Shown piece by piece: positions 1 to 64,000 of a DNA stretch of 64,000 nt. Both the position numbers and the translations under genes were made by a program. This stretch comes from Rhodospirillaceae bacterium. GTDB lineage: Bacteria > Pseudomonadota > Alphaproteobacteria > UBA6615. The notes under the pieces are model-generated. The model worked only from the letters and a program-made list of their open reading frames with translations. It was not told the DNA's origin and searched no databases. How positions within the stretch are numbered: the first letter of the stretch is position 1; each line of letters starts with the position of its first letter. The stretch lies in NCBI GenBank assembly GCA_002713365.1, contig PASR01000014.1:69309-133308 (forward strand), given 5' to 3'.

Positions 1-446
1 CCAGCAAAGCTGGCAGTGGCGCTAAGAAAACGCGTTGCCAGAGAGCGCAGATCGATTTGCTCAAAAATTGCTGCGATGTCAGGTGGTTTATTAAGCCCTA
101 AGATTGTAGATGCCTTAGAAATAAGTATTTCAATGTTAGCTTGATAAGTATTAGCTACTAAGCTTACTTGTCCGATATTATCACTTATCAATTCAGCTAT
201 AATTGTAAGTCCAATTATAAGTGTAGCGATTGCTAAGGCCATAGATAAAGAAATTGGAATACGATAAGACCCTATCGGAATAAGATGAAATCCGCGGGCT
301 AAGGCATTTATTAGGTACCAAATCATTACTGATACAGCTATTGGAATCAATAAGTCCCGCCCCTCTATTAAGAGAACGAATGTTAGGGCTAAAATAAGTA
401 TGGTTGAGGCAAACGCGATAGCTTTACTTGATACTCCTTCGCGCAT
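1..446 (-). CDS. AI-2E (PerM) family transporter, partial (runs off left edge)
   Basis: Not in ORF track. Manual translation from ATG at 446, preceded by AGGAGG RBS: MREGVSSKAIAFASTILILALTFVLLIEGRDLLIPIAVSVMIWYLINALAR...; hydrophobic N-terminus with the LLIP-x-A pattern typical of AI-2E; frame open to the window edge. Confidence 0.75.
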   Translation of the reverse strand, partial: MREGVSSKAIAFASTILILALTFVLLIEGRDLLIPIAVSVMIWYLINALARGFHLIPIGSYRIPISLSMALAIATLIIGLTIIAELISDNIGQVSLVANTYQANIEILISKASTILGLNKPPDIAAIFEQIDLRSLATRFLSATASFA

Positions 447-629
447 AAAATCCTCCTTCTAATAATTCTACTGCTATCTTTAACATAAACATATAGACTT
501 TGGCTTCATTAACAAAGAATATCTATTCTAACTCTTATTATAGTATGCATCTGAAAAATGTTTGGTATTGACAAAATATTATGAAATAAAGGTGCGTTAA
601 TATAGTTAATTAATCAAATAATAAGCTTA

Positions 630-1217
630 ATGGGAGATTTAACCTTGACGAAGCATTTAGAAGGTTCGCGTTTAGAAAGAGTAGAAAGAGAAGATTGTCC
701 AGAAGAGTATTTAGAAGCTTGGGATGAAATTTTACGTACTCGTGGTATGGATGTGATGCCTAATGTATTCTCTTTGCTTGCCAATAGTCCTGGTGCTATG
801 TCGGTCGTAACACCGGTAGGGGCACATGTACGTTATAATACCGATTTCGATAATTTACTCCGAGAGTTAGTAATTCTCACTGTAGCTCAGGAATTAAATT
901 GTGAATACGAGTGGAAGCATCACTGGCGGGTGGCTGAAAAAGCCGGAGCAACTGACGAATTATTAAAAAAAATCGGTACGGTAGAAATTGAATCCGAACC
1001 AAATTCTATAGGGATAGCAGTTCGTTATGCACGTATGTTGACAAATAACGAGAATATTGACGACAATTTAGTTGAAACTCTAAAAGAAAGTTTTGGAGTT
1101 ACTGGGTTTGTAGACCTAACGATTATGATAGGTTATTATGGTATGCTAGCTCGTTTCATAAATACTGCTATTATTCCAGTAGAAAGTGGTTATGAAAATA
1201 TAACTTTTAATAAGTAA
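630..1217 (+). CDS. Carboxymuconolactone decarboxylase / AhpD-like family protein
   Basis: LRELVILTVA...CEYEWKHH and DLTIMIGYYGMLAR motifs; true start may be TTG at 645 after GGGAG. Confidence 0.75.
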   Translation: MGDLTLTKHLEGSRLERVEREDCPEEYLEAWDEILRTRGMDVMPNVFSLLANSPGAMSVVTPVGAHVRYNTDFDNLLRELVILTVAQELNCEYEWKHHWRVAEKAGATDELLKKIGTVEIESEPNSIGIAVRYARMLTNNENIDDNLVETLKESFGVTGFVDLTIMIGYYGMLARFINTAIIPVESGYENITFNK

Positions 1218-1333
1218 AATTTCGTATTATTTAGCTTAATTAAATTTCATAAAATAGATCTTACAAGGTTTGGTTAATTATTAAAAATAGAGAATTTTAC
1301 TCGACTTGTTTATAGACTAGAAGGAGAGAACCC

Positions 1334-2581
1334 ATGGTAAAAGTCATGGTACAAATGTATCCAGTAGTCCGTGCAGAAAGTACAGAAGAACGTAAAAAAC
1401 TACGTCCGCTTGGAAGAAATAAAGAGAGGTTTCAAGAGGCTATGGATGGTATGCCTGATATACTCCGGGCAATGGACGACCTAGGAGTATGGGGTGTTTC
1501 GTCTATAGAGCATCACTTTCATTCTGAGGGTTATGAAGTAGGCCCGTCGATAGGTCTGAATACGGGATACTGGGCTGGGCTTACTAAGAATGTAAGAGTT
1601 GGTAGTTTGGGTTATGTAATGTCTGTAGATGATCCAATTCGGGTTGCAGAAGAAACTGCGACATTAGATCATATCACCAAAGGCCGTTGTTTTGTTGGCT
1701 TTGCGAGAGGATACCAGTCGCGCTGGACAAATGTTCTCGGGCAAAAGATAGGAAGTGTTGCAACATTATCTGATGGAAGTGATGCTGATGAACACAACCG
1801 TAAGATTTTTGAAGAACAAGTTGATTTAGTTCAAAAAGCGTGGACTGAAGAATCCTTTGATTATAAGAGTGATCTTTGGGAGTATCCATATCCTCATGAT
1901 GAAGGCCTGGAAGGATGGTTTATGGGAGATATAACCAGACAGTTAGGAGCTCCTGGAGAAATGGATGATGAAGGCAAGTTACGCAAAATTTGTGTAGTGC
2001 CATCGCCTTATACAGACCCACATCCCCCAGTATTTATCGCTAGTAATGCTAGCGTAGAAACAGTTGAATACGCAGGCAAACGAGGCTTCGTACCTTGCTA
2101 TTTCTCGAGCATTGGAAGGTGTTCAAGCTATGGTCCTCGCTATACGGAAGTAGCTAATCAAAATGGATATAATTTTGCCCATGGCCAAAACCAAGCTATT
2201 GTTCGTTGGCCCCACATTGGTGCTACTGAAGACGAAGGCGCACAAATGGCAATGGATTGGAGTAGCGATATTTTTATGAACTTTTATGGCCCATTATTCC
2301 CAGAATGGGCCGAAAAGGGACAGGGGACTACCTCTCGCGCAGAAATATTAGAGTTGATGGATAAAACTGGGCTATTTCAATATGGTACCGTTTCGCAGGT
2401 TCGAGACTATTATATTGATCAATGGAAGCAGCTTCCTGCAGAATATATTACTTTGATCTATCATTATGCTCAAACCCCTAAACAAGATATGATTGATCAG
2501 TTAAAGATTTTTATGGAGGAGGTTAAGCCAGCCCTCGATGAGTTAACTGAATACCCTGATCTTGATCAGGCAGCTGAATAA
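1334..2581 (+). CDS. LLM-class (luciferase-like) flavin-dependent oxidoreductase
   Basis: IEHHF, DPIRVAEETATLDH...GR..VGFARGYQ, PSPYTDPHPP motifs; AGGAG RBS. Confidence 0.9.
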   Translation: MVKVMVQMYPVVRAESTEERKKLRPLGRNKERFQEAMDGMPDILRAMDDLGVWGVSSIEHHFHSEGYEVGPSIGLNTGYWAGLTKNVRVGSLGYVMSVDDPIRVAEETATLDHITKGRCFVGFARGYQSRWTNVLGQKIGSVATLSDGSDADEHNRKIFEEQVDLVQKAWTEESFDYKSDLWEYPYPHDEGLEGWFMGDITRQLGAPGEMDDEGKLRKICVVPSPYTDPHPPVFIASNASVETVEYAGKRGFVPCYFSSIGRCSSYGPRYTEVANQNGYNFAHGQNQAIVRWPHIGATEDEGAQMAMDWSSDIFMNFYGPLFPEWAEKGQGTTSRAEILELMDKTGLFQYGTVSQVRDYYIDQWKQLPAEYITLIYHYAQTPKQDMIDQLKIFMEEVKPALDELTEYPDLDQAAE

Positions 2582-2603
2582 ATTTATATAACAATTTTAT
2601 TAC

Positions 2604-2633
2604 GGGTGGCAGATACTAACTGCCACCCTTTTT
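2604..2633 (+). terminator. Rho-independent terminator
   Basis: GGGTGGCAG-atactaa-CTGCCACCC followed by TTTTT, just after the LLM stop. Confidence 0.8.
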
Positions 2634-2661
2634 ATTACCAGATCTATTTGAGATTTATCTA

Positions 2662-4251
2662 ATGCTCCATTCCACTTTTTCTAGTAACGGTATGGTTGTA
2701 GCTCCGCACCATCTTGCCGCTGATGCGGGGTTAAACATATTACGTGATGGTGGAAATGCCATTGAAGCTATGATCGCAGCGGCTTCCACTATATCGGTTG
2801 TATATCCGCATATGAACTCAATAGGCGGAGATGGTTTTTGGTTAATTTCGTTACCTTCATCAGAAGTTATAGCTATTGATGCTTGCGGCCCTGCTGCCCA
2901 ATCGGCAGATAAAAGTTTCTATTTAAGTAATGGTTACAATAAAATCCCAACTCGAGGACCTCATGCAGCTTTAACGACTGCTGGAACCATATCTGGTTGG
3001 CAATCAGCCTTAGAAATTTCTATTGCATCGGGAGGAAAAATTCCTCTTAGTAGATTGTTGGAATATGCAATTGCTTATGCAAGGCGTGGCGTGTCCGTAA
3101 CCTCTGGGCAAAGGCGTAATACTATTAGTAAATTAGATGAAATGAAAGATTCAATAGGATTTCATGAAAATTTTTTGAATTCAGGTGAAGTACCTGTATG
3201 TGGTGATTTATTTTATCAAAAACAACTATCAAATACTCTTGAACGTCTTGCTCATGCTGGACTTGATGATTTTTATCGTGGTGATTTAGCTAAATTAATT
3301 GCTGAGGACCTTTCTTCTATTGATAGCCCATTAAAAAGAACTGATTTAGAAAGCTATTATGCAACTATTAAAGAGCCTTTATCTCTTAAGTTAAGCTCGG
3401 GAACAATTTATAATATGCCACCCCCTACTCAAGGCCTGGCATCATTACTTATTCTTGGTGCTTTTGATAAATTATCTTGTTTAGAAGCTGATGGCTTTGA
3501 ATTTATTCATTTGCTAGTTGAAGCAACTAAACAGGCTTTCTCTATTAGAGATTTTCATATCACTGATCCAGACTATATGCAGACCAATCCAAATACTTTC
3601 TTACGTGATTCTGTAGTTAGCTCACTGGCAGATGCTATTGATCCTAACAAAGCGAGTGACTGGAAACGCGACGTTGATAAAGGAGATACTGTCTGGTTAG
3701 GGGCTATAGATAATAAGGGTATGGCCGTAAGTTTTATACAAAGTATTTATTGGGAGTTTGGTTCAGGAGTTGTTTTACCTCAGACAGGTATTACCTGGCA
3801 AAATAGAGGTTCAAGTTTTTCGCTTGTAGCAGGAGAACAGAATGAATTGAAACCTGGTCGCAAACCATTTCATACCTTAAATCCAGCATTAGCTAAGCTT
3901 AATGATGGTAGAATAATGTCATATGGTACTATGGGTGGTGAAGGTCAACCACAAACCCAGGCGGCTATTTTTGCACGACATATACTATTTGGTCAGGGTG
4001 TCCAAGAAGCGATTACTGCTCCTCGGTGGTTACTTGGAAGAACTTGGGGAGATGATAATAATAATTTAAAGTTAGAATCACGTTTTTCTCCAGAACTTAT
4101 AGCCGCCCTTAGAGATGCAGGGCACGATGTGGTTATAGTTGATCCATTTAGTGATTTAATGGGGCATGCTGGAGCATTAGTTCAAAATACAAATGGAATT
4201 ATTGAGGCGGGGTTTGATCCAAGAAGTGACGGCCGGGCTGCTGGTTTTTAA
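2662..4251 (+). CDS. Gamma-glutamyltransferase family Ntn-hydrolase, oxamate amidohydrolase (HpxW/YwrD)-like
   Basis: GMVVAPHHLA, GGNAIEA, YPHMNSIGGDGF, PPTQG, autocleavage GDTVW, QNRG, PFHTLNP, MGGEGQPQTQ, DPRSDG; no signal peptide. Confidence 0.88.
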   Translation: MLHSTFSSNGMVVAPHHLAADAGLNILRDGGNAIEAMIAAASTISVVYPHMNSIGGDGFWLISLPSSEVIAIDACGPAAQSADKSFYLSNGYNKIPTRGPHAALTTAGTISGWQSALEISIASGGKIPLSRLLEYAIAYARRGVSVTSGQRRNTISKLDEMKDSIGFHENFLNSGEVPVCGDLFYQKQLSNTLERLAHAGLDDFYRGDLAKLIAEDLSSIDSPLKRTDLESYYATIKEPLSLKLSSGTIYNMPPPTQGLASLLILGAFDKLSCLEADGFEFIHLLVEATKQAFSIRDFHITDPDYMQTNPNTFLRDSVVSSLADAIDPNKASDWKRDVDKGDTVWLGAIDNKGMAVSFIQSIYWEFGSGVVLPQTGITWQNRGSSFSLVAGEQNELKPGRKPFHTLNPALAKLNDGRIMSYGTMGGEGQPQTQAAIFARHILFGQGVQEAITAPRWLLGRTWGDDNNNLKLESRFSPELIAALRDAGHDVVIVDPFSDLMGHAGALVQNTNGIIEAGFDPRSDGRAAGF

Positions 4252-4282
4252 ATTTTAATGAGAAGATTTAGGAGTATTTATA

Positions 4283-5086
4283 ATGTCAGTAGAACTTTAT
4301 CATACCCATCATTCGACTTGTAGTCAGAAGGTAAGGATATGTTTAGCTGAAAAAAACATGCCTCATCCCAATAAAGATTGGGTCGCGCATGAAGTAGACT
4401 TGGGTAATTTCGAACATTTAACACCTGAATACCTTAAAATTAATCCTAACGGTGTAGTTCCAGCTTTTGTCCATGATGGAACAGTGATTATAGAATCTTC
4501 AGCAATTGTGGAATATATAGATGAAGTCTTTCCAGGTCCTAAAATGACACCTCAAGATGCTGTTGGACGAGCAAAGATGCGTTCTTGGATGCGGTATATT
4601 GAGGAAGTTCCTACAGTAGCGGTAAGGGTTCCATCCTTTGCCAATTTATTTGCTCCAATGCGTTATAGTGAATATTCAGATAAAAAATTTTCAGATCATG
4701 CTGAACGACTACCTTTAAGAAAACGTTTTTATCAGCGCATGACTAAAGAAGGTTTCGGAGCTGATGATGTAAATTATGCTAAAGGGCAGATAAGACAGAC
4801 ATGTGAAAGAATTGATCAAGCGATTGCTATTAATGGAGGCCCATGGATTATGGGCGAGCAGTTTACTATAGCAGATGCATTGGTTGCTCCTTTGATAGAT
4901 CGAATGGAAGATATGGGCTATTCATATATATGGGAGGATGATTTAAGGGAAATGGGAAACTGGTTTATTACATTAAAACAGAGGCCGTCTTTTCAGGCCA
5001 CATTTTATCCTGGAAGTCGTATCTCTGATCGTTATTCGGACCATTTTCGATTAGCAAAGGACATAGAAGCAGAACGGGGTTATTAA
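4283..5086 (+). CDS. Glutathione S-transferase family protein
   Basis: STCSQKVR, INPNGVVP, IESSAIVEYIDE, FTIAD motifs. Confidence 0.9.
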   Translation: MSVELYHTHHSTCSQKVRICLAEKNMPHPNKDWVAHEVDLGNFEHLTPEYLKINPNGVVPAFVHDGTVIIESSAIVEYIDEVFPGPKMTPQDAVGRAKMRSWMRYIEEVPTVAVRVPSFANLFAPMRYSEYSDKKFSDHAERLPLRKRFYQRMTKEGFGADDVNYAKGQIRQTCERIDQAIAINGGPWIMGEQFTIADALVAPLIDRMEDMGYSYIWEDDLREMGNWFITLKQRPSFQATFYPGSRISDRYSDHFRLAKDIEAERGY

Positions 5087-5152
5087 TTATCCATGTACCT
5101 TTTAAAGATAAAAATCGGTTTTGTTATCAATAATCATCTAGGAGACATCTAA

Positions 5153-5428
5153 TTGGCTGGTATGTTCTTAACCTTACTTGCAGTTGGATTCGGAATTTTC
5201 GTTCTGTTTATGGTGTGGTCGTTACTCAATCGAGGAGCTAAATCCCGGAGGGCGTCACTTGATCAGGATACTATTGATAATTCAGCTAGAGACCTTATGA
5301 GTAGATATGGAAACAAAGCGGATATGGAAGCTGAAAAACTATCAGAACAATGCCTTGCCATTGGTGATTTTGAAGGCGAGGCTGTATGGAAGTTAGTAAA
5401 AAAAGCAATTACTAGATTACAAACCTAA
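5153..5428 (+). CDS. Small membrane-anchored hypothetical protein
   Basis: AGGAG RBS; N-terminal hydrophobic helix plus a short helical C-domain (YGNKA...GDFEGEAVWKLVKKAI). Confidence 0.6.
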   Translation: MAGMFLTLLAVGFGIFVLFMVWSLLNRGAKSRRASLDQDTIDNSARDLMSRYGNKADMEAEKLSEQCLAIGDFEGEAVWKLVKKAITRLQT

Positions 5429-5458
5429 TAAAAGAATTTAAATAAATTATATATTTTT

Positions 5459-6853
5459 CTATGGGTAAATACCTAGCAAGCGCCCCCATAAATATTGCAG
5501 GGGCATAATAACAATTAATGCTATAATAAAATATAGTGCTAAAACACGGACACCAGCCCGCATTGGTACACCGCCGATTGCCATAGTTATTGCTACGGGG
5601 GGGGCTTGATGTGGCATGGGAAATATCATGAAGCTGGGGACTTCAGCGAGTAGTACTGATCTGAGTGGCCAACTCGTTGCTTGGGCAATAGAATCTGCGA
5701 AGGTTGTCATGATTGTGGCGGCCACAGGTGCAGTTGCAATTAGATTAATGGCTCCTCCGATTATGAAAATTTGATAGAAAGTCAAAAGTCCGCCATCTGA
5801 AGTTAGCGGTACATTTGTTAATAGCCACTCGCCTATACTGTCACCTAGACCCGTATGGCTAGCGATTGATCCCATTCCAATTACTCCGGCAATAAAGAAC
5901 CAAGGCCCATAATTAATATCAGTAGTTAAAACTTTTGATGGTAGAAGTCCGACAACCGGAATAATACAAATTAGGGCCACTCCCATTGCAATCCAAGCCG
6001 GAGATATTCCATGTATTGAATCTGTCATCCATAAGGCTAGGGCTATTAGTAAGATAATTAATAATCTTCGTTCGGCAACTGACCAATCAGTACTTTTTAT
6101 TTTTACATTATCACTTTTAGGTTTGGCACCGAACATTAAAGTGATCAACGTTGTCTGGATAAGCAAGCCTAACAATCCTAGAATAGGAAAATTTAGAACG
6201 GTATAGTCAAAATATGTAAAATTTATATCATGAACGCTTTCGGCAACTCCGGCAAAGGCCATACTGACTACAGTGGACGGGAGAATACCAAAAGCTGGGA
6301 TAGTCGAACCCATGCCAGCTGCTAAAATTAAACCAAACCGTGCGCGGCTATTTTCCAAAAACCCCAACCTATCGGCGAGGGCCATGGCCAGTGGAGCCAT
6401 TAGTACAGCACGTGCGGAAGCTGAAGGCATTAGGAAAGCCAGAATAACTCCAGCGAATGCTATACCTAAAGCCATTGCAAAATAATGAGCAGGTAATATT
6501 AGTTCCAGTGTTTCTACGGCCCTGGCTGCTAACCCTGAACGTTGTACAGCAATGGTGATCACCAGACCCCCAAAAACCAACCAAGTGGCGCTAGCATGAA
6601 AACCAGCAAAAACAACATTTGCCGGTGCAATATCAAGCATAACTGATACTAAAAACATAATCAGGGCGGTAATGTGAATAGGAATAGCACTGGTTGCCCA
6701 TAATCCAATACAAAATAAAATAATTCCGGTGGCCTGTAGAATTAATGGATCAGGAGACCACAGTGGTGCTGACAAAAAGATAACGCTAACCAGAGAAGCT
6801 GTTAAAGCTAGTATCTGTGTGAATCCGCTAGGCGAAGCTTTGGGCTGCGTCAT
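5459..6853 (-). CDS. SLC13/DASS family di-/tricarboxylate or anion permease
   Basis: Many TM segments; WLVFGG, MPSASAR, LWMTDSIHGISPAW, PHQAPP. Confidence 0.85.
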   Translation of the reverse strand: MTQPKASPSGFTQILALTASLVSVIFLSAPLWSPDPLILQATGIILFCIGLWATSAIPIHITALIMFLVSVMLDIAPANVVFAGFHASATWLVFGGLVITIAVQRSGLAARAVETLELILPAHYFAMALGIAFAGVILAFLMPSASARAVLMAPLAMALADRLGFLENSRARFGLILAAGMGSTIPAFGILPSTVVSMAFAGVAESVHDINFTYFDYTVLNFPILGLLGLLIQTTLITLMFGAKPKSDNVKIKSTDWSVAERRLLIILLIALALWMTDSIHGISPAWIAMGVALICIIPVVGLLPSKVLTTDINYGPWFFIAGVIGMGSIASHTGLGDSIGEWLLTNVPLTSDGGLLTFYQIFIIGGAINLIATAPVAATIMTTFADSIAQATSWPLRSVLLAEVPSFMIFPMPHQAPPVAITMAIGGVPMRAGVRVLALYFIIALIVIMPLQYLWGRLLGIYP

Positions 6854-7020
6854 ATTTTGTATTCCTAATAATTTAATCTAGAAATAGACTTTGTTAGACG
6901 TATTTTTGTTAATTCAAAGCATATAACATAATATACAAGAATATATATTAGTTTAAGGTTTATTGATCCTTTAGAATGAAAATGGAAATGGATTTTTAAT
7001 ATGAGTGGGGGAATTTTAAG

Positions 7021-9153
7021 ATGACAACCTCTGAAAATGTTAGTCCCGTTATTTTTAAAAAAAATGGTGAGATTGCTGTTTTAACTATTAATAACCCTCC
7101 AGTTAATGCACTGGCCAAAGAAGTACGTATTTCTCTGGCAAGTTGTCTAGAGTCTGCAAATCAGGATCCCGAGATTCTAGCTATAGTGTTACATGGTTCT
7201 GGAAGAAACTTGTGTGGCGGTGCTGACATACGAGAGTTCAATACACCAGATAGAGAAGTTCAACCTATGAGCCGTGATTTAATGAATCTTCTTGAAAAAT
7301 CAAATAAAATAATAGTAGCTGCAATACATGGTCCTACTCTTGGCGGAGGACTCGAATTGGCTTTAGGGTGTCACTACCGTGTAGCTGATAAGCTTGCTAG
7401 TATTGGTTTACCTGAGGTTCAACGTGGCGTTATTCCTGGAGCTGGTGGAACACAGCGTTTACCGAGATTAATAGGCCTTCAACCTGCCATAAAAATGATT
7501 ACATCAGGATTACCTATTAATGCTGTCGAAGCCTTAAATTTGGGCATTATTGATCTGCTTTCTAATGATGATTTGGTTCAAGATGCTATAGCCTTCGCAA
7601 GAAAACTTATAGCCAATAGTTCTAAACCAAGACGCATTAGTACAATGAAAATAGAAGGTGAAATAGAAGAAAATATAAAATTAATTGAAGAACATAAACT
7701 ATTATTAATGAAAGATAGTCCGGCATTATCTGCTCCAGTTTATGCTTTAGAAAGTATACATAATGCTATAACGATGCCGTTTGACGAAGGATGGAAGGCC
7801 GAGGCCGATTTGAGCCGTATAAGCATGGCTTCTGATCAGTCCCGGTCATTAGTTCACGCATTTTTTGCTGAAAGACAAGTTCATAAAATACCTGATATTT
7901 CATCTGATACTATTCTAAGGCCTATTAAAAAGGCCGCAATAATTGGTGCCGGCACTATGGGAGGCGGTATTGCTATGTCCTTTGTAAATGCAGGAATTCC
8001 TGTAGTTTTAATAGAAATGTCAAGTGAGAATTTAGCAAATGGGATGAGTAGAATAGAAGCAAATTATAAAGCATCAACTAAGCGTGGGCGTTTAAGTGAA
8101 GACGAAATGGCATCAAGGTTATCTAGAATCACTACGTCTACTAATTATGCGGACATTAGCGATTCTGACATAGTAATAGAGGCTGTTTATGAAGAAATGG
8201 ATGTAAAACGTATTGTTTTTAAAGAAATTGATCGTTTTGCGCGAGAGGATGCCATTCTTGCTACTAATACCTCAACCTTGAATGTGAATGAAATTGCACT
8301 TTTTACTACTAGACCAGAAAGTGTTCTGGGCACCCATTTCTTTAGTCCAGCAAATGTAATGAAGCTTTTAGAGATCGTTCGTGCTGATAGAACTTCTAAA
8401 GATATTGTGGCCTCTGTAATGGAAATGGCAAAAGAAATTAATAAAGTTGGGGTAGTCGTCGGAGTGTGTGATGGGTTTGTAGGGAATCGTATGTTAGCAC
8501 CATATTTTCGGCAAGGTGATTTTTTAGTTGAAGAAGGAGTAATGCCGCAAGATGTTGATAATGTTGTTGAAACATATGGATTTCGCATGGGGCCATTTCG
8601 GGTTTCAGATCTAGCAGGGTTAGATATTTCTTGGGCTATAGAAAAGCGCCGCGCAGAAACAAGACCGCTAGATGAAAGGTTTTCACCATTGCTTGATCGT
8701 ATTTGTCAACTTGGTAGATATGGACAAAAGACCGGGGCAGGATGGTATTTTTATGAGGAAGGCCGTAAAGCTATTCCTGACCCAGTCATCGAGGAAATTA
8801 TTTTTGCTAGATCACGTGAGATGTCTCTAAATCGCCGTACTATAGAAGATGATGAAATTTTGCAGAGATGTTTGTATTCAATGATAAACGAAGGGGCAAA
8901 GATTCTTGAAGAGGGGTTAGCTATACGGTCATCCGATATAGATGTTATATGGCTCCACGGATATGGTTTTCCTCGGCATCGTGGGGGGCCAATGTTTTAT
9001 GCAGATTTGGTCGGATTAAGAAATGTGTGTGATACGCTTGATAAATTTTATAGAGAATGGGGTGATAAGTGGGAGCCGTCTCATTTGCTTAGAAATTTAG
9101 CTGATGCCGGCTCCAGTTTTAGTGAGTGGGATAAAAAACAAATGGAAAAGTAA
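7021..9153 (+). CDS. Bifunctional enoyl-CoA hydratase / 3-hydroxyacyl-CoA dehydrogenase (PimF/FadB-like)
   Basis: NPPVNAL, GGGLELALGC, PEV..PGAGGTQRLPR, GAGTMG, ATNTS, HFFSPA. Confidence 0.93.
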   Translation: MTTSENVSPVIFKKNGEIAVLTINNPPVNALAKEVRISLASCLESANQDPEILAIVLHGSGRNLCGGADIREFNTPDREVQPMSRDLMNLLEKSNKIIVAAIHGPTLGGGLELALGCHYRVADKLASIGLPEVQRGVIPGAGGTQRLPRLIGLQPAIKMITSGLPINAVEALNLGIIDLLSNDDLVQDAIAFARKLIANSSKPRRISTMKIEGEIEENIKLIEEHKLLLMKDSPALSAPVYALESIHNAITMPFDEGWKAEADLSRISMASDQSRSLVHAFFAERQVHKIPDISSDTILRPIKKAAIIGAGTMGGGIAMSFVNAGIPVVLIEMSSENLANGMSRIEANYKASTKRGRLSEDEMASRLSRITTSTNYADISDSDIVIEAVYEEMDVKRIVFKEIDRFAREDAILATNTSTLNVNEIALFTTRPESVLGTHFFSPANVMKLLEIVRADRTSKDIVASVMEMAKEINKVGVVVGVCDGFVGNRMLAPYFRQGDFLVEEGVMPQDVDNVVETYGFRMGPFRVSDLAGLDISWAIEKRRAETRPLDERFSPLLDRICQLGRYGQKTGAGWYFYEEGRKAIPDPVIEEIIFARSREMSLNRRTIEDDEILQRCLYSMINEGAKILEEGLAIRSSDIDVIWLHGYGFPRHRGGPMFYADLVGLRNVCDTLDKFYREWGDKWEPSHLLRNLADAGSSFSEWDKKQMEK

Positions 9154-9161
9154 TACTATTA

Positions 9162-9929
9162 CTAAACGGTAATAGTAACTCCACCATCAATCACTATAGT
9201 TTGTCCTGTTATCCAGCCTCCAGCATTAGAAGCCAGGTAAACTGCTGCGCCAGAGATGTCTTCTGGTTTGCCAAAACGCTTAAGGGGTGTCGAAGCTATG
9301 CGTGGTTCCGCGTAATTTGGGTCCTCCCATAGTGCGCGAGCAAAGTCGGTCTTGACTAGACCAGGAGCTATACAATTAACACGAATATTTGAGGGTCCGA
9401 GTTCTATTGCCAGATTACGAGTCAACTGCATATCAGCAGCTTTAGAAATACCATAAGTTCCAATGACGTCTGAACCCCTGAGACCACCTATTGAAGAAAT
9501 GTAAATAATAGAACCATCTTTACGTTCTTTCATTCCAGGACTTACAAGTTGGGCGAGCCAAAGATTCGACTGAATATTAGTTTGCATTACCTTACTAAAT
9601 ATTTCGTCGGGGATTTTCATCGAAGATCCATAGTGTGGATTAATGGCGGCATTGCCAACAGCAATATCGACTTGTCCTAAGTTTTTAATAGTTTCTTCAA
9701 CAAGATTAATAAGTTGTGCTTTGTTCCCAACATTGCATGGAATTCCAATTACTTCATGGCCTTTACTTTTCATCAAATCTACGGTTTCTTGAACTCGGAC
9801 TTTATCACGGCTAGATACAACTACTTTTGCTCCGTGTTCAGCCAAAGAAATTGCAATAGCTTTACCAATTCCTTTAGTTGAACCTGTGACAATGGCTACT
9901 TTATCTGACAAATCAAACATATTTAGCAT
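9162..9929 (-). CDS. SDR oxidoreductase (DHRS4-like)
   Basis: TGSTKGIG, YGISKAA, VNCIAPGLVKTDFA. Confidence 0.92.
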   Translation of the reverse strand: MLNMFDLSDKVAIVTGSTKGIGKAIAISLAEHGAKVVVSSRDKVRVQETVDLMKSKGHEVIGIPCNVGNKAQLINLVEETIKNLGQVDIAVGNAAINPHYGSSMKIPDEIFSKVMQTNIQSNLWLAQLVSPGMKERKDGSIIYISSIGGLRGSDVIGTYGISKAADMQLTRNLAIELGPSNIRVNCIAPGLVKTDFARALWEDPNYAEPRIASTPLKRFGKPEDISGAAVYLASNAGGWITGQTIVIDGGVTITV

Positions 9930-9997
9930 GATAATTTCCCTTTATGGCTAAGGTAACACTGAATAAAGTATAGAGGAACACACTGGAGCTTAAACCT

Positions 9998-11233
9998 ATG
10001 GATTTTGAACTATCACCAAGGACTCATGAACTCAAGGCAAAGATAGAGGCCTTTATGGATGAATACGTTTATCCTAATGAAGAATTATATGATGAACAGT
10101 TAAATAGCCAAGACAGCCGTTGGCAGTTACCAATGATTGTTCAGGATCTAAAAAAAGTTGCTCGATCTGAGGGGCTCTGGAATTTATTTTTGCCTGATTC
10201 CAAGCTAGGTGCCGGTCTAACTAATGTAGAATATGCTCCTCTATGTGAGATTATGGGTCGAGTCCATTGGGCTCCAGAGATATTTAATTGTTCTGCACCT
10301 GACACTGGTAATATGGAGGTGCTCCATATGTACGGGACACATGAACAACAAAATCAATGGCTTAGACCATTATTAGATGGGGAAATCAGGTCTGCCTTCG
10401 CAATGACTGAACCGGCTGTTGCTTCTTCTGACGCAAGTAATATTGAATGCTCAATCAGAAGGGATGGGGATGAGTATGTAATTAATGGCAGAAAGTGGTG
10501 GACTTCTGGGATGGGGGATCCACGTTGTAAAATAATGATTGTAATGGGGAAGACAGACCCTAAAGCAACAAAATACCAGCAGCAGTCTCAAGTACTTGTG
10601 CCAACAAATACCTTGGGTGTAGAGATAAAGCGTATGCTTCCAGTGATGGGTTATGATGATGCACCGCATGGTCATGGTGAGGTGTTATTCAATAATGTTA
10701 GAGTGCCTATTGAAAACATGATTTTAGGAGAAGGAAGAGGGTTTGAAATAGCTCAGGGACGACTAGGGCCAGGTCGGATACACCATTGTATGAGAGTTAT
10801 TGGTGTTGCTGAACGAGCTTTAGAACTTCTATGTTCAAGGGCAGCTGAAAGAGAAACGTGGGGGCGTTTATTAGCGGATAGAGGAATAACTCAGGAACGG
10901 ATAGCTCAATCGCGTATCGATATAGACATGTGTCGTTTATTAGTTATGAAAGCCGCTTGGAAGATGGATACGGCAGGGAATAAAGAGGCTAGACAGGAAA
11001 TAGCTATGATCAAGGTTGCTGCGCCAAAAATGGCTCTTGAGGTAATAGATAGAGCATTACAGATACATGGCGGAGGAGGTATGACTAATGATTTTCCGAT
11101 TGCTTATATGTTAGCTCATACAAGAGCTATGCGTTTATTTGATGGGCCTGACGAGGTACACCGCCAACAAATTGCCCGCCTAGAGTTACGCCGCCAGCTT
11201 GGTGGCTATCCTAAGCAACGTTCTTTGAACTGA
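9998..11233 (+). CDS. Acyl-CoA dehydrogenase, ACAD10/11- / LvaC-like
   Basis: [53 protein letters not shown]. Confidence 0.92.
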
Positions 11234-11236
11234 TTA

Positions 11237-12340
11237 TTAGCTGTAGTTTTGTTCTCCGCGTTCTGCGAGTTCCCAGGCCTTATTAGCAAGCTGGCGTGTT
11301 AGATCACGCCTTAATAGTGCTTCTGGTGAAGCCGCATTTCCTTTTAGTCCGCGGTAATAAACACCTTGTATTATTGCAGCTAGCCTAAAAAGTGAAAGTA
11401 CTAAATAGAAGGTCCAATTTTCTATTCTATCACGTTGGGTTAGCGAACAATATTTTTCAATATATTCTCTTTCCGAAGGAATACCTGCTGTCATAGTGTC
11501 AAGACCGCGCATATCGCCGAATGATTCTTTAGGCCAATGATAAGGCAGGCAATTGTAAGCTAGATCCGAAAGTGGGTGGCCTAGCGTAGAAAGCTCCCAG
11601 TCTAATACAGCCACAACTTCTGGTTTGGTGGGATGAACTATAAGGTTTTCTAAGCGGAAATCACCATGTACGATAGAGGTTTCTGTATCATCGGGCATAT
11701 TTTTTGGTAGCCATAACATTAGTTGATCCATTTCAGTCAAATCTTCAGTTTTACTGGATTGATATTGTTGAGACCAACGGGTTACTTGACGGCCCATGTA
11801 CCCTCCTGTACGGCCAAATTTTTCTAAAGCTTTTGCTAAATAATCAACTTTATGTAAATGAGCTAAGGTACGGTTCATTGATTGATAAAGCTCTGCTCTT
11901 TCTTGGGGGGTAAGATCAGGAAGAGAGGGATCATGAAATATTCGTCCCGCTTTGTGCTCCATCAAAAAAAATTCAGTGCCTATAATTGACCTATCTTCAC
12001 AAAAACCTAATGTTTTTACCACCGGTACAGAGGTATCAATTAATGTGCTGGTTATAAGATATTCCCGATCAACTGCGTGCGCTGATGGTAATAATTCTCC
12101 AGGTGGTTTCTTTCTCAGTACATAACTTTTTCCATTTTTATCATTGATTAGAAAAGTCGGATTTGACATTCCCCCTTGAAATTGGAACACTTCTATTGGT
12201 CCTTTAAAACCGTTAATTTGCTCCTCCAGCCAAGCTACTAGAGCATTCGTTTCAAAGCTATGTTGTGCGAGTACCGTAATAACTTGGTCAGTACGAGAGA
12301 AAGTTCGTTTGGCTGTGCTCACATTGACATCCGTTTTCAT
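11237..12340 (-). CDS. APH-family phosphotransferase, ACAD10/11 N-terminal / LvaA-like
   Basis: [48 protein letters not shown]. Confidence 0.92.
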
Positions 12341-12346
12341 TTAATA

Positions 12347-12802
12347 TTAGGGATAAATTAAGCGAATTGTTTGTGCCACGACGGCAGGTTTTTCACTATT
12401 TTCAACTTCTAGGGTGCCTTCTAGCACAACGCGCACTCCATCTTGTTTTGACAATTCGGCACTGGAAATAGTTTGTCTTAATCTAACCCGTGAATCAACG
12501 GGAACCATAGCAGTAAATCTAAGTTTTTCTAAGCCGTAATTAAGTGTATAGCTATTTTTTTCAATAATAAAAAATTCATCAGATAAACCAGGAAATAGCG
12601 ATAATAGTAGAAAGCCATGTGCGATTGTTTTACCTCCAGGAACTTCAGAAGCTGCCCTTTCAGGGTTTACATGTATCCATTGATGATCACCTGTCGCATC
12701 AGCAAATTTATTTATCATTTCTTGGCTTATTTTTACCCAATTACTAACTCCTATCTCTTCACCGATATGGTCGAGTAAATCATGGGGGTGCACGAAAATC
12801 AT
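12347..12802 (-). CDS. MaoC/NodN-like dehydratase
   Basis: FADATGDHQWIHV, TIAHGFL, LNYGLEKLRF. Confidence 0.92.
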   Translation of the reverse strand: MIFVHPHDLLDHIGEEIGVSNWVKISQEMINKFADATGDHQWIHVNPERAASEVPGGKTIAHGFLLLSLFPGLSDEFFIIEKNSYTLNYGLEKLRFTAMVPVDSRVRLRQTISSAELSKQDGVRVVLEGTLEVENSEKPAVVAQTIRLIYP

Positions 12803-12916
12803 AGAAACTCCTTTTGTTATCTGGCATTTTAGTTGCTTTGCATTATAGCAAAGTAATACATTAGGTAGTAGAGCGCATTAATTCAGATGCTTTTTTTTAG
12901 AGGAGAAAATATAGCT

Positions 12917-15013
12917 ATGTCTGAAGTTATTGGTTTTGAATTACGTGGTCGACTAGCTATTATTACAATAGATAATCCTCCGGTAAACGCGCTTGGATTA
13001 GAGGTTCGACAAGGTTTGATTAGTCAGGTTGATCGCGCTTCATGGGATGAAAAGGTTGCTGCCATAGTTTTAATTGGTCTAGGGCGTACTTTTACTGCGG
13101 GAGCAGATATTCGTGAGTTTGATAAGCCAGTTCAAGAACCCCATTTATTGTCTATAATTGATCACTGGGATACGATTGAGAAACCTATAATAGCGGCTAT
13201 ACATGGCACGGCTTTGGGAGGTGGGTTGGAGTTAGCTCTAGGCTGTCATTTCCGGGTTGCAGTGCAAGCAGCAATGTTTGGCACGCCAGAAGTAAAGCTA
13301 GGTATTTTTCCTGGCGCAGCTGGTACTCAAAGATTACCTAGAGTTGCGGGTTTGGAGCATGCTCTAGAATTAATTGTTTTAGGTGAACCTATCAGCGCTA
13401 TGAAAGCTTTTCAGTATGGAATAGTTGATCAGATTATTGAAGGTGATCTACTCGATGGCGCAATATCTTTTGCGGAAAAAATATTAGAAGAAAAAATGCC
13501 AAGACGTGTTTCTAGCCAACCAAAGCAGGGCATTGGATCTCCAGATGATTTTAAAGACATCATACAGAAATACCGTGACTTAGCTTCACGTAAAATGAGG
13601 GGGCAGGACTCGCCGCATCAGGCACTTGCTAGTGTGGTTGATGGACTAGAGATGCCCTATGAGCAGGCTGTATTAAAGGACCGAGAACGTTTTCCGATCT
13701 GTAAGGATAGTGATCAATCTAAGGCGCTGCGTTATGCGTTTTTTGCAGAAAGGGAAGCCTCAAAAATTCCTGGCGTCGGAAAAAATATTAGTGCACGTGC
13801 AATAACTAATGGTGGGGTAATAGGACTGGGAACAATGGGTCAAGGTATAGTAATGTGTTTTGCTAATGCTGGTATACCTGTTCAAGTGCTAGAGAGTTCG
13901 CAGGAAGCTTTAGAGAATGGAATAAAAAATATACAGCAAAACTATCAAGGAATGGTTGATAGAGGACGTATTAGTGATCAGGAGATGGTGAACTGTCTTG
14001 ATCTAATTTCAACAAGTACAGATTATAGCACTGTTGCTGATTCCGACCTAATTATTGAAGCTGTTTTTGAAAATTTGGAACTAAAAAAAGATATATTTTC
14101 TAAACTAGATTCGGTGGTTAAAAAAGGTGCTGTATTAGCTACTAATACCTCTTATATGGATATAAATCAGATAGCCTCAGTCACGAGTAGACCTGAAGAT
14201 GTAATAGGGCTTCATTTTTTTGTTCCTGCACAAGTAATGAAAATGTTGGAGGTAGTGCGCACTAAGTATTCATCTAATGAGGCAATAGCTACTGGTATGG
14301 GGCTTGCAAAAATTTTTAAAAAAGTTGGCGGGGTAGCTGGAGTAAGCCATGGTTTTGTTGCTAATCGGAGCCGCGCACCAATGGTTAGGGAAGCAAATTT
14401 CTTAGTTGAGGAAGGTGCTAGCCCAGCACAGATTGACAAAGTGCTTAGAGATTTTGGCATGCCTATGGGAGTCCTTGCAGTAAGCGATATGTCAGGGTTA
14501 GATGTTAGTTGGAGAATGCGTAAATCTCTGGCGCATTTGCACGATGACGAAGAGAGGTATCCATACCTTGCTGACCGTTTGTGCGAAATGGGGCGGTTGG
14601 GTCGTAAAACTGGAAGTGGTTGGTATACTTATGGAGAAGGCGGTACCGTTCCCATCCCGGATCCCCAGGTGGATATAATAGCTCAGGAAGTGGCAATAGA
14701 AACAGGCATAGAACGTCGCCAAATTAGCGATTCAGAAATAGCAGATAGATGTCTGTTTGCAGCAGTAAATGAAGGAGCAAAAATTCTTGAAGAGGGCATA
14801 GCCTACAGAGCTAGTGATATTGATATTATGTGGCAATATGGTTTTGGTTTTCCTCGATGGCGTGGCGGCATAATGTATCATGCTGATAAAACTGGGTTAC
14901 CGAACGTATTGCAAAAAGTAGAGGAATTTTACTCTGTACATGGAAAATTGTGGAAACCATCAGAACTATTGAAAAATTTAGTTGCTTCGGGCAGTTCTTT
15001 TACCCAGGGTTAA
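12917..15013 (+). CDS. Bifunctional enoyl-CoA hydratase / 3-hydroxyacyl-CoA dehydrogenase, second paralog
   Basis: Same motif set as 7021..9153; start moved to ATG 12917 after AGGAGA (ORF track gives 12887). Confidence 0.92.
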   Translation: MSEVIGFELRGRLAIITIDNPPVNALGLEVRQGLISQVDRASWDEKVAAIVLIGLGRTFTAGADIREFDKPVQEPHLLSIIDHWDTIEKPIIAAIHGTALGGGLELALGCHFRVAVQAAMFGTPEVKLGIFPGAAGTQRLPRVAGLEHALELIVLGEPISAMKAFQYGIVDQIIEGDLLDGAISFAEKILEEKMPRRVSSQPKQGIGSPDDFKDIIQKYRDLASRKMRGQDSPHQALASVVDGLEMPYEQAVLKDRERFPICKDSDQSKALRYAFFAEREASKIPGVGKNISARAITNGGVIGLGTMGQGIVMCFANAGIPVQVLESSQEALENGIKNIQQNYQGMVDRGRISDQEMVNCLDLISTSTDYSTVADSDLIIEAVFENLELKKDIFSKLDSVVKKGAVLATNTSYMDINQIASVTSRPEDVIGLHFFVPAQVMKMLEVVRTKYSSNEAIATGMGLAKIFKKVGGVAGVSHGFVANRSRAPMVREANFLVEEGASPAQIDKVLRDFGMPMGVLAVSDMSGLDVSWRMRKSLAHLHDDEERYPYLADRLCEMGRLGRKTGSGWYTYGEGGTVPIPDPQVDIIAQEVAIETGIERRQISDSEIADRCLFAAVNEGAKILEEGIAYRASDIDIMWQYGFGFPRWRGGIMYHADKTGLPNVLQKVEEFYSVHGKLWKPSELLKNLVASGSSFTQG

Positions 15014-15020
15014 ATAGATA

Positions 15021-16004
15021 ATGCATAAAGTTGTTCGTTGTCATGAATATGGTAGTCCAGATGTTTTGCGGGTTGATACGGTTCCAACCCGCAAGCCAGG
15101 TCCAGGAGAAATAAGGGTTCGTTTACACGCTTGTGCCGTTAACTTTCCAGACATATTATCATGTGCAGGCACATATCAAGATAAACCAAAATTCCCTTTT
15201 AGCCCCGGTCGTGAATCTGCTGGGCAAATAATTGATTGTGCGGATGATATAACTGAATTTATTCCGGGTGATAGAGTTATGCTTTGGTGCGCATCTGACC
15301 ATGATGGCTATGCAGAAGAGGTTACTTTGCCTGCAAAATGCGCGTTTCCGATGCCAAAATCAATGAACTATGTCGAAGCCGCAGGGTTTATGTTAGTTTA
15401 TGGCACTGCATGGCATGGCCTAGTTGATTGTGGAAGGCTTAATTCAGGAGAAGTTGTGGCTGTCCACGGTGCTGCGGGAGGTGTTGGGATGGCAGCGGTA
15501 CAGGTGGCTAAAGCACTAGGTGCTAAGGTAATTGCTAGCGCAGGTAATGATGATAAACTTGATATAGTGGCTTCACAAGGCGCTGATTATCTAATTAATT
15601 ATAATAAAGATAACACACGTCAACGCATGAAAGAGATCACTAACGGTAGAGGTGTTGATATAGTTTTTGACACGGTTGGAGGAGATCTGATGAAATCTTC
15701 CATAAGCGCGATAGCATTTGAAGGCCGTATTCTTATAGTTGGTTTTACAAGTGGTGAGCATATAAAAGCGCCTACCAATATAATTTTAGTTAAATGGGCC
15801 TCGCTAATCGCTGTTCGTTTTGGACAGTTTTCTCGCAAATATGCTGATCGTACACAATCAAACCACAATAAGTTATTAAAACTATACGATGAGGGTAAGT
15901 TAAATCCATATGTCGGAAAGACATATCCTCTAAATAGAGCCGCGGATGCTCTTAAGGCATTACAGAGACGTGAAATAACTGGTAAAGTTATTTTAACTAC
16001 CTAA
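15021..16004 (+). CDS. NADPH:quinone oxidoreductase family (MDR) protein
   Basis: VNFPD...G.YQ.KP.FPFSPG.E, HGAAGGVG. Confidence 0.88.
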   Translation: MHKVVRCHEYGSPDVLRVDTVPTRKPGPGEIRVRLHACAVNFPDILSCAGTYQDKPKFPFSPGRESAGQIIDCADDITEFIPGDRVMLWCASDHDGYAEEVTLPAKCAFPMPKSMNYVEAAGFMLVYGTAWHGLVDCGRLNSGEVVAVHGAAGGVGMAAVQVAKALGAKVIASAGNDDKLDIVASQGADYLINYNKDNTRQRMKEITNGRGVDIVFDTVGGDLMKSSISAIAFEGRILIVGFTSGEHIKAPTNIILVKWASLIAVRFGQFSRKYADRTQSNHNKLLKLYDEGKLNPYVGKTYPLNRAADALKALQRREITGKVILTT

Positions 16005-16047
16005 TAATGCCTATATTATATGGCATTGCTTAAAAAAGGTCTTTATT

Positions 16048-16485
16048 TTAGAGAATTTTTTTATCAACTTTTTTTGGGGGAATGGAATAAGTGCCGGTTG
16101 CGTGGGCAATTGGTTCGGTATCTCCATCAGATAATAACGTAACTTGAAGCACTGCAAGCCGTTTTCCTAGCTTCATTATTTGGCACTCGGCTATTATATC
16201 CGATTTTTTTGGTAGACGCAGAAAATTAATATTTAAACTTGTTGTTACTGCCAGTTCTACCTGTCCAATAGCTCCCATTAAAGCGGCATACATGGAAAAA
16301 TCAGCAAGTCCCATCATGGCTGGCCCACTAATAGTGCCGCCCGGCCGTATAGAAATATCATTAAAAGGCATTCTTACGATTGCATGTCCATAACCAATAG
16401 TTTCTGCTCTAAAACCTAATTCATAGGCTTGAGGTAATTGGCTTTTAGAAAAATCATTAAAAATCTTAGGTGTAATTTTGTTCAT
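16048..16485 (-). CDS. PaaI family thioesterase
   Basis: RPGGTISGPAMMGLAD, VTTSLNINFLR, ATGTYSIPP. Confidence 0.9.
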   Translation of the reverse strand: MNKITPKIFNDFSKSQLPQAYELGFRAETIGYGHAIVRMPFNDISIRPGGTISGPAMMGLADFSMYAALMGAIGQVELAVTTSLNINFLRLPKKSDIIAECQIMKLGKRLAVLQVTLLSDGDTEPIAHATGTYSIPPKKVDKKIL

Positions 16486-16651
16486 GGCGGGTGTATTGAT
16501 TAGTTATAACTATATAATGTTTAAATTAATTAGAATACTAAGGCGACTGTCTGAATATAACTATTTACAACTTTTATTATTCATTTATCAATTAATGTAT
16601 TCGTAGAATCATAAAGAAGTAATAAATTAATTCTATGGGAGAAAAATAATT

Positions 16652-17653
16652 ATGATTAATGCAGCTGTAGTTGGACTAGGATGGTGGGGTAAGCATGTAT
16701 GCAGAGCACTAACTGCAAACAGTAAAAGTATGCGTGTTGTAAGGGGTATAGAACTTGATCCAGATCCAGTTGTTGGCTTGGCTAAGGAGATAGGTTTTCA
16801 ACTTTCAAGTGATTTTCAGGATGCACTTGATGATCCTGGAGTAGACGGAGTTATTTTAACCACTCCACATTCAACACATGAGGAACTTGTGCTGAGAGCT
16901 GCAGCTGCTGGCAAACAGGTGTTTTGTGAGAAACCTCTATCATTGACAGCAGCAAGTGCCAAAAAGATGGTTAAAGCATGTGCGGATGCTGGCTTAGTTT
17001 TGGGTTTAGGCCATGAAAGACGTTATGAACCGGCTATGGAAGAAGTTGCGCGAATTGTTAAGAACGGAGATTTAGGTACAATACTTCATGTAGAAGGACA
17101 CTATTCTCATGATAAATTTGCCCCTCTTGATTCAGATAATTGGAGAGGCTCTCTAATTCAGGCACCCGCTGCCGGATGGACAGGAATGGGTGTGCATCTA
17201 ACTGATATGTTGATTAGTATGTTAGGTCCAATTACTGAGATAAGGGCTATTTCTGCAAAACGCGTTCTTGATTTACCTAGCGGAGATGTTGTCAGTACGC
17301 AGTTTAGTTTTGCTGATAAAACTACTGGTTCTATAAACGTAGTATCAGCCACGCCTTTTTATGGACGATTTGCCGTATATGGTGAGTTGGGCTGGGTAGA
17401 TATACAAGAGATGGCTCACCCCGAAGACATTGGCCCAACACACATGACTATTTGCAATAAAGAGGGTAAACGTGAATTAAAGATTTTTGAACCAATTGAT
17501 ACAGTAACCCTTAATTTTGATGCTTGGGCAGATGCTGCAGCTGGTAATGGGACTTATCGATTTACAGATATGGAACGCATTTCTAATGTTGCCGTACTGG
17601 AGGCTCTAGCAAAATCAACTCAAACGGGCCAAGCAGAAATCGTCGACAATTAG
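16652..17653 (+). CDS. Gfo/Idh/MocA family oxidoreductase
   Basis: VGLGWWG, TPHSTH, GKQVFCEKP, GVHLTD. Confidence 0.9.
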   Translation: MINAAVVGLGWWGKHVCRALTANSKSMRVVRGIELDPDPVVGLAKEIGFQLSSDFQDALDDPGVDGVILTTPHSTHEELVLRAAAAGKQVFCEKPLSLTAASAKKMVKACADAGLVLGLGHERRYEPAMEEVARIVKNGDLGTILHVEGHYSHDKFAPLDSDNWRGSLIQAPAAGWTGMGVHLTDMLISMLGPITEIRAISAKRVLDLPSGDVVSTQFSFADKTTGSINVVSATPFYGRFAVYGELGWVDIQEMAHPEDIGPTHMTICNKEGKRELKIFEPIDTVTLNFDAWADAAAGNGTYRFTDMERISNVAVLEALAKSTQTGQAEIVDN

Positions 17654-17848
17654 AAATATCATGTTAAAGTACTTTAAAAATAATTAGGTTATAATTGAAT
17701 GAGATTGTATGACAGTATTGCATTAGCAAAGCGGATATGATCTGTCTTATTTTAACTTAAATATAAGATGGTATATTTTTATGTTTGGTTTTTAACCATA
17801 GATATTTTATGAAGAGATTATATAAATAAAGAACGCAGGAGGATTTCA

Positions 17849-19108
17849 ATGCGATACGGCAGTGCAAATTTTGGCATAACAGGTGTCGACTGGCAGCAAA
17901 GAGTTAATTTTGAACGTATGCGTACGTATCGTCTTGAGCGTGCGCGTGAAATGATGAAAAAAGCAGGTCTAGGCGCTATGCTTTGTTTGTATGACGAGAA
18001 TGTTCGTTATATTACAGGAACTTTAACACCTGGTTGGAATCGTCTGAAGCCTGGTCTTAGATACGCATTATTATGTGGAGATGGACAGCCAGTATTATTT
18101 GAGCAAGGCGATATTGGGGCACAAGTCGAAAGGCATGCTCCTTGGATACCACCAGAGAATATACGCTATTCCTATGCTTAGATTAAAGGAGCAGCTGGTC
18201 CAGCTTCAACACAACAGGTTACTAAATTCACTAATGCAGTTCTAGAAGAGATGAAACGTCATGGGGTTGCAGGAGAAAAATTAGGTGTAGATTTTATTGA
18301 TCTTAATATGATCAACCATTTTAACGAAATGGGCATTGAATGGGTTGATGGAATGTCACCAATGATGGATGCCAGAGCGGTAAAAAATGTTGATGAACAG
18401 GAATGTTCTAGGATTGTAGGCGCTATAGGTGATGCTGCTCATTGGGAGTGTATGAAGTTTCTAAAACCTGGTATCACTGAGAATCAGGTTACAGCTCATA
18501 TTATGAAATTTCTTTATGATATACCAGGTATGGAAGATGTTGAGGATGTAATTGTTTCCTCTGGACCTAATACTTGGCCAAACTGGCGAAATTTTGGTGA
18601 TAGAATAATACAACCAGGTGATATCGTCTTTATGGATTTGGCTGCCTTAACTTGGAATGGGTATAAGTCATGCTATTATAGAACTTATTGCGTTGGACGA
18701 GAGCCGACCCAAGAGATGAAAGATGTATATTCAGAGGCATTGGGCTGGTTATACGACTCTATTGAAGCGGTTAAAGCAGGTACAACCACTAGAGAAATAG
18801 CTTTGAAATGGCCATCTGCTAAAGAGATTTGGGGCTATGAAGAGGAAGATCAGGCAGCGGCTAATTTGTGGGGTCATGGGCTTGGTTTAGCTCAGTATGA
18901 TCCGCCAGTTATATCCCGTATTTGGTCTCTTGACCATCCTATTGAGATTAAACCAGGAATGGTTTTTGCTTTAGAAACTCAGCACGGTATCCCTTTTAAG
19001 TTTGGGGTCCGTATTGAGGAAATGCTGATCGTACATGAAGATGAAACTGAGATTATAACCAACTTCCCGGTTAATCAAATTACGGTTGTTGATCCTATGG
19101 CTCACTAG
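17849..19108 (+). pseudogene. M24 (Xaa-Pro peptidase / creatinase / DddP-like) hydrolase interrupted by an in-frame TAG at 18179-18181
   Basis: ORFs 17849..18181 and 18251..19108 share a frame; the gap reads IKGAAGPASTQQVTKFTNAVLEE with no further stop, so read-through gives 419 residues. Creatinase-like N-domain; pita-bread motifs MDLAA..GYKSCYYRT, GHGLG, ALET, GVRIEE. Confidence 0.8.
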
Positions 19109-19141
19109 TTGAAGGCGTACTGAATTTAATGAAAAATAAAA

Positions 19142-19169
19142 GCGGCCGGGTAATTTTTTGCCCGGCCGT
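19142..19169. terminator. GC-rich hairpin after the M24 gene (terminator or mRNA-stability element)
   Basis: CGGCCGGG...CCCGGCCG stem, with A-rich 5' flank and T-rich 3' flank. Confidence 0.6.
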
Positions 19170-19199
19170 CTTGTTATTTATTTAGGTGTATTTAAAACA

Positions 19200-20525
19200 A
19201 TGAATAAGTTTGTTGTAAACCTTTTGGATGCCGAAGCTGCTGACGCTCTGCGCTTCGGTCCCAAAACCGCAAATCAGGCCATACTTGCTCATGGTGGTTT
19301 GCCAACTCCGGGCGGTTTTTGTTTAGGAGCTGACGCTTATAATTATCAACTAGAATCACTGGGTCTCGCAGAGTCCGCTGAAAAAGCTATGAGCTTACCA
19401 TTTTTGGAATCTCGTGGATATGTTGCTGATGTTCGTATTGGTCTGTTTTCTGAACCAATTCAGCAACAAATTAGAGAAGAATTGGTAACTGCATATCAAG
19501 CGCTTGTGGATAGTTTTGGTGGTCGTATAGCTGTAAGGTCTTCATCACTTATGGAGGATACTGAAGGTTCTTCTTTTGCTGGCCAGTTTCAGACTTTTTT
19601 GGGTATTGATACTGAAGAAGATTTTCTTACTGCATTGCGAGCTTGCTGGGGAGCTCTTTGGTCTCCTCGCGCTATGCGTTATATGGATGATAAAAACATT
19701 AAGGCAACAGATACTGCTATGGCTGTACTGGTACAACCGCTCGTTGAGGCAGAAGTATCTGGTGGAGGGCTTAGCCAGACTTCAAATGGAGGTATGTCAA
19801 TAAGTGCTGCATGGGGTTTTGGTGAATCTCTCGCACAAGGAGAGGTAGTACCTGATAGATATGATCTATCATCAGAAGGTGAAATAGTTGAAGTAATAAA
19901 TGGACAGGAATTTGAGCATAGTATTCATTGCCATACACATCATGGAGGCATATCCGAAAATAATAAGAAAAATAAAGATAAGCCAAGCAATGAAGAAAAT
20001 TTATCACAAAGACAGTGCCTGACTATGAGCCAGGTAAATGAAATTGCTGCTTATATGAAAAAAGCTGAAAAAATAATTGGACAAGCAGTTGAGGTGGAAT
20101 GGGCTGCCGATGTTTCCGGTATTAAGATGTTACAGGCTCGACCACTGCATGTAAGGGAAGTGCACATTCCTGACGATATATGGAATGGTAAACCCTCTCT
20201 CCGTGGTCATCCCGGGGGCATTGGGTGGGCATCTGGCAGGGCTTGTATAGTTAGTTGTGAGTGTGAAATTTCTCGAATTAATCCTGGAGATGTTTTGATC
20301 ACGAAGGTGGCTGGGCCAGCTTTAGTAAGCGTATTGCCAAGAGTATCAGGGGTCATAGCAGAACTTGGTGGAAGTACCTCTCATCTAGCTTCATTGGGAC
20401 GAGAACGCGGCATACCTATGGTATTAGGGATCCCGGACGCTACTCAAAAGATTTCTGATGGAGTAATGGTCGCTGTTGATGGAGTTTCCGGCGAAGTTCG
20501 GTGGATGCCTTCTAATATTTCATAG
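19200..20525 (+). CDS. PEP-synthase/PPDK N-terminal ATP-grasp domain fused to a phospho-His swivel domain (no pyruvate-binding domain)
   Basis: FGPKTANQ, PTPGGF, AVRSSSLMED..SFAGQFQTFL, MAVLVQ, WGFGESL..GEVVPD, VEWA..MLQARP, GDVLIT, ELGGSTSHLASLGRERGIPMV, VDGVSGEV; ATG 19200 preferred over TTG 19158, which lies in the hairpin. Confidence 0.88.
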   Translation: MNKFVVNLLDAEAADALRFGPKTANQAILAHGGLPTPGGFCLGADAYNYQLESLGLAESAEKAMSLPFLESRGYVADVRIGLFSEPIQQQIREELVTAYQALVDSFGGRIAVRSSSLMEDTEGSSFAGQFQTFLGIDTEEDFLTALRACWGALWSPRAMRYMDDKNIKATDTAMAVLVQPLVEAEVSGGGLSQTSNGGMSISAAWGFGESLAQGEVVPDRYDLSSEGEIVEVINGQEFEHSIHCHTHHGGISENNKKNKDKPSNEENLSQRQCLTMSQVNEIAAYMKKAEKIIGQAVEVEWAADVSGIKMLQARPLHVREVHIPDDIWNGKPSLRGHPGGIGWASGRACIVSCECEISRINPGDVLITKVAGPALVSVLPRVSGVIAELGGSTSHLASLGRERGIPMVLGIPDATQKISDGVMVAVDGVSGEVRWMPSNIS

Positions 20526-20645
20526 ATAATCAACCTTGAAGAATTTAGCATTATTACCAAATTAGCCATTTTTTAATGGGTTAAAGATCTTATATTGAAT
20601 GATATTGGTAATTATTTCTAAATACTCTAATTGAGGAGAGTAATA

Positions 20646-21887
20646 GTGGCTGAAGTCAGTGTAGCTGTACTAGTAACTATGGACAGTAAAAGTGAAGAAG
20701 CACTTTTTGTCTGTAATGCATTAATTCAGCTCGGTGTGAAGCCATTGTTGATGGATTTATCTTTACGCCCCCATAATATAACTGGAGCTGATATTACCGG
20801 TGGTGATTTAGCTATAATTAGCGGAAACTCATGGGAAGAATTAGCCAAAATGGATAGAAACCAGGCCACTGAGGTTATGGTATCAGCAGGAATAAAAACC
20901 CTAAAAGAAAAATATTTACTAGGAAATATAGGAGGCGTAATAGGTTTAGGTGGTGCTAATGGCACTTCTATGGCTTGTTCTCTGATGCGTTCATTGCCTC
21001 CACTAGTGCCTAAAGTTATGGTAAGTGCAGTTGCTGCAACTGCTGCGGTTCAATGGTACATAGCTGAAAGTGATATAGTTATGTTTCCTTCCATTGGCGA
21101 TTTTACTTTGAATAGAATTACCCGAGGCGTACTCCAGAACGCTGCAACTGCTCTGGCTGCAATGACCTGCGCGATGGCTAACGACACTGAAAAAAAACAA
21201 GACGAACCTTTACTTATTGGGGTTTCCTCATTTGGGGGAACATCTGGTTGTGTAGATGTTGTTACTGATGGATTAGTTAGTGAGGGATATGAGGTAATAC
21301 ATTTTCATGCATCAGGCCCAGGTGGTAAAGCACTTGAATCGCTGGCACAAAAAGGCGAGTTAGCTGGGGTAGTGGATATTACTACCCATGAACTTACGGA
21401 TTATATAGTTGATGGTGTATACAGTGCTGGTGAGAATCGCTTAACTGCTGCTAGTGCTGCAGGTCTGCCACAGGTAATTGTTCCAGGTGCAATTGATCAT
21501 TCGAATTTTTGGGTAAATATGGTTCCTGAAAAATACTCTGATCGCGAGTTTTTCCAATATAATGCTCAAAATATTTTAATGCGCACTAATGCTTTTGAAT
21601 ATGAAAAACTTGGAAAATTGATGGCCGAACGTTTAAATCAAGCGGAAGAAAATTTTGTGGTCGTTATTCCATTGCGAGGTTTTAGTGAGCATACAAAAAG
21701 AAACACCCATGATCTTGGGGGGAATATTTTAGGTTCATGGGATAGACCCGGTGATGACAGGGTCTTTTACGAAACCCTAAAGAAAAACCTTATAAGGGGT
21801 GAAGTAGCTGAGTTGGACCTTCATATAAATGATCCTAAATTTGGCAGTGCGTGCCTCAAGTATTTTACACAATTGATTCAAAAGTAG
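20646..21887 (+). CDS. Tm-1-like ATP-binding domain protein (UPF0261)
   Basis: TMDSKSEE, IGLGGANGT, LPPLVPKVMVS, EVIHFHASGPGG, DITTHEL, IVPGAID, PLRGFS, HINDP; GTG 20646 after GAGGAG (ORF track gives 20631). Confidence 0.88.
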   Translation: MAEVSVAVLVTMDSKSEEALFVCNALIQLGVKPLLMDLSLRPHNITGADITGGDLAIISGNSWEELAKMDRNQATEVMVSAGIKTLKEKYLLGNIGGVIGLGGANGTSMACSLMRSLPPLVPKVMVSAVAATAAVQWYIAESDIVMFPSIGDFTLNRITRGVLQNAATALAAMTCAMANDTEKKQDEPLLIGVSSFGGTSGCVDVVTDGLVSEGYEVIHFHASGPGGKALESLAQKGELAGVVDITTHELTDYIVDGVYSAGENRLTAASAAGLPQVIVPGAIDHSNFWVNMVPEKYSDREFFQYNAQNILMRTNAFEYEKLGKLMAERLNQAEENFVVVIPLRGFSEHTKRNTHDLGGNILGSWDRPGDDRVFYETLKKNLIRGEVAELDLHINDPKFGSACLKYFTQLIQK

Positions 21888-21920
21888 ATTAAGAAAGTAT
21901 AGGAATAGGAGAGGTTAACA

Positions 21921-23627
21921 GTGGCAATTGATATCTCAGTAGAAAATTATGAAACTGATGTACTTGTTATTGGAGGAGGTGCAGCGGGAGGTATGGCGTG
22001 CTTCGAATGCGCGGAAGCTGGCGTCAGAGTTACTTTAGTTGGTAAAAGTAGACCTCCGAGCGGCACTACATCAGTTGCAAGAGGCGGGTTTGCTGCTGCT
22101 ATGGGAAAAGATGATAGCCCTGCTCAACACTTAGCTGATCTTCTCGAGGGTGATGGTGGTGAGCTGATTGACCCCGAGCTAGCGGGAATCTGGTGTGAAG
22201 ATATAGTCGAAATAGTTAATGATTTACGAGAATGGGGGGCTGACTTTGTAACTAATGAGGATGGAGATTTAGATTTAAAAATGTTTCCTAATCACAGCAA
22301 ACCTCGGGCTGTTCATCATTATGATACAACTGGTAATATGGTTACCAAAACTCTAGCAAAGAAAATACGACCCGACCAACGTATAGAACAACACTCTAAT
22401 ACTTCTATTGTTGATTTAATTGTTGAAGAAAACCGCATTATCGGTGCTTGGGGTGTAAACTATAATAAGGGTACCTTAGTTGCCTATTCCGCTAAAGAAA
22501 TTATTTTGGCTACTGGAGGTGGAAGCGGTCTTTTTTATGTAAATGATAACCCTCCACAAGTCACGGGTGATGGTTATGTAATGGGTTATCGTGCTGGCGT
22601 AGCGTTATTAGGAAGTGAGATGATAGACTTTCAGGCTATGTGTTGTTCACCCGAGGAGTTATTTGGGTTTGCCCCTCATCCGACAGGTTTTATTAATGCA
22701 GGTGCCGTTTTTCGTAATAGGGACGGAGAGTTGTTTCTAAAACGTTATTTTCCGGACACAGCTGAAAAGAGCACAAGAAGCGAAGTTATTCTAGCTATGG
22801 CCAAAGAGATACACGCAGGACGAGCAGGACTAACTGGCGGTATTTTTATGGATGCAACAGAAGTTCCAATGGAAATTATTCAAAAGCAGATCCCTCATGT
22901 TTATAAAACGTGTCTTCATAGGGGTATTGATATTAGTAAAACGCCTTTGGAGGTTGCTCCAGGAAGCCACACGTGGCTCGGGGGACTTGAAATTGACATA
23001 GATGGTAGGACACCAATGAGTGGTTTATGGGCAGCTGGAGAAACTGGAGGAGGAATTCACGGTGGTAATAGGATAGGCGGATCGGCATTATCGTCTGCCC
23101 TTGTCTTTGGTCGTAGAGCTGGTAAAGCTGCCGCCCGTTTGGCTAAGAGTGAAAGTTCTATACCAGTCAGAGTTGAGGTTCCAGATGAGGCGAATGATAT
23201 GCTAGTCGATTTAATAAGCCGTGATGAGGGGCCACTGCAGGCGGATGTTAGATTGCGTTGTCGAATGCTAGCTCATGATCAACTTGGATCAATTAGAAGC
23301 TCTGATGGTTGTAAATCTGCATTAGCCGAGTATTCGAAGATAGAAACTGAAGAAATCCCTCGTATGCGACTTTCGGAAGAAGCAAAGAAATCACAGAAAC
23401 TAAGGGGTCAAGAACTAGAAAGTGCTTTGTCTGTATCAAATTTAGCGCTTTTGGGACGACTATTGGCCACTGCATCACTAGCACGTGAAGAAAGTCGTGG
23501 AGCACATTACCGAACTGATTTCCCGGATAAAGATGACAAAAACTGGGGTGCAGTAACACGACTAGAGAAGGGGCTAAACGGCGAAATTATTATTAAAAAG
23601 GATTCACTAAAACAAGATATTTCATAA
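21921..23627 (+). CDS. SdhA/FrdA/NadB-family FAD-binding oxidoreductase, standalone
   Basis: DVLVIGGGAAG, ILATGG, TGDG, PGSHTWLGG, GLWAAGE, HGGNRIGG, REESRGAHYRTDFP. Confidence 0.88.
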   Translation: MAIDISVENYETDVLVIGGGAAGGMACFECAEAGVRVTLVGKSRPPSGTTSVARGGFAAAMGKDDSPAQHLADLLEGDGGELIDPELAGIWCEDIVEIVNDLREWGADFVTNEDGDLDLKMFPNHSKPRAVHHYDTTGNMVTKTLAKKIRPDQRIEQHSNTSIVDLIVEENRIIGAWGVNYNKGTLVAYSAKEIILATGGGSGLFYVNDNPPQVTGDGYVMGYRAGVALLGSEMIDFQAMCCSPEELFGFAPHPTGFINAGAVFRNRDGELFLKRYFPDTAEKSTRSEVILAMAKEIHAGRAGLTGGIFMDATEVPMEIIQKQIPHVYKTCLHRGIDISKTPLEVAPGSHTWLGGLEIDIDGRTPMSGLWAAGETGGGIHGGNRIGGSALSSALVFGRRAGKAAARLAKSESSIPVRVEVPDEANDMLVDLISRDEGPLQADVRLRCRMLAHDQLGSIRSSDGCKSALAEYSKIETEEIPRMRLSEEAKKSQKLRGQELESALSVSNLALLGRLLATASLAREESRGAHYRTDFPDKDDKNWGAVTRLEKGLNGEIIIKKDSLKQDIS

Positions 23628-23642
23628 AAGTTACGGTAACTT

Positions 23643-24659
23643 TTAGTAATGTTCCATAATTATTTTCATTCTTTGTGGTGCGTCAGTACCAACCATTTCC
23701 ATTGCTTTTCCAAGTTGATCAAGAGGAAGTATATCACTGATTAGTGGGTTTAAGTTTATTTTTCCACTTTCAAACATTTCCAAACATGCAGAAAAATCTT
23801 TGTCTGTTGCGGCCCTTGCATTGATAAACTGTATTTCCTTAAAATACATATCATAAAATGGTAGAGCACCTTCCGTATTGGTATGGATACCATAACCAAG
23901 GACACGACCTCCTAGTCTAACTAGATCCATTGCTTGGGCCAAAACGGATAGTTTACCGGCTGATTCAATAACCAAGTCAGCTCCGATGCCATTAGTAGCT
24001 TCTAGCACAAGTTGTTTTGTTAGATCGTTGGGCTCTAGTGTAATATCTGCGCCTATACTTTCAGCCACCTCGCGTTTCCACTTGCTACGAGTAATACCGA
24101 TTATAGTTTTTGCACCTCTTGCTTTTGCGAGTTGTACATGCAGCAGTCCACCGACACCCAGACCTAGAACTACTACTGTGTCATTAATTGAAACGCTAGC
24201 CATTTGCTGTGCATGCATTACGGTGGTTAAAACTTGTATTAATGGTGCTTCCTGGTTAGTAATTTTGTCGGGCATAGCAAAAACGTTTTTTGGGGGAACG
24301 GCTACATACTCTGCAAATCCGCCGTCCTGGTCGCGACCTATTAATCCTCCATTAGGGCAAAGTTGAGTTTGACCTATGTTACAATGAAAACATTCTCCAC
24401 AATATAGAACCGGATCTACAATGACTCTTGATCCAACCTTAGGACTCGCCGAATCTCCTGCTTGAGTAACTTCACCTATCATCTCATGACCCATAATGAG
24501 AGGGTAATTGGCTGGGATTCCCCCACTAAATATCTTTAAGTCAGTTCCACAAACTCCCGAATGAGTAATACGAACAACACTATTGCCATCATCTGCATTA
24601 GGGTTTTCAACTTCCTCCAGTCCTACTTTGTTTGGAGCTCCCAGTAGCATTGCCTTCAT
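23643..24659 (-). CDS. Zn-dependent alcohol dehydrogenase (sorbitol/threonine dehydrogenase-like MDR)
   Basis: GVCGTD, GHE, CGECFHC...C, GLGVGG. Confidence 0.9.
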   Translation of the reverse strand: MKAMLLGAPNKVGLEEVENPNADDGNSVVRITHSGVCGTDLKIFSGGIPANYPLIMGHEMIGEVTQAGDSASPKVGSRVIVDPVLYCGECFHCNIGQTQLCPNGGLIGRDQDGGFAEYVAVPPKNVFAMPDKITNQEAPLIQVLTTVMHAQQMASVSINDTVVVLGLGVGGLLHVQLAKARGAKTIIGITRSKWKREVAESIGADITLEPNDLTKQLVLEATNGIGADLVIESAGKLSVLAQAMDLVRLGGRVLGYGIHTNTEGALPFYDMYFKEIQFINARAATDKDFSACLEMFESGKINLNPLISDILPLDQLGKAMEMVGTDAPQRMKIIMEHY

Positions 24660-24710
24660 TCTTTATAACTCCTCTACTATAAAATTATATTCATATGCTG
24701 CAGTCGCTAT

Positions 24711-25685
24711 TTATTTTGTGAAAACATCCGGGTTCACGGGAAACTTAGGCTTCGCTCCGTTTAGTACAGCAGCAACATCTTTTGCAACAGTTGTTTGCAG
24801 ATCGAGTAAAGCATCTTCAGAATAAAAGCCTGTATGCGGAGTGAGTATTAGATCTTCTCTACCAAATAAAGGGCTGTCTGATGACGGAGGTTCTTGAGGT
24901 AAAACGTCAAGCGCAGCCCCTCCTATTTCTCCTTTTTCTAGAGCTTCAACTAATGCATCAATATCCACTAGTGGTCCTCTGGAGGTATTTATTAGCAAGG
25001 CATCATTTTTCATTTTTCTAAATGCTTCAGTACTAAACATGTTTTGTGTCTCTGGAGTTAACGGTGCGTGCACTGATATATAGTCGGACTTTTCGTATAG
25101 TTCTTCTAATTCTACTTTTTGGGTGTTCATTTTAGTAAAAAGATCATCTGGTGCATATGGATCTGCAGCAATAGTTTTAATGCCGAATGCTTGCGCTTTT
25201 CCCACTACTGCTTGCGCAATATTCCCTAACCCTACTAAACCAAGGGTGCGGCCTTTCAGACGTCTAATAGGTACAACAGCAGGCATTTCCCAGCGTCCAT
25301 TATGAACCATTTGGTTAGAGAATGGAATTTTACGTGCCAGAGCTAGTAAAGTTGTCATAGCATGGTCAGATACCTCGTCGAGGCAATATAGGGGAGCGTA
25401 TGTAACTACAATACCAGCCTCAGTAGCGGCTTCAATATCTATATTATCAGTTCCCACACCAAAACGCCATATTACTTTACATTTTTCCAATCCATTAATG
25501 ACTTCAGCTGTAATTTGGGCATACGTTACAAATAATGCTTCTGCATCTCGGGCAACTGATAAAATTGCTTCTTTACTTGGGTTTTCAGACCTTTCTAGAC
25601 TGACATTTAAATCTGCAAGAACTTTTTCTGCAGGTTCCCAGTTAGGAAACACTGTATCGGCGATGGCAACTAATATTTTGCTCAT
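24711..25685 (-). CDS. D-2-hydroxyacid dehydrogenase, CtBP-like
   Basis: GVGTDNID, YCLDEVSDH, GLGNIA, INTSRG, ALDV..EP, LTPH.GFYSE. Confidence 0.9.
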   Translation of the reverse strand: MSKILVAIADTVFPNWEPAEKVLADLNVSLERSENPSKEAILSVARDAEALFVTYAQITAEVINGLEKCKVIWRFGVGTDNIDIEAATEAGIVVTYAPLYCLDEVSDHAMTTLLALARKIPFSNQMVHNGRWEMPAVVPIRRLKGRTLGLVGLGNIAQAVVGKAQAFGIKTIAADPYAPDDLFTKMNTQKVELEELYEKSDYISVHAPLTPETQNMFSTEAFRKMKNDALLINTSRGPLVDIDALVEALEKGEIGGAALDVLPQEPPSSDSPLFGREDLILTPHTGFYSEDALLDLQTTVAKDVAAVLNGAKPKFPVNPDVFTK

Positions 25686-25804
25686 TTTTTCCTCTTAGTA
25701 TTTGTTCATTAAGACAGATTCTAGGTCTAATCTTTTGTATTAAAAAATGATATTTACATTGGGTATAAAATAAAAATTCTGAAAGAGCTATCATATTTAT
25801 ATAT

Positions 25805-26824
25805 TTATAATATTGAATAAAACCAGACACCATCTTTACTTTTTTCTCGCTTAATACGTCTAAGAGAAATTAAATGGTTAAGATGAGCCAAGGTTTCAGT
25901 GACAGCTAGGCTGGATTGGAGGCTGTCAAGATCGCTCGAGAAAGATTTACTAGCTATAGTGTTTGCTGTGGATGATTCGGTACACAGAAGCGCCATCTGT
26001 TCTAGTCTTTCATCATGATGTTCTAACAGCTTATCAAGACGATAGTGAATTCCATAAAATGGTTCATTATGCGAAGGAAGAACGAGAGTAGTATCGGGTA
26101 ATTTACTACGAAATGAAGAAGTTGTTTTTAAAAAATCACCTAAGGGGTTTTCCCCACCGTCACCAGGGAAAAGTGATACATTAGGTGATATCTTAGGTAA
26201 AACTTGATCGCCAGCTATCAGAACATTTAGATCAGAACAGTAGATTGAGACGTGCTCAGGAGCATGTCCACGTCCAATCATTACTTCCCAGGATTTTCCT
26301 CCTATATTAAAGAGCATTCCGTCATACATAGTTGTATGCAAATCTGGTGTTGGGCTCATGCGGCTATTATATCCAGACCACAGTGAGTGGGTTGTATTTA
26401 TCATTTCTTCTGAACAGCCGGCACTACGAAAAAAGGAAAATACATTTTCTGTCCATGCTTCATCAGGTCCCCCAGTTAATAAACGTGTTCGTTCCCACTC
26501 AGTTTTGCTCATCCATAATTGTGAATCAAATTTTTCTGTTAACCATCCCGCTAGACCAGCATGATCTGAATGAAAGTGAGTTACAATTATTCTCTTTATG
26601 AGCCTTTTTTGGAGATGACTATTACTAATCAGAGTCCAAGCTTTACGCGCTTCTTCCATTGCCATTCCTGTGTCAATCAAAGTCCAGCTATCGCCGTCTT
26701 CTAGCAACCAAAGATTTACATGGTTAAGCCGGAATGGCAGCGGCATACGTATCCAATATATGCCTGGTGCTACTAGCTGAACTTCGCCATTTTTAGGAAT
26801 TTTAGTAAAAGGATATTCAATCAT
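25805..26824 (-). CDS. MBL-fold metallo-hydrolase
   Basis: PLPFRLNHVN, THFHSDHAG, GHAPEH, GDQVLP.ISPN, LPSH. Confidence 0.92.
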   Translation of the reverse strand: MIEYPFTKIPKNGEVQLVAPGIYWIRMPLPFRLNHVNLWLLEDGDSWTLIDTGMAMEEARKAWTLISNSHLQKRLIKRIIVTHFHSDHAGLAGWLTEKFDSQLWMSKTEWERTRLLTGGPDEAWTENVFSFFRSAGCSEEMINTTHSLWSGYNSRMSPTPDLHTTMYDGMLFNIGGKSWEVMIGRGHAPEHVSIYCSDLNVLIAGDQVLPKISPNVSLFPGDGGENPLGDFLKTTSSFRSKLPDTTLVLPSHNEPFYGIHYRLDKLLEHHDERLEQMALLCTESSTANTIASKSFSSDLDSLQSSLAVTETLAHLNHLISLRRIKREKSKDGVWFYSIL

Positions 26825-26897
26825 ATTAAAAAAATCATGATTTAAAGCTTCAGGAACAATAGAGATACTCTATACATCTCTACTATAGTTGGCGGAG

Positions 26898-27743
26898 TTA
26901 TGCTTTATACTTTACTACTTTGCTTTTGTGTTCTCCTAACCCTTCTACACCGCACGTTACTATATCACCTGCTTTAAGAAATACCTGAGGTTTCATTCCT
27001 AATCCAACACCTGAAGGTGTTCCAGTATAAATTACATCGCCAGGATATAGGGTAATCATTTTGCTCATATTGCTTATGATTGCCGCACAATTAAATATCA
27101 TGTCTGAGGTGTTACTGTCTTGGTAGCGTTTACCGTTAACTTCAAGCCAAAGCCTTAGTTTTTGAGGGTTTTTAACTTCATCTGAGGTAACTAACCATGG
27201 TCCTAATGGAGCAAAAGTATCTGGGCTTTTTCCCATTATCCATTGTAAGCCGCCATGTTCTAGCAAGAAAGCTCTTTCGGATACTTCATTTCCTGTTGCA
27301 TATCCAGCAACATATTTAAGAGCATCTCGTTTACTTACATGACGAGTTTTACGCCCAATTACCAAGCACAGTTCGATTTCCCAGTCTGTTTTTTTTGATC
27401 CCTTAGGTAAAACAATTGCATCTTTATGACCTGTTAACGGACAAGTTTTGGTAAATACAAATGGTTCTGATGGAACTTTTACTCCTGCTTCTTTGGCATG
27501 TAGGGCATAATTAAGTGCAATGGCAAACGTTCTTCGAGGTACAACAGGTGGTCCCAAGCGTGGTCTGCCTCTAACAAGTGGTAATTGATTTTCTTTTAGT
27601 TTAGAGATTTTATTTAAACTAGCTGGGGCTAGAGCATCTCCATCAAAATCATTAATTAACTTAGATAGATCTCGAATTTTTCCATTACTATCTAGTAAAC
27701 CCGGCTTTTCCTTGCCGGCAGGCCCGTAACGTAAAAGTTTCAT
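26898..27743 (-). CDS. Fumarylacetoacetate hydrolase family protein
   Basis: MKLLRYG..GKEKPG, LNY..HA.E, DWEIEL, GKSPDTFAPLGPW, TGTPSGVG. Confidence 0.92.
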   Translation of the reverse strand: MKLLRYGPAGKEKPGLLDSNGKIRDLSKLINDFDGDALAPASLNKISKLKENQLPLVRGRPRLGPPVVPRRTFAIALNYALHAKEAGVKVPSEPFVFTKTCPLTGHKDAIVLPKGSKKTDWEIELCLVIGRKTRHVSKRDALKYVAGYATGNEVSERAFLLEHGGLQWIMGKSPDTFAPLGPWLVTSDEVKNPQKLRLWLEVNGKRYQDSNTSDMIFNCAAIISNMSKMITLYPGDVIYTGTPSGVGLGMKPQVFLKAGDIVTCGVEGLGEHKSKVVKYKA

Positions 27744-27873
27744 ATTTATTATCCCTTGAGATTTTTGAGGTAAACATCATTTTTTATCTTAAATAATTAT
27801 CATCATAGAATTAAAAAAGGAACCATAACTATAGTTTAAATATGTCCCATAAATATAATTTATATACATAATG

Positions 27874-28215
27874 TCAGGAGATTTTATTCAGACGAAGCTT
27901 TAAACTTTCTCCAAGCCATATAGCAAAACTTGTATGATCAGCAATATCATCTCCTGTTAAAGGATGAACTAAGATTGATAAACCATCTCGATTAAATGAC
28001 ATCCAAGTAACTAAACTAGAAAATATGTCAGCTTTAAATTCAACTTGGTACATCCCTTTTGGATGCGGCCCTACTGGATTTTCATGCCATCGACCTAGAT
28101 TTACATTAAATCGGGTTTTCATGCGTCTTCTAAGTCGATCAGCTACTTTTTTATTATCAGAATCATAATAAACGTGAGCATGATAACCAGCAATTGACTC
28201 AATAGTTTTGGACAT
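27874..28215 (-). CDS. DOPA 4,5-dioxygenase family protein
   Basis: YHAHVYY, PVGPHP, LSILVHPLTGD...DH....WLG. Confidence 0.9.
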   Translation of the reverse strand: MSKTIESIAGYHAHVYYDSDNKKVADRLRRRMKTRFNVNLGRWHENPVGPHPKGMYQVEFKADIFSSLVTWMSFNRDGLSILVHPLTGDDIADHTSFAIWLGESLKLRLNKIS

Positions 28216-28468
28216 ATTATAAAAATAACCAACAAAAGCTTTGCGTCAACCGTAAGTGCATAAAGAAATGTATTCACTTTATGTTGACGGGGTGACTGTT
28301 GGATTGTTTAAATTAATTATCCATTGAATATAAACCTCATATCTATAGAAATTAATCATGATTTTTAACCGATACTTACTTAACAATGCGCTATGTAGGG
28401 TTTAAAGAGCTCTGGTTAATCTCATAAGACGAAATTTACTTTTTAAAATACCATAGAGGTCAGAACTT

Positions 28469-29767
28469 TTGGTTCCTAATGTTTTTGAGTCCCACATTAT
28501 AGATATAAATTCACAAGACCGTGAAGCAATATTAACTCATTTTCGCTGGGTGCGTGGCGAGACTGAACGATTGGTGGCTCCTTTATCACTAGAAGACCAA
28601 GTAGTACAATCAATGGCTGATGCAAGTCCGACTAAGTGGCATCTTGCCCACGTGACTTGGTTTTTTGAAACCTTGATACTTACCCCTTATTACAAAGGAT
28701 ATAGCACTCCTAACGAATGCTTTATTTATCTATATAATTCTTATTATGAAACTATAGGCGAACGACATCCAAGACCAGAGAGAGGTTTATTGACGCGACC
28801 ATCTGGCGATGAAGTTATTAGTTATCGTAAACATGTAGATTCTGCTGTTGAGAATTTTATAGCTAACGCTGATGAAAGAACTTGGGAAATAGTGGGTCCA
28901 TTGATATTACTGGGTCTGCATCATGAGCAGCAGCATCAGGAATTAATCCTTATGGATATACTTAACGCTTTTTCCCATAATCCAATTTTTCCGAGTTATC
29001 TAGATCATATTACTCTTTCAGAAAAAAAGGCACCCAGACTAGATTGGTTTGAATTTGACGGAGGAATATATGAAATTGGACATAAAGGTGAGGAGTTTTC
29101 CTTCGATAATGAAGGCCCTCCACATAAAGAATATCTGGAACCTTACCAAATTGCTTCAAGGTTGGTAACTAATTCTGAATGGAAAGCATTTATGTCTGAT
29201 GGGGGTTACGAACGAGCGGAATTATGGCTGTCAGATGGATGGTCCATTGTACAAAATGAAAATTGGAAAACTCCTTTGTACTGGAAACAGATTGATGGAG
29301 TTTGGATGGCCATGACATTGTCTGGGCTTCAGATGGTTAACGATGAATCCCCTGTCTGTCATGTCAGTTTTTACGAAGCAGATGCATATGCACGTTGGTC
29401 TGGAAAACGTTTACCAACTGAATCAGAGTTGGAAATAGCAGCTAGTGGAATGGAAATTAAGGGAAATTTTCAATCGAAAGGTTTATTGCAAGCAGAACCT
29501 GCTGATGGAGTGCTTTCTAGTTTTCCTGAGCAACTATTTGGAGATGTTTGGGAGTGGACTCAAAGTTCGTACAGCCCCTATCCGGGCTACAAACCAGTAT
29601 CTGGGGCAGCTGGTGAATATAATGGAAAGTTTATGTCTAGCCAAATGGTATTGAGGGGGGGATCTTGTGTAACTCCAGTCGGTCATGTCCGTTCGACTTA
29701 TCGAAATTTTTTCTACCCACATATGCGATGGCAGTTTTCAGGACTGCGTTTGGCGGATAATATATGA
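28469..29767 (+). CDS. egtB: Ergothioneine biosynthesis sulfoxide synthase EgtB
   Basis: DinB-like QSMADASPTKWHLAH...HHEQQHQE plus FGE-sulfatase domain (FDNEGP, RLPTE, VWEWT, RNFF..RWQFSG); adjacent to egtD. Confidence 0.95.
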   Translation: MVPNVFESHIIDINSQDREAILTHFRWVRGETERLVAPLSLEDQVVQSMADASPTKWHLAHVTWFFETLILTPYYKGYSTPNECFIYLYNSYYETIGERHPRPERGLLTRPSGDEVISYRKHVDSAVENFIANADERTWEIVGPLILLGLHHEQQHQELILMDILNAFSHNPIFPSYLDHITLSEKKAPRLDWFEFDGGIYEIGHKGEEFSFDNEGPPHKEYLEPYQIASRLVTNSEWKAFMSDGGYERAELWLSDGWSIVQNENWKTPLYWKQIDGVWMAMTLSGLQMVNDESPVCHVSFYEADAYARWSGKRLPTESELEIAASGMEIKGNFQSKGLLQAEPADGVLSSFPEQLFGDVWEWTQSSYSPYPGYKPVSGAAGEYNGKFMSSQMVLRGGSCVTPVGHVRSTYRNFFYPHMRWQFSGLRLADNI

Positions 29768-30747
29768 GTAATATTAAAGAATTAGATCTCGGACCCCTGC
29801 ATGATTATTATGAGTTTGAACATGCCGTATCAGATTTCAAAGCTTCAGTAATCGAAGGTCTATCTTCGCCACAGAAAAAATTATCAAGCAAATATTTTTA
29901 TGATGTACGAGGCTCACAACTTTTTGATAAAATCACTGAACTTCCGGAATACTATTTATCTAGGACTGAAACAGATTTATTAAGAATTTATGCTGATGAA
30001 TTTGCTGAATTAATTGGAGAAGGATCTAGCTTAATTGAGTTTGGGAGTGGTTCAAGTACAAAAGTTCGCATTCTCCTTAATGCGCTTCAATCCCCTACAG
30101 CTTATGTTCCTATTGATATATCTCGTGAATATTTAATTCAGTCAGCTAAAGAGCTGGCGGTATCTTATCCTGATTTACCAGTAGTTCCTATTTGTGCTGA
30201 TTATACCCGACCCATTAAACTGCCTTTTATACCTAATGAAAATAGCCGAGCGGGTTTTTTCCCAGGTTCGACTATTGGTAATTTTACGTATCAAGATGCT
30301 GTTAAGTTTTTGCGTACTGTTGCCAATGACCTGGGCTCTGGAAATGGCTTGCTAATTGGAGTAGACCTTAAAAAAGATGTTAAAATCCTTCGAGCTGCTT
30401 ATAATGACGCTGCCGGAGTTACGGCGGAGTTTAACCTTAATATCTTACGTCATATAAATAGAGCACTAGGGGTAGATATGGACCCGAATGAATTTACTCA
30501 CGATGCTCTGTGGAACCACGAAAAGGGACGTATTGAGATGCATCTGGTTAGTAAATGCAACCAAACTGTTTATTTTGAAAACCTAGAGTTTGAATTTATA
30601 GAAGGAGAATCTATACATACAGAAAATTCTCATAAATATACAATCGAAGGTTTTCAGTCATTAGCGGCTTTGGCTGGCTGGGAGGCCTGTAAATATTGGA
30701 AAGATTCTAACAATTTATACTCTATACACTATCTTCGTGTTGTATAA
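29764..30747 (+). CDS. egtD: L-histidine N-alpha-trimethyltransferase EgtD
   Basis: KYFYDVRGSQLF..ITELPEYY, EFGSGS..K, FPGSTIGN, AYNDAAGVTAEFN, IHTENSHKY; 4-bp overlap with egtB. Confidence 0.95.
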   Translation: MSNIKELDLGPLHDYYEFEHAVSDFKASVIEGLSSPQKKLSSKYFYDVRGSQLFDKITELPEYYLSRTETDLLRIYADEFAELIGEGSSLIEFGSGSSTKVRILLNALQSPTAYVPIDISREYLIQSAKELAVSYPDLPVVPICADYTRPIKLPFIPNENSRAGFFPGSTIGNFTYQDAVKFLRTVANDLGSGNGLLIGVDLKKDVKILRAAYNDAAGVTAEFNLNILRHINRALGVDMDPNEFTHDALWNHEKGRIEMHLVSKCNQTVYFENLEFEFIEGESIHTENSHKYTIEGFQSLAALAGWEACKYWKDSNNLYSIHYLRVV

Positions 30748-30852
30748 TATGTATCTTTAAATATGTTATAAAAACACTTAATATCAATGCTTTAAATGTT
30801 TATGCGGTTATTCAAATATCCTATGTTGTCATGAAAATGTAATACTTATTTA

Positions 30853-30870
30853 AAAAATATCGATATTTTT
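30853..30870. promoter_or_regulatory. Perfect 18-bp palindrome, candidate operator
   Basis: AAAAATATCGATATTTTT immediately before a TTGAAG (-35-like) hexamer at 30872, upstream of the ABC operon. Confidence 0.4.
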
Positions 30871-30926
30871 ATTGAAGCTAAGGGTAAAGGAGTGATAGCT
30901 TAAGCAAAAATATAGGGAGTAGGCTC

Positions 30927-30997
30927 GCACTTGTATTGATTTTTACATATCGTTGTAAGGATTATCTCGGGTTGTCTGAGGTGTATTTTGCAAGTGT
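30927..30997 (+). ncRNA. Candidate structured 5' leader (three-way junction) of the ABC operon
   Basis: P1 GCACTTGTA/TGCAAGTGT; P2 TTTTTACA/TGTAAGGA; P3 TATCTCGG/CTGAGGTG; G-U pairs favour the + strand; folded by eye only. Confidence 0.3.
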
Positions 30998-31020
30998 ATT
31001 AAAGTCTTAGTGGATAATTT

Positions 31021-31830
31021 ATGTCTGATAGTTTGCAAGAAGCCGGTGAAGCGGTCTCTAAACCGAGTGCTACAAATAGTGATGTTGTAATAGAAGCAAA
31101 CGCACTAACTAAAGCTTTTAGTGAGGAGGTGGTTGCTCTTCAGGGGGCATCATTTAAAATTAATGAGGGCGACTTCATATCTTTGGTTGGACCTAGTGGT
31201 TGCGGAAAGTCCACGCTATTGAGACTAGTAGCGGGACTAATTGAGAAAACATCAGGTTCAGTCAAAGTAAGAGAAAATGAAGTTACTGAGCCACGGACTG
31301 ATATTGGGATGATGTTCCAGAAACCAGTTCTTTTGGAATGGCGTACGGCGGTAGAAAATGTCCTACTTCCTTCTGAGCTTACAGGTAAAATTACTGATGA
31401 GGATCGTAGTAGGGCAATTCAGGCGCTGCATCTCGTTGGCCTAAAAGACTTTGAGTTTCATTTTCCTCGCCAATTATCAGGTGGCATGCAACAGCGTGTT
31501 GCATTAGCTCGTTTATTGCAAACTGGAGCTGATATTCTTCTATTAGATGAGCCATTTGGCGCTCTTGATGAATTCACCCGCGAACGCCTTAACATAGAAT
31601 TAATGAACATCGTAGATGGGACCGCTACAACAAGTTTATTTGTCACCCATAATATAGCTGAAGCAATATTTCTTGCAGATGAGGTTATGGTAATGACACC
31701 AAGACCTGGTAAGCTAGCGAGAATAGTAGAAGTCCCCTTCGAAAGACCGCGATCATTAGAACTACAGCTAACACCAGAATTTAATAAGATAGAATCTGAA
31801 GTTCGGAATATTCTAGGAAGTTATGTATGA
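31021..31830 (+). CDS. ABC transporter ATP-binding protein, NitT/TauT family
   Basis: GPSGCGKST, LSGGMQQR, LLLDEPFGALD, VTHN. Confidence 0.95.
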   Translation: MSDSLQEAGEAVSKPSATNSDVVIEANALTKAFSEEVVALQGASFKINEGDFISLVGPSGCGKSTLLRLVAGLIEKTSGSVKVRENEVTEPRTDIGMMFQKPVLLEWRTAVENVLLPSELTGKITDEDRSRAIQALHLVGLKDFEFHFPRQLSGGMQQRVALARLLQTGADILLLDEPFGALDEFTRERLNIELMNIVDGTATTSLFVTHNIAEAIFLADEVMVMTPRPGKLARIVEVPFERPRSLELQLTPEFNKIESEVRNILGSYV

Positions 31831-32711
31831 CCGCAGAGACTTCTGAAGTTACCTACGTACCAGATAGGGAAAATACTTGGCGCTTTGTTCCCAAGCATTT
31901 TGCTATTTTTCTTGTCTTAATGAGCGTATGGGAGTTAGCTAATCGTATGGGTCTTGCTGATCCTTTGATGTTCCCTCGCCCTACTAGAATAGCCGAAGGA
32001 ATGTTACAAATTTTCTTTCTTAAGGCTACCGTTTGGGAACATTTGGCTGCTACATTTGCAAAAGCGATGGGTGGCTTTATAATTGGTACAGCAATTGGTA
32101 TGGGTTTGGCTATTGGAGCTGCATTACATACAGGTTTTCGTGATTATTTAAAGCCCTACATTATTTTAGTTGAGGCAATGCCTCGAATTGCTGTCGGACC
32201 TATATTTGTGGGTTGGTTAGGCTTTGGGTATGGCTCTGCTATTGCACTTGCGGCACTGGTATGTTTCTTCGGGCCATTTGTTAATACGATGACCGGCCTC
32301 ATGCAGATAGATGAAGAATCGGAAGAGTTATTCCGTTCCTGCCGAGCTTCAAAAAAACAGATATTTTTTAAACTAATGGTTCCTAACGCTATGCCGCTCA
32401 TATCGGCGGGATTAAAACTCGCTGCCGCTGGGGCATTTGCTGGTGCATTAGTTGCTGAGTTTATACAAGCTGATGTTGGCCTCGGTGTCATGATGCGGCG
32501 ATATGTAATTACTCTTAATATGGACTATGCTTTCTCTACCTTATTATCTATTACCGTATTTGCCTTTGTTCTTTTTCGATCAATTGAAATAATGAATTAT
32601 CGAATTATCTACTGGCATAGTGAGGAGTTAATGCAAAGGAAAAGTAAACGCAGAGCTTCTGAATTCGCTGGTATAATTAATAAACAAGTATCTGGGACGG
32701 GGGGGCAATAA
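31827..32711 (+). CDS. ABC transporter permease, NitT/TauT family
   Basis: TM segments; PRIAVGP, EAA-like loop ELFRSCRAS, VAEFI...GLG. Confidence 0.92.
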   Translation: MTAETSEVTYVPDRENTWRFVPKHFAIFLVLMSVWELANRMGLADPLMFPRPTRIAEGMLQIFFLKATVWEHLAATFAKAMGGFIIGTAIGMGLAIGAALHTGFRDYLKPYIILVEAMPRIAVGPIFVGWLGFGYGSAIALAALVCFFGPFVNTMTGLMQIDEESEELFRSCRASKKQIFFKLMVPNAMPLISAGLKLAAAGAFAGALVAEFIQADVGLGVMMRRYVITLNMDYAFSTLLSITVFAFVLFRSIEIMNYRIIYWHSEELMQRKSKRRASEFAGIINKQVSGTGGQ

Positions 32712-33586
32712 TGACCACCACTTCTCTGGAACCAGAAAATACTGTCAATAAAAGGTATGTAAAAGCTTTAAGATCCTCTGTGAAGCATATTGTCACCTTT
32801 GCTTTAATAATTGGCCTTTGGGAAATACTTGGACAGAATGGCCAACTGAATAAATATATATTGCCATGGCCTAGTTTGATATGGGCGCAATTAGTTGATT
32901 TGTTCTTTATCAGCGGCATAATTTACTATCATTTTTACACCACTCTAGCTGAAGCTACGATTGGCTTTTTTATTGGAATTACAATAGGTATTAGCCTTGC
33001 CGTTTCTGCGGCTTTTAGCCCAGTTTTTAGGCGTTATATAGCCCCATACGCAGTAATTTTTAGTGTAACACCTGGAATTGCTGTGACACCTATGATTATT
33101 GCCTGGTTTGGCTTCGGTTGGAGCTCAAAAATTGCCCTGGCGGCTCTTGTATGTTTCTTTCCTCCGTTCGTTAATACATTAACGGCGCTAACAAGAACTG
33201 ATGAGGATGGAAGTGATTTATTCCGGTCTATGGGGGCATCAAAAAGGGATTATTTTTGGAAGTTACAATTCCCAAATGCTATTCCCATGATTGTTGCTGG
33301 TTTGAAGCTTGCACTAACTGGGGCCTTATTAGGCACAATTGTTGCTGAGTTCGTCTCTGCTACTGCTGGTGTGGGCATTCTAATGCAGAGGTTCGCGTTC
33401 AAACTTCAGATTGATGGTTCCTTTGCAACTTTATTAACCATGTCAGCAATGGGTTTGATGCTATTTACAATCATGGAGATACTTGACTACAGAGTTGTAT
33501 TTTGGAAAAGAGATTCAAGATTACTCTCTGTTTCAAGAAAACGCGCCGCTAAGTGGCGCCGAGATCATGGGAATATTCCTATGTAA
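32711..33586 (+). CDS. ABC transporter permease, NitT/TauT family (second)
   Basis: Paralog of the previous gene; DLFRSMGAS, IVAEFV...GVG. Confidence 0.92.
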   Translation: MTTTSLEPENTVNKRYVKALRSSVKHIVTFALIIGLWEILGQNGQLNKYILPWPSLIWAQLVDLFFISGIIYYHFYTTLAEATIGFFIGITIGISLAVSAAFSPVFRRYIAPYAVIFSVTPGIAVTPMIIAWFGFGWSSKIALAALVCFFPPFVNTLTALTRTDEDGSDLFRSMGASKRDYFWKLQFPNAIPMIVAGLKLALTGALLGTIVAEFVSATAGVGILMQRFAFKLQIDGSFATLLTMSAMGLMLFTIMEILDYRVVFWKRDSRLLSVSRKRAAKWRRDHGNIPM

Positions 33587-33669
33587 TTTGTTTTAGTAAG
33601 CGGCATATAAATGTCCGTGCCGTATCGTTGGACGATTGTTGCGTCCGTTAACCAAGGGGAGAAGAAAGT

Positions 33670-34752
33670 ATGTTACGAAAAGCACTTTTAACCGCGTCTC
33701 TAGTAGGTATGCTGGTAGCTTCGGGTGTTGCGAATGCTGGTACCAAACTGACGCTAATACAGCCAAATAATGGAACTATGGGCTTCTATGGTCTGCATCT
33801 TGCTCGTGTTCTTGGCTATTATGAGGAAGAAGGAGTTGAGCTTAAATTACTTAATGGTGATACTTCTGTTCCTTACGTTGCCTTCTTGACGAATGGTAAT
33901 GCTGACCTAGCTATGTTGGATGGTCCTCAGACTTTTCAAGCAAAAAATGAAGGTGTAGGAACAAGAACTGTTTATACGGTTATGCTTGGAGCTCCAGAAG
34001 GAGTATTTGTTGCTAAGGATAGCCCAATTCAGTCAGTTACCGAATTAAAAGGTAAGACTGTAGGACTAGCGAGTGATCGTGATGCAGCATCTCTAGCTGT
34101 TGCTATGGCTCATGCTGGTTCTGATGCCAAGGGTATTAAAACTGTAATCGTTGGCGACGCCGGTCCTACACTAGCTAACGTATTTTTGAAGGGTACTGCA
34201 GCTGCATTCGCAGGCTCTATTAATGATTTAGCAGCTTTAGAGGCACGTGGAATTCCTATACGGGATATCACTCCTAAATCGGCTAAAAATGCGCCAGCAA
34301 ACACTTATGCTATGTTAGAGAAGAGAATGGATGAACTAAAAAAACCACTTTGTGGGTTCTTCCGCGCTTACTCAAAGGCTGTTTACGTTGGTACACAAGA
34401 CATAGAGATGGTTGCTTCTATGTCTCGTCATCCAGATGGCGTACCACATGAGTGGGAAGATGCTGCCTTCGGTTACAAGTATCTAGATGCAGTTGACGAT
34501 CTCCAGATTAACGCTGATACAGGAAAGTCTGGCAAAATTGGTCATGTTGATGAAGCTGCTTGGAAAGGCGTAATGAAAGACATGCTCATGATCGGAGCAA
34601 TTGATAAGAAATATGATGTCAATTCATTCATTAGCAATGATTTCATTGGTTGTGCTAATGATTTCGATAAAGCTGAAGTAATGGCAGAAGCACGTGCATG
34701 GATGGCTGATCCAAAGAATGCTAAATATACTGATAAGTCCAAATGGAAATAG
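33670..34752 (+). CDS. ABC substrate-binding protein, NMT1/SsuA/TauA-like
   Basis: Signal peptide (ANA cleavage), GYYEEEGV, SPIQSVTELKGKTVG. Confidence 0.88.
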   Translation: MLRKALLTASLVGMLVASGVANAGTKLTLIQPNNGTMGFYGLHLARVLGYYEEEGVELKLLNGDTSVPYVAFLTNGNADLAMLDGPQTFQAKNEGVGTRTVYTVMLGAPEGVFVAKDSPIQSVTELKGKTVGLASDRDAASLAVAMAHAGSDAKGIKTVIVGDAGPTLANVFLKGTAAAFAGSINDLAALEARGIPIRDITPKSAKNAPANTYAMLEKRMDELKKPLCGFFRAYSKAVYVGTQDIEMVASMSRHPDGVPHEWEDAAFGYKYLDAVDDLQINADTGKSGKIGHVDEAAWKGVMKDMLMIGAIDKKYDVNSFISNDFIGCANDFDKAEVMAEARAWMADPKNAKYTDKSKWK

Positions 34753-34775
34753 CAGTTTTATAGCATTATAAGTTT

Positions 34776-34807
34776 AAAAGGGCTGTCCTAAGGACAGCCC
34801 TTTTTTT
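34776..34807. terminator. Bidirectional Rho-independent terminator
   Basis: AAAAGGGCTGTCC-TAA-GGACAGCCCTTTTTTT between convergent genes. Confidence 0.88.
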
Positions 34808-34860
34808 ATTTAAAAAATTTATATTAATATTAAATATCAATATCTGCTACATATATGTTT

Positions 34861-36825
34861 TTATCTAAACAATTCAGATATACCGTTAAAAACATCAAGG
34901 GAATTGGGGTTAGCAAGTGCCTCCCGGTTATTTATTGGAAAACCATTAACTAGGTTGCGAATAGCAATTTCTGCTATCTTACCTGTTCGGGTTCTAGGAA
35001 TATCGTCTACAGCTATTATCTTGCGTGGCACATGCCTAGGTGAGGCACCCTTACGAATAGTTTCTGATATTTTTTCATATAGTAAACTGGTCAGTGACAA
35101 GTTATCTTTCAATTGTACAAATAGTATTATTCTTATATCTTTTTGCCACTGCTGACCAACTACGACACTTTCTAAAACTTCTTCAACCTTATTAACCTGT
35201 CTGTAAATTTCTGCAGTGCCAATTCTTACACCACCAGGGTTTAAAGTTGCATCAGAACGACCATATACTACATAACCGCCACTATATGAGCGTGATTCAG
35301 CAAAATCTCCTTGTGTCCACATGCCGGGATTTTGGCTGAAATAAGTATCTTCAAATTTTGATCCATCTTCATCATTTAGTAGACCTAAAGGCATTGATGG
35401 GAAGGGAGATTTGCAGATAAGTTCTCCTTTCTCACAATCAATAATATTCCCATTTGTATTAATTACAGCCATATCCATTCCCAGGGCTGGTGCTTGTAAT
35501 TCACCTCGACGAACAGGTCCCCATGGGTTGCTACCAAGTAGGCATCCCATAATTTCAGTTCCACCAGATGCAGAACTTAGATGCACGTCACTCGATATTT
35601 TTTCATAGATATAATCAAAACCTTCAGGGGATAAAACTGAACCCCCTGCTAATATAGTTCGTACTTTTTTTAATTTTGATTTGTTTTCGATTTTAAATCC
35701 ATTTTTTTTACATGCCTCAATATAAGAAGAACCAAGACCAAGTATAGTAACACCTTCTTCAGAGGCGAGATCCCATAATCTATTTGTTTTAGGATAAAAA
35801 GGAGAGCCATCATAACAGACAATTTTTGCTCCCGTGCCGAGATAATTTACTAGAAAATTCCACATCATCCAGCCTAAAGTTGTGGGGAAGAAAGCTGTAT
35901 CACTCTCTTTAAGGTCAAATAGCATTGAGTGTTCCCCTATGCTTTTAAGCATACTACCTCCAGCACTATGGATGATACACTTTGGCACTCCAGTTGTACC
36001 TGAGGTGTAGAGTATGAAGAGAGGGTGATCAAAAGGAAGGCGTTTATATTTAACGGGTTTAGGAGTATAAGGCTCAAGAAAGCTGCTCCATGAAACACTT
36101 TTTTTTATAACTTTGGTGACAGTAGTACTTTTTGTCTGAAGAATAATTATTTTTTTTAATGTGGGAAGTGAATTACAAACTTGGGAAAGTTTATCTAAAA
36201 TATCATAGCGCTTTCCGGCAAACGTGTAGCCGTCAACTGCGAAAAGAACTTCTGGTTCAGCTTGTAAAAGCCGGTCTAGTATACCTGCGGAACCAAAATC
36301 GGGAGATACAGAGGTCCAAACTCCACCTAGTGATGCTGTCCCTAACATTGCAGTAATTGATTCTGGCGTATTTAATAAAATAGCAGCAACTCTTGTGCCG
36401 GGAACCACTCCGCATGAAGAAAGAGCTTGCTGTAATCTTGAAACCTCAGCACGTAGATCACTAAAAGATAGTTCTTGACGTTCACCGGACTCATTTACAG
36501 CAGCTATTGCAATTTGATTGTCCGGCCACTTAAGAATTGTTTCAGCATAATTTAGCTTCAATTTTGGAAACCATTTTGCTTTAAAAAAATCTTCGCCATT
36601 TAACAGAGTGGGTTCAAGCGGACCTTCGGAAATTATTCCAAGAAACTTCCAGCATTCTCTCCAAAAGGCGCTTTTTTCGGTAACCGACCATTTCCAAAGT
36701 GCATGATAATCTAGGCCAAAATCTAGACCAATATTTTGCTTAATTTGTCTGGAAAACGCCGTAAGATTACAATTTTCAATCTTTTCCGAACTTGGTTCCC
36801 AAAGTATTGGTGCCAAGTCATTCAT
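34861..36825 (-). CDS. Acetoacetate-CoA ligase
   Basis: ILWEPS, SPDFG, FDHPLFILYTSGTTGVPKCIIH, GWMMWN, GRSDATLNPGGVRIGTAEIY. Confidence 0.9.
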   Translation of the reverse strand: MNDLAPILWEPSSEKIENCNLTAFSRQIKQNIGLDFGLDYHALWKWSVTEKSAFWRECWKFLGIISEGPLEPTLLNGEDFFKAKWFPKLKLNYAETILKWPDNQIAIAAVNESGERQELSFSDLRAEVSRLQQALSSCGVVPGTRVAAILLNTPESITAMLGTASLGGVWTSVSPDFGSAGILDRLLQAEPEVLFAVDGYTFAGKRYDILDKLSQVCNSLPTLKKIIILQTKSTTVTKVIKKSVSWSSFLEPYTPKPVKYKRLPFDHPLFILYTSGTTGVPKCIIHSAGGSMLKSIGEHSMLFDLKESDTAFFPTTLGWMMWNFLVNYLGTGAKIVCYDGSPFYPKTNRLWDLASEEGVTILGLGSSYIEACKKNGFKIENKSKLKKVRTILAGGSVLSPEGFDYIYEKISSDVHLSSASGGTEIMGCLLGSNPWGPVRRGELQAPALGMDMAVINTNGNIIDCEKGELICKSPFPSMPLGLLNDEDGSKFEDTYFSQNPGMWTQGDFAESRSYSGGYVVYGRSDATLNPGGVRIGTAEIYRQVNKVEEVLESVVVGQQWQKDIRIILFVQLKDNLSLTSLLYEKISETIRKGASPRHVPRKIIAVDDIPRTRTGKIAEIAIRNLVNGFPINNREALANPNSLDVFNGISELFR

Positions 36826-36846
36826 TTAAAAAGTAAAAATAAAAAT

Positions 36847-38046
36847 TTAGTCATTACGGCCAACAATACAAACCGCTGCAACATTCTCGTGTGGGAACCC
36901 ACCGAGATTATGTGTTAAACAAATATCAACCTTACTACGTTGGCGTTCAGCTGCTCTCCCAAGAAGTTGTAAATACATCTCATAGAGCATTCGTATGCCC
37001 GAGGCTCCAATTGGATGTCCAAAACATTTTAACCCTCCGTCGATTTGACAAGGAATGTTGCCATCGGAGTCATAAAAACCATCCATTATATCATTTGGTG
37101 CTTTGCCCTCTGCTGATATATGGAGATCTTCCATGGTAACTAGTTCGGTAACAGAAAAACAGTCATGGACTTCGATTAAACTAAGACTTTCTTTAGGGTT
37201 TTTTATGCCCGCCTCATCATAAGCACGTTTGCTCGCTACTCTTGTTGTTAGAAAATGACTACCATCCCAATGATTGTATGAAGCTTCTGTGCCATTGGAC
37301 GCTGCAATTTGTAATGCTTTAATAGTTATAACTGGACCTTTATTCATAGACTTAGCTATCTCAGGCGTGGTTAGAATTGCACAAGCTGCACCGTCTGAAA
37401 CACCGCAGCAATCATAAAGGCCTAACGGTTCAGCAATAATTGGGGCATTTAATGCGTCTTCTTCAGTTATAGCTCGACGCAGATGGGCTTTTTCATTTAA
37501 TAGGCCATTTGCATGACTCTTAACTGATACATGTGCAATCGCTCTCTTAAAGTCGTTTTTATCAATTTTGTTCTTAGCCCTATAAGCGCTAGCTAGCTGC
37601 GCGAACCCTCCTGGAGCCGTTATGTTAGCCCACCATTGACTATTTAAAGGGCCAGGATTCATATTAGGTAACCCTCCAAAACCTGTATCTTTAAGTTTTT
37701 CAACTCCTATGGCTAAAGCTATATCGCATGCCCCAGAGGCGACTGCATAAGCTGCTCCCCTGAATGCCTCTGAACCGCTGGCGCAGTAGTTTTCAACCCT
37801 AGTAACAGGAATATTAGGTAGTCTTAGCGCTTGTGAATATGGTATAGCAGATTTTCCAACGCCCATTTCATCAAATGTTGTTGAACCCCACGCTGCTTGT
37901 ATTTCCGAAACATCAACACCGGCGTCAGCAATACATTCTTCGAATGCTTCAACCATTAGGTCTTCAGCGTCAGCATCATACCGTTCACCAAATTTAGCAC
38001 ATCCCATACCTAGAATAGCTACTTTATCTTTGATACCACTAGCCAT
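36847..38046 (-). CDS. Thiolase-superfamily acetyltransferase (SCP-x / PhlC / archaeal-type)
   Basis: ENYCASGSEA, DCCGVSDGA, EVHDCF, GGLKCFGHPIGASG, HNLGG. Confidence 0.9.
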   Translation of the reverse strand: MASGIKDKVAILGMGCAKFGERYDADAEDLMVEAFEECIADAGVDVSEIQAAWGSTTFDEMGVGKSAIPYSQALRLPNIPVTRVENYCASGSEAFRGAAYAVASGACDIALAIGVEKLKDTGFGGLPNMNPGPLNSQWWANITAPGGFAQLASAYRAKNKIDKNDFKRAIAHVSVKSHANGLLNEKAHLRRAITEEDALNAPIIAEPLGLYDCCGVSDGAACAILTTPEIAKSMNKGPVITIKALQIAASNGTEASYNHWDGSHFLTTRVASKRAYDEAGIKNPKESLSLIEVHDCFSVTELVTMEDLHISAEGKAPNDIMDGFYDSDGNIPCQIDGGLKCFGHPIGASGIRMLYEMYLQLLGRAAERQRSKVDICLTHNLGGFPHENVAAVCIVGRND

Positions 38047-38106
38047 TAGTATACTCCGTTAGGTTTATGACTTATAAAATACATCATATCTTTTATAAAC
38101 TGCTTA

Positions 38107-39564
38107 TTATTTTGCAGGTGAAGCTTTCCAAAAATAACGCACGAATCCTCTTTGTTCGTCCAGATCTTTTATTCTAAAAACCATTCTTATTGGCATATCT
38201 ACTTTTATTTCATCATGTTCGATATCTGTGAAATCAGTCATTAACCGACCTCCGCCTTCGAATTGCACCATGCCATAGTGCGCTGGCGGATCTAATGAGT
38301 ATGCTAACTGGTCAGATGTCCATGACATTATAGTTGCTTTTTTTTCGGAAAAACTCTCATCTAATTGTGAGTCATGGCTGCCACAGTTGGGATTTACACA
38401 AATTTTTGTTTTTGGTATTTGTGCTGTGCCGCACTTTGTGCATTTTCCGCCATTAAATCCAAGAAGAAAACTTCGATTTCTATAAAGTGTTGTTAGTGCT
38501 GTTTGTTTGTCCTGTTCAGCTCTCATGCCGCGTTCCATATCAATTAGCCCATTAAATGATAGAAACTTAATGTAATTTTTTTCTGTACGGCGCCTAAGAA
38601 GTGTACCGACAACGCCGTTATTCTTTTGGTAGCGAGTAATTTCTTTAGAAGTTTCAAGTAAAAATGTATCCACTCCCTGACCAAATCCACAAACTAATAT
38701 TTTTTCGCCGGGCTTAGCTTTTTCAAGAACGGATATAAGCATTATAAGCGGATGGGCTACGCCGGTGTCACCACAGTTAATTTGCATATTATCAGTTATT
38801 GCTTCAGGGTTAATACTTAAGTTCTTAGCAATAACTTGCGGTGTTCCTCTTGATATAACCGGAATGATAAGGTGATCAATTTCTTCAGCTGGAACATTTG
38901 TTTTTTCTAGTAAATTAATAATTGCGTTAGATATAAGCTTTATATGGCCTTCTTGGCGTATCCAGCGCTCTTCCCAGTAATAATCAAATTTACGATTAGC
39001 CGGACGATAATGATCAACAAAATCATCTGTAAAGCTATAAAAATCAATTAAATCAGCAATAATTTCATTATTATTACCATTGCCAACCCTTAATGCAGCT
39101 GCTCCATCTCCGTATGTTAACTCTTGTGTGCTTCCTGGCCTTGTTAGGCGTTTATCAGCTGCAATGCATAGTTTTTCATTATCAGAGTTATTATCGAGTG
39201 ATGTTAAAGCACTAATAAGTGCAGTTGTACCAGACCGTTGTGACCCAGTTACGTCCATGGCCATAATATTGCTATTCAAGCTAAGAGCAGTAGCAACTAT
39301 TGCTGCATTTTGTCTGTCGGCAAATGGGTTGGTTGTAGAAGCAAAATAAATATTTTCTATTAAACTACGTTCATTAATTGATAAACAATCTCTTGCGGCT
39401 TCAACTCCTAGTGTTATTGGATCTTCGTCCCAGTTAGACATTGATCTTTCGCCTTTGGCTAGCGAAGCAATTCCTGGATTAAGCCATTTATTAGCATCAA
39501 CTATCGATTCTCTTTTAAGTCTAAGTTTGGGAATGTAAGCACCAAATCCGGTGATTCCAACCAT
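38107..39564 (-). CDS. HMG-CoA-synthase-like domain fused to DUF35 (Zn-ribbon/OB-fold)
   Basis: GITGFGAYIP.LRL, DEDPITL, GDGAAA, G(D)TG, GFGQG; C-terminal CTKCG...CVNPNC plus OB-fold MVFR...YFWKA; ATG 39564 after GGAG (ORF track gives 39579). Confidence 0.88.
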   Translation of the reverse strand: MVGITGFGAYIPKLRLKRESIVDANKWLNPGIASLAKGERSMSNWDEDPITLGVEAARDCLSINERSLIENIYFASTTNPFADRQNAAIVATALSLNSNIMAMDVTGSQRSGTTALISALTSLDNNSDNEKLCIAADKRLTRPGSTQELTYGDGAAALRVGNGNNNEIIADLIDFYSFTDDFVDHYRPANRKFDYYWEERWIRQEGHIKLISNAIINLLEKTNVPAEEIDHLIIPVISRGTPQVIAKNLSINPEAITDNMQINCGDTGVAHPLIMLISVLEKAKPGEKILVCGFGQGVDTFLLETSKEITRYQKNNGVVGTLLRRRTEKNYIKFLSFNGLIDMERGMRAEQDKQTALTTLYRNRSFLLGFNGGKCTKCGTAQIPKTKICVNPNCGSHDSQLDESFSEKKATIMSWTSDQLAYSLDPPAHYGMVQFEGGGRLMTDFTDIEHDEIKVDMPIRMVFRIKDLDEQRGFVRYFWKASPAK

Positions 39565-39730
39565 CTTATGTGTCTCCACGTATCTATATTTTTTACTAGC
39601 CGGCTGATTTAATTGATTTAGTTATCTATTACAGAATATATATAATTAATATTAGTGATTTTATATATTACCACATAGATAATATTTTTTGAACTTTTCT
39701 TAGACTTATTTTGAATTTTAACCAATAAGC

Positions 39731-40807
39731 CTAGTTCTTATAATATTCACTACCTATGGCATCGTGCAGAGATGAAAATCCGTCTTCATTCATTAACTTT
39801 ATTAGATCATTTTTTATTCGGGCAATTAAACCTGGTCCTTCATAAATCAATCCTGTGTATAGTTGCACTAGGCTGGCTCCGGCACAAATTTTGGTATAGG
39901 CATCTGCTCCGTTGGAAATACCACCTACCCCAATTAGCGGTATTGATCCTTCTGTAACTTTGTATACATGACGAAGCATATCTGTAGAACGAGAAAACAA
40001 AGGTTTGCCAGAAAGACCACCAAGCTGGTTGCGGTTAGGACTAGTTAGGGCACTCGGCCGTTCAGTAGTTGTATTACAAACCGTTATACCGTCTATACCT
40101 GCTGCCTGTATTATATGTAATAAAACATCAAGATGTTTGTAATCAATATCTGGTGATATTTTAACCAATAGTGCAGGAGGTTTTAAGTATTTTTCAGATT
40201 TTTTAATATTCGTTAGGAGATCTAATAATTTTTCTAATGGTCCAGGCGATAAAAATAATAATCCGTTCTCAGAGTTTGGGCATGAAATATCTATTGTTAA
40301 AAAATCTGCTAATGGAGCGAATTTATTTACTAAGACTTCGAAGTCATTTTCAGGATTTAAGCTTTTTGAGTTAGCCGCTAAATTTATACCGATTGGTAAA
40401 TTATTTTTTTCAGAAGATTTATAATCAGCTATACGTTGTCTTACTTGATCGGCCCCTTGGTTGTTAAAACCTAATCTATTAATTGCCGCTCTATCCGATT
40501 TAAGTCTAAATAACCTTGGTTTTGCATTACCAACCTGGGCTAGAGGGGTCACTCCTCCAACTTCTATAAAACCTACGCCTAACTTAAGAACTCCATTAAT
40601 AGCTATAGCATTTTTATCAAACCCAGCTGATATAGCTACGGGGTTTTTGAAGGACTTCCCCCATATATCCTGAGTAAGGCAAGGAGGATTAAAGTTATCT
40701 GTCTTTGGTCCAAAACCATGCTTAAGTCCCCATAGCGCTGCTGCATGACCTGTTTCTGGAGGCATTAGGTTGAGCAAGCGAGCTCCGATATCGTAAATAT
40801 TTGGCAA
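39731..40807 (-). CDS. pyrD: Quinone-dependent dihydroorotate dehydrogenase (class 2)
   Basis: PETGH, AGFDKNA, QVGNAKPRLFRL, INRLGFNNQG, ISCPN, KISPD, NTT, GGLSG, ASLVQLYTGL. Confidence 0.93.
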   Translation of the reverse strand: MPNIYDIGARLLNLMPPETGHAAALWGLKHGFGPKTDNFNPPCLTQDIWGKSFKNPVAISAGFDKNAIAINGVLKLGVGFIEVGGVTPLAQVGNAKPRLFRLKSDRAAINRLGFNNQGADQVRQRIADYKSSEKNNLPIGINLAANSKSLNPENDFEVLVNKFAPLADFLTIDISCPNSENGLLFLSPGPLEKLLDLLTNIKKSEKYLKPPALLVKISPDIDYKHLDVLLHIIQAAGIDGITVCNTTTERPSALTSPNRNQLGGLSGKPLFSRSTDMLRHVYKVTEGSIPLIGVGGISNGADAYTKICAGASLVQLYTGLIYEGPGLIARIKNDLIKLMNEDGFSSLHDAIGSEYYKN

Positions 40808-40916
40808 AGCGTATGAAAGTTATCTTAGATTTGTTATCCTGGAAAGCCCAAGTATGAATATCTAATTAAATATTAAACCTTAGTGTAATATTTAATTTAT
40901 ATTATTTTGGGTTGGT

Positions 40917-41669
40917 TTAAGGCACAGTATAACCACCATCAATCAATAGGTCGCTACCTGTCATAAAGGAGGCATCATCACTAGCTAGAAACGCTACCCC
41001 TGCAGCTATTTCGTCTGGTTTACCTAGACGGTCCAATAGTGTGTTAGAAGTTTTTTGTGCTTCTGATGACGAAGAAAAATTGGATAGATAACGGTTAGTT
41101 TCTACTGGTCCTGGAGAAAGACTATTAACGCGAATGTTCTGTGCGGCGTGATCGAGAGCCATGGCTTTGGCTAAATTAATTAAGCCTGCTTTGGCTGCAC
41201 AATACCATGGTCTTCCTGGCCGAGCGGTTCTCCCTAGTTGCGATGCTATATGAATAATACTTCCTCCACCATACTCATCCATTTTTGGTATACAATGTTT
41301 TGACATGAGAAATGCACTATTGAGATTAACATCCATAGTCCGACGCCAATCCTCCAAAGAAATTTCTGTCAAAGGTGCGAGAGGTAGATCATAGACAGCG
41401 TTATTTACAAGTATATCTAGACCGCCAAGTTTCTCAGTAGCTAATTGAACAGCCATTTCTGCTGTTTGCTCTTCTGATACATCTCTGGCCAGGGCAATGG
41501 ATTTACCATTATTAGAGTTAATACTATGAACTGTTTCATTTAGAGTATTTTCGTTAATATCAACACAAATAATTGAGGAGCCTTCTAGCGCCAAACGATG
41601 ACAGATAGCACTCCCTATACCGCCGCCTGCGCCACTTACTATGGCGACTTTGCCCCCAAGTCTATTCAT
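40917..41669 (-). CDS. SDR oxidoreductase
   Basis: SGAGGGIG, NNA, YCAAKAG, VNSLSPG. Confidence 0.92.
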   Translation of the reverse strand: MNRLGGKVAIVSGAGGGIGSAICHRLALEGSSIICVDINENTLNETVHSINSNNGKSIALARDVSEEQTAEMAVQLATEKLGGLDILVNNAVYDLPLAPLTEISLEDWRRTMDVNLNSAFLMSKHCIPKMDEYGGGSIIHIASQLGRTARPGRPWYCAAKAGLINLAKAMALDHAAQNIRVNSLSPGPVETNRYLSNFSSSSEAQKTSNTLLDRLGKPDEIAAGVAFLASDDASFMTGSDLLIDGGYTVP

Positions 41670-41860
41670 AATATGTCTCCATAGTTATATAATGATTTAT
41701 ATTTATTATTACGTAGTATTTTAGTAAAACTATTTAGTAATGTTAGATCATTATTGTATAAATTTTAAATATTTTTCTGATTTGTTATAAATAAACTGAG
41801 TATAGTAGAGTTTCTATGTAAAATATCTCTTAATTATAGGCCTGATAGAAGATTGCCTTT

Positions 41861-42400
41861 ATGGCTAAAAAACAAGATTCACATCCGTTTAACGAAATTG
41901 AAAGAACACGATTTCAAAATTTATTGAAACTTGCATCTGAAAGCACGTTTGATGGAGAGCGCACGGCTGCATTAGATGCAGCTAAAAGATTGGCTGGGCG
42001 CCATGGTATGAGCCTTGATGAGGCTGCTCGAGGAGTACCGGAACCAACAGTTGTAACTAAAAAGAAAGATAAAGGTACAGATGATAATAAAAGAAGAGCA
42101 CAGGATTTAAGCCAACATGTACATATGATGGATAATTGGGTTTCAAATGACAAAGCAAGAAGAGATGCAGCTTTAGCCGAGGCTTATGAGCGCGGATTAG
42201 ATAACTATGGTCGCAAACGAGGTAATGTTCAAGCTCCTCGTCGAAAAGGAACCCAACGACATCCGCAAAGTCACGCCAAGGTTTTGCTAGAAGAGACAAA
42301 TATGCCAATTAAAGAAATAGCAGAACTAACAGGACTCGATGTTTATGAGGTAGTTGGCCTTAAACTAAAGCTTAGGGCAAATAAAAATAATGATAAATAA
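41861..42400 (+). CDS. Hypothetical protein (DUF2786-like N-terminus, possible C-terminal HTH)
   Basis: LLKLA.ES.FDGER.AA..AA.RL...HG pattern; C-terminal IKEIAELTGLDVYEV. Confidence 0.65.
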   Translation: MAKKQDSHPFNEIERTRFQNLLKLASESTFDGERTAALDAAKRLAGRHGMSLDEAARGVPEPTVVTKKKDKGTDDNKRRAQDLSQHVHMMDNWVSNDKARRDAALAEAYERGLDNYGRKRGNVQAPRRKGTQRHPQSHAKVLLEETNMPIKEIAELTGLDVYEVVGLKLKLRANKNNDK

Positions 42401-42457
42401 TTTTACTTATTTTTTACTTCCAGTAAATGTGTTCACTGAAAGTAAACTCTAGAGACG

Positions 42458-43264
42458 TTGGAGAAATTCTTGGAATACAATACATATAAAGCTATTAACG
42501 CTGAGAGAAGCGGACGCATCTTAACACTTACTATGAATAGACCGAAACACCTTAATGCTATCGATGAGATATTGCATGAAGAATTATCACGTATTTTCTA
42601 TGATGTGGCCGCAGATAATAAAACTGATGTTGTCGTTTTAACAGGTGCTGGCTCAGTATTTTGTGCTGGGGGGGACCTTGACTGGTTAAATCGTATGCAT
42701 GGAGATCCAGACGCATTTGCAAAAACAGTTTGGGAAGGCAAAAGAATTATAAATAGTTTGCTTGATATAGAACAGCCAGTAATTGCCAGACTACCTGGCC
42801 ATGCTATCGGTTTAGGGTGCACACTAGCATTATTCTGCGATATTATTTATGCAACAAAAATGACAAAAATTGGTGACCCTCACGTTTCTGTTGGGCTGGT
42901 AGCAGGTGATGGTGGGGCGGTCATCTGGCCACAATTGATTGGCTACCCAAGGGCCAAGGAATATTTAATGACGGGCGATTTGTTATCTGCTGATCATGCC
43001 TCTGATATTGGCCTAATAAATTACGCGGTATCTGACGATCAACTTGATGATGTTGTTTATGGTATGGCTGAGAGACTAGCGGGTGGGGCTACAAACGCAA
43101 TAAAATGGACAAAATCATCTATTAATATAGGCTTGAAGCAGGTTGCCAATTCAGTTTTGGATGCGGCCTTTAATTTTGAAGCGATGTCCCAAATGACGGA
43201 GGACCATAAAATTGCAACTGAAGCTTTTTTGGCTAAAGAGAAGCCAAAATTTACCGGCCGCTAG
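42458..43264 (+). CDS. Crotonase-superfamily protein (enoyl-CoA hydratase/isomerase-like, His/Asp type)
   Basis: MNRP..LNA, FCAGGD, AIGLGCTLALFCD, DPHVSVGLVAGDGG. Confidence 0.88.
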   Translation: MEKFLEYNTYKAINAERSGRILTLTMNRPKHLNAIDEILHEELSRIFYDVAADNKTDVVVLTGAGSVFCAGGDLDWLNRMHGDPDAFAKTVWEGKRIINSLLDIEQPVIARLPGHAIGLGCTLALFCDIIYATKMTKIGDPHVSVGLVAGDGGAVIWPQLIGYPRAKEYLMTGDLLSADHASDIGLINYAVSDDQLDDVVYGMAERLAGGATNAIKWTKSSINIGLKQVANSVLDAAFNFEAMSQMTEDHKIATEAFLAKEKPKFTGR

Positions 43265-43328
43265 GATAAAGTAAATAAATAAACGAATAAGATCATTTAT
43301 ATATATTTAACTAGTTGAGAAAATATTT

Positions 43329-44978
43329 ATGCTTGAAGATGTAAGTGGCTGGCATACCCGTCTTAGTGAATCGATCATTCAGGAAAATACAGCAAGTGGA
43401 ATATGGAGAAATAAAACACTGGCTGATCTTCTTACTGATCAAATAAATAAAAACCCAGACCAGCTTTTAATTATTGATAAGGATGTTTGTATTACTGCTA
43501 GGGAACTTTCACTTAAGGCAAAAAGACTGGCAGCTGCATTTCAGAAAAAAGGCCTAGTAGCGGGTGATGTAATAAGTTTTCAACTACCAAATTGGAATGA
43601 GTCGCTAATAATTGATGTAGCAGCTTCAATGTTGGGATTGGTTAGTAATCCGATTATTCCGATCTATAGAGATGCCGAAGTATCATATATCCTAAAAAAT
43701 GCAGGTACTAAACTTATTTTCATTCCAACAGAGTTTCGTAATTTTAATTATCTGAGAATGATTGAAGAGAATATCTCTGAATACCCTGATTTATCTGATA
43801 TTATTATTGTGCGTGGAAGTGCTGATGGGTATTCATCGTATGAAGATTTGCTTTTAGACGGGAAAGCTGAGTCCCTAGAACGAACTAAAGTTGATCCTAA
43901 TGCTGTAAAACTGATTATGTATACCTCTGGTACAACTGGAAAACCTAAGGGAGTTCTGCATAGCCATAATACTATAGATACTGAAAATCAGGCATTTAGT
44001 AAATTTTTGGGGCTAGGTTGCGATGATATAATATTAATGCCTTCTCCACTTACTCATATTACTGGATACTTGTATGGTATACAGCTGCCTATTGTTTTGG
44101 GAATACCAGTTGTATTGATGGATAATTGGAACGCTAAGTTTGCAGCTGAATTAATTAATCAACATAAAGTAACCTTCACAATTGCAGCAACTGTGTTTTT
44201 ACAAGAGCTAACTGAATTTTCAGAAAATAATAAACTATCTTTACCTAGTTTAAGGTACTTCCCCTGCGGTGGTGCACCAGTACCTCCTGAAATTATATAT
44301 AATGCTCACGAAGTCTTTGAGCAATGTGTTTGCGCGCGCTGCTACGGATCAACAGAAGCTCCTACGGTAACTTTAGGGGTTAATAGTCGCGAACAAGAAA
44401 ATCTTGGAGCTACAACCGAGGGTTTTATTGTAGGGCACGAAATAAAGATAGTTGATGAACTAGGTTTACCTGTTTCCCAGGGTGTTGAGGGAGAGATTAT
44501 AACTCGTGGTCCAGAAATGTGTATAGGTTATGCTGATGAAGCTCACAATAAAGTATTTGATGAAAAAGGGTTTTTTCATACTGGTGATTTGGGTGTTCTG
44601 ACGACAGAGGGATGCCTAATAATTACCGGAAGACTGAAGGACCTAATTATTCGTGGTGGAGAAAACCTTAGTCCCCGTGAGGTAGAAGATGCACTCCATG
44701 AGCATCCAGCAATTTATGAAGCTGCGGTCGTAGCAATGCCACATAAACGACTTGGAGAAACCGGATGCGCTTTTGTTATATTGAATCAAAATGCTACTCT
44801 ATCTTTTGAAGAGATGATTTTAGGTTTGGAGAAAACAGGTATGGCGAAACAAAAATATCCAGAGCGTCTTGTGATTGTTGAAAAATTTCCTCGGACTCCA
44901 GCTGGTAAAATACGTAAAAATGTACTTCGTGAGCAAATACGTATAAAAATTGAAGAAGATGTTGAAACTCTAAATTGA
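43329..44978 (+). CDS. Acyl-CoA synthetase, cyclohexanecarboxylate-CoA ligase (AliA/FadK)-like
   Basis: FQLPNW, YTSGTTGKPKGVLHSHNT, YGSTE, TGD, RGGEN, KQKYPE, GKIRK. Confidence 0.88.
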   Translation: MLEDVSGWHTRLSESIIQENTASGIWRNKTLADLLTDQINKNPDQLLIIDKDVCITARELSLKAKRLAAAFQKKGLVAGDVISFQLPNWNESLIIDVAASMLGLVSNPIIPIYRDAEVSYILKNAGTKLIFIPTEFRNFNYLRMIEENISEYPDLSDIIIVRGSADGYSSYEDLLLDGKAESLERTKVDPNAVKLIMYTSGTTGKPKGVLHSHNTIDTENQAFSKFLGLGCDDIILMPSPLTHITGYLYGIQLPIVLGIPVVLMDNWNAKFAAELINQHKVTFTIAATVFLQELTEFSENNKLSLPSLRYFPCGGAPVPPEIIYNAHEVFEQCVCARCYGSTEAPTVTLGVNSREQENLGATTEGFIVGHEIKIVDELGLPVSQGVEGEIITRGPEMCIGYADEAHNKVFDEKGFFHTGDLGVLTTEGCLIITGRLKDLIIRGGENLSPREVEDALHEHPAIYEAAVVAMPHKRLGETGCAFVILNQNATLSFEEMILGLEKTGMAKQKYPERLVIVEKFPRTPAGKIRKNVLREQIRIKIEEDVETLN

Positions 44979-45097
44979 TAAGAAAGTTCTAATTTACTAT
45001 ATTATTTGGCAACGTTTTATGTTTTCTGTAAAAAGTTGATAAGTTTTTTAAGAGTAAATCCAAGGCATTTTAATTACAAAAAAGATGGGAGAAGGCA

Positions 45098-46012
45098 ATG
45101 GAAAGTAAGGTTGAGTTTAACAGTTGTGGAGATAAAATACGAGGAATTTTATATACACCTGATGACGTTTCAGGGCCATTACCCCTAATTATTTTAGCGG
45201 GTGGTTGGTGCTATGTTAAAGAGATTGTTATGCCTTATTACGCTCAGGCCTTTAATGATATAGGCGTAGCTTGTTTGTTGTTTGATTATCGTAACTTTGG
45301 TGAGAGTGAAGGGTTACCGCGTCAGCATATTGATCCATGGGGACAGATAGAAGATTATCGTAATGCCGTCAGCTTTGGACGAACTTTAGATAATATTGAT
45401 GAAAATAAAATTGGAATTTGGGGAATTTCTTATAGTGGAGGTCATGTTATAATAACTGCTTCACTTGACCCTAGGGTCAAGTTTGCAATTTCGACAATTC
45501 CTGTTGTTGATGGTTTTCCTACGATGCGTCGCTGTCATGGGGAAAGAAAATTTGCAGGCCTTATGAATACAATTCTTGATGATAGAGAACGACGTTTTGC
45601 TGGGCAACCGGGAGAGACTATGGCTATGTCATCGACAGATCCAGATAATGAACTTAGTTCATGGCCATTTCCTCATGTATGTACTATTTTTAATGACATA
45701 AAGCAGAATGAGGCCCCTAATCACGAACATATCAACACGATTGAATCGGTTGAATTATTACTGGCCTATCAAGTTAAGCCTTACGCGCTTCGTATACATG
45801 AAACACCCATAATGATGGCCGTTGCTAAAGGGGATAATATAACCTCATCCGACTTAGAAATTGATACCTTTAATGCTATTCAGTCTCCTAATAAACATTT
45901 AGCCGTGGTCGAGGGCGTGGACCATATGAGTTTATACTCAAACACGGATCATTTAGGTAAGGTAGCAGGTGTACAAGCTGATTGGCTAAAAGCATTATTA
46001 TCTGCTGGATAA
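45098..46012 (+). CDS. Alpha/beta hydrolase
   Basis: FDYRNFGESEG.PRQ, nucleophile elbow GISYSGG, C-terminal Asp and His. Confidence 0.88.
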   Translation: MESKVEFNSCGDKIRGILYTPDDVSGPLPLIILAGGWCYVKEIVMPYYAQAFNDIGVACLLFDYRNFGESEGLPRQHIDPWGQIEDYRNAVSFGRTLDNIDENKIGIWGISYSGGHVIITASLDPRVKFAISTIPVVDGFPTMRRCHGERKFAGLMNTILDDRERRFAGQPGETMAMSSTDPDNELSSWPFPHVCTIFNDIKQNEAPNHEHINTIESVELLLAYQVKPYALRIHETPIMMAVAKGDNITSSDLEIDTFNAIQSPNKHLAVVEGVDHMSLYSNTDHLGKVAGVQADWLKALLSAG

Positions 46013-46164
46013 GTAAACTATTTACTTAATAATTTAATCCGGTTCCTTAGGAGAGGATTATATTTGTAAGTTAATACAATCGAAAGTGTTGCCTTGATCG
46101 GATTGCCTTCTACAAAAGTAGTAGTTAAGGTAATTATAAATTAATATAATTTTGGGAGGAATTT

Positions 46165-47244
46165 ATGAAATTTAAGAGTTTAATTATAAATGGGCTAGCG
46201 GTAGCTGCAGCTACAGTTGCTTTTACCATGCCAGCGTCGGCAACTAAATCTATTAACCTTACTGGTATTTCTGGTTATCCACCGGCAGCAACTTGGATTG
46301 GTGCTTTCATAGATGTTTATATGCCGTCGGTAAATACTGAGCTAGCTAAAACTGGTAATTATAAAATTAACTGGAACAAAGGTGTAAGTGGTACAATTGT
46401 AAAGCCACGCGGTGAGCTGGACGGTATTGGCTCAGGTCTTGGAGATCTGGGGGTAGTAGTAACCGCATTTCATGCCGATAAAGTTCCTCTCTACGATGTA
46501 GCCTTTAAAACGCCATTCACTACAATGGACCTCGGACTAGCAGTTGCTACAACTGGTAAGATGGAATCCATGTTTGATGCATATGGTAAAACATGGGATA
46601 CATTTAACCAAGTCAACTTAGGGCCAAGCGGTGCTGTAGATAATTATATGCTGTGGTCAAAAACTAAAATTACTAAGCTATCAGATATTAAGGGACGAAA
46701 GGTTGGAGCGGCTGGTCCAAATTTACCATGGGTTATCGCAGCTGGAGCAGCAGGTGTTCAAACAAATTTAGCTGATGCCTATAATAGCCTTAGCACTGGG
46801 ATTTACGATAACATGATCGTTTGGCGTCAAGCAGCTGGAGCTTTCAAGTTATGTGAGCCAGCCCCTTTTGTAATTGATGCTAGTTTAGGTGCGGTCAATG
46901 GCTTTTCACTGAATGTCAATAAAGACGTTTGGGCTGGATTGCCTGGAGAAGTAAAGAACGCTCTTAAAGCCGCAATTCCTGCATGGCAAAAAGAGTCTGT
47001 GGATCGTGTTAATAAGGGCGCTGCTGGGGGATTAGCACGTTGTAAAAAGGATTTTGGTACTGAATATACAAAAATGAGTGATTCAGATATCAAAGCATGG
47101 GCAGCAATGTTGCCTCCATTAGCCAAAAATTGGGCAGCTGCTCAAGACAAAAATGGGTTACCTGGTACGGCTATCTTGAAAGCTTGGATGGACGAGATGC
47201 GTGCAAAAAACCAACCTGTTATGCGTGACTGGGATGTGAAGTAG
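46165..47244 (+). CDS. dctP: TRAP transporter substrate-binding protein
   Basis: Signal peptide; DIKGRKV, AYNSLSTGIYD, VNKDVWAGLP; precedes small and large TRAP permeases. Confidence 0.88.
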   Translation: MKFKSLIINGLAVAAATVAFTMPASATKSINLTGISGYPPAATWIGAFIDVYMPSVNTELAKTGNYKINWNKGVSGTIVKPRGELDGIGSGLGDLGVVVTAFHADKVPLYDVAFKTPFTTMDLGLAVATTGKMESMFDAYGKTWDTFNQVNLGPSGAVDNYMLWSKTKITKLSDIKGRKVGAAGPNLPWVIAAGAAGVQTNLADAYNSLSTGIYDNMIVWRQAAGAFKLCEPAPFVIDASLGAVNGFSLNVNKDVWAGLPGEVKNALKAAIPAWQKESVDRVNKGAAGGLARCKKDFGTEYTKMSDSDIKAWAAMLPPLAKNWAAAQDKNGLPGTAILKAWMDEMRAKNQPVMRDWDVK

Positions 47245-47286
47245 ATTTATAAGTCCAACATTTTTTACTTATAATTAATAGTTGAG

Positions 47287-47310
47287 GGGAGCCGCCGTAA
47301 GGCGGCTCCT
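47287..47310 (+). other. Intercistronic GNRA-capped hairpin (dctP mRNA stabiliser or attenuator)
   Basis: GGAGCCGCC-GTAA-GGCGGCTCC, no adjacent U-tract. Confidence 0.6.
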
Positions 47311-47318
47311 ACTAGATT

Positions 47319-47909
47319 TTGTCTGTAATAATTAATTTACTTAATTTTCTACGTTATATATTTGACTGGATAGTTGTTACTACTAATGCAGCTGCGTCTA
47401 GCTGGATATTTGTGCTTATGGCTCTTGTGACCTCAGATATCGTTCTCCGATTTGTTTTTGATTCACCAATTAGTGGTGTTACAGAAATAGTAGAGATATC
47501 GATTGTTATAATCCTATATTTACAATTAACTCATACTCTTAAAGTGGGACGGATGACGCGTTCTGATGCTCTGTATTCGGCGATACTGAGACGTTATCCG
47601 GCTGTTGGAAATATAATGGGCTTCTTCTTCAGTGCAGCAGGTGTTGGGCTCATGATTGCCATTATAAAAGGGGGGTGGTCCAAATGGCTTCAGGCCTACC
47701 ACGGAAACTTTTTTGTTGGTAATGTAGGGGTATTTACCTTTCCTGAATGGCCTCAGAGATTAATCCTTGTAATTGGCTGTACTCTTTTGGCGATTCAATT
47801 TGCTTTGTTGGCTTTAGACAATATTAGAGCGTTATTTGGCAAACAGCCTTTAGTAACTGAGAAAGCTGTAGATGTTGAGCTTGAGGCGGCTGAGGAGAGT
47901 ACCAAATGA
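47319..47909 (+). CDS. dctQ: TRAP transporter small permease
   Basis: Four TM helices; DIVLRFVFDSPI.GV.EI, PEWP. Confidence 0.88.
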   Translation: MSVIINLLNFLRYIFDWIVVTTNAAASSWIFVLMALVTSDIVLRFVFDSPISGVTEIVEISIVIILYLQLTHTLKVGRMTRSDALYSAILRRYPAVGNIMGFFFSAAGVGLMIAIIKGGWSKWLQAYHGNFFVGNVGVFTFPEWPQRLILVIGCTLLAIQFALLALDNIRALFGKQPLVTEKAVDVELEAAEESTK

Positions 47910-49246
47910 CTGGTTTAGAAATTGGTGCCATCTCAATTGTAGCAATGTTAGTTCTTATTTATATAGGTATGTATGTGCCAATTGTTTTAGCCCTAATATC
48001 ATTTGTGGGTGTATGGGTTGTTAAAGGAAATATTAATATAGCAGTTAGCCTATTATGGCTTGCCTCAGCTAAAACAGTTGGTAATTTTTTATTTGGTGTC
48101 ATACCACTTTTTGTATTAATGGGATTATTGGTAAGTACTGCTGGGATGGGCCGCGATACATACGATATTGCTCAATATTTTATGAAGAGAATACGAGGCG
48201 GATTAGGAATGGCTACTGTGGTGGCTAATGCAATATTTGCTGCTATCACTGGCGTTTCTATAGCTTCTGCCACTGTTTTTACTAAGATCTCTGTCCCGGA
48301 GATGTTACGTTACGGTTACAAAGGAAGATTTGCTGTTGGGGTTGTTGCTGGCTCCTCGGTTTTGGGTATGCTTATTCCACCCAGTATTTTACTTATTGTT
48401 TATGCCTTAATAGCTGAAGAATCGGTTGGTGATCTCTTTATAGCCGGAGTGGGCCCTGGTCTTCTTTTGACAATTGCATTCTGCGTTTTAATATCTTTTA
48501 TGGCCTATTTTTTCCCTAATTCTGTCGCTTCTCCTGAAACATTTACACAATCAGTTGAGACCGAAAATAGGTTATCTAAAAGAGAACTATTATTTAAATC
48601 AGTACCTATTATTACATTGATTGTAGTAGTTCTGGGAGGAATATATGCAGGCCTCTACACACCTACTGAAGCTGGAGCTGCTGGAGCTTTTGTAGCATTG
48701 CTCTTCGCTTTATGGCGAAGAAGCTTAAGTTGGAGAGGACTCTGGGCAATATTGGTAGAAACTGGCCATATTACTGCAACATTGTTGTTCTTAATTGTTT
48801 CGGCCAGCATGTATAGTCGAATGCTAGGTATTACGGGTCTACCTACTCAGCTGGGTACCTGGATAGGTGAAATGGATGCCAGTTTTGGTATGCTACTATT
48901 TCTTTATGTAGTTATAGTATTGGTACTAGGTACTATAATTGATTCAGTATCGATAATGCTGATATCAGTACCACTGTTTTTGGTGGTTCTGGCCCCTTTC
49001 AATGTAGACCTAGTATGGTTCGGTATAGTTACTATCATTGCAACTGAGATAGGCTTGTTAACGCCTCCTCTGGGTCTAGCGGTATATGTGATTAAGAGCA
49101 CATTAGATAGGGATGATATTTCCCTTGCGGATATTTTTATAGGGGCTGCACCATTCGCTCTGACTATGCTTTTTGTCTTAATAGCGATAATTCTGGTTCC
49201 AGATATTAGCCTATATTTGGTCGAATTAAGAAGGTCTCTTATTTAA
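47906..49246 (+). CDS. dctM: TRAP transporter large permease
   Basis: IPLFVLMG, GMLIPPS, TPTEAGA, IGLLTPPLG. Confidence 0.93.
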   Translation: MTGLEIGAISIVAMLVLIYIGMYVPIVLALISFVGVWVVKGNINIAVSLLWLASAKTVGNFLFGVIPLFVLMGLLVSTAGMGRDTYDIAQYFMKRIRGGLGMATVVANAIFAAITGVSIASATVFTKISVPEMLRYGYKGRFAVGVVAGSSVLGMLIPPSILLIVYALIAEESVGDLFIAGVGPGLLLTIAFCVLISFMAYFFPNSVASPETFTQSVETENRLSKRELLFKSVPIITLIVVVLGGIYAGLYTPTEAGAAGAFVALLFALWRRSLSWRGLWAILVETGHITATLLFLIVSASMYSRMLGITGLPTQLGTWIGEMDASFGMLLFLYVVIVLVLGTIIDSVSIMLISVPLFLVVLAPFNVDLVWFGIVTIIATEIGLLTPPLGLAVYVIKSTLDRDDISLADIFIGAAPFALTMLFVLIAIILVPDISLYLVELRRSLI

Positions 49247-49656
49247 AGAAGCATCCATGTAGTCCATATGTTAGCTATTGGTTTCGTATTAGATGAATTT
49301 TCTAAGGTAAATTCGCCAAATACTAGCTGTTTGCCCGCTTTGACAATTTTACCTCGACCTATAATATCAATGTTCCTTGCTGGATTCATAAAACTGGTTG
49401 TCATATCTACTGTGGCCATATTACGAAAGCCACCAATGGATGAAGAAATTACAACTACCATAGCTGAATCGGCAAAGGCTAACATTGATTGACCAGAGAT
49501 AATACCTCCGATTCTGGCTAAGTGTTCGCCATAAGGCATTTTAAGAACTGCACCATTAACAGAGGTTTCTAATACCTGTATATTTAAATCCTTGACCCAA
49601 GGGGCCATTTTCGTGTCGATTATTTTTTGCCCTTCGGCGATAGATATACCTGTCAT
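49243..49656 (-). CDS. PaaI family thioesterase
   Basis: RIGGIISGQSMLAFAD, TVDMTTSFM, KAGKQLVF. Confidence 0.88.
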   Translation of the reverse strand: MTGISIAEGQKIIDTKMAPWVKDLNIQVLETSVNGAVLKMPYGEHLARIGGIISGQSMLAFADSAMVVVISSSIGGFRNMATVDMTTSFMNPARNIDIIGRGKIVKAGKQLVFGEFTLENSSNTKPIANIWTTWMLL

Positions 49657-49682
49657 AATATTTTGATAATAAAGGGCTTATA

Positions 49683-50567
49683 ATGTCTCAACAAGTTAAT
49701 TTCTATAGTGATGGATTATGTTTATCTGGCGAGTTAAATTTTGCCATAGGAGTAGACAAAGCTCCTGGCGTGGTCTGCGTTCATGGATATACTGGTCGAA
49801 AAGAAACTTATATGCCGCCTTTTGTAAGAGAGTTAAATAAAGCCGGTTTTCATACATTTGATTTTTATCACCGTGGTTTTGGCAAAAGTGAGGGAACAAG
49901 ATTACTTGCTGATCCTGAGGGACAGGTTCGAGATATATTATCTGCGCTAGTGTTTCTTCGCCAATATCCTCAGATAGATGTAAATTCAGTCGCAATTATG
50001 GGCTTGAGCCATGGAGGGGCAACTACAATAAAGGCAGCGGCATTAGATGTAAATGTTAGTTGTGTAGTAACTGTTGGTGCACCAGGCAATGGTATGAGAT
50101 GGATGAAAAGCAAGAGAACAACCGAAGAATGGAAGGAATTAGAGCTAAGACTTATTGACGATCGGGTAAAACGAGTGATTGAAGGAGAATCTTTACGCGT
50201 TCCATATATAGAAATGGCGCCACCCGGACCAGCAGAACGAGCAGCGTTTAAAACTATGTATAAACCAGAAGAAACTAATTCCGAGGGTTATCCTCTAGAA
50301 AATATTGACTTAGCAGTAGAATTCAGATCCGAGGATTTTATTGGATTAATATCTCCTCGTCCAATTTTAATGATTCATGGAGTAGAAGATACTATGGTTC
50401 CTTATTCAGAAGCAGAATCATTGTATGTTAAGGCTAGCGAACCTAAAAAATTAATATCTATACCAGATATTAATCATGCTGATGTATATGAGGCCCGTAA
50501 TCCAGAAGTTTTTAACACTGTTATTATAGAAACTATAAATTGGTTTAAAAAGTATCTTTATAAGTGA
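49683..50567 (+). CDS. Alpha/beta hydrolase
   Basis: VHGYTG, GFGKSEG, GLSHGG, IHGVEDTMVP, C-terminal His. Confidence 0.88.
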   Translation: MSQQVNFYSDGLCLSGELNFAIGVDKAPGVVCVHGYTGRKETYMPPFVRELNKAGFHTFDFYHRGFGKSEGTRLLADPEGQVRDILSALVFLRQYPQIDVNSVAIMGLSHGGATTIKAAALDVNVSCVVTVGAPGNGMRWMKSKRTTEEWKELELRLIDDRVKRVIEGESLRVPYIEMAPPGPAERAAFKTMYKPEETNSEGYPLENIDLAVEFRSEDFIGLISPRPILMIHGVEDTMVPYSEAESLYVKASEPKKLISIPDINHADVYEARNPEVFNTVIIETINWFKKYLYK

Positions 50568-50618
50568 TTATTTATTATGTGATGCCATAATGATAATTTA
50601 TATCAGGGATAGGGTAAT

Positions 50619-51389
50619 ATGAATGATATATTTAAACTCCATGGTCAATTAGCGTTAGTTACTGGAGCATCTAGTGGCCTTGGCGAACATTTTGCTAAAA
50701 CACTTAGCCAAGCGGGCGCTAAAGTTTTTATAGGTGCTCGTCGCATGGAACGTCTAGAGTCATTAGCCAATAAATTAAATATTTCTGAGAAGTGTGTATT
50801 CCCTATAGGGCTAGATGTGACTGATGCTGAATCTGTGAAAAAAGTTATCCAATATATAAATGAAAATCATGGACCTATATCAATTCTAATCAATAATGCC
50901 GGTATTCCATCATCAGGCCGGGCTATTGAAATGCAAGAAGAAGAATGGGAAAGGGTTATTGATACAAACCTTAAGGGTGCATGGTTAATGGCACGAGAAG
51001 TGGGCAGCCAGATGATTGAATATAATATTTCCGGACGTATTATCAATATTGCTTCGGTGATTGGTGTTAAAACTAGTGCTAAACGAGTTCTAGCGTACTC
51101 AGTATCAAAAGCTGGATTAGTTAGTTTAACTCAGAGTTTTGCACTGGAATTGGCAGAAAAAGGTATTTGTGTGAATGCTATTGCTCCGGGATATATTGAA
51201 ACAGAGTTGAACAACGAATTTTTGCAGAGCGCAGCAGGCCAAAGAATTTCTACCCGTATTCCATTAGGACGATTTGGTGAAACAATTGACTTAGATGGAG
51301 TCTTATTAATGCTGGCAGGGCCTGCAGCAAAATATATTACAGGGTCTATCATAACAGTCGACGGTGGTTTATCCCTTTCGACACTATAA
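50619..51389 (+). CDS. SDR oxidoreductase
   Basis: TGASSGLG, NNAG, YSVSKAG, VNAIAPGYIET. Confidence 0.92.
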   Translation: MNDIFKLHGQLALVTGASSGLGEHFAKTLSQAGAKVFIGARRMERLESLANKLNISEKCVFPIGLDVTDAESVKKVIQYINENHGPISILINNAGIPSSGRAIEMQEEEWERVIDTNLKGAWLMAREVGSQMIEYNISGRIINIASVIGVKTSAKRVLAYSVSKAGLVSLTQSFALELAEKGICVNAIAPGYIETELNNEFLQSAAGQRISTRIPLGRFGETIDLDGVLLMLAGPAAKYITGSIITVDGGLSLSTL

Positions 51390-51421
51390 TAATTAAAACA
51401 ATACAATATTGAGACATTAAG

Positions 51422-52621
51422 ATGGATTTTACTTTATCGAATGAATTAGAAAATTTACGACAACGTGTTTCTAAGTTTGTCAGTGATGAAATTATGCCAG
51501 TTGAAGCTGATCCTAACAGTTTTGATGATCATGAAAATATTGCTCCGGAACCATTAAAGAAACTAAGAGAGAAAGCGAAAGCTAATGGCTTATGGTCTCC
51601 CCAAATGCCTGTCCAACGTGGAGGCTTAGGTTTAAATACAGTAGGAATGGCGGTATTTTATGAAGAGGCAGGTCGCTCTAGATTTGGACCTGTTTGTATG
51701 AATTGTGCCGCGCCTGACGACGGCAACATGATTTTATTAGAACGTTGCGCAACAGAAGAGCAAAAAGATAGATGGTTGCAGCCTATAATTGACGGTAGGG
51801 TTAGATCTTCAATTATGATGACTGAACCAGCTCCGGGTGCTGGTTCCGACCCAACCTCAATGCTCACAACAGCATCACCTAAAGGAAATGATACTTGGGT
51901 AATAGACGGACATAAGTGGTTTATTACTGGTGCGGAAGGAGCAGAGCACTTTATACTGCTTGCAAGGACTTCTGATGATACTCACCATAACTTAACAACT
52001 TTTTTGTTTCATCGCGATGACCCAGGTTGGGAGATTCTTAGACGTATTCCTATTATGGGACCTGAAGAGCATGGCGGTCATTGTGAAATTCAGTTTAGTG
52101 GCTTGGAAATACCTGATGCTAACCGATTAATGGGGGTCGGTGAGGGCATGAAATCTGTACAGATCCGTTTAGGAACGGCAAGGCTTACCCATTGCATGCG
52201 TTGGCTAGGCATGGCTAAAAGGGCAATAGAAGAATGTTTAGAGTATGTTGGAACACGTAAAAACTTTGGAATGTTATTGTCTGAGCACGAGGGTGTACAA
52301 TGGATGCTGGCTGATGCGGCTATGGATATAGAAATTGGCAGATTGATGACCATGCGTGCTGCAGCTAAGTTAGATAGTGGAGACCAGGCACGTAAAGAGG
52401 TCTCAATGGCTAAAATATTTGTTTCTGAGCTCTTACATAAGTCTATAGCAACTGCAATTCAGTTAAATGGCGCTCGAGGTTATTCCAAAGATTTACCTCT
52501 TGAATGGATGTACAGGTACGCCCCCCAGGCAAAATTAGTAGACGGCGCTTCTGAAGTCCATAAAATGGTTATTGCTAGAAACTTATTATCACAAGGCATG
52601 GACTTCTGGTCTTGGGATTAG
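51422..52621 (+). CDS. Acyl-CoA dehydrogenase family (ACAD10/11-related clade)
   Basis: NCAAPDDGNM, MTEP..GAGSDP, GHKWFIT, RLTHCMRWLG, DGASEVH. Confidence 0.92.
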   Translation: MDFTLSNELENLRQRVSKFVSDEIMPVEADPNSFDDHENIAPEPLKKLREKAKANGLWSPQMPVQRGGLGLNTVGMAVFYEEAGRSRFGPVCMNCAAPDDGNMILLERCATEEQKDRWLQPIIDGRVRSSIMMTEPAPGAGSDPTSMLTTASPKGNDTWVIDGHKWFITGAEGAEHFILLARTSDDTHHNLTTFLFHRDDPGWEILRRIPIMGPEEHGGHCEIQFSGLEIPDANRLMGVGEGMKSVQIRLGTARLTHCMRWLGMAKRAIEECLEYVGTRKNFGMLLSEHEGVQWMLADAAMDIEIGRLMTMRAAAKLDSGDQARKEVSMAKIFVSELLHKSIATAIQLNGARGYSKDLPLEWMYRYAPQAKLVDGASEVHKMVIARNLLSQGMDFWSWD

Positions 52622-52757
52622 TTTATATTAGAAATTTTTTAATAGTAACCCAACTGAAATTACCTGAGACAGAGTATAACCAGTTGAGGGGTATTCTAGT
52701 TAAAGTATCTTCATAATTTAAGCTACCAAATTATTTTATCACTTTAATCATAGAAGT

Positions 52758-53825
52758 TTAAGGTACTAGTACTACACGTCCTAATATGCGTCCTTCGTTA
52801 AGGTCATGTAGAGTTTCAGTTACACGAGACATAGATCTTTTTTCAACGGGAATGGGTGTAACTTTGCCCCCGCGTACTAGGTCCAGCAGTTCATGCATCT
52901 CACTTAAATTTCCTACATAAGATCCCCTCACTGTCATATTGCGGACAGGTAAAGTCAATGTAGGGATGGTGATTTCTCCACCGTAAAGGCCTACACAAAT
53001 GTAGCGTCCGCCCTTTCGTGTTGCTTCATACCCAAGCTTAGAAGTTTCAGTAGATCCTACAAAGTCAACAATTGCTCCTGGACCATTTCCTGTGATTTCT
53101 TTAAGCCTTTCTAATGCATCTTCTTCGGACGAATTAATTGTATGGTCGGCACCGGCCTGACGGGCTGCAGCCAATTTTTCGCCATCTATATCAACCACAA
53201 TAAGTTCGTTGTCTGGTAAGTAAGCGCGAGCAATACCTATGCCAGTTAATCCAACGCCTCCTGCACCTATGATCACAACTTTATCATCTGCTGCTAGTGG
53301 GTGAACCTTTTTTAAGGCGCCATAAGACGTTACTCCGGCACAGGCTAAAGTACAAGCATAGTGCTCAGGAATTCCATTAATATCAATGAGGTAACGGGGA
53401 TGGGCAGCCATTACATGATCTGCATAACCCCCTGGTGCGAGTACACCAAGTGTTCTCATTGAAATACAGTCGTTATCATTACCTTCCAAACAGCGAGGAC
53501 ATTCTCCACAGCCAATCCAAGGAAATACTAAACGCTTATCACCGATTTGAACCCCATCGGCATCTGGTCCTACTGCGACTACTTCTCCCACCGGTTCATG
53601 TCCCATGGTAAGTGGAAGTTTTATTCCTCGTTCCTTTATACTAATTTTTTTTCCACCACCCATGTCATAGCCGCCTTGCCAAAAATATAAGTCTGAATGA
53701 CATACTCCGCTTGCGGTTATGCGTATTAATACTTCTGTGCCTTGAGGTTCAGGGTTTTCTGTTTCAACTAATTCTAGAGGTTGGTTTATCTCTACTAATT
53801 GGTAGCTTTTCATTTTATTCTCCAC
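52758..53825 (-). CDS. Zn-dependent alcohol dehydrogenase
   Basis: GVCHSD, GHE, WIGCGECPRC, LACAGVT, GAGGVG. Confidence 0.92.
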   Translation of the reverse strand: MENKMKSYQLVEINQPLELVETENPEPQGTEVLIRITASGVCHSDLYFWQGGYDMGGGKKISIKERGIKLPLTMGHEPVGEVVAVGPDADGVQIGDKRLVFPWIGCGECPRCLEGNDNDCISMRTLGVLAPGGYADHVMAAHPRYLIDINGIPEHYACTLACAGVTSYGALKKVHPLAADDKVVIIGAGGVGLTGIGIARAYLPDNELIVVDIDGEKLAAARQAGADHTINSSEEDALERLKEITGNGPGAIVDFVGSTETSKLGYEATRKGGRYICVGLYGGEITIPTLTLPVRNMTVRGSYVGNLSEMHELLDLVRGGKVTPIPVEKRSMSRVTETLHDLNEGRILGRVVLVP

Positions 53826-53834
53826 CCAAATGTT

Positions 53835-54629
53835 TTATTCAAACTTTATTTTAATACTTCCTAGACCTGACATTTCAACTTCTATCAGGTCGCCTGGTAA
53901 TGCCCAATAGGTTGTTACTATTGAACCAAGGGTAATAAATTGTCCTGCTTTCAAATTCCTATTTCTTTCCGCTAATTTATTTGCTAGCCACGCCAAAGCT
54001 TGTAAAGGATGTCCCATAATTAATGAGCCTAAGCCTTTGCCAATGATATTTCCATTGACTTTCAAGTTACCTTCGATACTAGCTAGGTCTGTATCTTTAG
54101 AAAAATCATGTGGATGTCCAAGAACGCAGGCTGCATTGAAAAAGTTATCTGCAACCATTGTTGGTGTATCAAGTTTGCGATAGTCGAAATAGCGTGCGTC
54201 AACCAATTCAATTGATGTCATACAACTTTCTATAGCATCTATAACGCTATTTATATTGTAAGGTGTATTAGTTAATGGAAGGTCTTCACCTAGTTTAACA
54301 GCAATCTCTGCTTCAATTCCAGGTTCGACATAATCAGCATGGTTTAAATTTATAGGGCTATTATAAACTGTCGGAGAAAATATTTCGCCATAAGATGGTT
54401 CGCTTATATTCATATATTCTTGCATTACAGAAGTTGTACATCCTATTTTATAGCCAATAGGCGTGCCAAGACCCTTCTTTATTAAAATATTATTTAGATT
54501 TTCTTGTATTTTATAGGCTTCATTAAGGTCCTGTGGACGCTTTATATCGGGTAAAGGTTGTAGCCGTTTTTTTTCTAAGCGATTATTGGCAATAATAATT
54601 GCTGCTTCTGCTGCTTGCTGGTTATTCAT
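53835..54629 (-). CDS. 2-keto-4-pentenoate hydratase (MhpD)-like, FAH superfamily
   Basis: AYKIQ, GYKIGCT, IEAEIA, IELVDAR, ADN, MGHPL.ALAWLAN. Confidence 0.85.
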   Translation of the reverse strand: MNNQQAAEAAIIIANNRLEKKRLQPLPDIKRPQDLNEAYKIQENLNNILIKKGLGTPIGYKIGCTTSVMQEYMNISEPSYGEIFSPTVYNSPINLNHADYVEPGIEAEIAVKLGEDLPLTNTPYNINSVIDAIESCMTSIELVDARYFDYRKLDTPTMVADNFFNAACVLGHPHDFSKDTDLASIEGNLKVNGNIIGKGLGSLIMGHPLQALAWLANKLAERNRNLKAGQFITLGSIVTTYWALPGDLIEVEMSGLGSIKIKFE

Positions 54630-54647
54630 AATATTATTACTCTTTTT

Positions 54648-55592
54648 TTATTTAGAAAAAACTTCTTTAAGAGAATTAATAATCTGTAATAGTGCTAATG
54701 TAGCTGAATCAATTAGAGCACCGTAGTGGAAAAACCCATGGATCATACCATTGTAACATCTATATTTAACCACCCCGCCTGCATTTTTTAAAATATAACC
54801 ATAATTTTTACCGTCGTCACGTAATGGATCAAATTCAGCAGTTATTATTAAGGTACGCGGCGGGTTTGATATGTTTTTAGATAGAGCAGGGCTGTGCCGA
54901 GTGTCAATTTTATGCTGAAATTCTGGAATATATTGTTTTTGATACCACGAAATTTGTTCTCTAGTAAGAAAATATGGTTGGTCTAGAAGATTGTAGGATG
55001 GAAGGTTAAGCGCTAAATAAAAATCAGTCCAAGGGTATATTAGTATTTGAAGCGCAAAATTATATATATTATTATTACTTGCTTGCTGGGTTACCGCTGC
55101 TGCAAGGTTTCCTCCTGCACTATCTCCTCCTATAGAAATTCTTGTTGAGTCACCTTCTAAACGCGAGGTGTTATTTAATACCCAAATTACCGTGTTCCAG
55201 GCATCATCATGGGCTGTAGGAAATTTATACTCGGGTGCTAGGCGATATCGAGGTGCTACGACAATACACCCAACTTCATTAGCAATTTTACGGCACTGGG
55301 GTTCACGGCTTTCGACACTTCCCATAACGAAGCCACCTCCGTGAAAGAAAATAAATATAGGTAATTTTTTTTGAGGTTTTTTTATTGGCCAAAAAATTCT
55401 TATAGATACACTTCCTTGATCACTTTCTATAGTATGATCTTCAATCTTACCTACAGGGTCATTAGGATAATTTCTTTCTTTTATGAATTTGTCATAAGAG
55501 AATCGAGCTTCAGAAGGTTTCATCTGGTTGAGTGGAGTCGATGAGGAGTTTAATGTGTTAAGAAGGTCATGAGCTTGCGGGTGAAGGGGCAT
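54648..55592 (-). CDS. HSL-family esterase/lipase
   Basis: HGGG, YRLAPE, GDSAGG, DPLRD, HGF. Confidence 0.93.
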   Translation of the reverse strand: MPLHPQAHDLLNTLNSSSTPLNQMKPSEARFSYDKFIKERNYPNDPVGKIEDHTIESDQGSVSIRIFWPIKKPQKKLPIFIFFHGGGFVMGSVESREPQCRKIANEVGCIVVAPRYRLAPEYKFPTAHDDAWNTVIWVLNNTSRLEGDSTRISIGGDSAGGNLAAAVTQQASNNNIYNFALQILIYPWTDFYLALNLPSYNLLDQPYFLTREQISWYQKQYIPEFQHKIDTRHSPALSKNISNPPRTLIITAEFDPLRDDGKNYGYILKNAGGVVKYRCYNGMIHGFFHYGALIDSATLALLQIINSLKEVFSK

Positions 55593-55680
55593 TTTTATCT
55601 CCTAATAGAGATAAGATTGCTTTCTAAATGATAATGGTCAACAAGTTTCGAGAAAGTTATTTTAGAAAGGTACAAAGATA

Positions 55681-57741
55681 ATGCGTTTTGCGTGCGATAC
55701 GGGCGGAACATTTACTGACCTAATAGTAGAGGATGATTTAGGTGAATTGTACATGTACAAGGCAGCAACTGTACCAGAAGACCCAGTTAGTGGTGTTCTG
55801 GATGCTTTAGAATTAGCTGCTTCTGATATGTCATTAACATTGTCTAGTTTATTAGCTAAAGGCGATATTCTCATTCACGGAACTACACATGCCATCAATG
55901 CTATTATTACTAAAAATACTGCTAAAACGGCTTTTCTGACAACTGCTGGCCATCCTGATATTTTAGTCTTGCGTGAGGGCGGACGTATTGAACCTTTTAA
56001 TTTCGTTACTCCGTATCCAGAACCGTATATTTCTCGAGCCCTAACATTTGAGGTTAGCGAACGTATTGATAGCGCTGGAGAAATTCATACCCCTCTTGAT
56101 GAAGATAAAATTATAGAAATAGCCAAAGAAATTGAATCGCAGAAAGTTGAAGCAGTTGCCATATGTTTTTTATGGTCAATTTATAATCCAATTCATGAAT
56201 TAAGAGTTGGCGAGTTGCTTAGAAATTATTTACCTAACATACCTATTTCTCTGTCGCATCAATTAAACCCTGCTTTACGTGAATATCGACGAGCTTCATC
56301 GACAGCGATAGATGCATCGCTGAAACCGCTTATGGGAAAATATTTGGGTGGATTAACAGAACGCCTAGCGGTAGAAGGGTTTTGTGGTAGAACCTTAGTT
56401 CTTACGTCTCAAGGTGGCATGCTCGATGCTAGCGATTTAGCGCAAAAACCTATACACGCTATTAATTCAGGTCCGTCTATGGCTCCTATTGCTGGTCGTC
56501 ATTATGCAAGCGAGGAATCTGATTCACCTAATGTAATAATAGCTGATACAGGCGGTACAACATATGATGTTAGTCTAGTTCGACAAGGCCGCATTCCATT
56601 AACTAAAGAGACATGGATTGGTCAACCATACCGTGGACATATGACAGGTTTTCCATCAATAGACATTAAAAGTGTTGGTGCAGGAGGCGGCTCAATTGCT
56701 TGGGTTGATTCAGGGGGACTGCTCCATGTTGGTCCACAAAGCGCAGGAGCGGTGCCCGGGCCTGTATGCTATAAAGCCGGAGGTACTGAACCTACTCTTA
56801 CAGATGCTTGCCTTACATTAGGTTATTTAGATGCTAATTATTTTCTTGGGGGATCTATGCAATTAGACACCGAGGCTGCTTTTCATGCAATTAGTGATAG
56901 AGTTGCTAAACCACTTAATATATCAGTGATGGAGGCATCAGCGGCAATTGTAAGTGTCGCGACTGAGAACATGGTTCAGGCAATTACTGATATTACCGTT
57001 AATCAAGGAATTGATCCCGGAAACTCGGTATTAATTGGTGGTGGCGGTGCCGCTGGACTGAATTCTGTGTTTATTGCCCGGAGACTAGGCTGCCCAACTT
57101 TAATAATTCCAGAAACTGGGGCGGGATTAAGCGCGGCCGGAGCCTTGATGTCAGATTTGACCAATGAATATAGAGCTACTTTCTTCACTACATCAGATGA
57201 ATTTGATGTTGAAGGTGTAAATTCTATTTTGAAAGAATTATGCTTAGAATGTGAGACTTTTATTGAAGGTCCTGGCTCAGAATCATCTAAAAACGAAATT
57301 GAATATACCGTTGAGGCTCGCTATGCTTCACAAGTATGGGAAATAGAGGTTCCACTTCGTAAAGGACAGTTCTCTGAGACTGATCAATTACCTTCACTAA
57401 TAGAAGAATTTCATGAAATGCACGAACAAATCTTTGGAATACGTGACCCAGGTTCAATCATCGAATTTGTTGGTTGGACTGCAACAGCGAGATGTAAGTT
57501 AAGTATGAATAAGGGAGGTCGATTAAGAGGTAATGCAAAAAGATCAGTATCGGGTGGCCGCAAGGTTTATTTTGCTGGTATTGGAGAAGTTGAAGCTGAA
57601 CTCCATGATTTTGAAAATATGGCCTCTGATATAAAATATAAAGGACCGGCAGTTATTGAATCCCCTTTCACAACAATTGTTGCTGATGAAAAAACCAGTT
57701 TCCAACGTACCAGTAATGGTAGTTTATTACTTCAGCCGTGA
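55681..57741 (+). CDS. Hydantoinase/oxoprolinase subunit A (ATP-binding)
   Basis: DTGGTFTD, HGTT, EYRR, SGP, DTGGTTYD, GAGGGSIA, GPQSAGAVPGP. Confidence 0.93.
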   Translation: MRFACDTGGTFTDLIVEDDLGELYMYKAATVPEDPVSGVLDALELAASDMSLTLSSLLAKGDILIHGTTHAINAIITKNTAKTAFLTTAGHPDILVLREGGRIEPFNFVTPYPEPYISRALTFEVSERIDSAGEIHTPLDEDKIIEIAKEIESQKVEAVAICFLWSIYNPIHELRVGELLRNYLPNIPISLSHQLNPALREYRRASSTAIDASLKPLMGKYLGGLTERLAVEGFCGRTLVLTSQGGMLDASDLAQKPIHAINSGPSMAPIAGRHYASEESDSPNVIIADTGGTTYDVSLVRQGRIPLTKETWIGQPYRGHMTGFPSIDIKSVGAGGGSIAWVDSGGLLHVGPQSAGAVPGPVCYKAGGTEPTLTDACLTLGYLDANYFLGGSMQLDTEAAFHAISDRVAKPLNISVMEASAAIVSVATENMVQAITDITVNQGIDPGNSVLIGGGGAAGLNSVFIARRLGCPTLIIPETGAGLSAAGALMSDLTNEYRATFFTTSDEFDVEGVNSILKELCLECETFIEGPGSESSKNEIEYTVEARYASQVWEIEVPLRKGQFSETDQLPSLIEEFHEMHEQIFGIRDPGSIIEFVGWTATARCKLSMNKGGRLRGNAKRSVSGGRKVYFAGIGEVEAELHDFENMASDIKYKGPAVIESPFTTIVADEKTSFQRTSNGSLLLQP

Positions 57742-57756
57742 AGGACGAATCTAGAG

Positions 57757-59526
57757 ATGGTTAATACTGATAATACAAAGCAGTTAGATGGAGCTCAGCT
57801 TGCGATTTTAGCCAATCGTTTCGAAGGAATTTCTTCGAAAATGGGTAATACATTATTGCGTACAGGACGCTCTGGTGTTTTGAATCGAGCCAAAGATTTT
57901 TCTTGTTGTATATTAACTTCTGATCATCAATTACTCGCTGTGGCCGAAAGCTTGCCAATTCACGTGTTATCAGGACCAGATATAATGGCAGCTTCTATGG
58001 TTGATTTTCATCCAAATTTGAAGAAGGGTGATGCATTTCTTCATAATTCTCCATATCATGGATGCTCTCATCCCGCTGACCATACAATAATTATGCCAGT
58101 AATAGATGACGAAGGGGTACACCATTTTACTTTATTAGCTAAAGCACATCAGGCAGATATAGGTAATTCAATTCCTACGACCTACCATGGAACCGCAAGA
58201 GATGTATATGAGGAAGGCGCGCTAATCTTTCCTGCTGTTCAAGTTTTAAAAAATTATGAAACTATAGATGACATTATACGTATGTGTAAGATGCGAATAC
58301 GTGTTCCAGAGCAATGGTATGGGGATTTTTTAGCGATGCTTGGTTCAACACTTATTGGAGAACGAGAATTGCTAGCTCTTGGAAAAGAAGTGGGGTGGGA
58401 TACATTACATTCTTTTACTAAGCAATGGTTTGAATATTCTGAGAAACGAATGATTGATGCTGTTCGTGAAGTGCCGAAAGGAACTAAAACAGCACAGTCA
58501 ACGCATGATGCCATACCTGGTACGCCACCTGAAGGTATTACTGTGACTTCGACTGTAACAGTTGACCCTGAGTCTGCAATGATTGAGGTAGATTTACTTG
58601 ATAATGCTGATCAAATGAATTGTGGTTTAAATGTTTCGGAAGCTTGTACTCGTACTGCAGCGTATATAGGTGTTTTTAATTCGATAGATCATACGGTGCC
58701 AAAAAATGCTGGGTCTCTCGCTCGTATTAAACTTCACTTAAAAAAAGGGGGGGTTGTTGGCGTTCCACAACATCCCATTAGTTGTTCCGCTTCAACGACT
58801 AACTTGGCCGACCGTATTGTTTCTGCAACACAACGCGCCATGGCAGAACTAGGTGACGGATTTGGTATGGGGGAAGTGGGCTGCTTTTGTCCTCCATCTA
58901 CTTCTGTGGTTTCGGGTATAGATCCGCGCAGTAATAAACCCTATGTAAACCAACTTTTTCTCGGTCACACATCTGGCGCTGGGGCTCCCACCCAAGATGC
59001 TTGGCTAACTATGCTGCATGTTGGGAACGGGGGTATGTGTTTTATAGATAGTGTTGAACTCGACGAAGTGTACACACCAATACACGTGCATACTCGAAAG
59101 CTTATTCCTGATAGTGAAGGAGCTGGAAGATACAGAGGAGCTCCAGCTATTGAAGTTGAATTTGGACCGGTTAATTGCCGTATGGAGGCAGGCTTTGTAG
59201 CTGATGGAAAGATAAATGTCCCACAAGGTGCGCGCGGGGGGTGTGCTTCAAAACCGTCCGAACAACTTAAACGAAAAGTAGATTCTCAGCTAGTAATGCT
59301 TGACCAATGTTCAATCGTTTGGGTTGAGGATGGGGAGACCTTGGTATCTGTTGCACAGGGTGGAGGAGGGTATGGAGATCCCCAGACACGTGAGCCAGAG
59401 CGAGTGCGCCATGATGTATTAGAAGGTATAATTAGTCGAGAACGTGCGTACGAGGTATATGGCGTTGTAATAAACGAAACTGGTGATATCAATATGGATA
59501 AAACTGCCGCTCTACGCAGTAGTTAA
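57757..59526 (+). CDS. Hydantoinase B/oxoprolinase subunit B
   Basis: DFSC, NSPYHGCSHPAD, HQADIG, YEEG, DSEGAGRYRG, GGGGYGDP. Confidence 0.93.
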   Translation: MVNTDNTKQLDGAQLAILANRFEGISSKMGNTLLRTGRSGVLNRAKDFSCCILTSDHQLLAVAESLPIHVLSGPDIMAASMVDFHPNLKKGDAFLHNSPYHGCSHPADHTIIMPVIDDEGVHHFTLLAKAHQADIGNSIPTTYHGTARDVYEEGALIFPAVQVLKNYETIDDIIRMCKMRIRVPEQWYGDFLAMLGSTLIGERELLALGKEVGWDTLHSFTKQWFEYSEKRMIDAVREVPKGTKTAQSTHDAIPGTPPEGITVTSTVTVDPESAMIEVDLLDNADQMNCGLNVSEACTRTAAYIGVFNSIDHTVPKNAGSLARIKLHLKKGGVVGVPQHPISCSASTTNLADRIVSATQRAMAELGDGFGMGEVGCFCPPSTSVVSGIDPRSNKPYVNQLFLGHTSGAGAPTQDAWLTMLHVGNGGMCFIDSVELDEVYTPIHVHTRKLIPDSEGAGRYRGAPAIEVEFGPVNCRMEAGFVADGKINVPQGARGGCASKPSEQLKRKVDSQLVMLDQCSIVWVEDGETLVSVAQGGGGYGDPQTREPERVRHDVLEGIISRERAYEVYGVVINETGDINMDKTAALRSS

Positions 59527-59565
59527 TTATATAAAAGTGATATTTATCAATTAAGGGAGAAAATT

Positions 59566-60327
59566 ATGAGATTAGAAGGTAAGGTAGCTTTAATTAGTGG
59601 GGCATCAGTTGGTATTGGCGAAGCGATTGCGAAGCGGTTTGCTAGGGAAGGCGCTTCAGTAGCTATCAATTATAAAAGTAATGATGACAGTGCAACAAGA
59701 GTAATGAAATCAATTGAGAGCGATGGTGGCACTGCTAAGTTGTTTAAAGCAGACGTTTCGAAGGTAGCAGAAATAGAACAACTTCAGAAAAGTGTAATTG
59801 ATGAATTTGGGCGCATTGACATTTTAGTTAATAACGCTGGGGTCTTTAGAACAGTACCTGTAATGGAAACTACTGAAGAGATTTGGGATGAACAACTTAA
59901 TTTAAATCTCAGAGGTTATTTCTTTATGGTCAAAACTTTGGTTCCTCATTTTCTTGAAAATGGAGGTGGTAAGGTGATTAGTATTTCTTCAATTGCCGGA
60001 ACAGGTGCCTTTCCAAACTGCCCAGGTTATTGTGCTTCTAAGGGAGGGGTTGTTAATATGACAAAAGCTCTCGCTGCAGAATTAGGTAAAGAAAAAATTA
60101 ATGTAAATTCTATTGCTCCAGGTAATGTGGCAACCCCTTTGAATGCGCATGTGCGAGGCCCTGGAAATGAGGAATATGTTGAGTTAATGAAGACACTAAC
60201 TCCAACTGGTATCGATTTCATGGACCCTGACGATATGACAGGAGCCGCAGTTTTTCTTGCAAGTGATGATTCAAAAATGGTTCACGGTGAGACTATCCTT
60301 GTGGATGCTGGATGGTCTGTCTGGTAA
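59566..60327 (+). CDS. SDR oxidoreductase
   Basis: SGASVGIG, NNAG, YCASKGG, VNSIAPG. Confidence 0.92.
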   Translation: MRLEGKVALISGASVGIGEAIAKRFAREGASVAINYKSNDDSATRVMKSIESDGGTAKLFKADVSKVAEIEQLQKSVIDEFGRIDILVNNAGVFRTVPVMETTEEIWDEQLNLNLRGYFFMVKTLVPHFLENGGGKVISISSIAGTGAFPNCPGYCASKGGVVNMTKALAAELGKEKINVNSIAPGNVATPLNAHVRGPGNEEYVELMKTLTPTGIDFMDPDDMTGAAVFLASDDSKMVHGETILVDAGWSVW

Positions 60328-60423
60328 CACGCAAAATAATATTTATACCGATAATTTATATAAGTATTTTTTAAGTATAATTAACGGGGTATTTGTATTT
60401 GTTTTGGAAAAATTGATTAAATC

Positions 60424-61641
60424 TTATTTAACTTGTTCATTTTTTAGTTGGAAACGGAATAGCTTAACAAGAAACACAAAAGCAATAGCTGACCCTACTA
60501 CAGTTGCAGTTTGTGATACTCCAAGATGTATTGTGGTAATATTATCTATGTTTGCTAGTAAAAAAGAAATGATAAATGCCCAACCCATATGTATAAAACC
60601 GGTTAGTGCAGAGGCAGCGCCAGCAACATGTGGCTGAACCATACTCAAAGCTTGAGCATAGCAGTTTGCGAAAGCTAAACCTGTTCCAAAATTAGAAATT
60701 AATATTGCAATAAGAATTGATATTGGGCCACTGGTTCCAAATACTGAATACCCTAACTGCATTAGTCCGCCAGTTAGAGCTATAATACATCCTGCAGCAA
60801 TCATCTTATCTAAATGAACTCGTCCACTTAAACGAGCAGATACAAAACTGGCTAGTATGAATGAACTTGGAACAGTCATTACGTAAAAACCAAATAATTC
60901 TGGTGAGACGTCCATCTGATCAATCATTACTATTGGCGCAGCTACTATAAAGGTTTGAAATGTACCGGTTAGAAATGCAATAGTTAGGCTATAACCAATG
61001 AATAGACGGTTATGAAGAAGTTCAATATATTTACGTGCCATACCAGCTAGATCAGGAGAACGACGATCTTCTTTTGGCAGAGTTTCTACAAACCTAGGTA
61101 TGGCGGCAATAAGAGTGGCAAGACCTAGGATCGCAGTTGAAAAGAATGTAGCTCGCCAATCAAACCATGACACTAAAAAACCGCCAAAAAATGGAGCTAT
61201 AGCAGGTCCAACAGCTAGTGACATGCCCAGATAAGATAGGGTTCGAGCAGCAGCTTTACCTTCAGAACCATCGCGAACAATTGCACGGCCAACTACTATA
61301 GTAGTGCATGCTCCCATAGCTTGAAAAAACCGCCCTATTAAAAGCTGACCAATATTATCTGCTAAGCCACACGAAAAACTTGCTAAAGTGAAAAGACCTA
61401 AACCACATAGTATAATTGGTCGTCGGCCAAAAGTATCTGATAATGAACCTGCCACCAGTTGCATAATAGCAAATGCTACTAAATAAGCAGGTATAATTAA
61501 TTGAATATTATTCAGTGATGTCCCTAGGTCTTCTGCCATGTTGACTACAGCAGGCAAGAATATTGTCAGAGCTAACTGACTTGCGAGCATCATCACAAAA
61601 AGTAAAAGAAGAGAAGGGCGCGGTTGTTCTTTTTTAATCAC
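60424..61641 (-). CDS. Bcr/CflA-family MFS efflux transporter
   Basis: IFLPA, GSLSDTFGRRP, GRFFQAMG, GPAIAP..GG, WRATF, ETLP. Confidence 0.9.
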   Translation of the reverse strand: MIKKEQPRPSLLLLFVMMLASQLALTIFLPAVVNMAEDLGTSLNNIQLIIPAYLVAFAIMQLVAGSLSDTFGRRPIILCGLGLFTLASFSCGLADNIGQLLIGRFFQAMGACTTIVVGRAIVRDGSEGKAAARTLSYLGMSLAVGPAIAPFFGGFLVSWFDWRATFFSTAILGLATLIAAIPRFVETLPKEDRRSPDLAGMARKYIELLHNRLFIGYSLTIAFLTGTFQTFIVAAPIVMIDQMDVSPELFGFYVMTVPSSFILASFVSARLSGRVHLDKMIAAGCIIALTGGLMQLGYSVFGTSGPISILIAILISNFGTGLAFANCYAQALSMVQPHVAGAASALTGFIHMGWAFIISFLLANIDNITTIHLGVSQTATVVGSAIAFVFLVKLFRFQLKNEQVK

Positions 61642-62616
61642 CTAATAAAGGCCTAAATTTCGTGCTTGAGCACGTTGTAAAGCTAGAACTATATCAATGT
61701 TTGGAGTGGGTATATTAATTAATTTTCCTATCTCTGCTACAACACCAATTAATGCATCGATTTCCATCGGCCGGCCTTTCTCTAAATCTTGCAAAATAGA
61801 AGGTTTAAAGTTTCCTAGCTCTGCTCCTATGTCAACTCTGGCATCTGCAGTCATTCCGATATTTAGGTTAAGTTCTTTTCCTATAGATATAGCTTCTTCC
61901 ATCATAGCAATAGATATTTTTCTTGCGTCAGGATCATTTGCAACCCCTAAAAGAGTTAGTTTTGTAAGTGCTGAAATTGGTCCCATTCCCATGTTTCCAA
62001 CTAATTTTGACCATATTTCTGTATGTATATTTTCTGTGATTTTACAATTTAGGTTTGATTGGTTTATTGATTCTTTTATTTTTAAGGTTCTTTCTTTTAT
62101 TTTGCCGTCAGGTTCACCAATAATGAATAAATCACCTGAAGCATGGTGTATAACGCCTGGTTCGACAACTGATGATCCGGCATGAACTACGCAACCAATA
62201 ATACGTTCGATTGGTAATGCTTTTAATAATGTGTTTTTAGGATCTATACTATTAAGTAGATGGCCTTTCAGAGGTCCTTTGAGGTTCTGTAGGAACCACC
62301 ATGGTATGCCATTCATAGCAGATATTACTGTAGTATTATCATCTAGTAGGGGCGTGAGTTTAGGAAGAATTTCATTTAGGGATGGAGTTTTTACGGTTAT
62401 AAATAGACAATCTTGAGGACCAAAATCTTCTGGGTCGTCAGAAGCGATTAAATTTACTTTTATTTCTCTGTTACTTTCAATTAATTTTGCACCGTTAGTG
62501 CGAATTGCTTGAAGGTGCTTGCCGCGTGCTAATAAAGTTACCTGGTGTCCAGCGTTTGCTAGGCGGATTCCAAGAAACCCTCCAATTGCTCCTGCTCCAA
62601 CAATACATATTTTCAT
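61642..62616 (-). CDS. Ketopantoate reductase (PanE/ApbA) family protein
   Basis: MKICIVGAGAIGG, ARG, NGIPWW, WSKL, PSILQDL..GRPME; ATG 62616 preferred (ORF track gives 62625). Confidence 0.88.
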   Translation of the reverse strand: MKICIVGAGAIGGFLGIRLANAGHQVTLLARGKHLQAIRTNGAKLIESNREIKVNLIASDDPEDFGPQDCLFITVKTPSLNEILPKLTPLLDDNTTVISAMNGIPWWFLQNLKGPLKGHLLNSIDPKNTLLKALPIERIIGCVVHAGSSVVEPGVIHHASGDLFIIGEPDGKIKERTLKIKESINQSNLNCKITENIHTEIWSKLVGNMGMGPISALTKLTLLGVANDPDARKISIAMMEEAISIGKELNLNIGMTADARVDIGAELGNFKPSILQDLEKGRPMEIDALIGVVAEIGKLINIPTPNIDIVLALQRAQARNLGLY

Positions 62617-62655
62617 AGCCAGCACTCGGTTCTGCGCCTGACTAACCTATATGAA

Positions 62656-63012
62656 TTAAAAAAGATCAAGAACCTGTTCAGGTGGTCGACCAATCTTTGC
62701 TTTGCCATCTATTACCACTATCGGTCGTTCGATCAGTATCGGATTCTCTACCATTGCTGAAACTATGTTTGTGTCACTAATATTTTTATTTTTTAGATTT
62801 AATAGTTTATAAACATCCTCACCTTTGCGAAGCAAATTTCGTGGAGAAATATTAAGCATAACTAGCAGTTCATTTATTTCTTCACCGTTGAGTGGAGTTT
62901 TTAGATATTCAACTATCTTTGGTTGGATTCCATGATCTTGCAGAATCTTCAAGGTGGCACGGGACTTACTGCACCTAGGGTTATGATATATTACGACCTG
63001 ACTATTGATCAT
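62656..63012 (-). CDS. arsC: Arsenate reductase (glutaredoxin), ArsC family
   Basis: YHNPRCSKSR, EYLKTP, LIERPIV, GRPPE. Confidence 0.9.
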   Translation of the reverse strand: MINSQVVIYHNPRCSKSRATLKILQDHGIQPKIVEYLKTPLNGEEINELLVMLNISPRNLLRKGEDVYKLLNLKNKNISDTNIVSAMVENPILIERPIVVIDGKAKIGRPPEQVLDLF

Positions 63013-63044
63013 ATAGTTTCCAGATTATTTATTTACTGTTAAGC

Positions 63045-63085
63045 AAAAATCTATGAAGAGGTCGATATATAACCTCTCCATAGAT
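63045..63085 (-). terminator. Rho-independent terminator after the minus-strand dctM
   Basis: Minus strand reads ATCTATGGAGAGGT-loop-ACCTCTTCATAGAT then TTTT; the single mismatch is a G-U pair on the - strand. Confidence 0.65.
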
Positions 63086-63125
63086 AAAAATTAAATGAAT
63101 TTTCCCGTAATATCCTTATGCTCTA

Positions 63126-64000
63126 TTACGACATGCCTGCTGAAGTAGGTAACCACATCACAATTTCTGGATATACAGTAATTAAAGCTACTAATATAAG
63201 GGTGAATATAAAGAAAGGAGCCACACCTCTGAAAATCTTAGTTAATGGGACATCCGGTGCCATTTTAGCCATAACATAGACATTTATGCCTACGGGAGGG
63301 GTAATAAGCGCTAGCTCAGACATTATAACTGCGTATACACCATACCAAACCGGACTATAATTTAATCCTAAGATAATTGGAAAAGTAAAAGGAATAGTAA
63401 GAATTAGCATGCCCCAAACGTCTAAGACCATACCCAGTGCTATATAAAGCAAACTAAGTCCTAACATTATCGTGAAAGCACTAAATTCTTGAACTTCCAT
63501 CCATTTGATTAATCCCTCGGTTAACTCTGTCTGTACGACAAACTTACCCATCATATGACCGCCACAGATGATTACAAAGATCATGCCGGAAGTTTGCATT
63601 GATTTAAGAAAAGATAATTTTAGGTTTGCCCAGTCTAGGCGTCTCATGAAAGCTGCTATTACTAGGAGGCAGAAAACCCCAACACCGGCTGCTTCTGTTG
63701 GAGTGAATATTCCTCCATAAATACCACCTATTACGACCATAAATGTTATAAATATTGGTAGTACTTTATTAAGTGAGCTTACTTTTTCCTTTAATGTAAA
63801 TTCCTCACCAAGTGGTCCAAGTTCAGGGTTAATATAACAGCGGATAGCAATGGTTACTGAATAGCCTATTGTCATAAGTACTCCAGGAACTATCCCTGCT
63901 ATAAAGAGGGCGCCAATGGAGGTTTCAGTAAGAATACCGTAGCCAATTAGGATAATACTTGGTGGAATTAAAATACCTAATGTGCCAGCAGCACTTATAC
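63126..64000 (-). CDS. dctM: TRAP transporter large permease, partial (5' end beyond window)
   Basis: Frame stays open beyond 63875 to the edge (ISAAGTLGILIPPSIILIGYG...); TPTEAAG, ITPPVG. Confidence 0.9.
   Translation of the reverse strand, partial: ISAAGTLGILIPPSIILIGYGILTETSIGALFIAGIVPGVLMTIGYSVTIAIRCYINPELGPLGEEFTLKEKVSSLNKVLPIFITFMVVIGGIYGGIFTPTEAAGVGVFCLLVIAAFMRRLDWANLKLSFLKSMQTSGMIFVIICGGHMMGKFVVQTELTEGLIKWMEVQEFSAFTIMLGLSLLYIALGMVLDVWGMLILTIPFTFPIILGLNYSPVWYGVYAVIMSELALITPPVGINVYVMAKMAPDVPLTKIFRGVAPFFIFTLILVALITVYPEIVMWLPTSAGMS

Follow-up and report, generated by a model that had tools for sequence, protein, structure and literature searches.

Does the segment at positions 17849-25685 of the window (the 64,000-nucleotide stretch of Rhodospirillaceae bacterium contig PASR01000014.1 that was analysed) encode one pathway, or does it bring together genes that elsewhere function apart? 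The original prediction described four co-oriented genes that converge on two dehydrogenase genes as a single module that hydrolyses, ATP-activates and oxidises one small molecule. The open reading frames and Pfam matches agree with the gene content, positions, domains and convergent gap that it gave, and the Gfo/Idh/MocA oxidoreductase gene that it placed just upstream is present at 16652-17653 on the plus strand (Gfo; Pfam GFO_IDH_MocA and C-terminal domains). Next on the plus strand are the genes of an M24 protein (17849-19108; Creatinase_N and Peptidase_M24), a dikinase (19158/19200-20525; PPDK_N at 187 bits and PEP-utilizers at 66 bits, with no third domain), a UPF0261 protein (20631/20646-21887; both UPF0261 domains) and a flavoprotein (21921-23627; FAD_binding_2 and Succ_DH_flav_C). 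Across a convergent gap of 15 bp (23628-23642) lies a minus-strand run whose last gene encodes a Zn-dependent medium-chain dehydrogenase (Zn-MDR; 23643-24659; ADH_N and ADH_zinc_N), preceded by genes for a D-isomer-specific 2-hydroxyacid dehydrogenase (2HADH; 24711-25685; 2-Hacid_dh and 2-Hacid_dh_C), a metallo-beta-lactamase-fold hydrolase (MBL; 25805-26824; Lactamase_B), a fumarylacetoacetate-hydrolase-family protein (FAH; 26898-27743; FAA_hydrolase) and, as the first gene of the run, a DOPA 4,5-dioxygenase-family protein (27874-28215; DOPA_dioxygen). The genome is 2.5 Mb and 100% complete, and its dikinase and UPF0261 genes are each single-copy. None of six cluster proteins reached an NCBIfam equivalog cut-off, and no description of an M24 plus dikinase pair or of a UPF0261 plus flavoprotein pair was found in the full-text literature, which is in line with the claim that the set matches no characterised pathway.

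The genes co-occur in other genomes, as the original prediction had expected. The complete arrangement Gfo > M24 > dikinase > UPF0261 > flavoprotein > Zn-MDR < 2HADH < MBL < FAH is shared by MAGs and metagenome contigs of related marine Alphaproteobacteria (L001, L004, L005, L096, L101 and L102). The M24 gene was present in 68 of the 70 dikinase-seeded loci with at least 1.4 kb of upstream flank, and of the 72 loci with both genes, 69 have them side by side in the same direction, the median distance between the matches being 77 nt; related MAGs contribute many of these loci, which means that the counts do not represent independent events. The loci span records from Alpha-, Beta- and Gammaproteobacteria and SAR324. 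Among the flavoprotein-seeded loci, 57 extend at least 1.3 kb upstream, and in 55 of these the UPF0261 gene immediately precedes the flavoprotein gene. The four genes as one unit, as first envisaged, are not obligate: UPF0261 was found in only 28 and the flavoprotein in only 25 of the 80 dikinase-seeded loci, and M24 or the dikinase in only 8 of the 19 flavoprotein-seeded loci that were well flanked (at least 4.5/4.8 kb; 15 of 80 at any flank). This low cross-occurrence shows two independent two-gene modules and variable dehydrogenase genes, brought together in the window's lineage. It is unlikely that M24, the dikinase, UPF0261, the flavoprotein and the two convergent dehydrogenases hydrolyse, phosphorylate and oxidise one compound in a single linear pathway. 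The retention of the full gene order in several related marine lineages would fit such a pathway, as would the modules adjoining in another order (UPF0261 > flavoprotein > M24 > dikinase in L009-L016) or as inverted neighbours (L033 and L058), and the IPMS-like genes beside either module are 60% identical; but most loci of either module lack the other, the dikinase and UPF0261 genes are set apart by 120 nt of AT-rich spacer, and many flavoprotein loci are on metagenome contigs that share no neighbours at all. The best explanation of the region is that conserved modules with no assigned function have come together in a lineage-specific way.

The other genes around the M24 and dikinase pair are frequent yet variable neighbours. 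The most frequent is 2HADH (51 of 80 dikinase-seeded loci), which is co-directional and directly downstream of the dikinase in 20 loci as counted from gene maps; its best NCBIfam model is PGDH (263 bits against a cut-off of 454). A Gfo homologue occurs in 40 of the 80 loci, often co-directional and directly upstream of the pair, and is below every NCBIfam cut-off (best IolG, 108 against 355 bits). Zn-MDR is found in 29 loci, 23 of which also have 2HADH, and is likewise below the cut-offs, with a Zn oxidoreductase model and the L-threonine 3-dehydrogenase model as the nearest. FAH is found in 18 loci (best model 2,4-didehydro-3-deoxy-L-rhamnonate hydrolase, 350 against 500 bits), and loci of the Burkholderiales type carry FAH, M24, Zn-MDR, dikinase, 2HADH and Gfo in one co-directional run. 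MBL occurs in only 6 of the 80 loci and is restricted to the window's lineage; the DOPA 4,5-dioxygenase-family gene occurs in 12, all from the two nearest lineages. Elsewhere, IPMS-like genes (18 of 80) and TTT/TRAP transporters are neighbours (TctC 18, TctA 16 and DctM 16), as is Ldh_2 (14). Such neighbours suggest chemistry that involves oxo-, hydroxy- and carboxylic acids.

In the second pair, the first gene encodes a putative small-molecule kinase of the Tm-1/MarK type, starting at a GTG at 20646 that is preceded by a GAGGAG site. The UPF0261 protein aligns end to end with MarK (PDB 9MPY, 168 bits), and retains the ATP-site Lys along with MarK positions G195, H219 and H348, two substrate-site His among them, with Tyr at H304 (residue roles as given in PMC12624787). 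Its partner is an orphan SdhA/FrdA/NadB-like flavoprotein whose best NCBIfam model is TfrA (363 against 718 bits); of 400 other genomes sampled from the class, 3 carry an orthologue. Aligned with SdhA, the flavoprotein has Thr at the putative covalent-FAD position, its FHPT motif reads FQAM, and an Arg, a His and an Arg are retained. We take the SdhA His at that position to be the covalent-FAD site, and the retained residues are presumably catalytic or substrate residues. The pair would combine a MarK-type ATP-to-ADP kinase with a soluble flavin oxidoreductase holding non-covalent FAD.

The dikinase is a PEP-synthase-like protein of 441 aa with an ATP-grasp domain and a phospho-histidine swivel domain; it lacks the PEP/pyruvate TIM barrel (PF02896) and ends right after the swivel domain. 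The ATG at 19200 agrees with the family consensus N-terminus, and the GGSTSH motif is invariant, its His being H409 when numbered in the 455-aa frame starting at 19158. Among PDB entries, PEP synthase 8A8E matches best (residues 121-480 of 817), the NCBIfam PEP synthase model scores 238 bits against a cut-off of 598, the match to PtsI is weak, and the ESM Atlas model gives a TM score of 0.86, over the query only, against a 764-aa PEP synthase family. The PEP-synthase template leaves an invariant Cys/His set (H254, C258, H261, C287, C363, C367 and C369) unexplained. No longer, fused dikinase orthologue was found, which is weak evidence, and no M24-dikinase fusion was found either. The only two long hits appear to result from gene calling that merged M24 with a dehydrogenase gene next to it. 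The same genome, and 5 of 5 other carriers tested, encode full-length PEP-utilizers_C proteins as large as PPDK or PpsA, which suggests that there is no need for a simple pyruvate-to-PEP role. The 91-nt spacer that separates the M24 stop from the dikinase ATG holds a GC-rich hairpin of 12 pairs (19142-19169, plus strand), picked up by a scan for terminator-like structures; its motif, GGCCGGG...CCCGGCC, has a single occurrence in the 2.5-Mb genome. A hairpin of the form CGGCCGGGCG..CGYCCGGCCG recurs at the M24-dikinase junction of many alphaproteobacterial loci, and in 25 of 43 loci a helix of 9 or more pairs comes after the M24 stop, compared to 116 of 507 other co-directional junctions.

The M24 protein is a DddP-like (pita-bread) metalloprotein of 419 codons. 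Its best NCBIfam model is DddP (107 bits against a cut-off of 600), and its best PDB matches are the 'Peptidase M24' chains 4S00/4RZY (85 bits), which we take to be DddP. A set of 16 sequences shows no variation at D263, C275, H343, E376 and E390; four of the five metal ligands are kept and Cys replaces the canonical metal-ligand Asp. In two genomes, a paralogue of this Cys type is found upstream of an E1alpha-E1beta-E2 run of the 2-oxoacid-dehydrogenase type. Identity to homologues was 77-98% for M24 in 72 loci (median 82%) and 50-77% for the dikinase (median 55%). The strong conservation of M24 while the neighbouring genes vary fits one fixed small substrate.

In the window, the M24 frame is broken by a TAG at 18179-18181 (codon 111), with both pieces of the open reading frame in the same frame, and the stop is also present in the whole-genome copy. 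Such a stop could mean that the cluster is decaying here, with M24 a pseudogene and the juxtaposition of genes without present function, but we consider this extremely unlikely, since M24 is otherwise 98% identical to an intact homologue across all 419 residues and the remaining cluster genes are all intact. The position is Trp in 70 of 70 aligned homologues and reads G (TGG) in a 31.6-kb contig from runs X1 and X2, apparently a single data set and possibly the source, as well as in an RNA-library contig (X15) and a metagenome contig (L097). These near-identical contigs of other data sets show that the TAG is private to the assembly, as an error or a rare allele.

How might the first pair work? 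We tentatively favour a two-protein phospho-histidine dikinase, in which a phosphoryl group from ATP would be transferred to a small acid at the M24 metal site. The ATP-grasp domain would bind ATP, and the dikinase would phosphorylate its own swivel-domain histidine, as in PEP synthase. Since the dikinase has no acceptor domain of its own, we infer that the phosphoryl group is delivered in trans to a small carboxylate held at the Asp, Cys, His, Glu, Glu site of M24, with a 2-oxo- or 2-hydroxy-acid as the most likely candidate. Overall, the reaction would be ATP + H2O + substrate -> AMP + Pi + phospho-substrate, and the phosphate would either be kept on the product or serve as a leaving group for M24 chemistry. 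2HADH, Zn-MDR, Gfo and FAH, and elsewhere the IPMS-like proteins and TTT/TRAP transporters, would supply or remove oxo- and hydroxy-acids. Against this proposal stand the absence of an M24-dikinase fusion from the hits, the invariant Cys/His set of the dikinase itself, the M24 stop codon in this assembly, the Cys in place of the canonical Asp and a Gln at the position of DddP D377; judging from the last two, the M24 site may do something quite different, or hold a single metal.

It is also conceivable that the dikinase acts on M24 itself, as a protein kinase that switches M24 on or off through a relay like that from Enzyme I to HPr, and that no metabolite is phosphorylated. The swivel domain is common to PTS Enzyme I, in keeping with the weak PtsI match, and the strict pairing, the very high conservation along the whole of M24 and the invariant Cys in its site would suit a phosphorylated target. 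PTS relays end on Cys. The ATP-grasp domain, however, belongs to the PEP-synthase type, in which ATP charges the His for transfer to small molecules, and a cost of ATP to AMP is unusual for regulation, which makes such a switch very unlikely. Independent enzymes acting in sequence are a possible but rather doubtful alternative. The dikinase would then phosphorylate a small molecule alone, at a site built from its invariant Cys/His set, and M24 would be a metal-dependent hydrolase or lyase one step before or after it, for example stripping a group from the phosphorylated product, with no phosphotransfer at the M24 site. The residues that the template leaves unexplained could form a site that makes the dikinase self-sufficient, M24 keeps most of its canonical ligands in a family of hydrolases or lyases, adjacency by itself is no proof of a complex, and the conserved intergenic hairpin may uncouple the expression levels of the two genes. 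But the dikinase stops directly after its swivel domain, a peripheral hydrolase in variable clusters would not be expected to be as conserved as M24, and in the available part of PMC12167813 all characterised PEP-utilizer dikinases have a separate acceptor domain or subunit, to which the substrate of the phospho-histidine is bound. On the favoured two-protein dikinase reading, the M24 and dikinase pair, together with the kinase-flavoprotein pair and the dehydrogenases, may represent an unrecognised ATP-driven step in organic-acid metabolism.

Among known systems, PEP synthase (PpsA) and PPDK are the best sequence and structure matches of the dikinase, which shares with them the order of PPDK_N ATP-grasp and phospho-His swivel domains and the GGxTSH motif, and for which conversion of ATP to AMP and Pi via His~P is expected. 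Unlike them, it lacks the PF02896 barrel, has the extra Cys/His set and is paired with an M24 gene. We know of no dikinase with a pita-bread metalloprotein as the partner fold. The nearest characterised relative of M24, over the full length, is the DMSP lyase DddP, with the same creatinase-like N-terminal and pita-bread domains; the scores are about 85-107 bits against the cut-off of 600, and four metal-ligand positions are kept. In the alignment, DddP Asp307, presumably a metal ligand, is Cys, and Asp377, which we take to be the base, is Gln; DddP has no need of ATP and no dikinase partner. Like NadB, soluble fumarate reductases and TfrA (thiol:fumarate reductase), the flavoprotein has FAD_binding_2 and a C-terminal helical domain, and like NadB it has no His at the covalent-FAD position. 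Its kept Arg/His/Arg presumably form the dicarboxylate site. It differs from these enzymes in the Gln for the FHPT His, in having no adjacent Fe-S subunit gene and in the UPF0261 gene directly upstream. UPF0261 shares its two-domain architecture and a full-length alignment with MarK of Novosphingobium aromaticivorans and with tomato Tm-1. It has Tyr where His304 of MarK stacks on an aromatic ring, and its partner is the flavoprotein, whereas MarK is found with acetovanillone-carboxylation genes; the usual UPF0261 partner, a PF09370 barrel, does occur next to the two genes in 6 of the 80 flavoprotein-seeded loci. Split small-molecule dikinases are known (HpeHI, PpsAB and CreHI), and as far as the available part of PMC12167813 describes them, the swivel domain carries His~P between spatially separate sites, and HpeHI, PpsAB, CreHI, AcvAB and the single-chain rifampin phosphotransferase initiate small-molecule catabolism. 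As in HpeHI, PpsAB, CreHI and AcvAB, the dikinase function here is proposed to be split over two adjacent genes. The split described in that part of the source falls between the ATP-grasp domain and a swivel domain joined to a rifampin-binding-type substrate domain, and here it would fall between ATP-grasp plus swivel and the M24 protein; unlike the two-component dikinases covered there, the neighbours here suggest aliphatic acids and not phenols.

The open reading frame listing and the Pfam scans recovered all of the genes named in the original prediction, which confirms the observation from which it started. On the plus strand, a Gfo/Idh/MocA gene (Gfo, 16652-17653) is followed by an M24 gene (17849-19108; Creatinase_N and Peptidase_M24), a dikinase gene (ATG at 19200, ending at 20525; PPDK_N and PEP-utilizers), a UPF0261 gene (GTG at 20646, ending at 21887; assigned by Pfam) and a flavoprotein gene (21921-23627; FAD_binding_2 and Succ_DH_flav_C). 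On the minus strand, genes assigned by Pfam as a Zn-dependent medium-chain dehydrogenase (Zn-MDR, 23643-24659) and a 2-hydroxyacid dehydrogenase (2HADH, 24711-25685) converge on the flavoprotein gene across a gap of 15 bp. The starts predicted for the dikinase (19200) and the UPF0261 protein (20646) fit the family consensus and a ribosome-binding site. The 2HADH matches both PF00389 and PF02826 and stays below the equivalog cut-offs for PGDH (263 vs 454 bits) and glyoxylate reductase (211 vs 455 bits). The source genome (2.5 Mb, 19 contigs, the window being part of contig C12) is rated 100% complete, and the loci nearest to that of the window are marine alphaproteobacterial MAG records.

The dikinase carries an ATP-grasp domain (PF01326, PPDK_N; 187 bits, residues 33-334) and a swivel domain (PF00391; 66 bits), and the His of its ELGGSTSH motif is invariant in sets of 13 and 16 sequences; the catalytic-His motif of PEP synthase-type swivel domains is given as GGxT(S/C)H in PMC12167813. 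The C-terminal PEP/pyruvate-binding TIM barrel (PF02896) is absent, the protein ending about 45 residues past the His, and the alignment covers only residues 121-480 of an 817-residue PEP synthase. The dikinase falls below the PEP synthase equivalog cut-offs (NF005057, TIGR01418; 238 vs 598 bits and 228 vs 740 bits) and reaches no cut-off in NCBIfam. Its matches in the ESM Atlas are only nameless 'pyruvate, water dikinase (fragment)' clusters, and the source annotations of its homologues are generic ('pyruvate, water dikinase' or 'PEP/pyruvate-binding domain-containing protein'). A search for fused, longer orthologues at E <= 1e-90 gave none, which is weak evidence, and a plasmid collection held only ordinary ppsA at about 30% identity (10 records). 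We read the M24 protein together with a dikinase lacking the barrel as a novel variant of the phospho-histidine dikinases. In addition, H254, C258, H261, C287, C363, C367 and C369 (455-aa frame from 19158) are invariant in 13 members, and most of them also in a second set of 16; this Cys/His set is unaccounted for by the PEP synthase template and may be a metal site or a redox site.

The M24 protein scored 123.6 bits against the pita-bread domain PF00557 (gathering threshold 23) and 31 bits against Creatinase_N (threshold 22). It is nearest to DddP, with 85 bits to 4S00/4RZY and 107 vs 600 bits for the NCBIfam DddP model (NF043017). We take the metal ligands of DddP to be Asp295, Asp307, His371, Glu406 and Glu421, and its catalytic base to be Asp377. 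In the alignment to 4S00, D295, H371, E406 and E421 are kept, while D307 is replaced by Cys and D377 by Gln. The metal-ligand positions thus read Asp, Cys, His, Glu and Glu, with Gln at the position of the DddP base, all of them invariant in the family; as far as the sequence tells, the canonical two-metal set (Asp, Asp, His, Glu, Glu) is retained at four of its five positions, with an invariant Cys standing in for the second Asp. A search for longer M24 proteins gave two matches among database proteins, a 2HADH-M24 protein of 742 aa (P0122) and an M24-ZnMDR protein of 808 aa (P0123). Their linkers or tails are garbled and rich in Arg, Pro and Gly, and they were therefore not counted as fusions; both look like gene calls run across adjacent genes by frame error in high-GC contigs.

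An M24 paralogue (36-39% identity) is present elsewhere in the same genome, on contig C11 (locus L177, 4878-9538, minus strand), and in an unrelated genome, G514 (locus L176, 4748-9433, minus strand). It has in common with the M24 protein of the cluster the motif GY[KR][ST]CYYRT, with its Cys at the metal-ligand position, and in both genomes it lies directly upstream of genes for ThDP-dependent E1alpha and E1beta and a lipoyl-bearing E2-type protein, a putative further M24 partnership that is likewise uncharacterised.

Species-representative genomes were scanned with an alignment of dikinase homologues. At least 595 stretches encode a relative, a number that may take in PEP-synthase-type proteins of more distant kinship; the analysis draws on the best 80. 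Of the 70 among these whose flank upstream of the dikinase match reached at least 1.4 kb, 68 carried the M24 gene. Both genes were present in 72 loci, and in 69 of them M24 lay directly upstream of the dikinase on the same strand, the matches being a median of 77 nt apart. Of the three exceptions, L042 has matches that overlap by 15 nt, and L063 and L076 have a Zn-MDR gene in between. M24 identity was 77-98% (median 82%) across these 72 loci, and dikinase identity was 50-77% (median 55%). The record titles name Alpha-, Beta- and Gammaproteobacteria, SAR324 and two Flavobacteriales bins; those of the 72 loci cover three proteobacterial classes and SAR324. All 80 are MAG records, and the searches did not turn up a cultured, named host for the pair. 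The pair is rare: among 400 other genomes sampled evenly from the phylum, none contained an M24 orthologue and six had only paralogues of 36-37% identity. A full-text literature search returned no paper on the M24-dikinase pair; the supplements of PMC12167813 and PMC12624787, which lay outside its scope, might bear on novelty.

A GC-rich hairpin of 12 pairs (19142-19169, plus strand) occupies part of the gap from the M24 stop (19108) to the dikinase ATG (19200). Its motif occurs once in the 2.5-Mb genome, and a similar CGGCCGGGCG...CGYCCGGCCG hairpin is found at the same junction in many alphaproteobacterial loci. A strong helix 3' of the M24 stop was present in 25 of 43 loci, compared with 116 of 507 other co-directional junctions. 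The hairpin could be an intra-operon attenuator or an mRNA-stabilising element, and it may set differing levels of the two products.

The M24 frame is interrupted in the window by a TAG at 18179-18181, with both M24 open reading frames in the same frame, as would be seen if the cluster were decaying. At this codon, 70 of 70 aligned M24 homologues have Trp. Position 18180 is G (TGG) in a 31.6-kb contig of sequencing runs X1 and X2, apparently duplicates of each other and possibly the source, and in a metagenome contig (L097) otherwise identical to the window in the dikinase, Gfo and the part of the flavoprotein that it holds. It is also G (TGG, codon 111) in a 1369-nt contig from an RNA library (X15, a marine metatranscriptome), which spans 17733-19101, that is, only the M24 gene and its leader, and as a contig cannot show transcript ends. 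Run X5, with 3 of 30 bins covered, is silent on this position. Since the homologues have Trp, the near-identical contigs have TGG and the gene outside the stop is 98% identical to an intact homologue, the TAG is a one-base difference confined to this assembly, either an error or a rare allele, and reflects neither recoding nor decay of the family. Pyrrolysine insertion or read-through was ruled out on the same Trp and TGG evidence and because the gene itself also ends in TAG.

The UPF0261 protein matches PF06792 (141 bits) and PF23189 (213 bits) and can be aligned with MarK (9MPY) over its whole length. The ATP-site Lys (MarK K16 / Tm-1 K20; aligned K20) is conserved, as are the positions of MarK G195, H219 (the His of the FHASG stretch) and H348. 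According to PMC12624787, this Lys belongs to the ATP site and His219 and His348 to the substrate site of MarK, which in 2025 became the first UPF0261 protein with a demonstrated activity, the ATP-to-ADP phosphorylation of aromatic monomers. With these domains and key residues present, the window protein is a putative kinase of the MarK type. The flavoprotein falls below the L-aspartate oxidase NadB cut-off (TIGR00551, 279 vs 453 bits) and reaches no cut-off in NCBIfam. Aligned with SdhA, it has Thr at what we take to be the covalent-FAD His and FQAM in place of FHPT, which presumably holds a substrate His; the Arg, His and Arg that we take to be conserved for function are kept. No Fe-S subunit gene lies beside it, its neighbours being the UPF0261 and Zn-MDR genes.

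A metagenome scan with the flavoprotein alignment gave 243 relatives, and the best 80 were examined. Where these had at least 1.3 kb of flank (57 loci), UPF0261 lay directly upstream of the flavoprotein in 55, and a PF09370 barrel, the usual UPF0261 partner, adjoined the two genes in 6 loci. Of 400 other genomes sampled from the class, 3 had flavoprotein orthologues. Three loci (L105, L107 and L145) share the order cupin < IPMS-like < SDR < UPF0261 > flavoprotein, and in L107, L114 and L168 the PF09370 barrel beside the pair is of the 'PEP hydrolase-like' kind; the other flavoprotein-seeded loci have no neighbours in common.

The original prediction joined the M24, dikinase, UPF0261 and flavoprotein genes and the two dehydrogenases into a single pathway that hydrolyses, activates and oxidises one small molecule. 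Among the best 80 of the 243 flavoprotein relatives, 15 loci contained M24 or the dikinase irrespective of flank length; of the 19 loci extending at least 4.5 kb upstream and 4.8 kb downstream, 8 did. Conversely, among the best 80 of the at least 595 dikinase relatives, UPF0261 was found in 28 and the flavoprotein in 25. Since each pair often occurs without the other in both scans, the two pairs are independent modules that are neighbours in some lineages, in several different orders. That interpretation is thus supported in part: the genes are uncharacterised and they recur, but they form modules.

At least seven different arrangements surround M24 and the dikinase. In the best 80 of the at least 595 dikinase-seeded loci, the neighbours were 2HADH (51), Gfo (40), Zn-MDR (29), fumarylacetoacetate-hydrolase family (FAH, 18), IPMS-like (18), SDR (16) and Ldh_2 (14) genes, and TTT (TctC 18, TctA 16) and TRAP (DctM 16) transporters, counts that overstate independent events because the loci come from related MAGs. 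A co-directional 2HADH gene directly downstream of the dikinase was counted manually from the gene maps in 20 of these 80 loci, and fewer loci had a CoxSML-type Mo-hydroxylase, an amidase, an HpcH/HpaI lyase, a 3-hydroxyisobutyrate-dehydrogenase-like gene or LysR. In L063 and L076, which are of the Burkholderiales type, M24, Zn-MDR, dikinase, two 2HADH, FAH and Gfo genes form one co-directional run. The IPMS/homocitrate-synthase-like gene, which has no regulatory domain, lies beside M24 and the dikinase in 18 of the 80 loci and beside UPF0261 and the flavoprotein in 4 loci, and representatives of the two sets are 60% identical. Hydroxy-, oxo- and carboxylic acids are the substrates of these neighbour families, and the transporters take up carboxylates.

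In the window, the minus-strand run continues beyond the 2HADH with metallo-beta-lactamase-fold, FAH-family and DOPA-dioxygenase-family proteins. Divergent from this run lies an ergothioneine-synthesis pair (28469-30747, plus strand) of EgtB-like (DinB_2 and FGE-sulfatase) and EgtD-like (Methyltransf_33) genes overlapping by 4 bp; the two nearest lineages have this pair in synteny with the cluster. Upstream, a fatty-acid-oxidation-type block (9998-16485), parts of which are syntenic in L004, L096 and L101, encodes an acyl-CoA dehydrogenase, an APH-family kinase, a MaoC dehydratase, a FadB-like enoyl-CoA hydratase/3-hydroxyacyl-CoA dehydrogenase fusion, a quinone-oxidoreductase-type MDR and a 4HBT thioesterase. 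An Rfam scan of 15500-29000 returned only a sub-threshold greA leader at chance level (27 vs 60 bits, E 0.19) and no riboswitch hinting at a ligand, and a promoter scan, with fewer promoter-like sites than in shuffles (21 vs 36), was uninformative.

The hyper-conservation of M24 while its context varies argues for one fixed small substrate, fed by differing peripheral routes. The neighbours, together with the Cys-type M24 paralogue upstream of E1alpha-E1beta-E2 in the same genome and in G514, suggest that this substrate is a 2-oxo- or 2-hydroxy-acid. Sugar acids, glycolate/glycerate, sulfolactate, N-heterocyclic acids and phosphonates were weighed from the neighbours, and none was singled out. 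Replacement of a missing PEP synthase or PPDK by M24 and the dikinase was unsupported, as this genome and five of five other carriers have PEP-utilizers_C frames of 757-932 aa; smaller PEP-utilizers_C proteins of about 596 aa have the size of Enzyme I. Because the carrier genomes retain proteins of PPDK or PpsA size, there is no need to invoke plain pyruvate-to-PEP conversion.

As described in PMC12167813, every characterised PEP-utilizer dikinase passes its His~P on to a substrate that another domain or subunit binds, and some of these enzymes are split. Among the split enzymes, HpeHI associates only transiently. Given this pattern, and since the dikinase has no acceptor domain and a single invariant partner, transfer of the phosphoryl group in trans to a substrate at the M24 site would be the simplest mechanism, which we put forward tentatively, at somewhat under even chances. 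The phospho-His of the dikinase would be formed first, and its phosphoryl group would pass in trans to the substrate at the M24 metal site. The rival explanations are that the two proteins are sequential, independent enzymes, that the genes make up the single pathway of the original prediction, that the two proteins form a protein-phosphorylation relay, or that the cluster is decaying. A complex prediction from paired M24 and dikinase alignments scored 0.01 against a mark of 0.32, was run without controls and carries no weight either way.

If phosphotransfer in trans to the M24 site is correct, the pair would be a third build of phospho-histidine dikinase, next to single-chain enzymes and those split into ATP-grasp and swivel-substrate parts, and the first ATP-linked role for the M24 fold. 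It is a rather unlikely but conceivable reading that M24 and the dikinase are a new architecture (a free-standing charging protein plus a pita-bread Asp/Cys/His/Glu/Glu site) that would use ATP to activate a leaving group, as a lyase, hydrolase or enol-phosphate synthase acting on a common small acid, that UPF0261 and the flavoprotein are a second undescribed kinase-oxidoreductase couple, and that with the IPMS-like enzyme they make up an unrecognised oxo-acid route of marine and soil Proteobacteria.

Compared with SdhA/FrdA, the flavoprotein is without the covalent-FAD His, the FHPT His and an adjacent Fe-S subunit gene. The M24 protein differs from DddP in missing the DddP cut-off and in having Cys for the ligand Asp307 and Gln for the base Asp377. 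The putative UPF0261 kinase shares its domains, ATP-site Lys and substrate-site His with MarK, and its pairing with the flavoprotein adds a second genomic setting for the domain, for which a first catalytic activity was described only in 2025 (PMC12624787). PEP synthase and the dikinase have the ATP-grasp and the GGSTSH swivel in common, and the dikinase lacks the PEP/pyruvate barrel. In HpeHI, PpsAB and CreHI, the ATP-grasp is on its own chain and the swivel is fused to a rifampin-binding-type substrate domain (PMC12167813), whereas in the dikinase the ATP-grasp and swivel are on one chain with no further domain, and the adjoining partner is the M24 protein.
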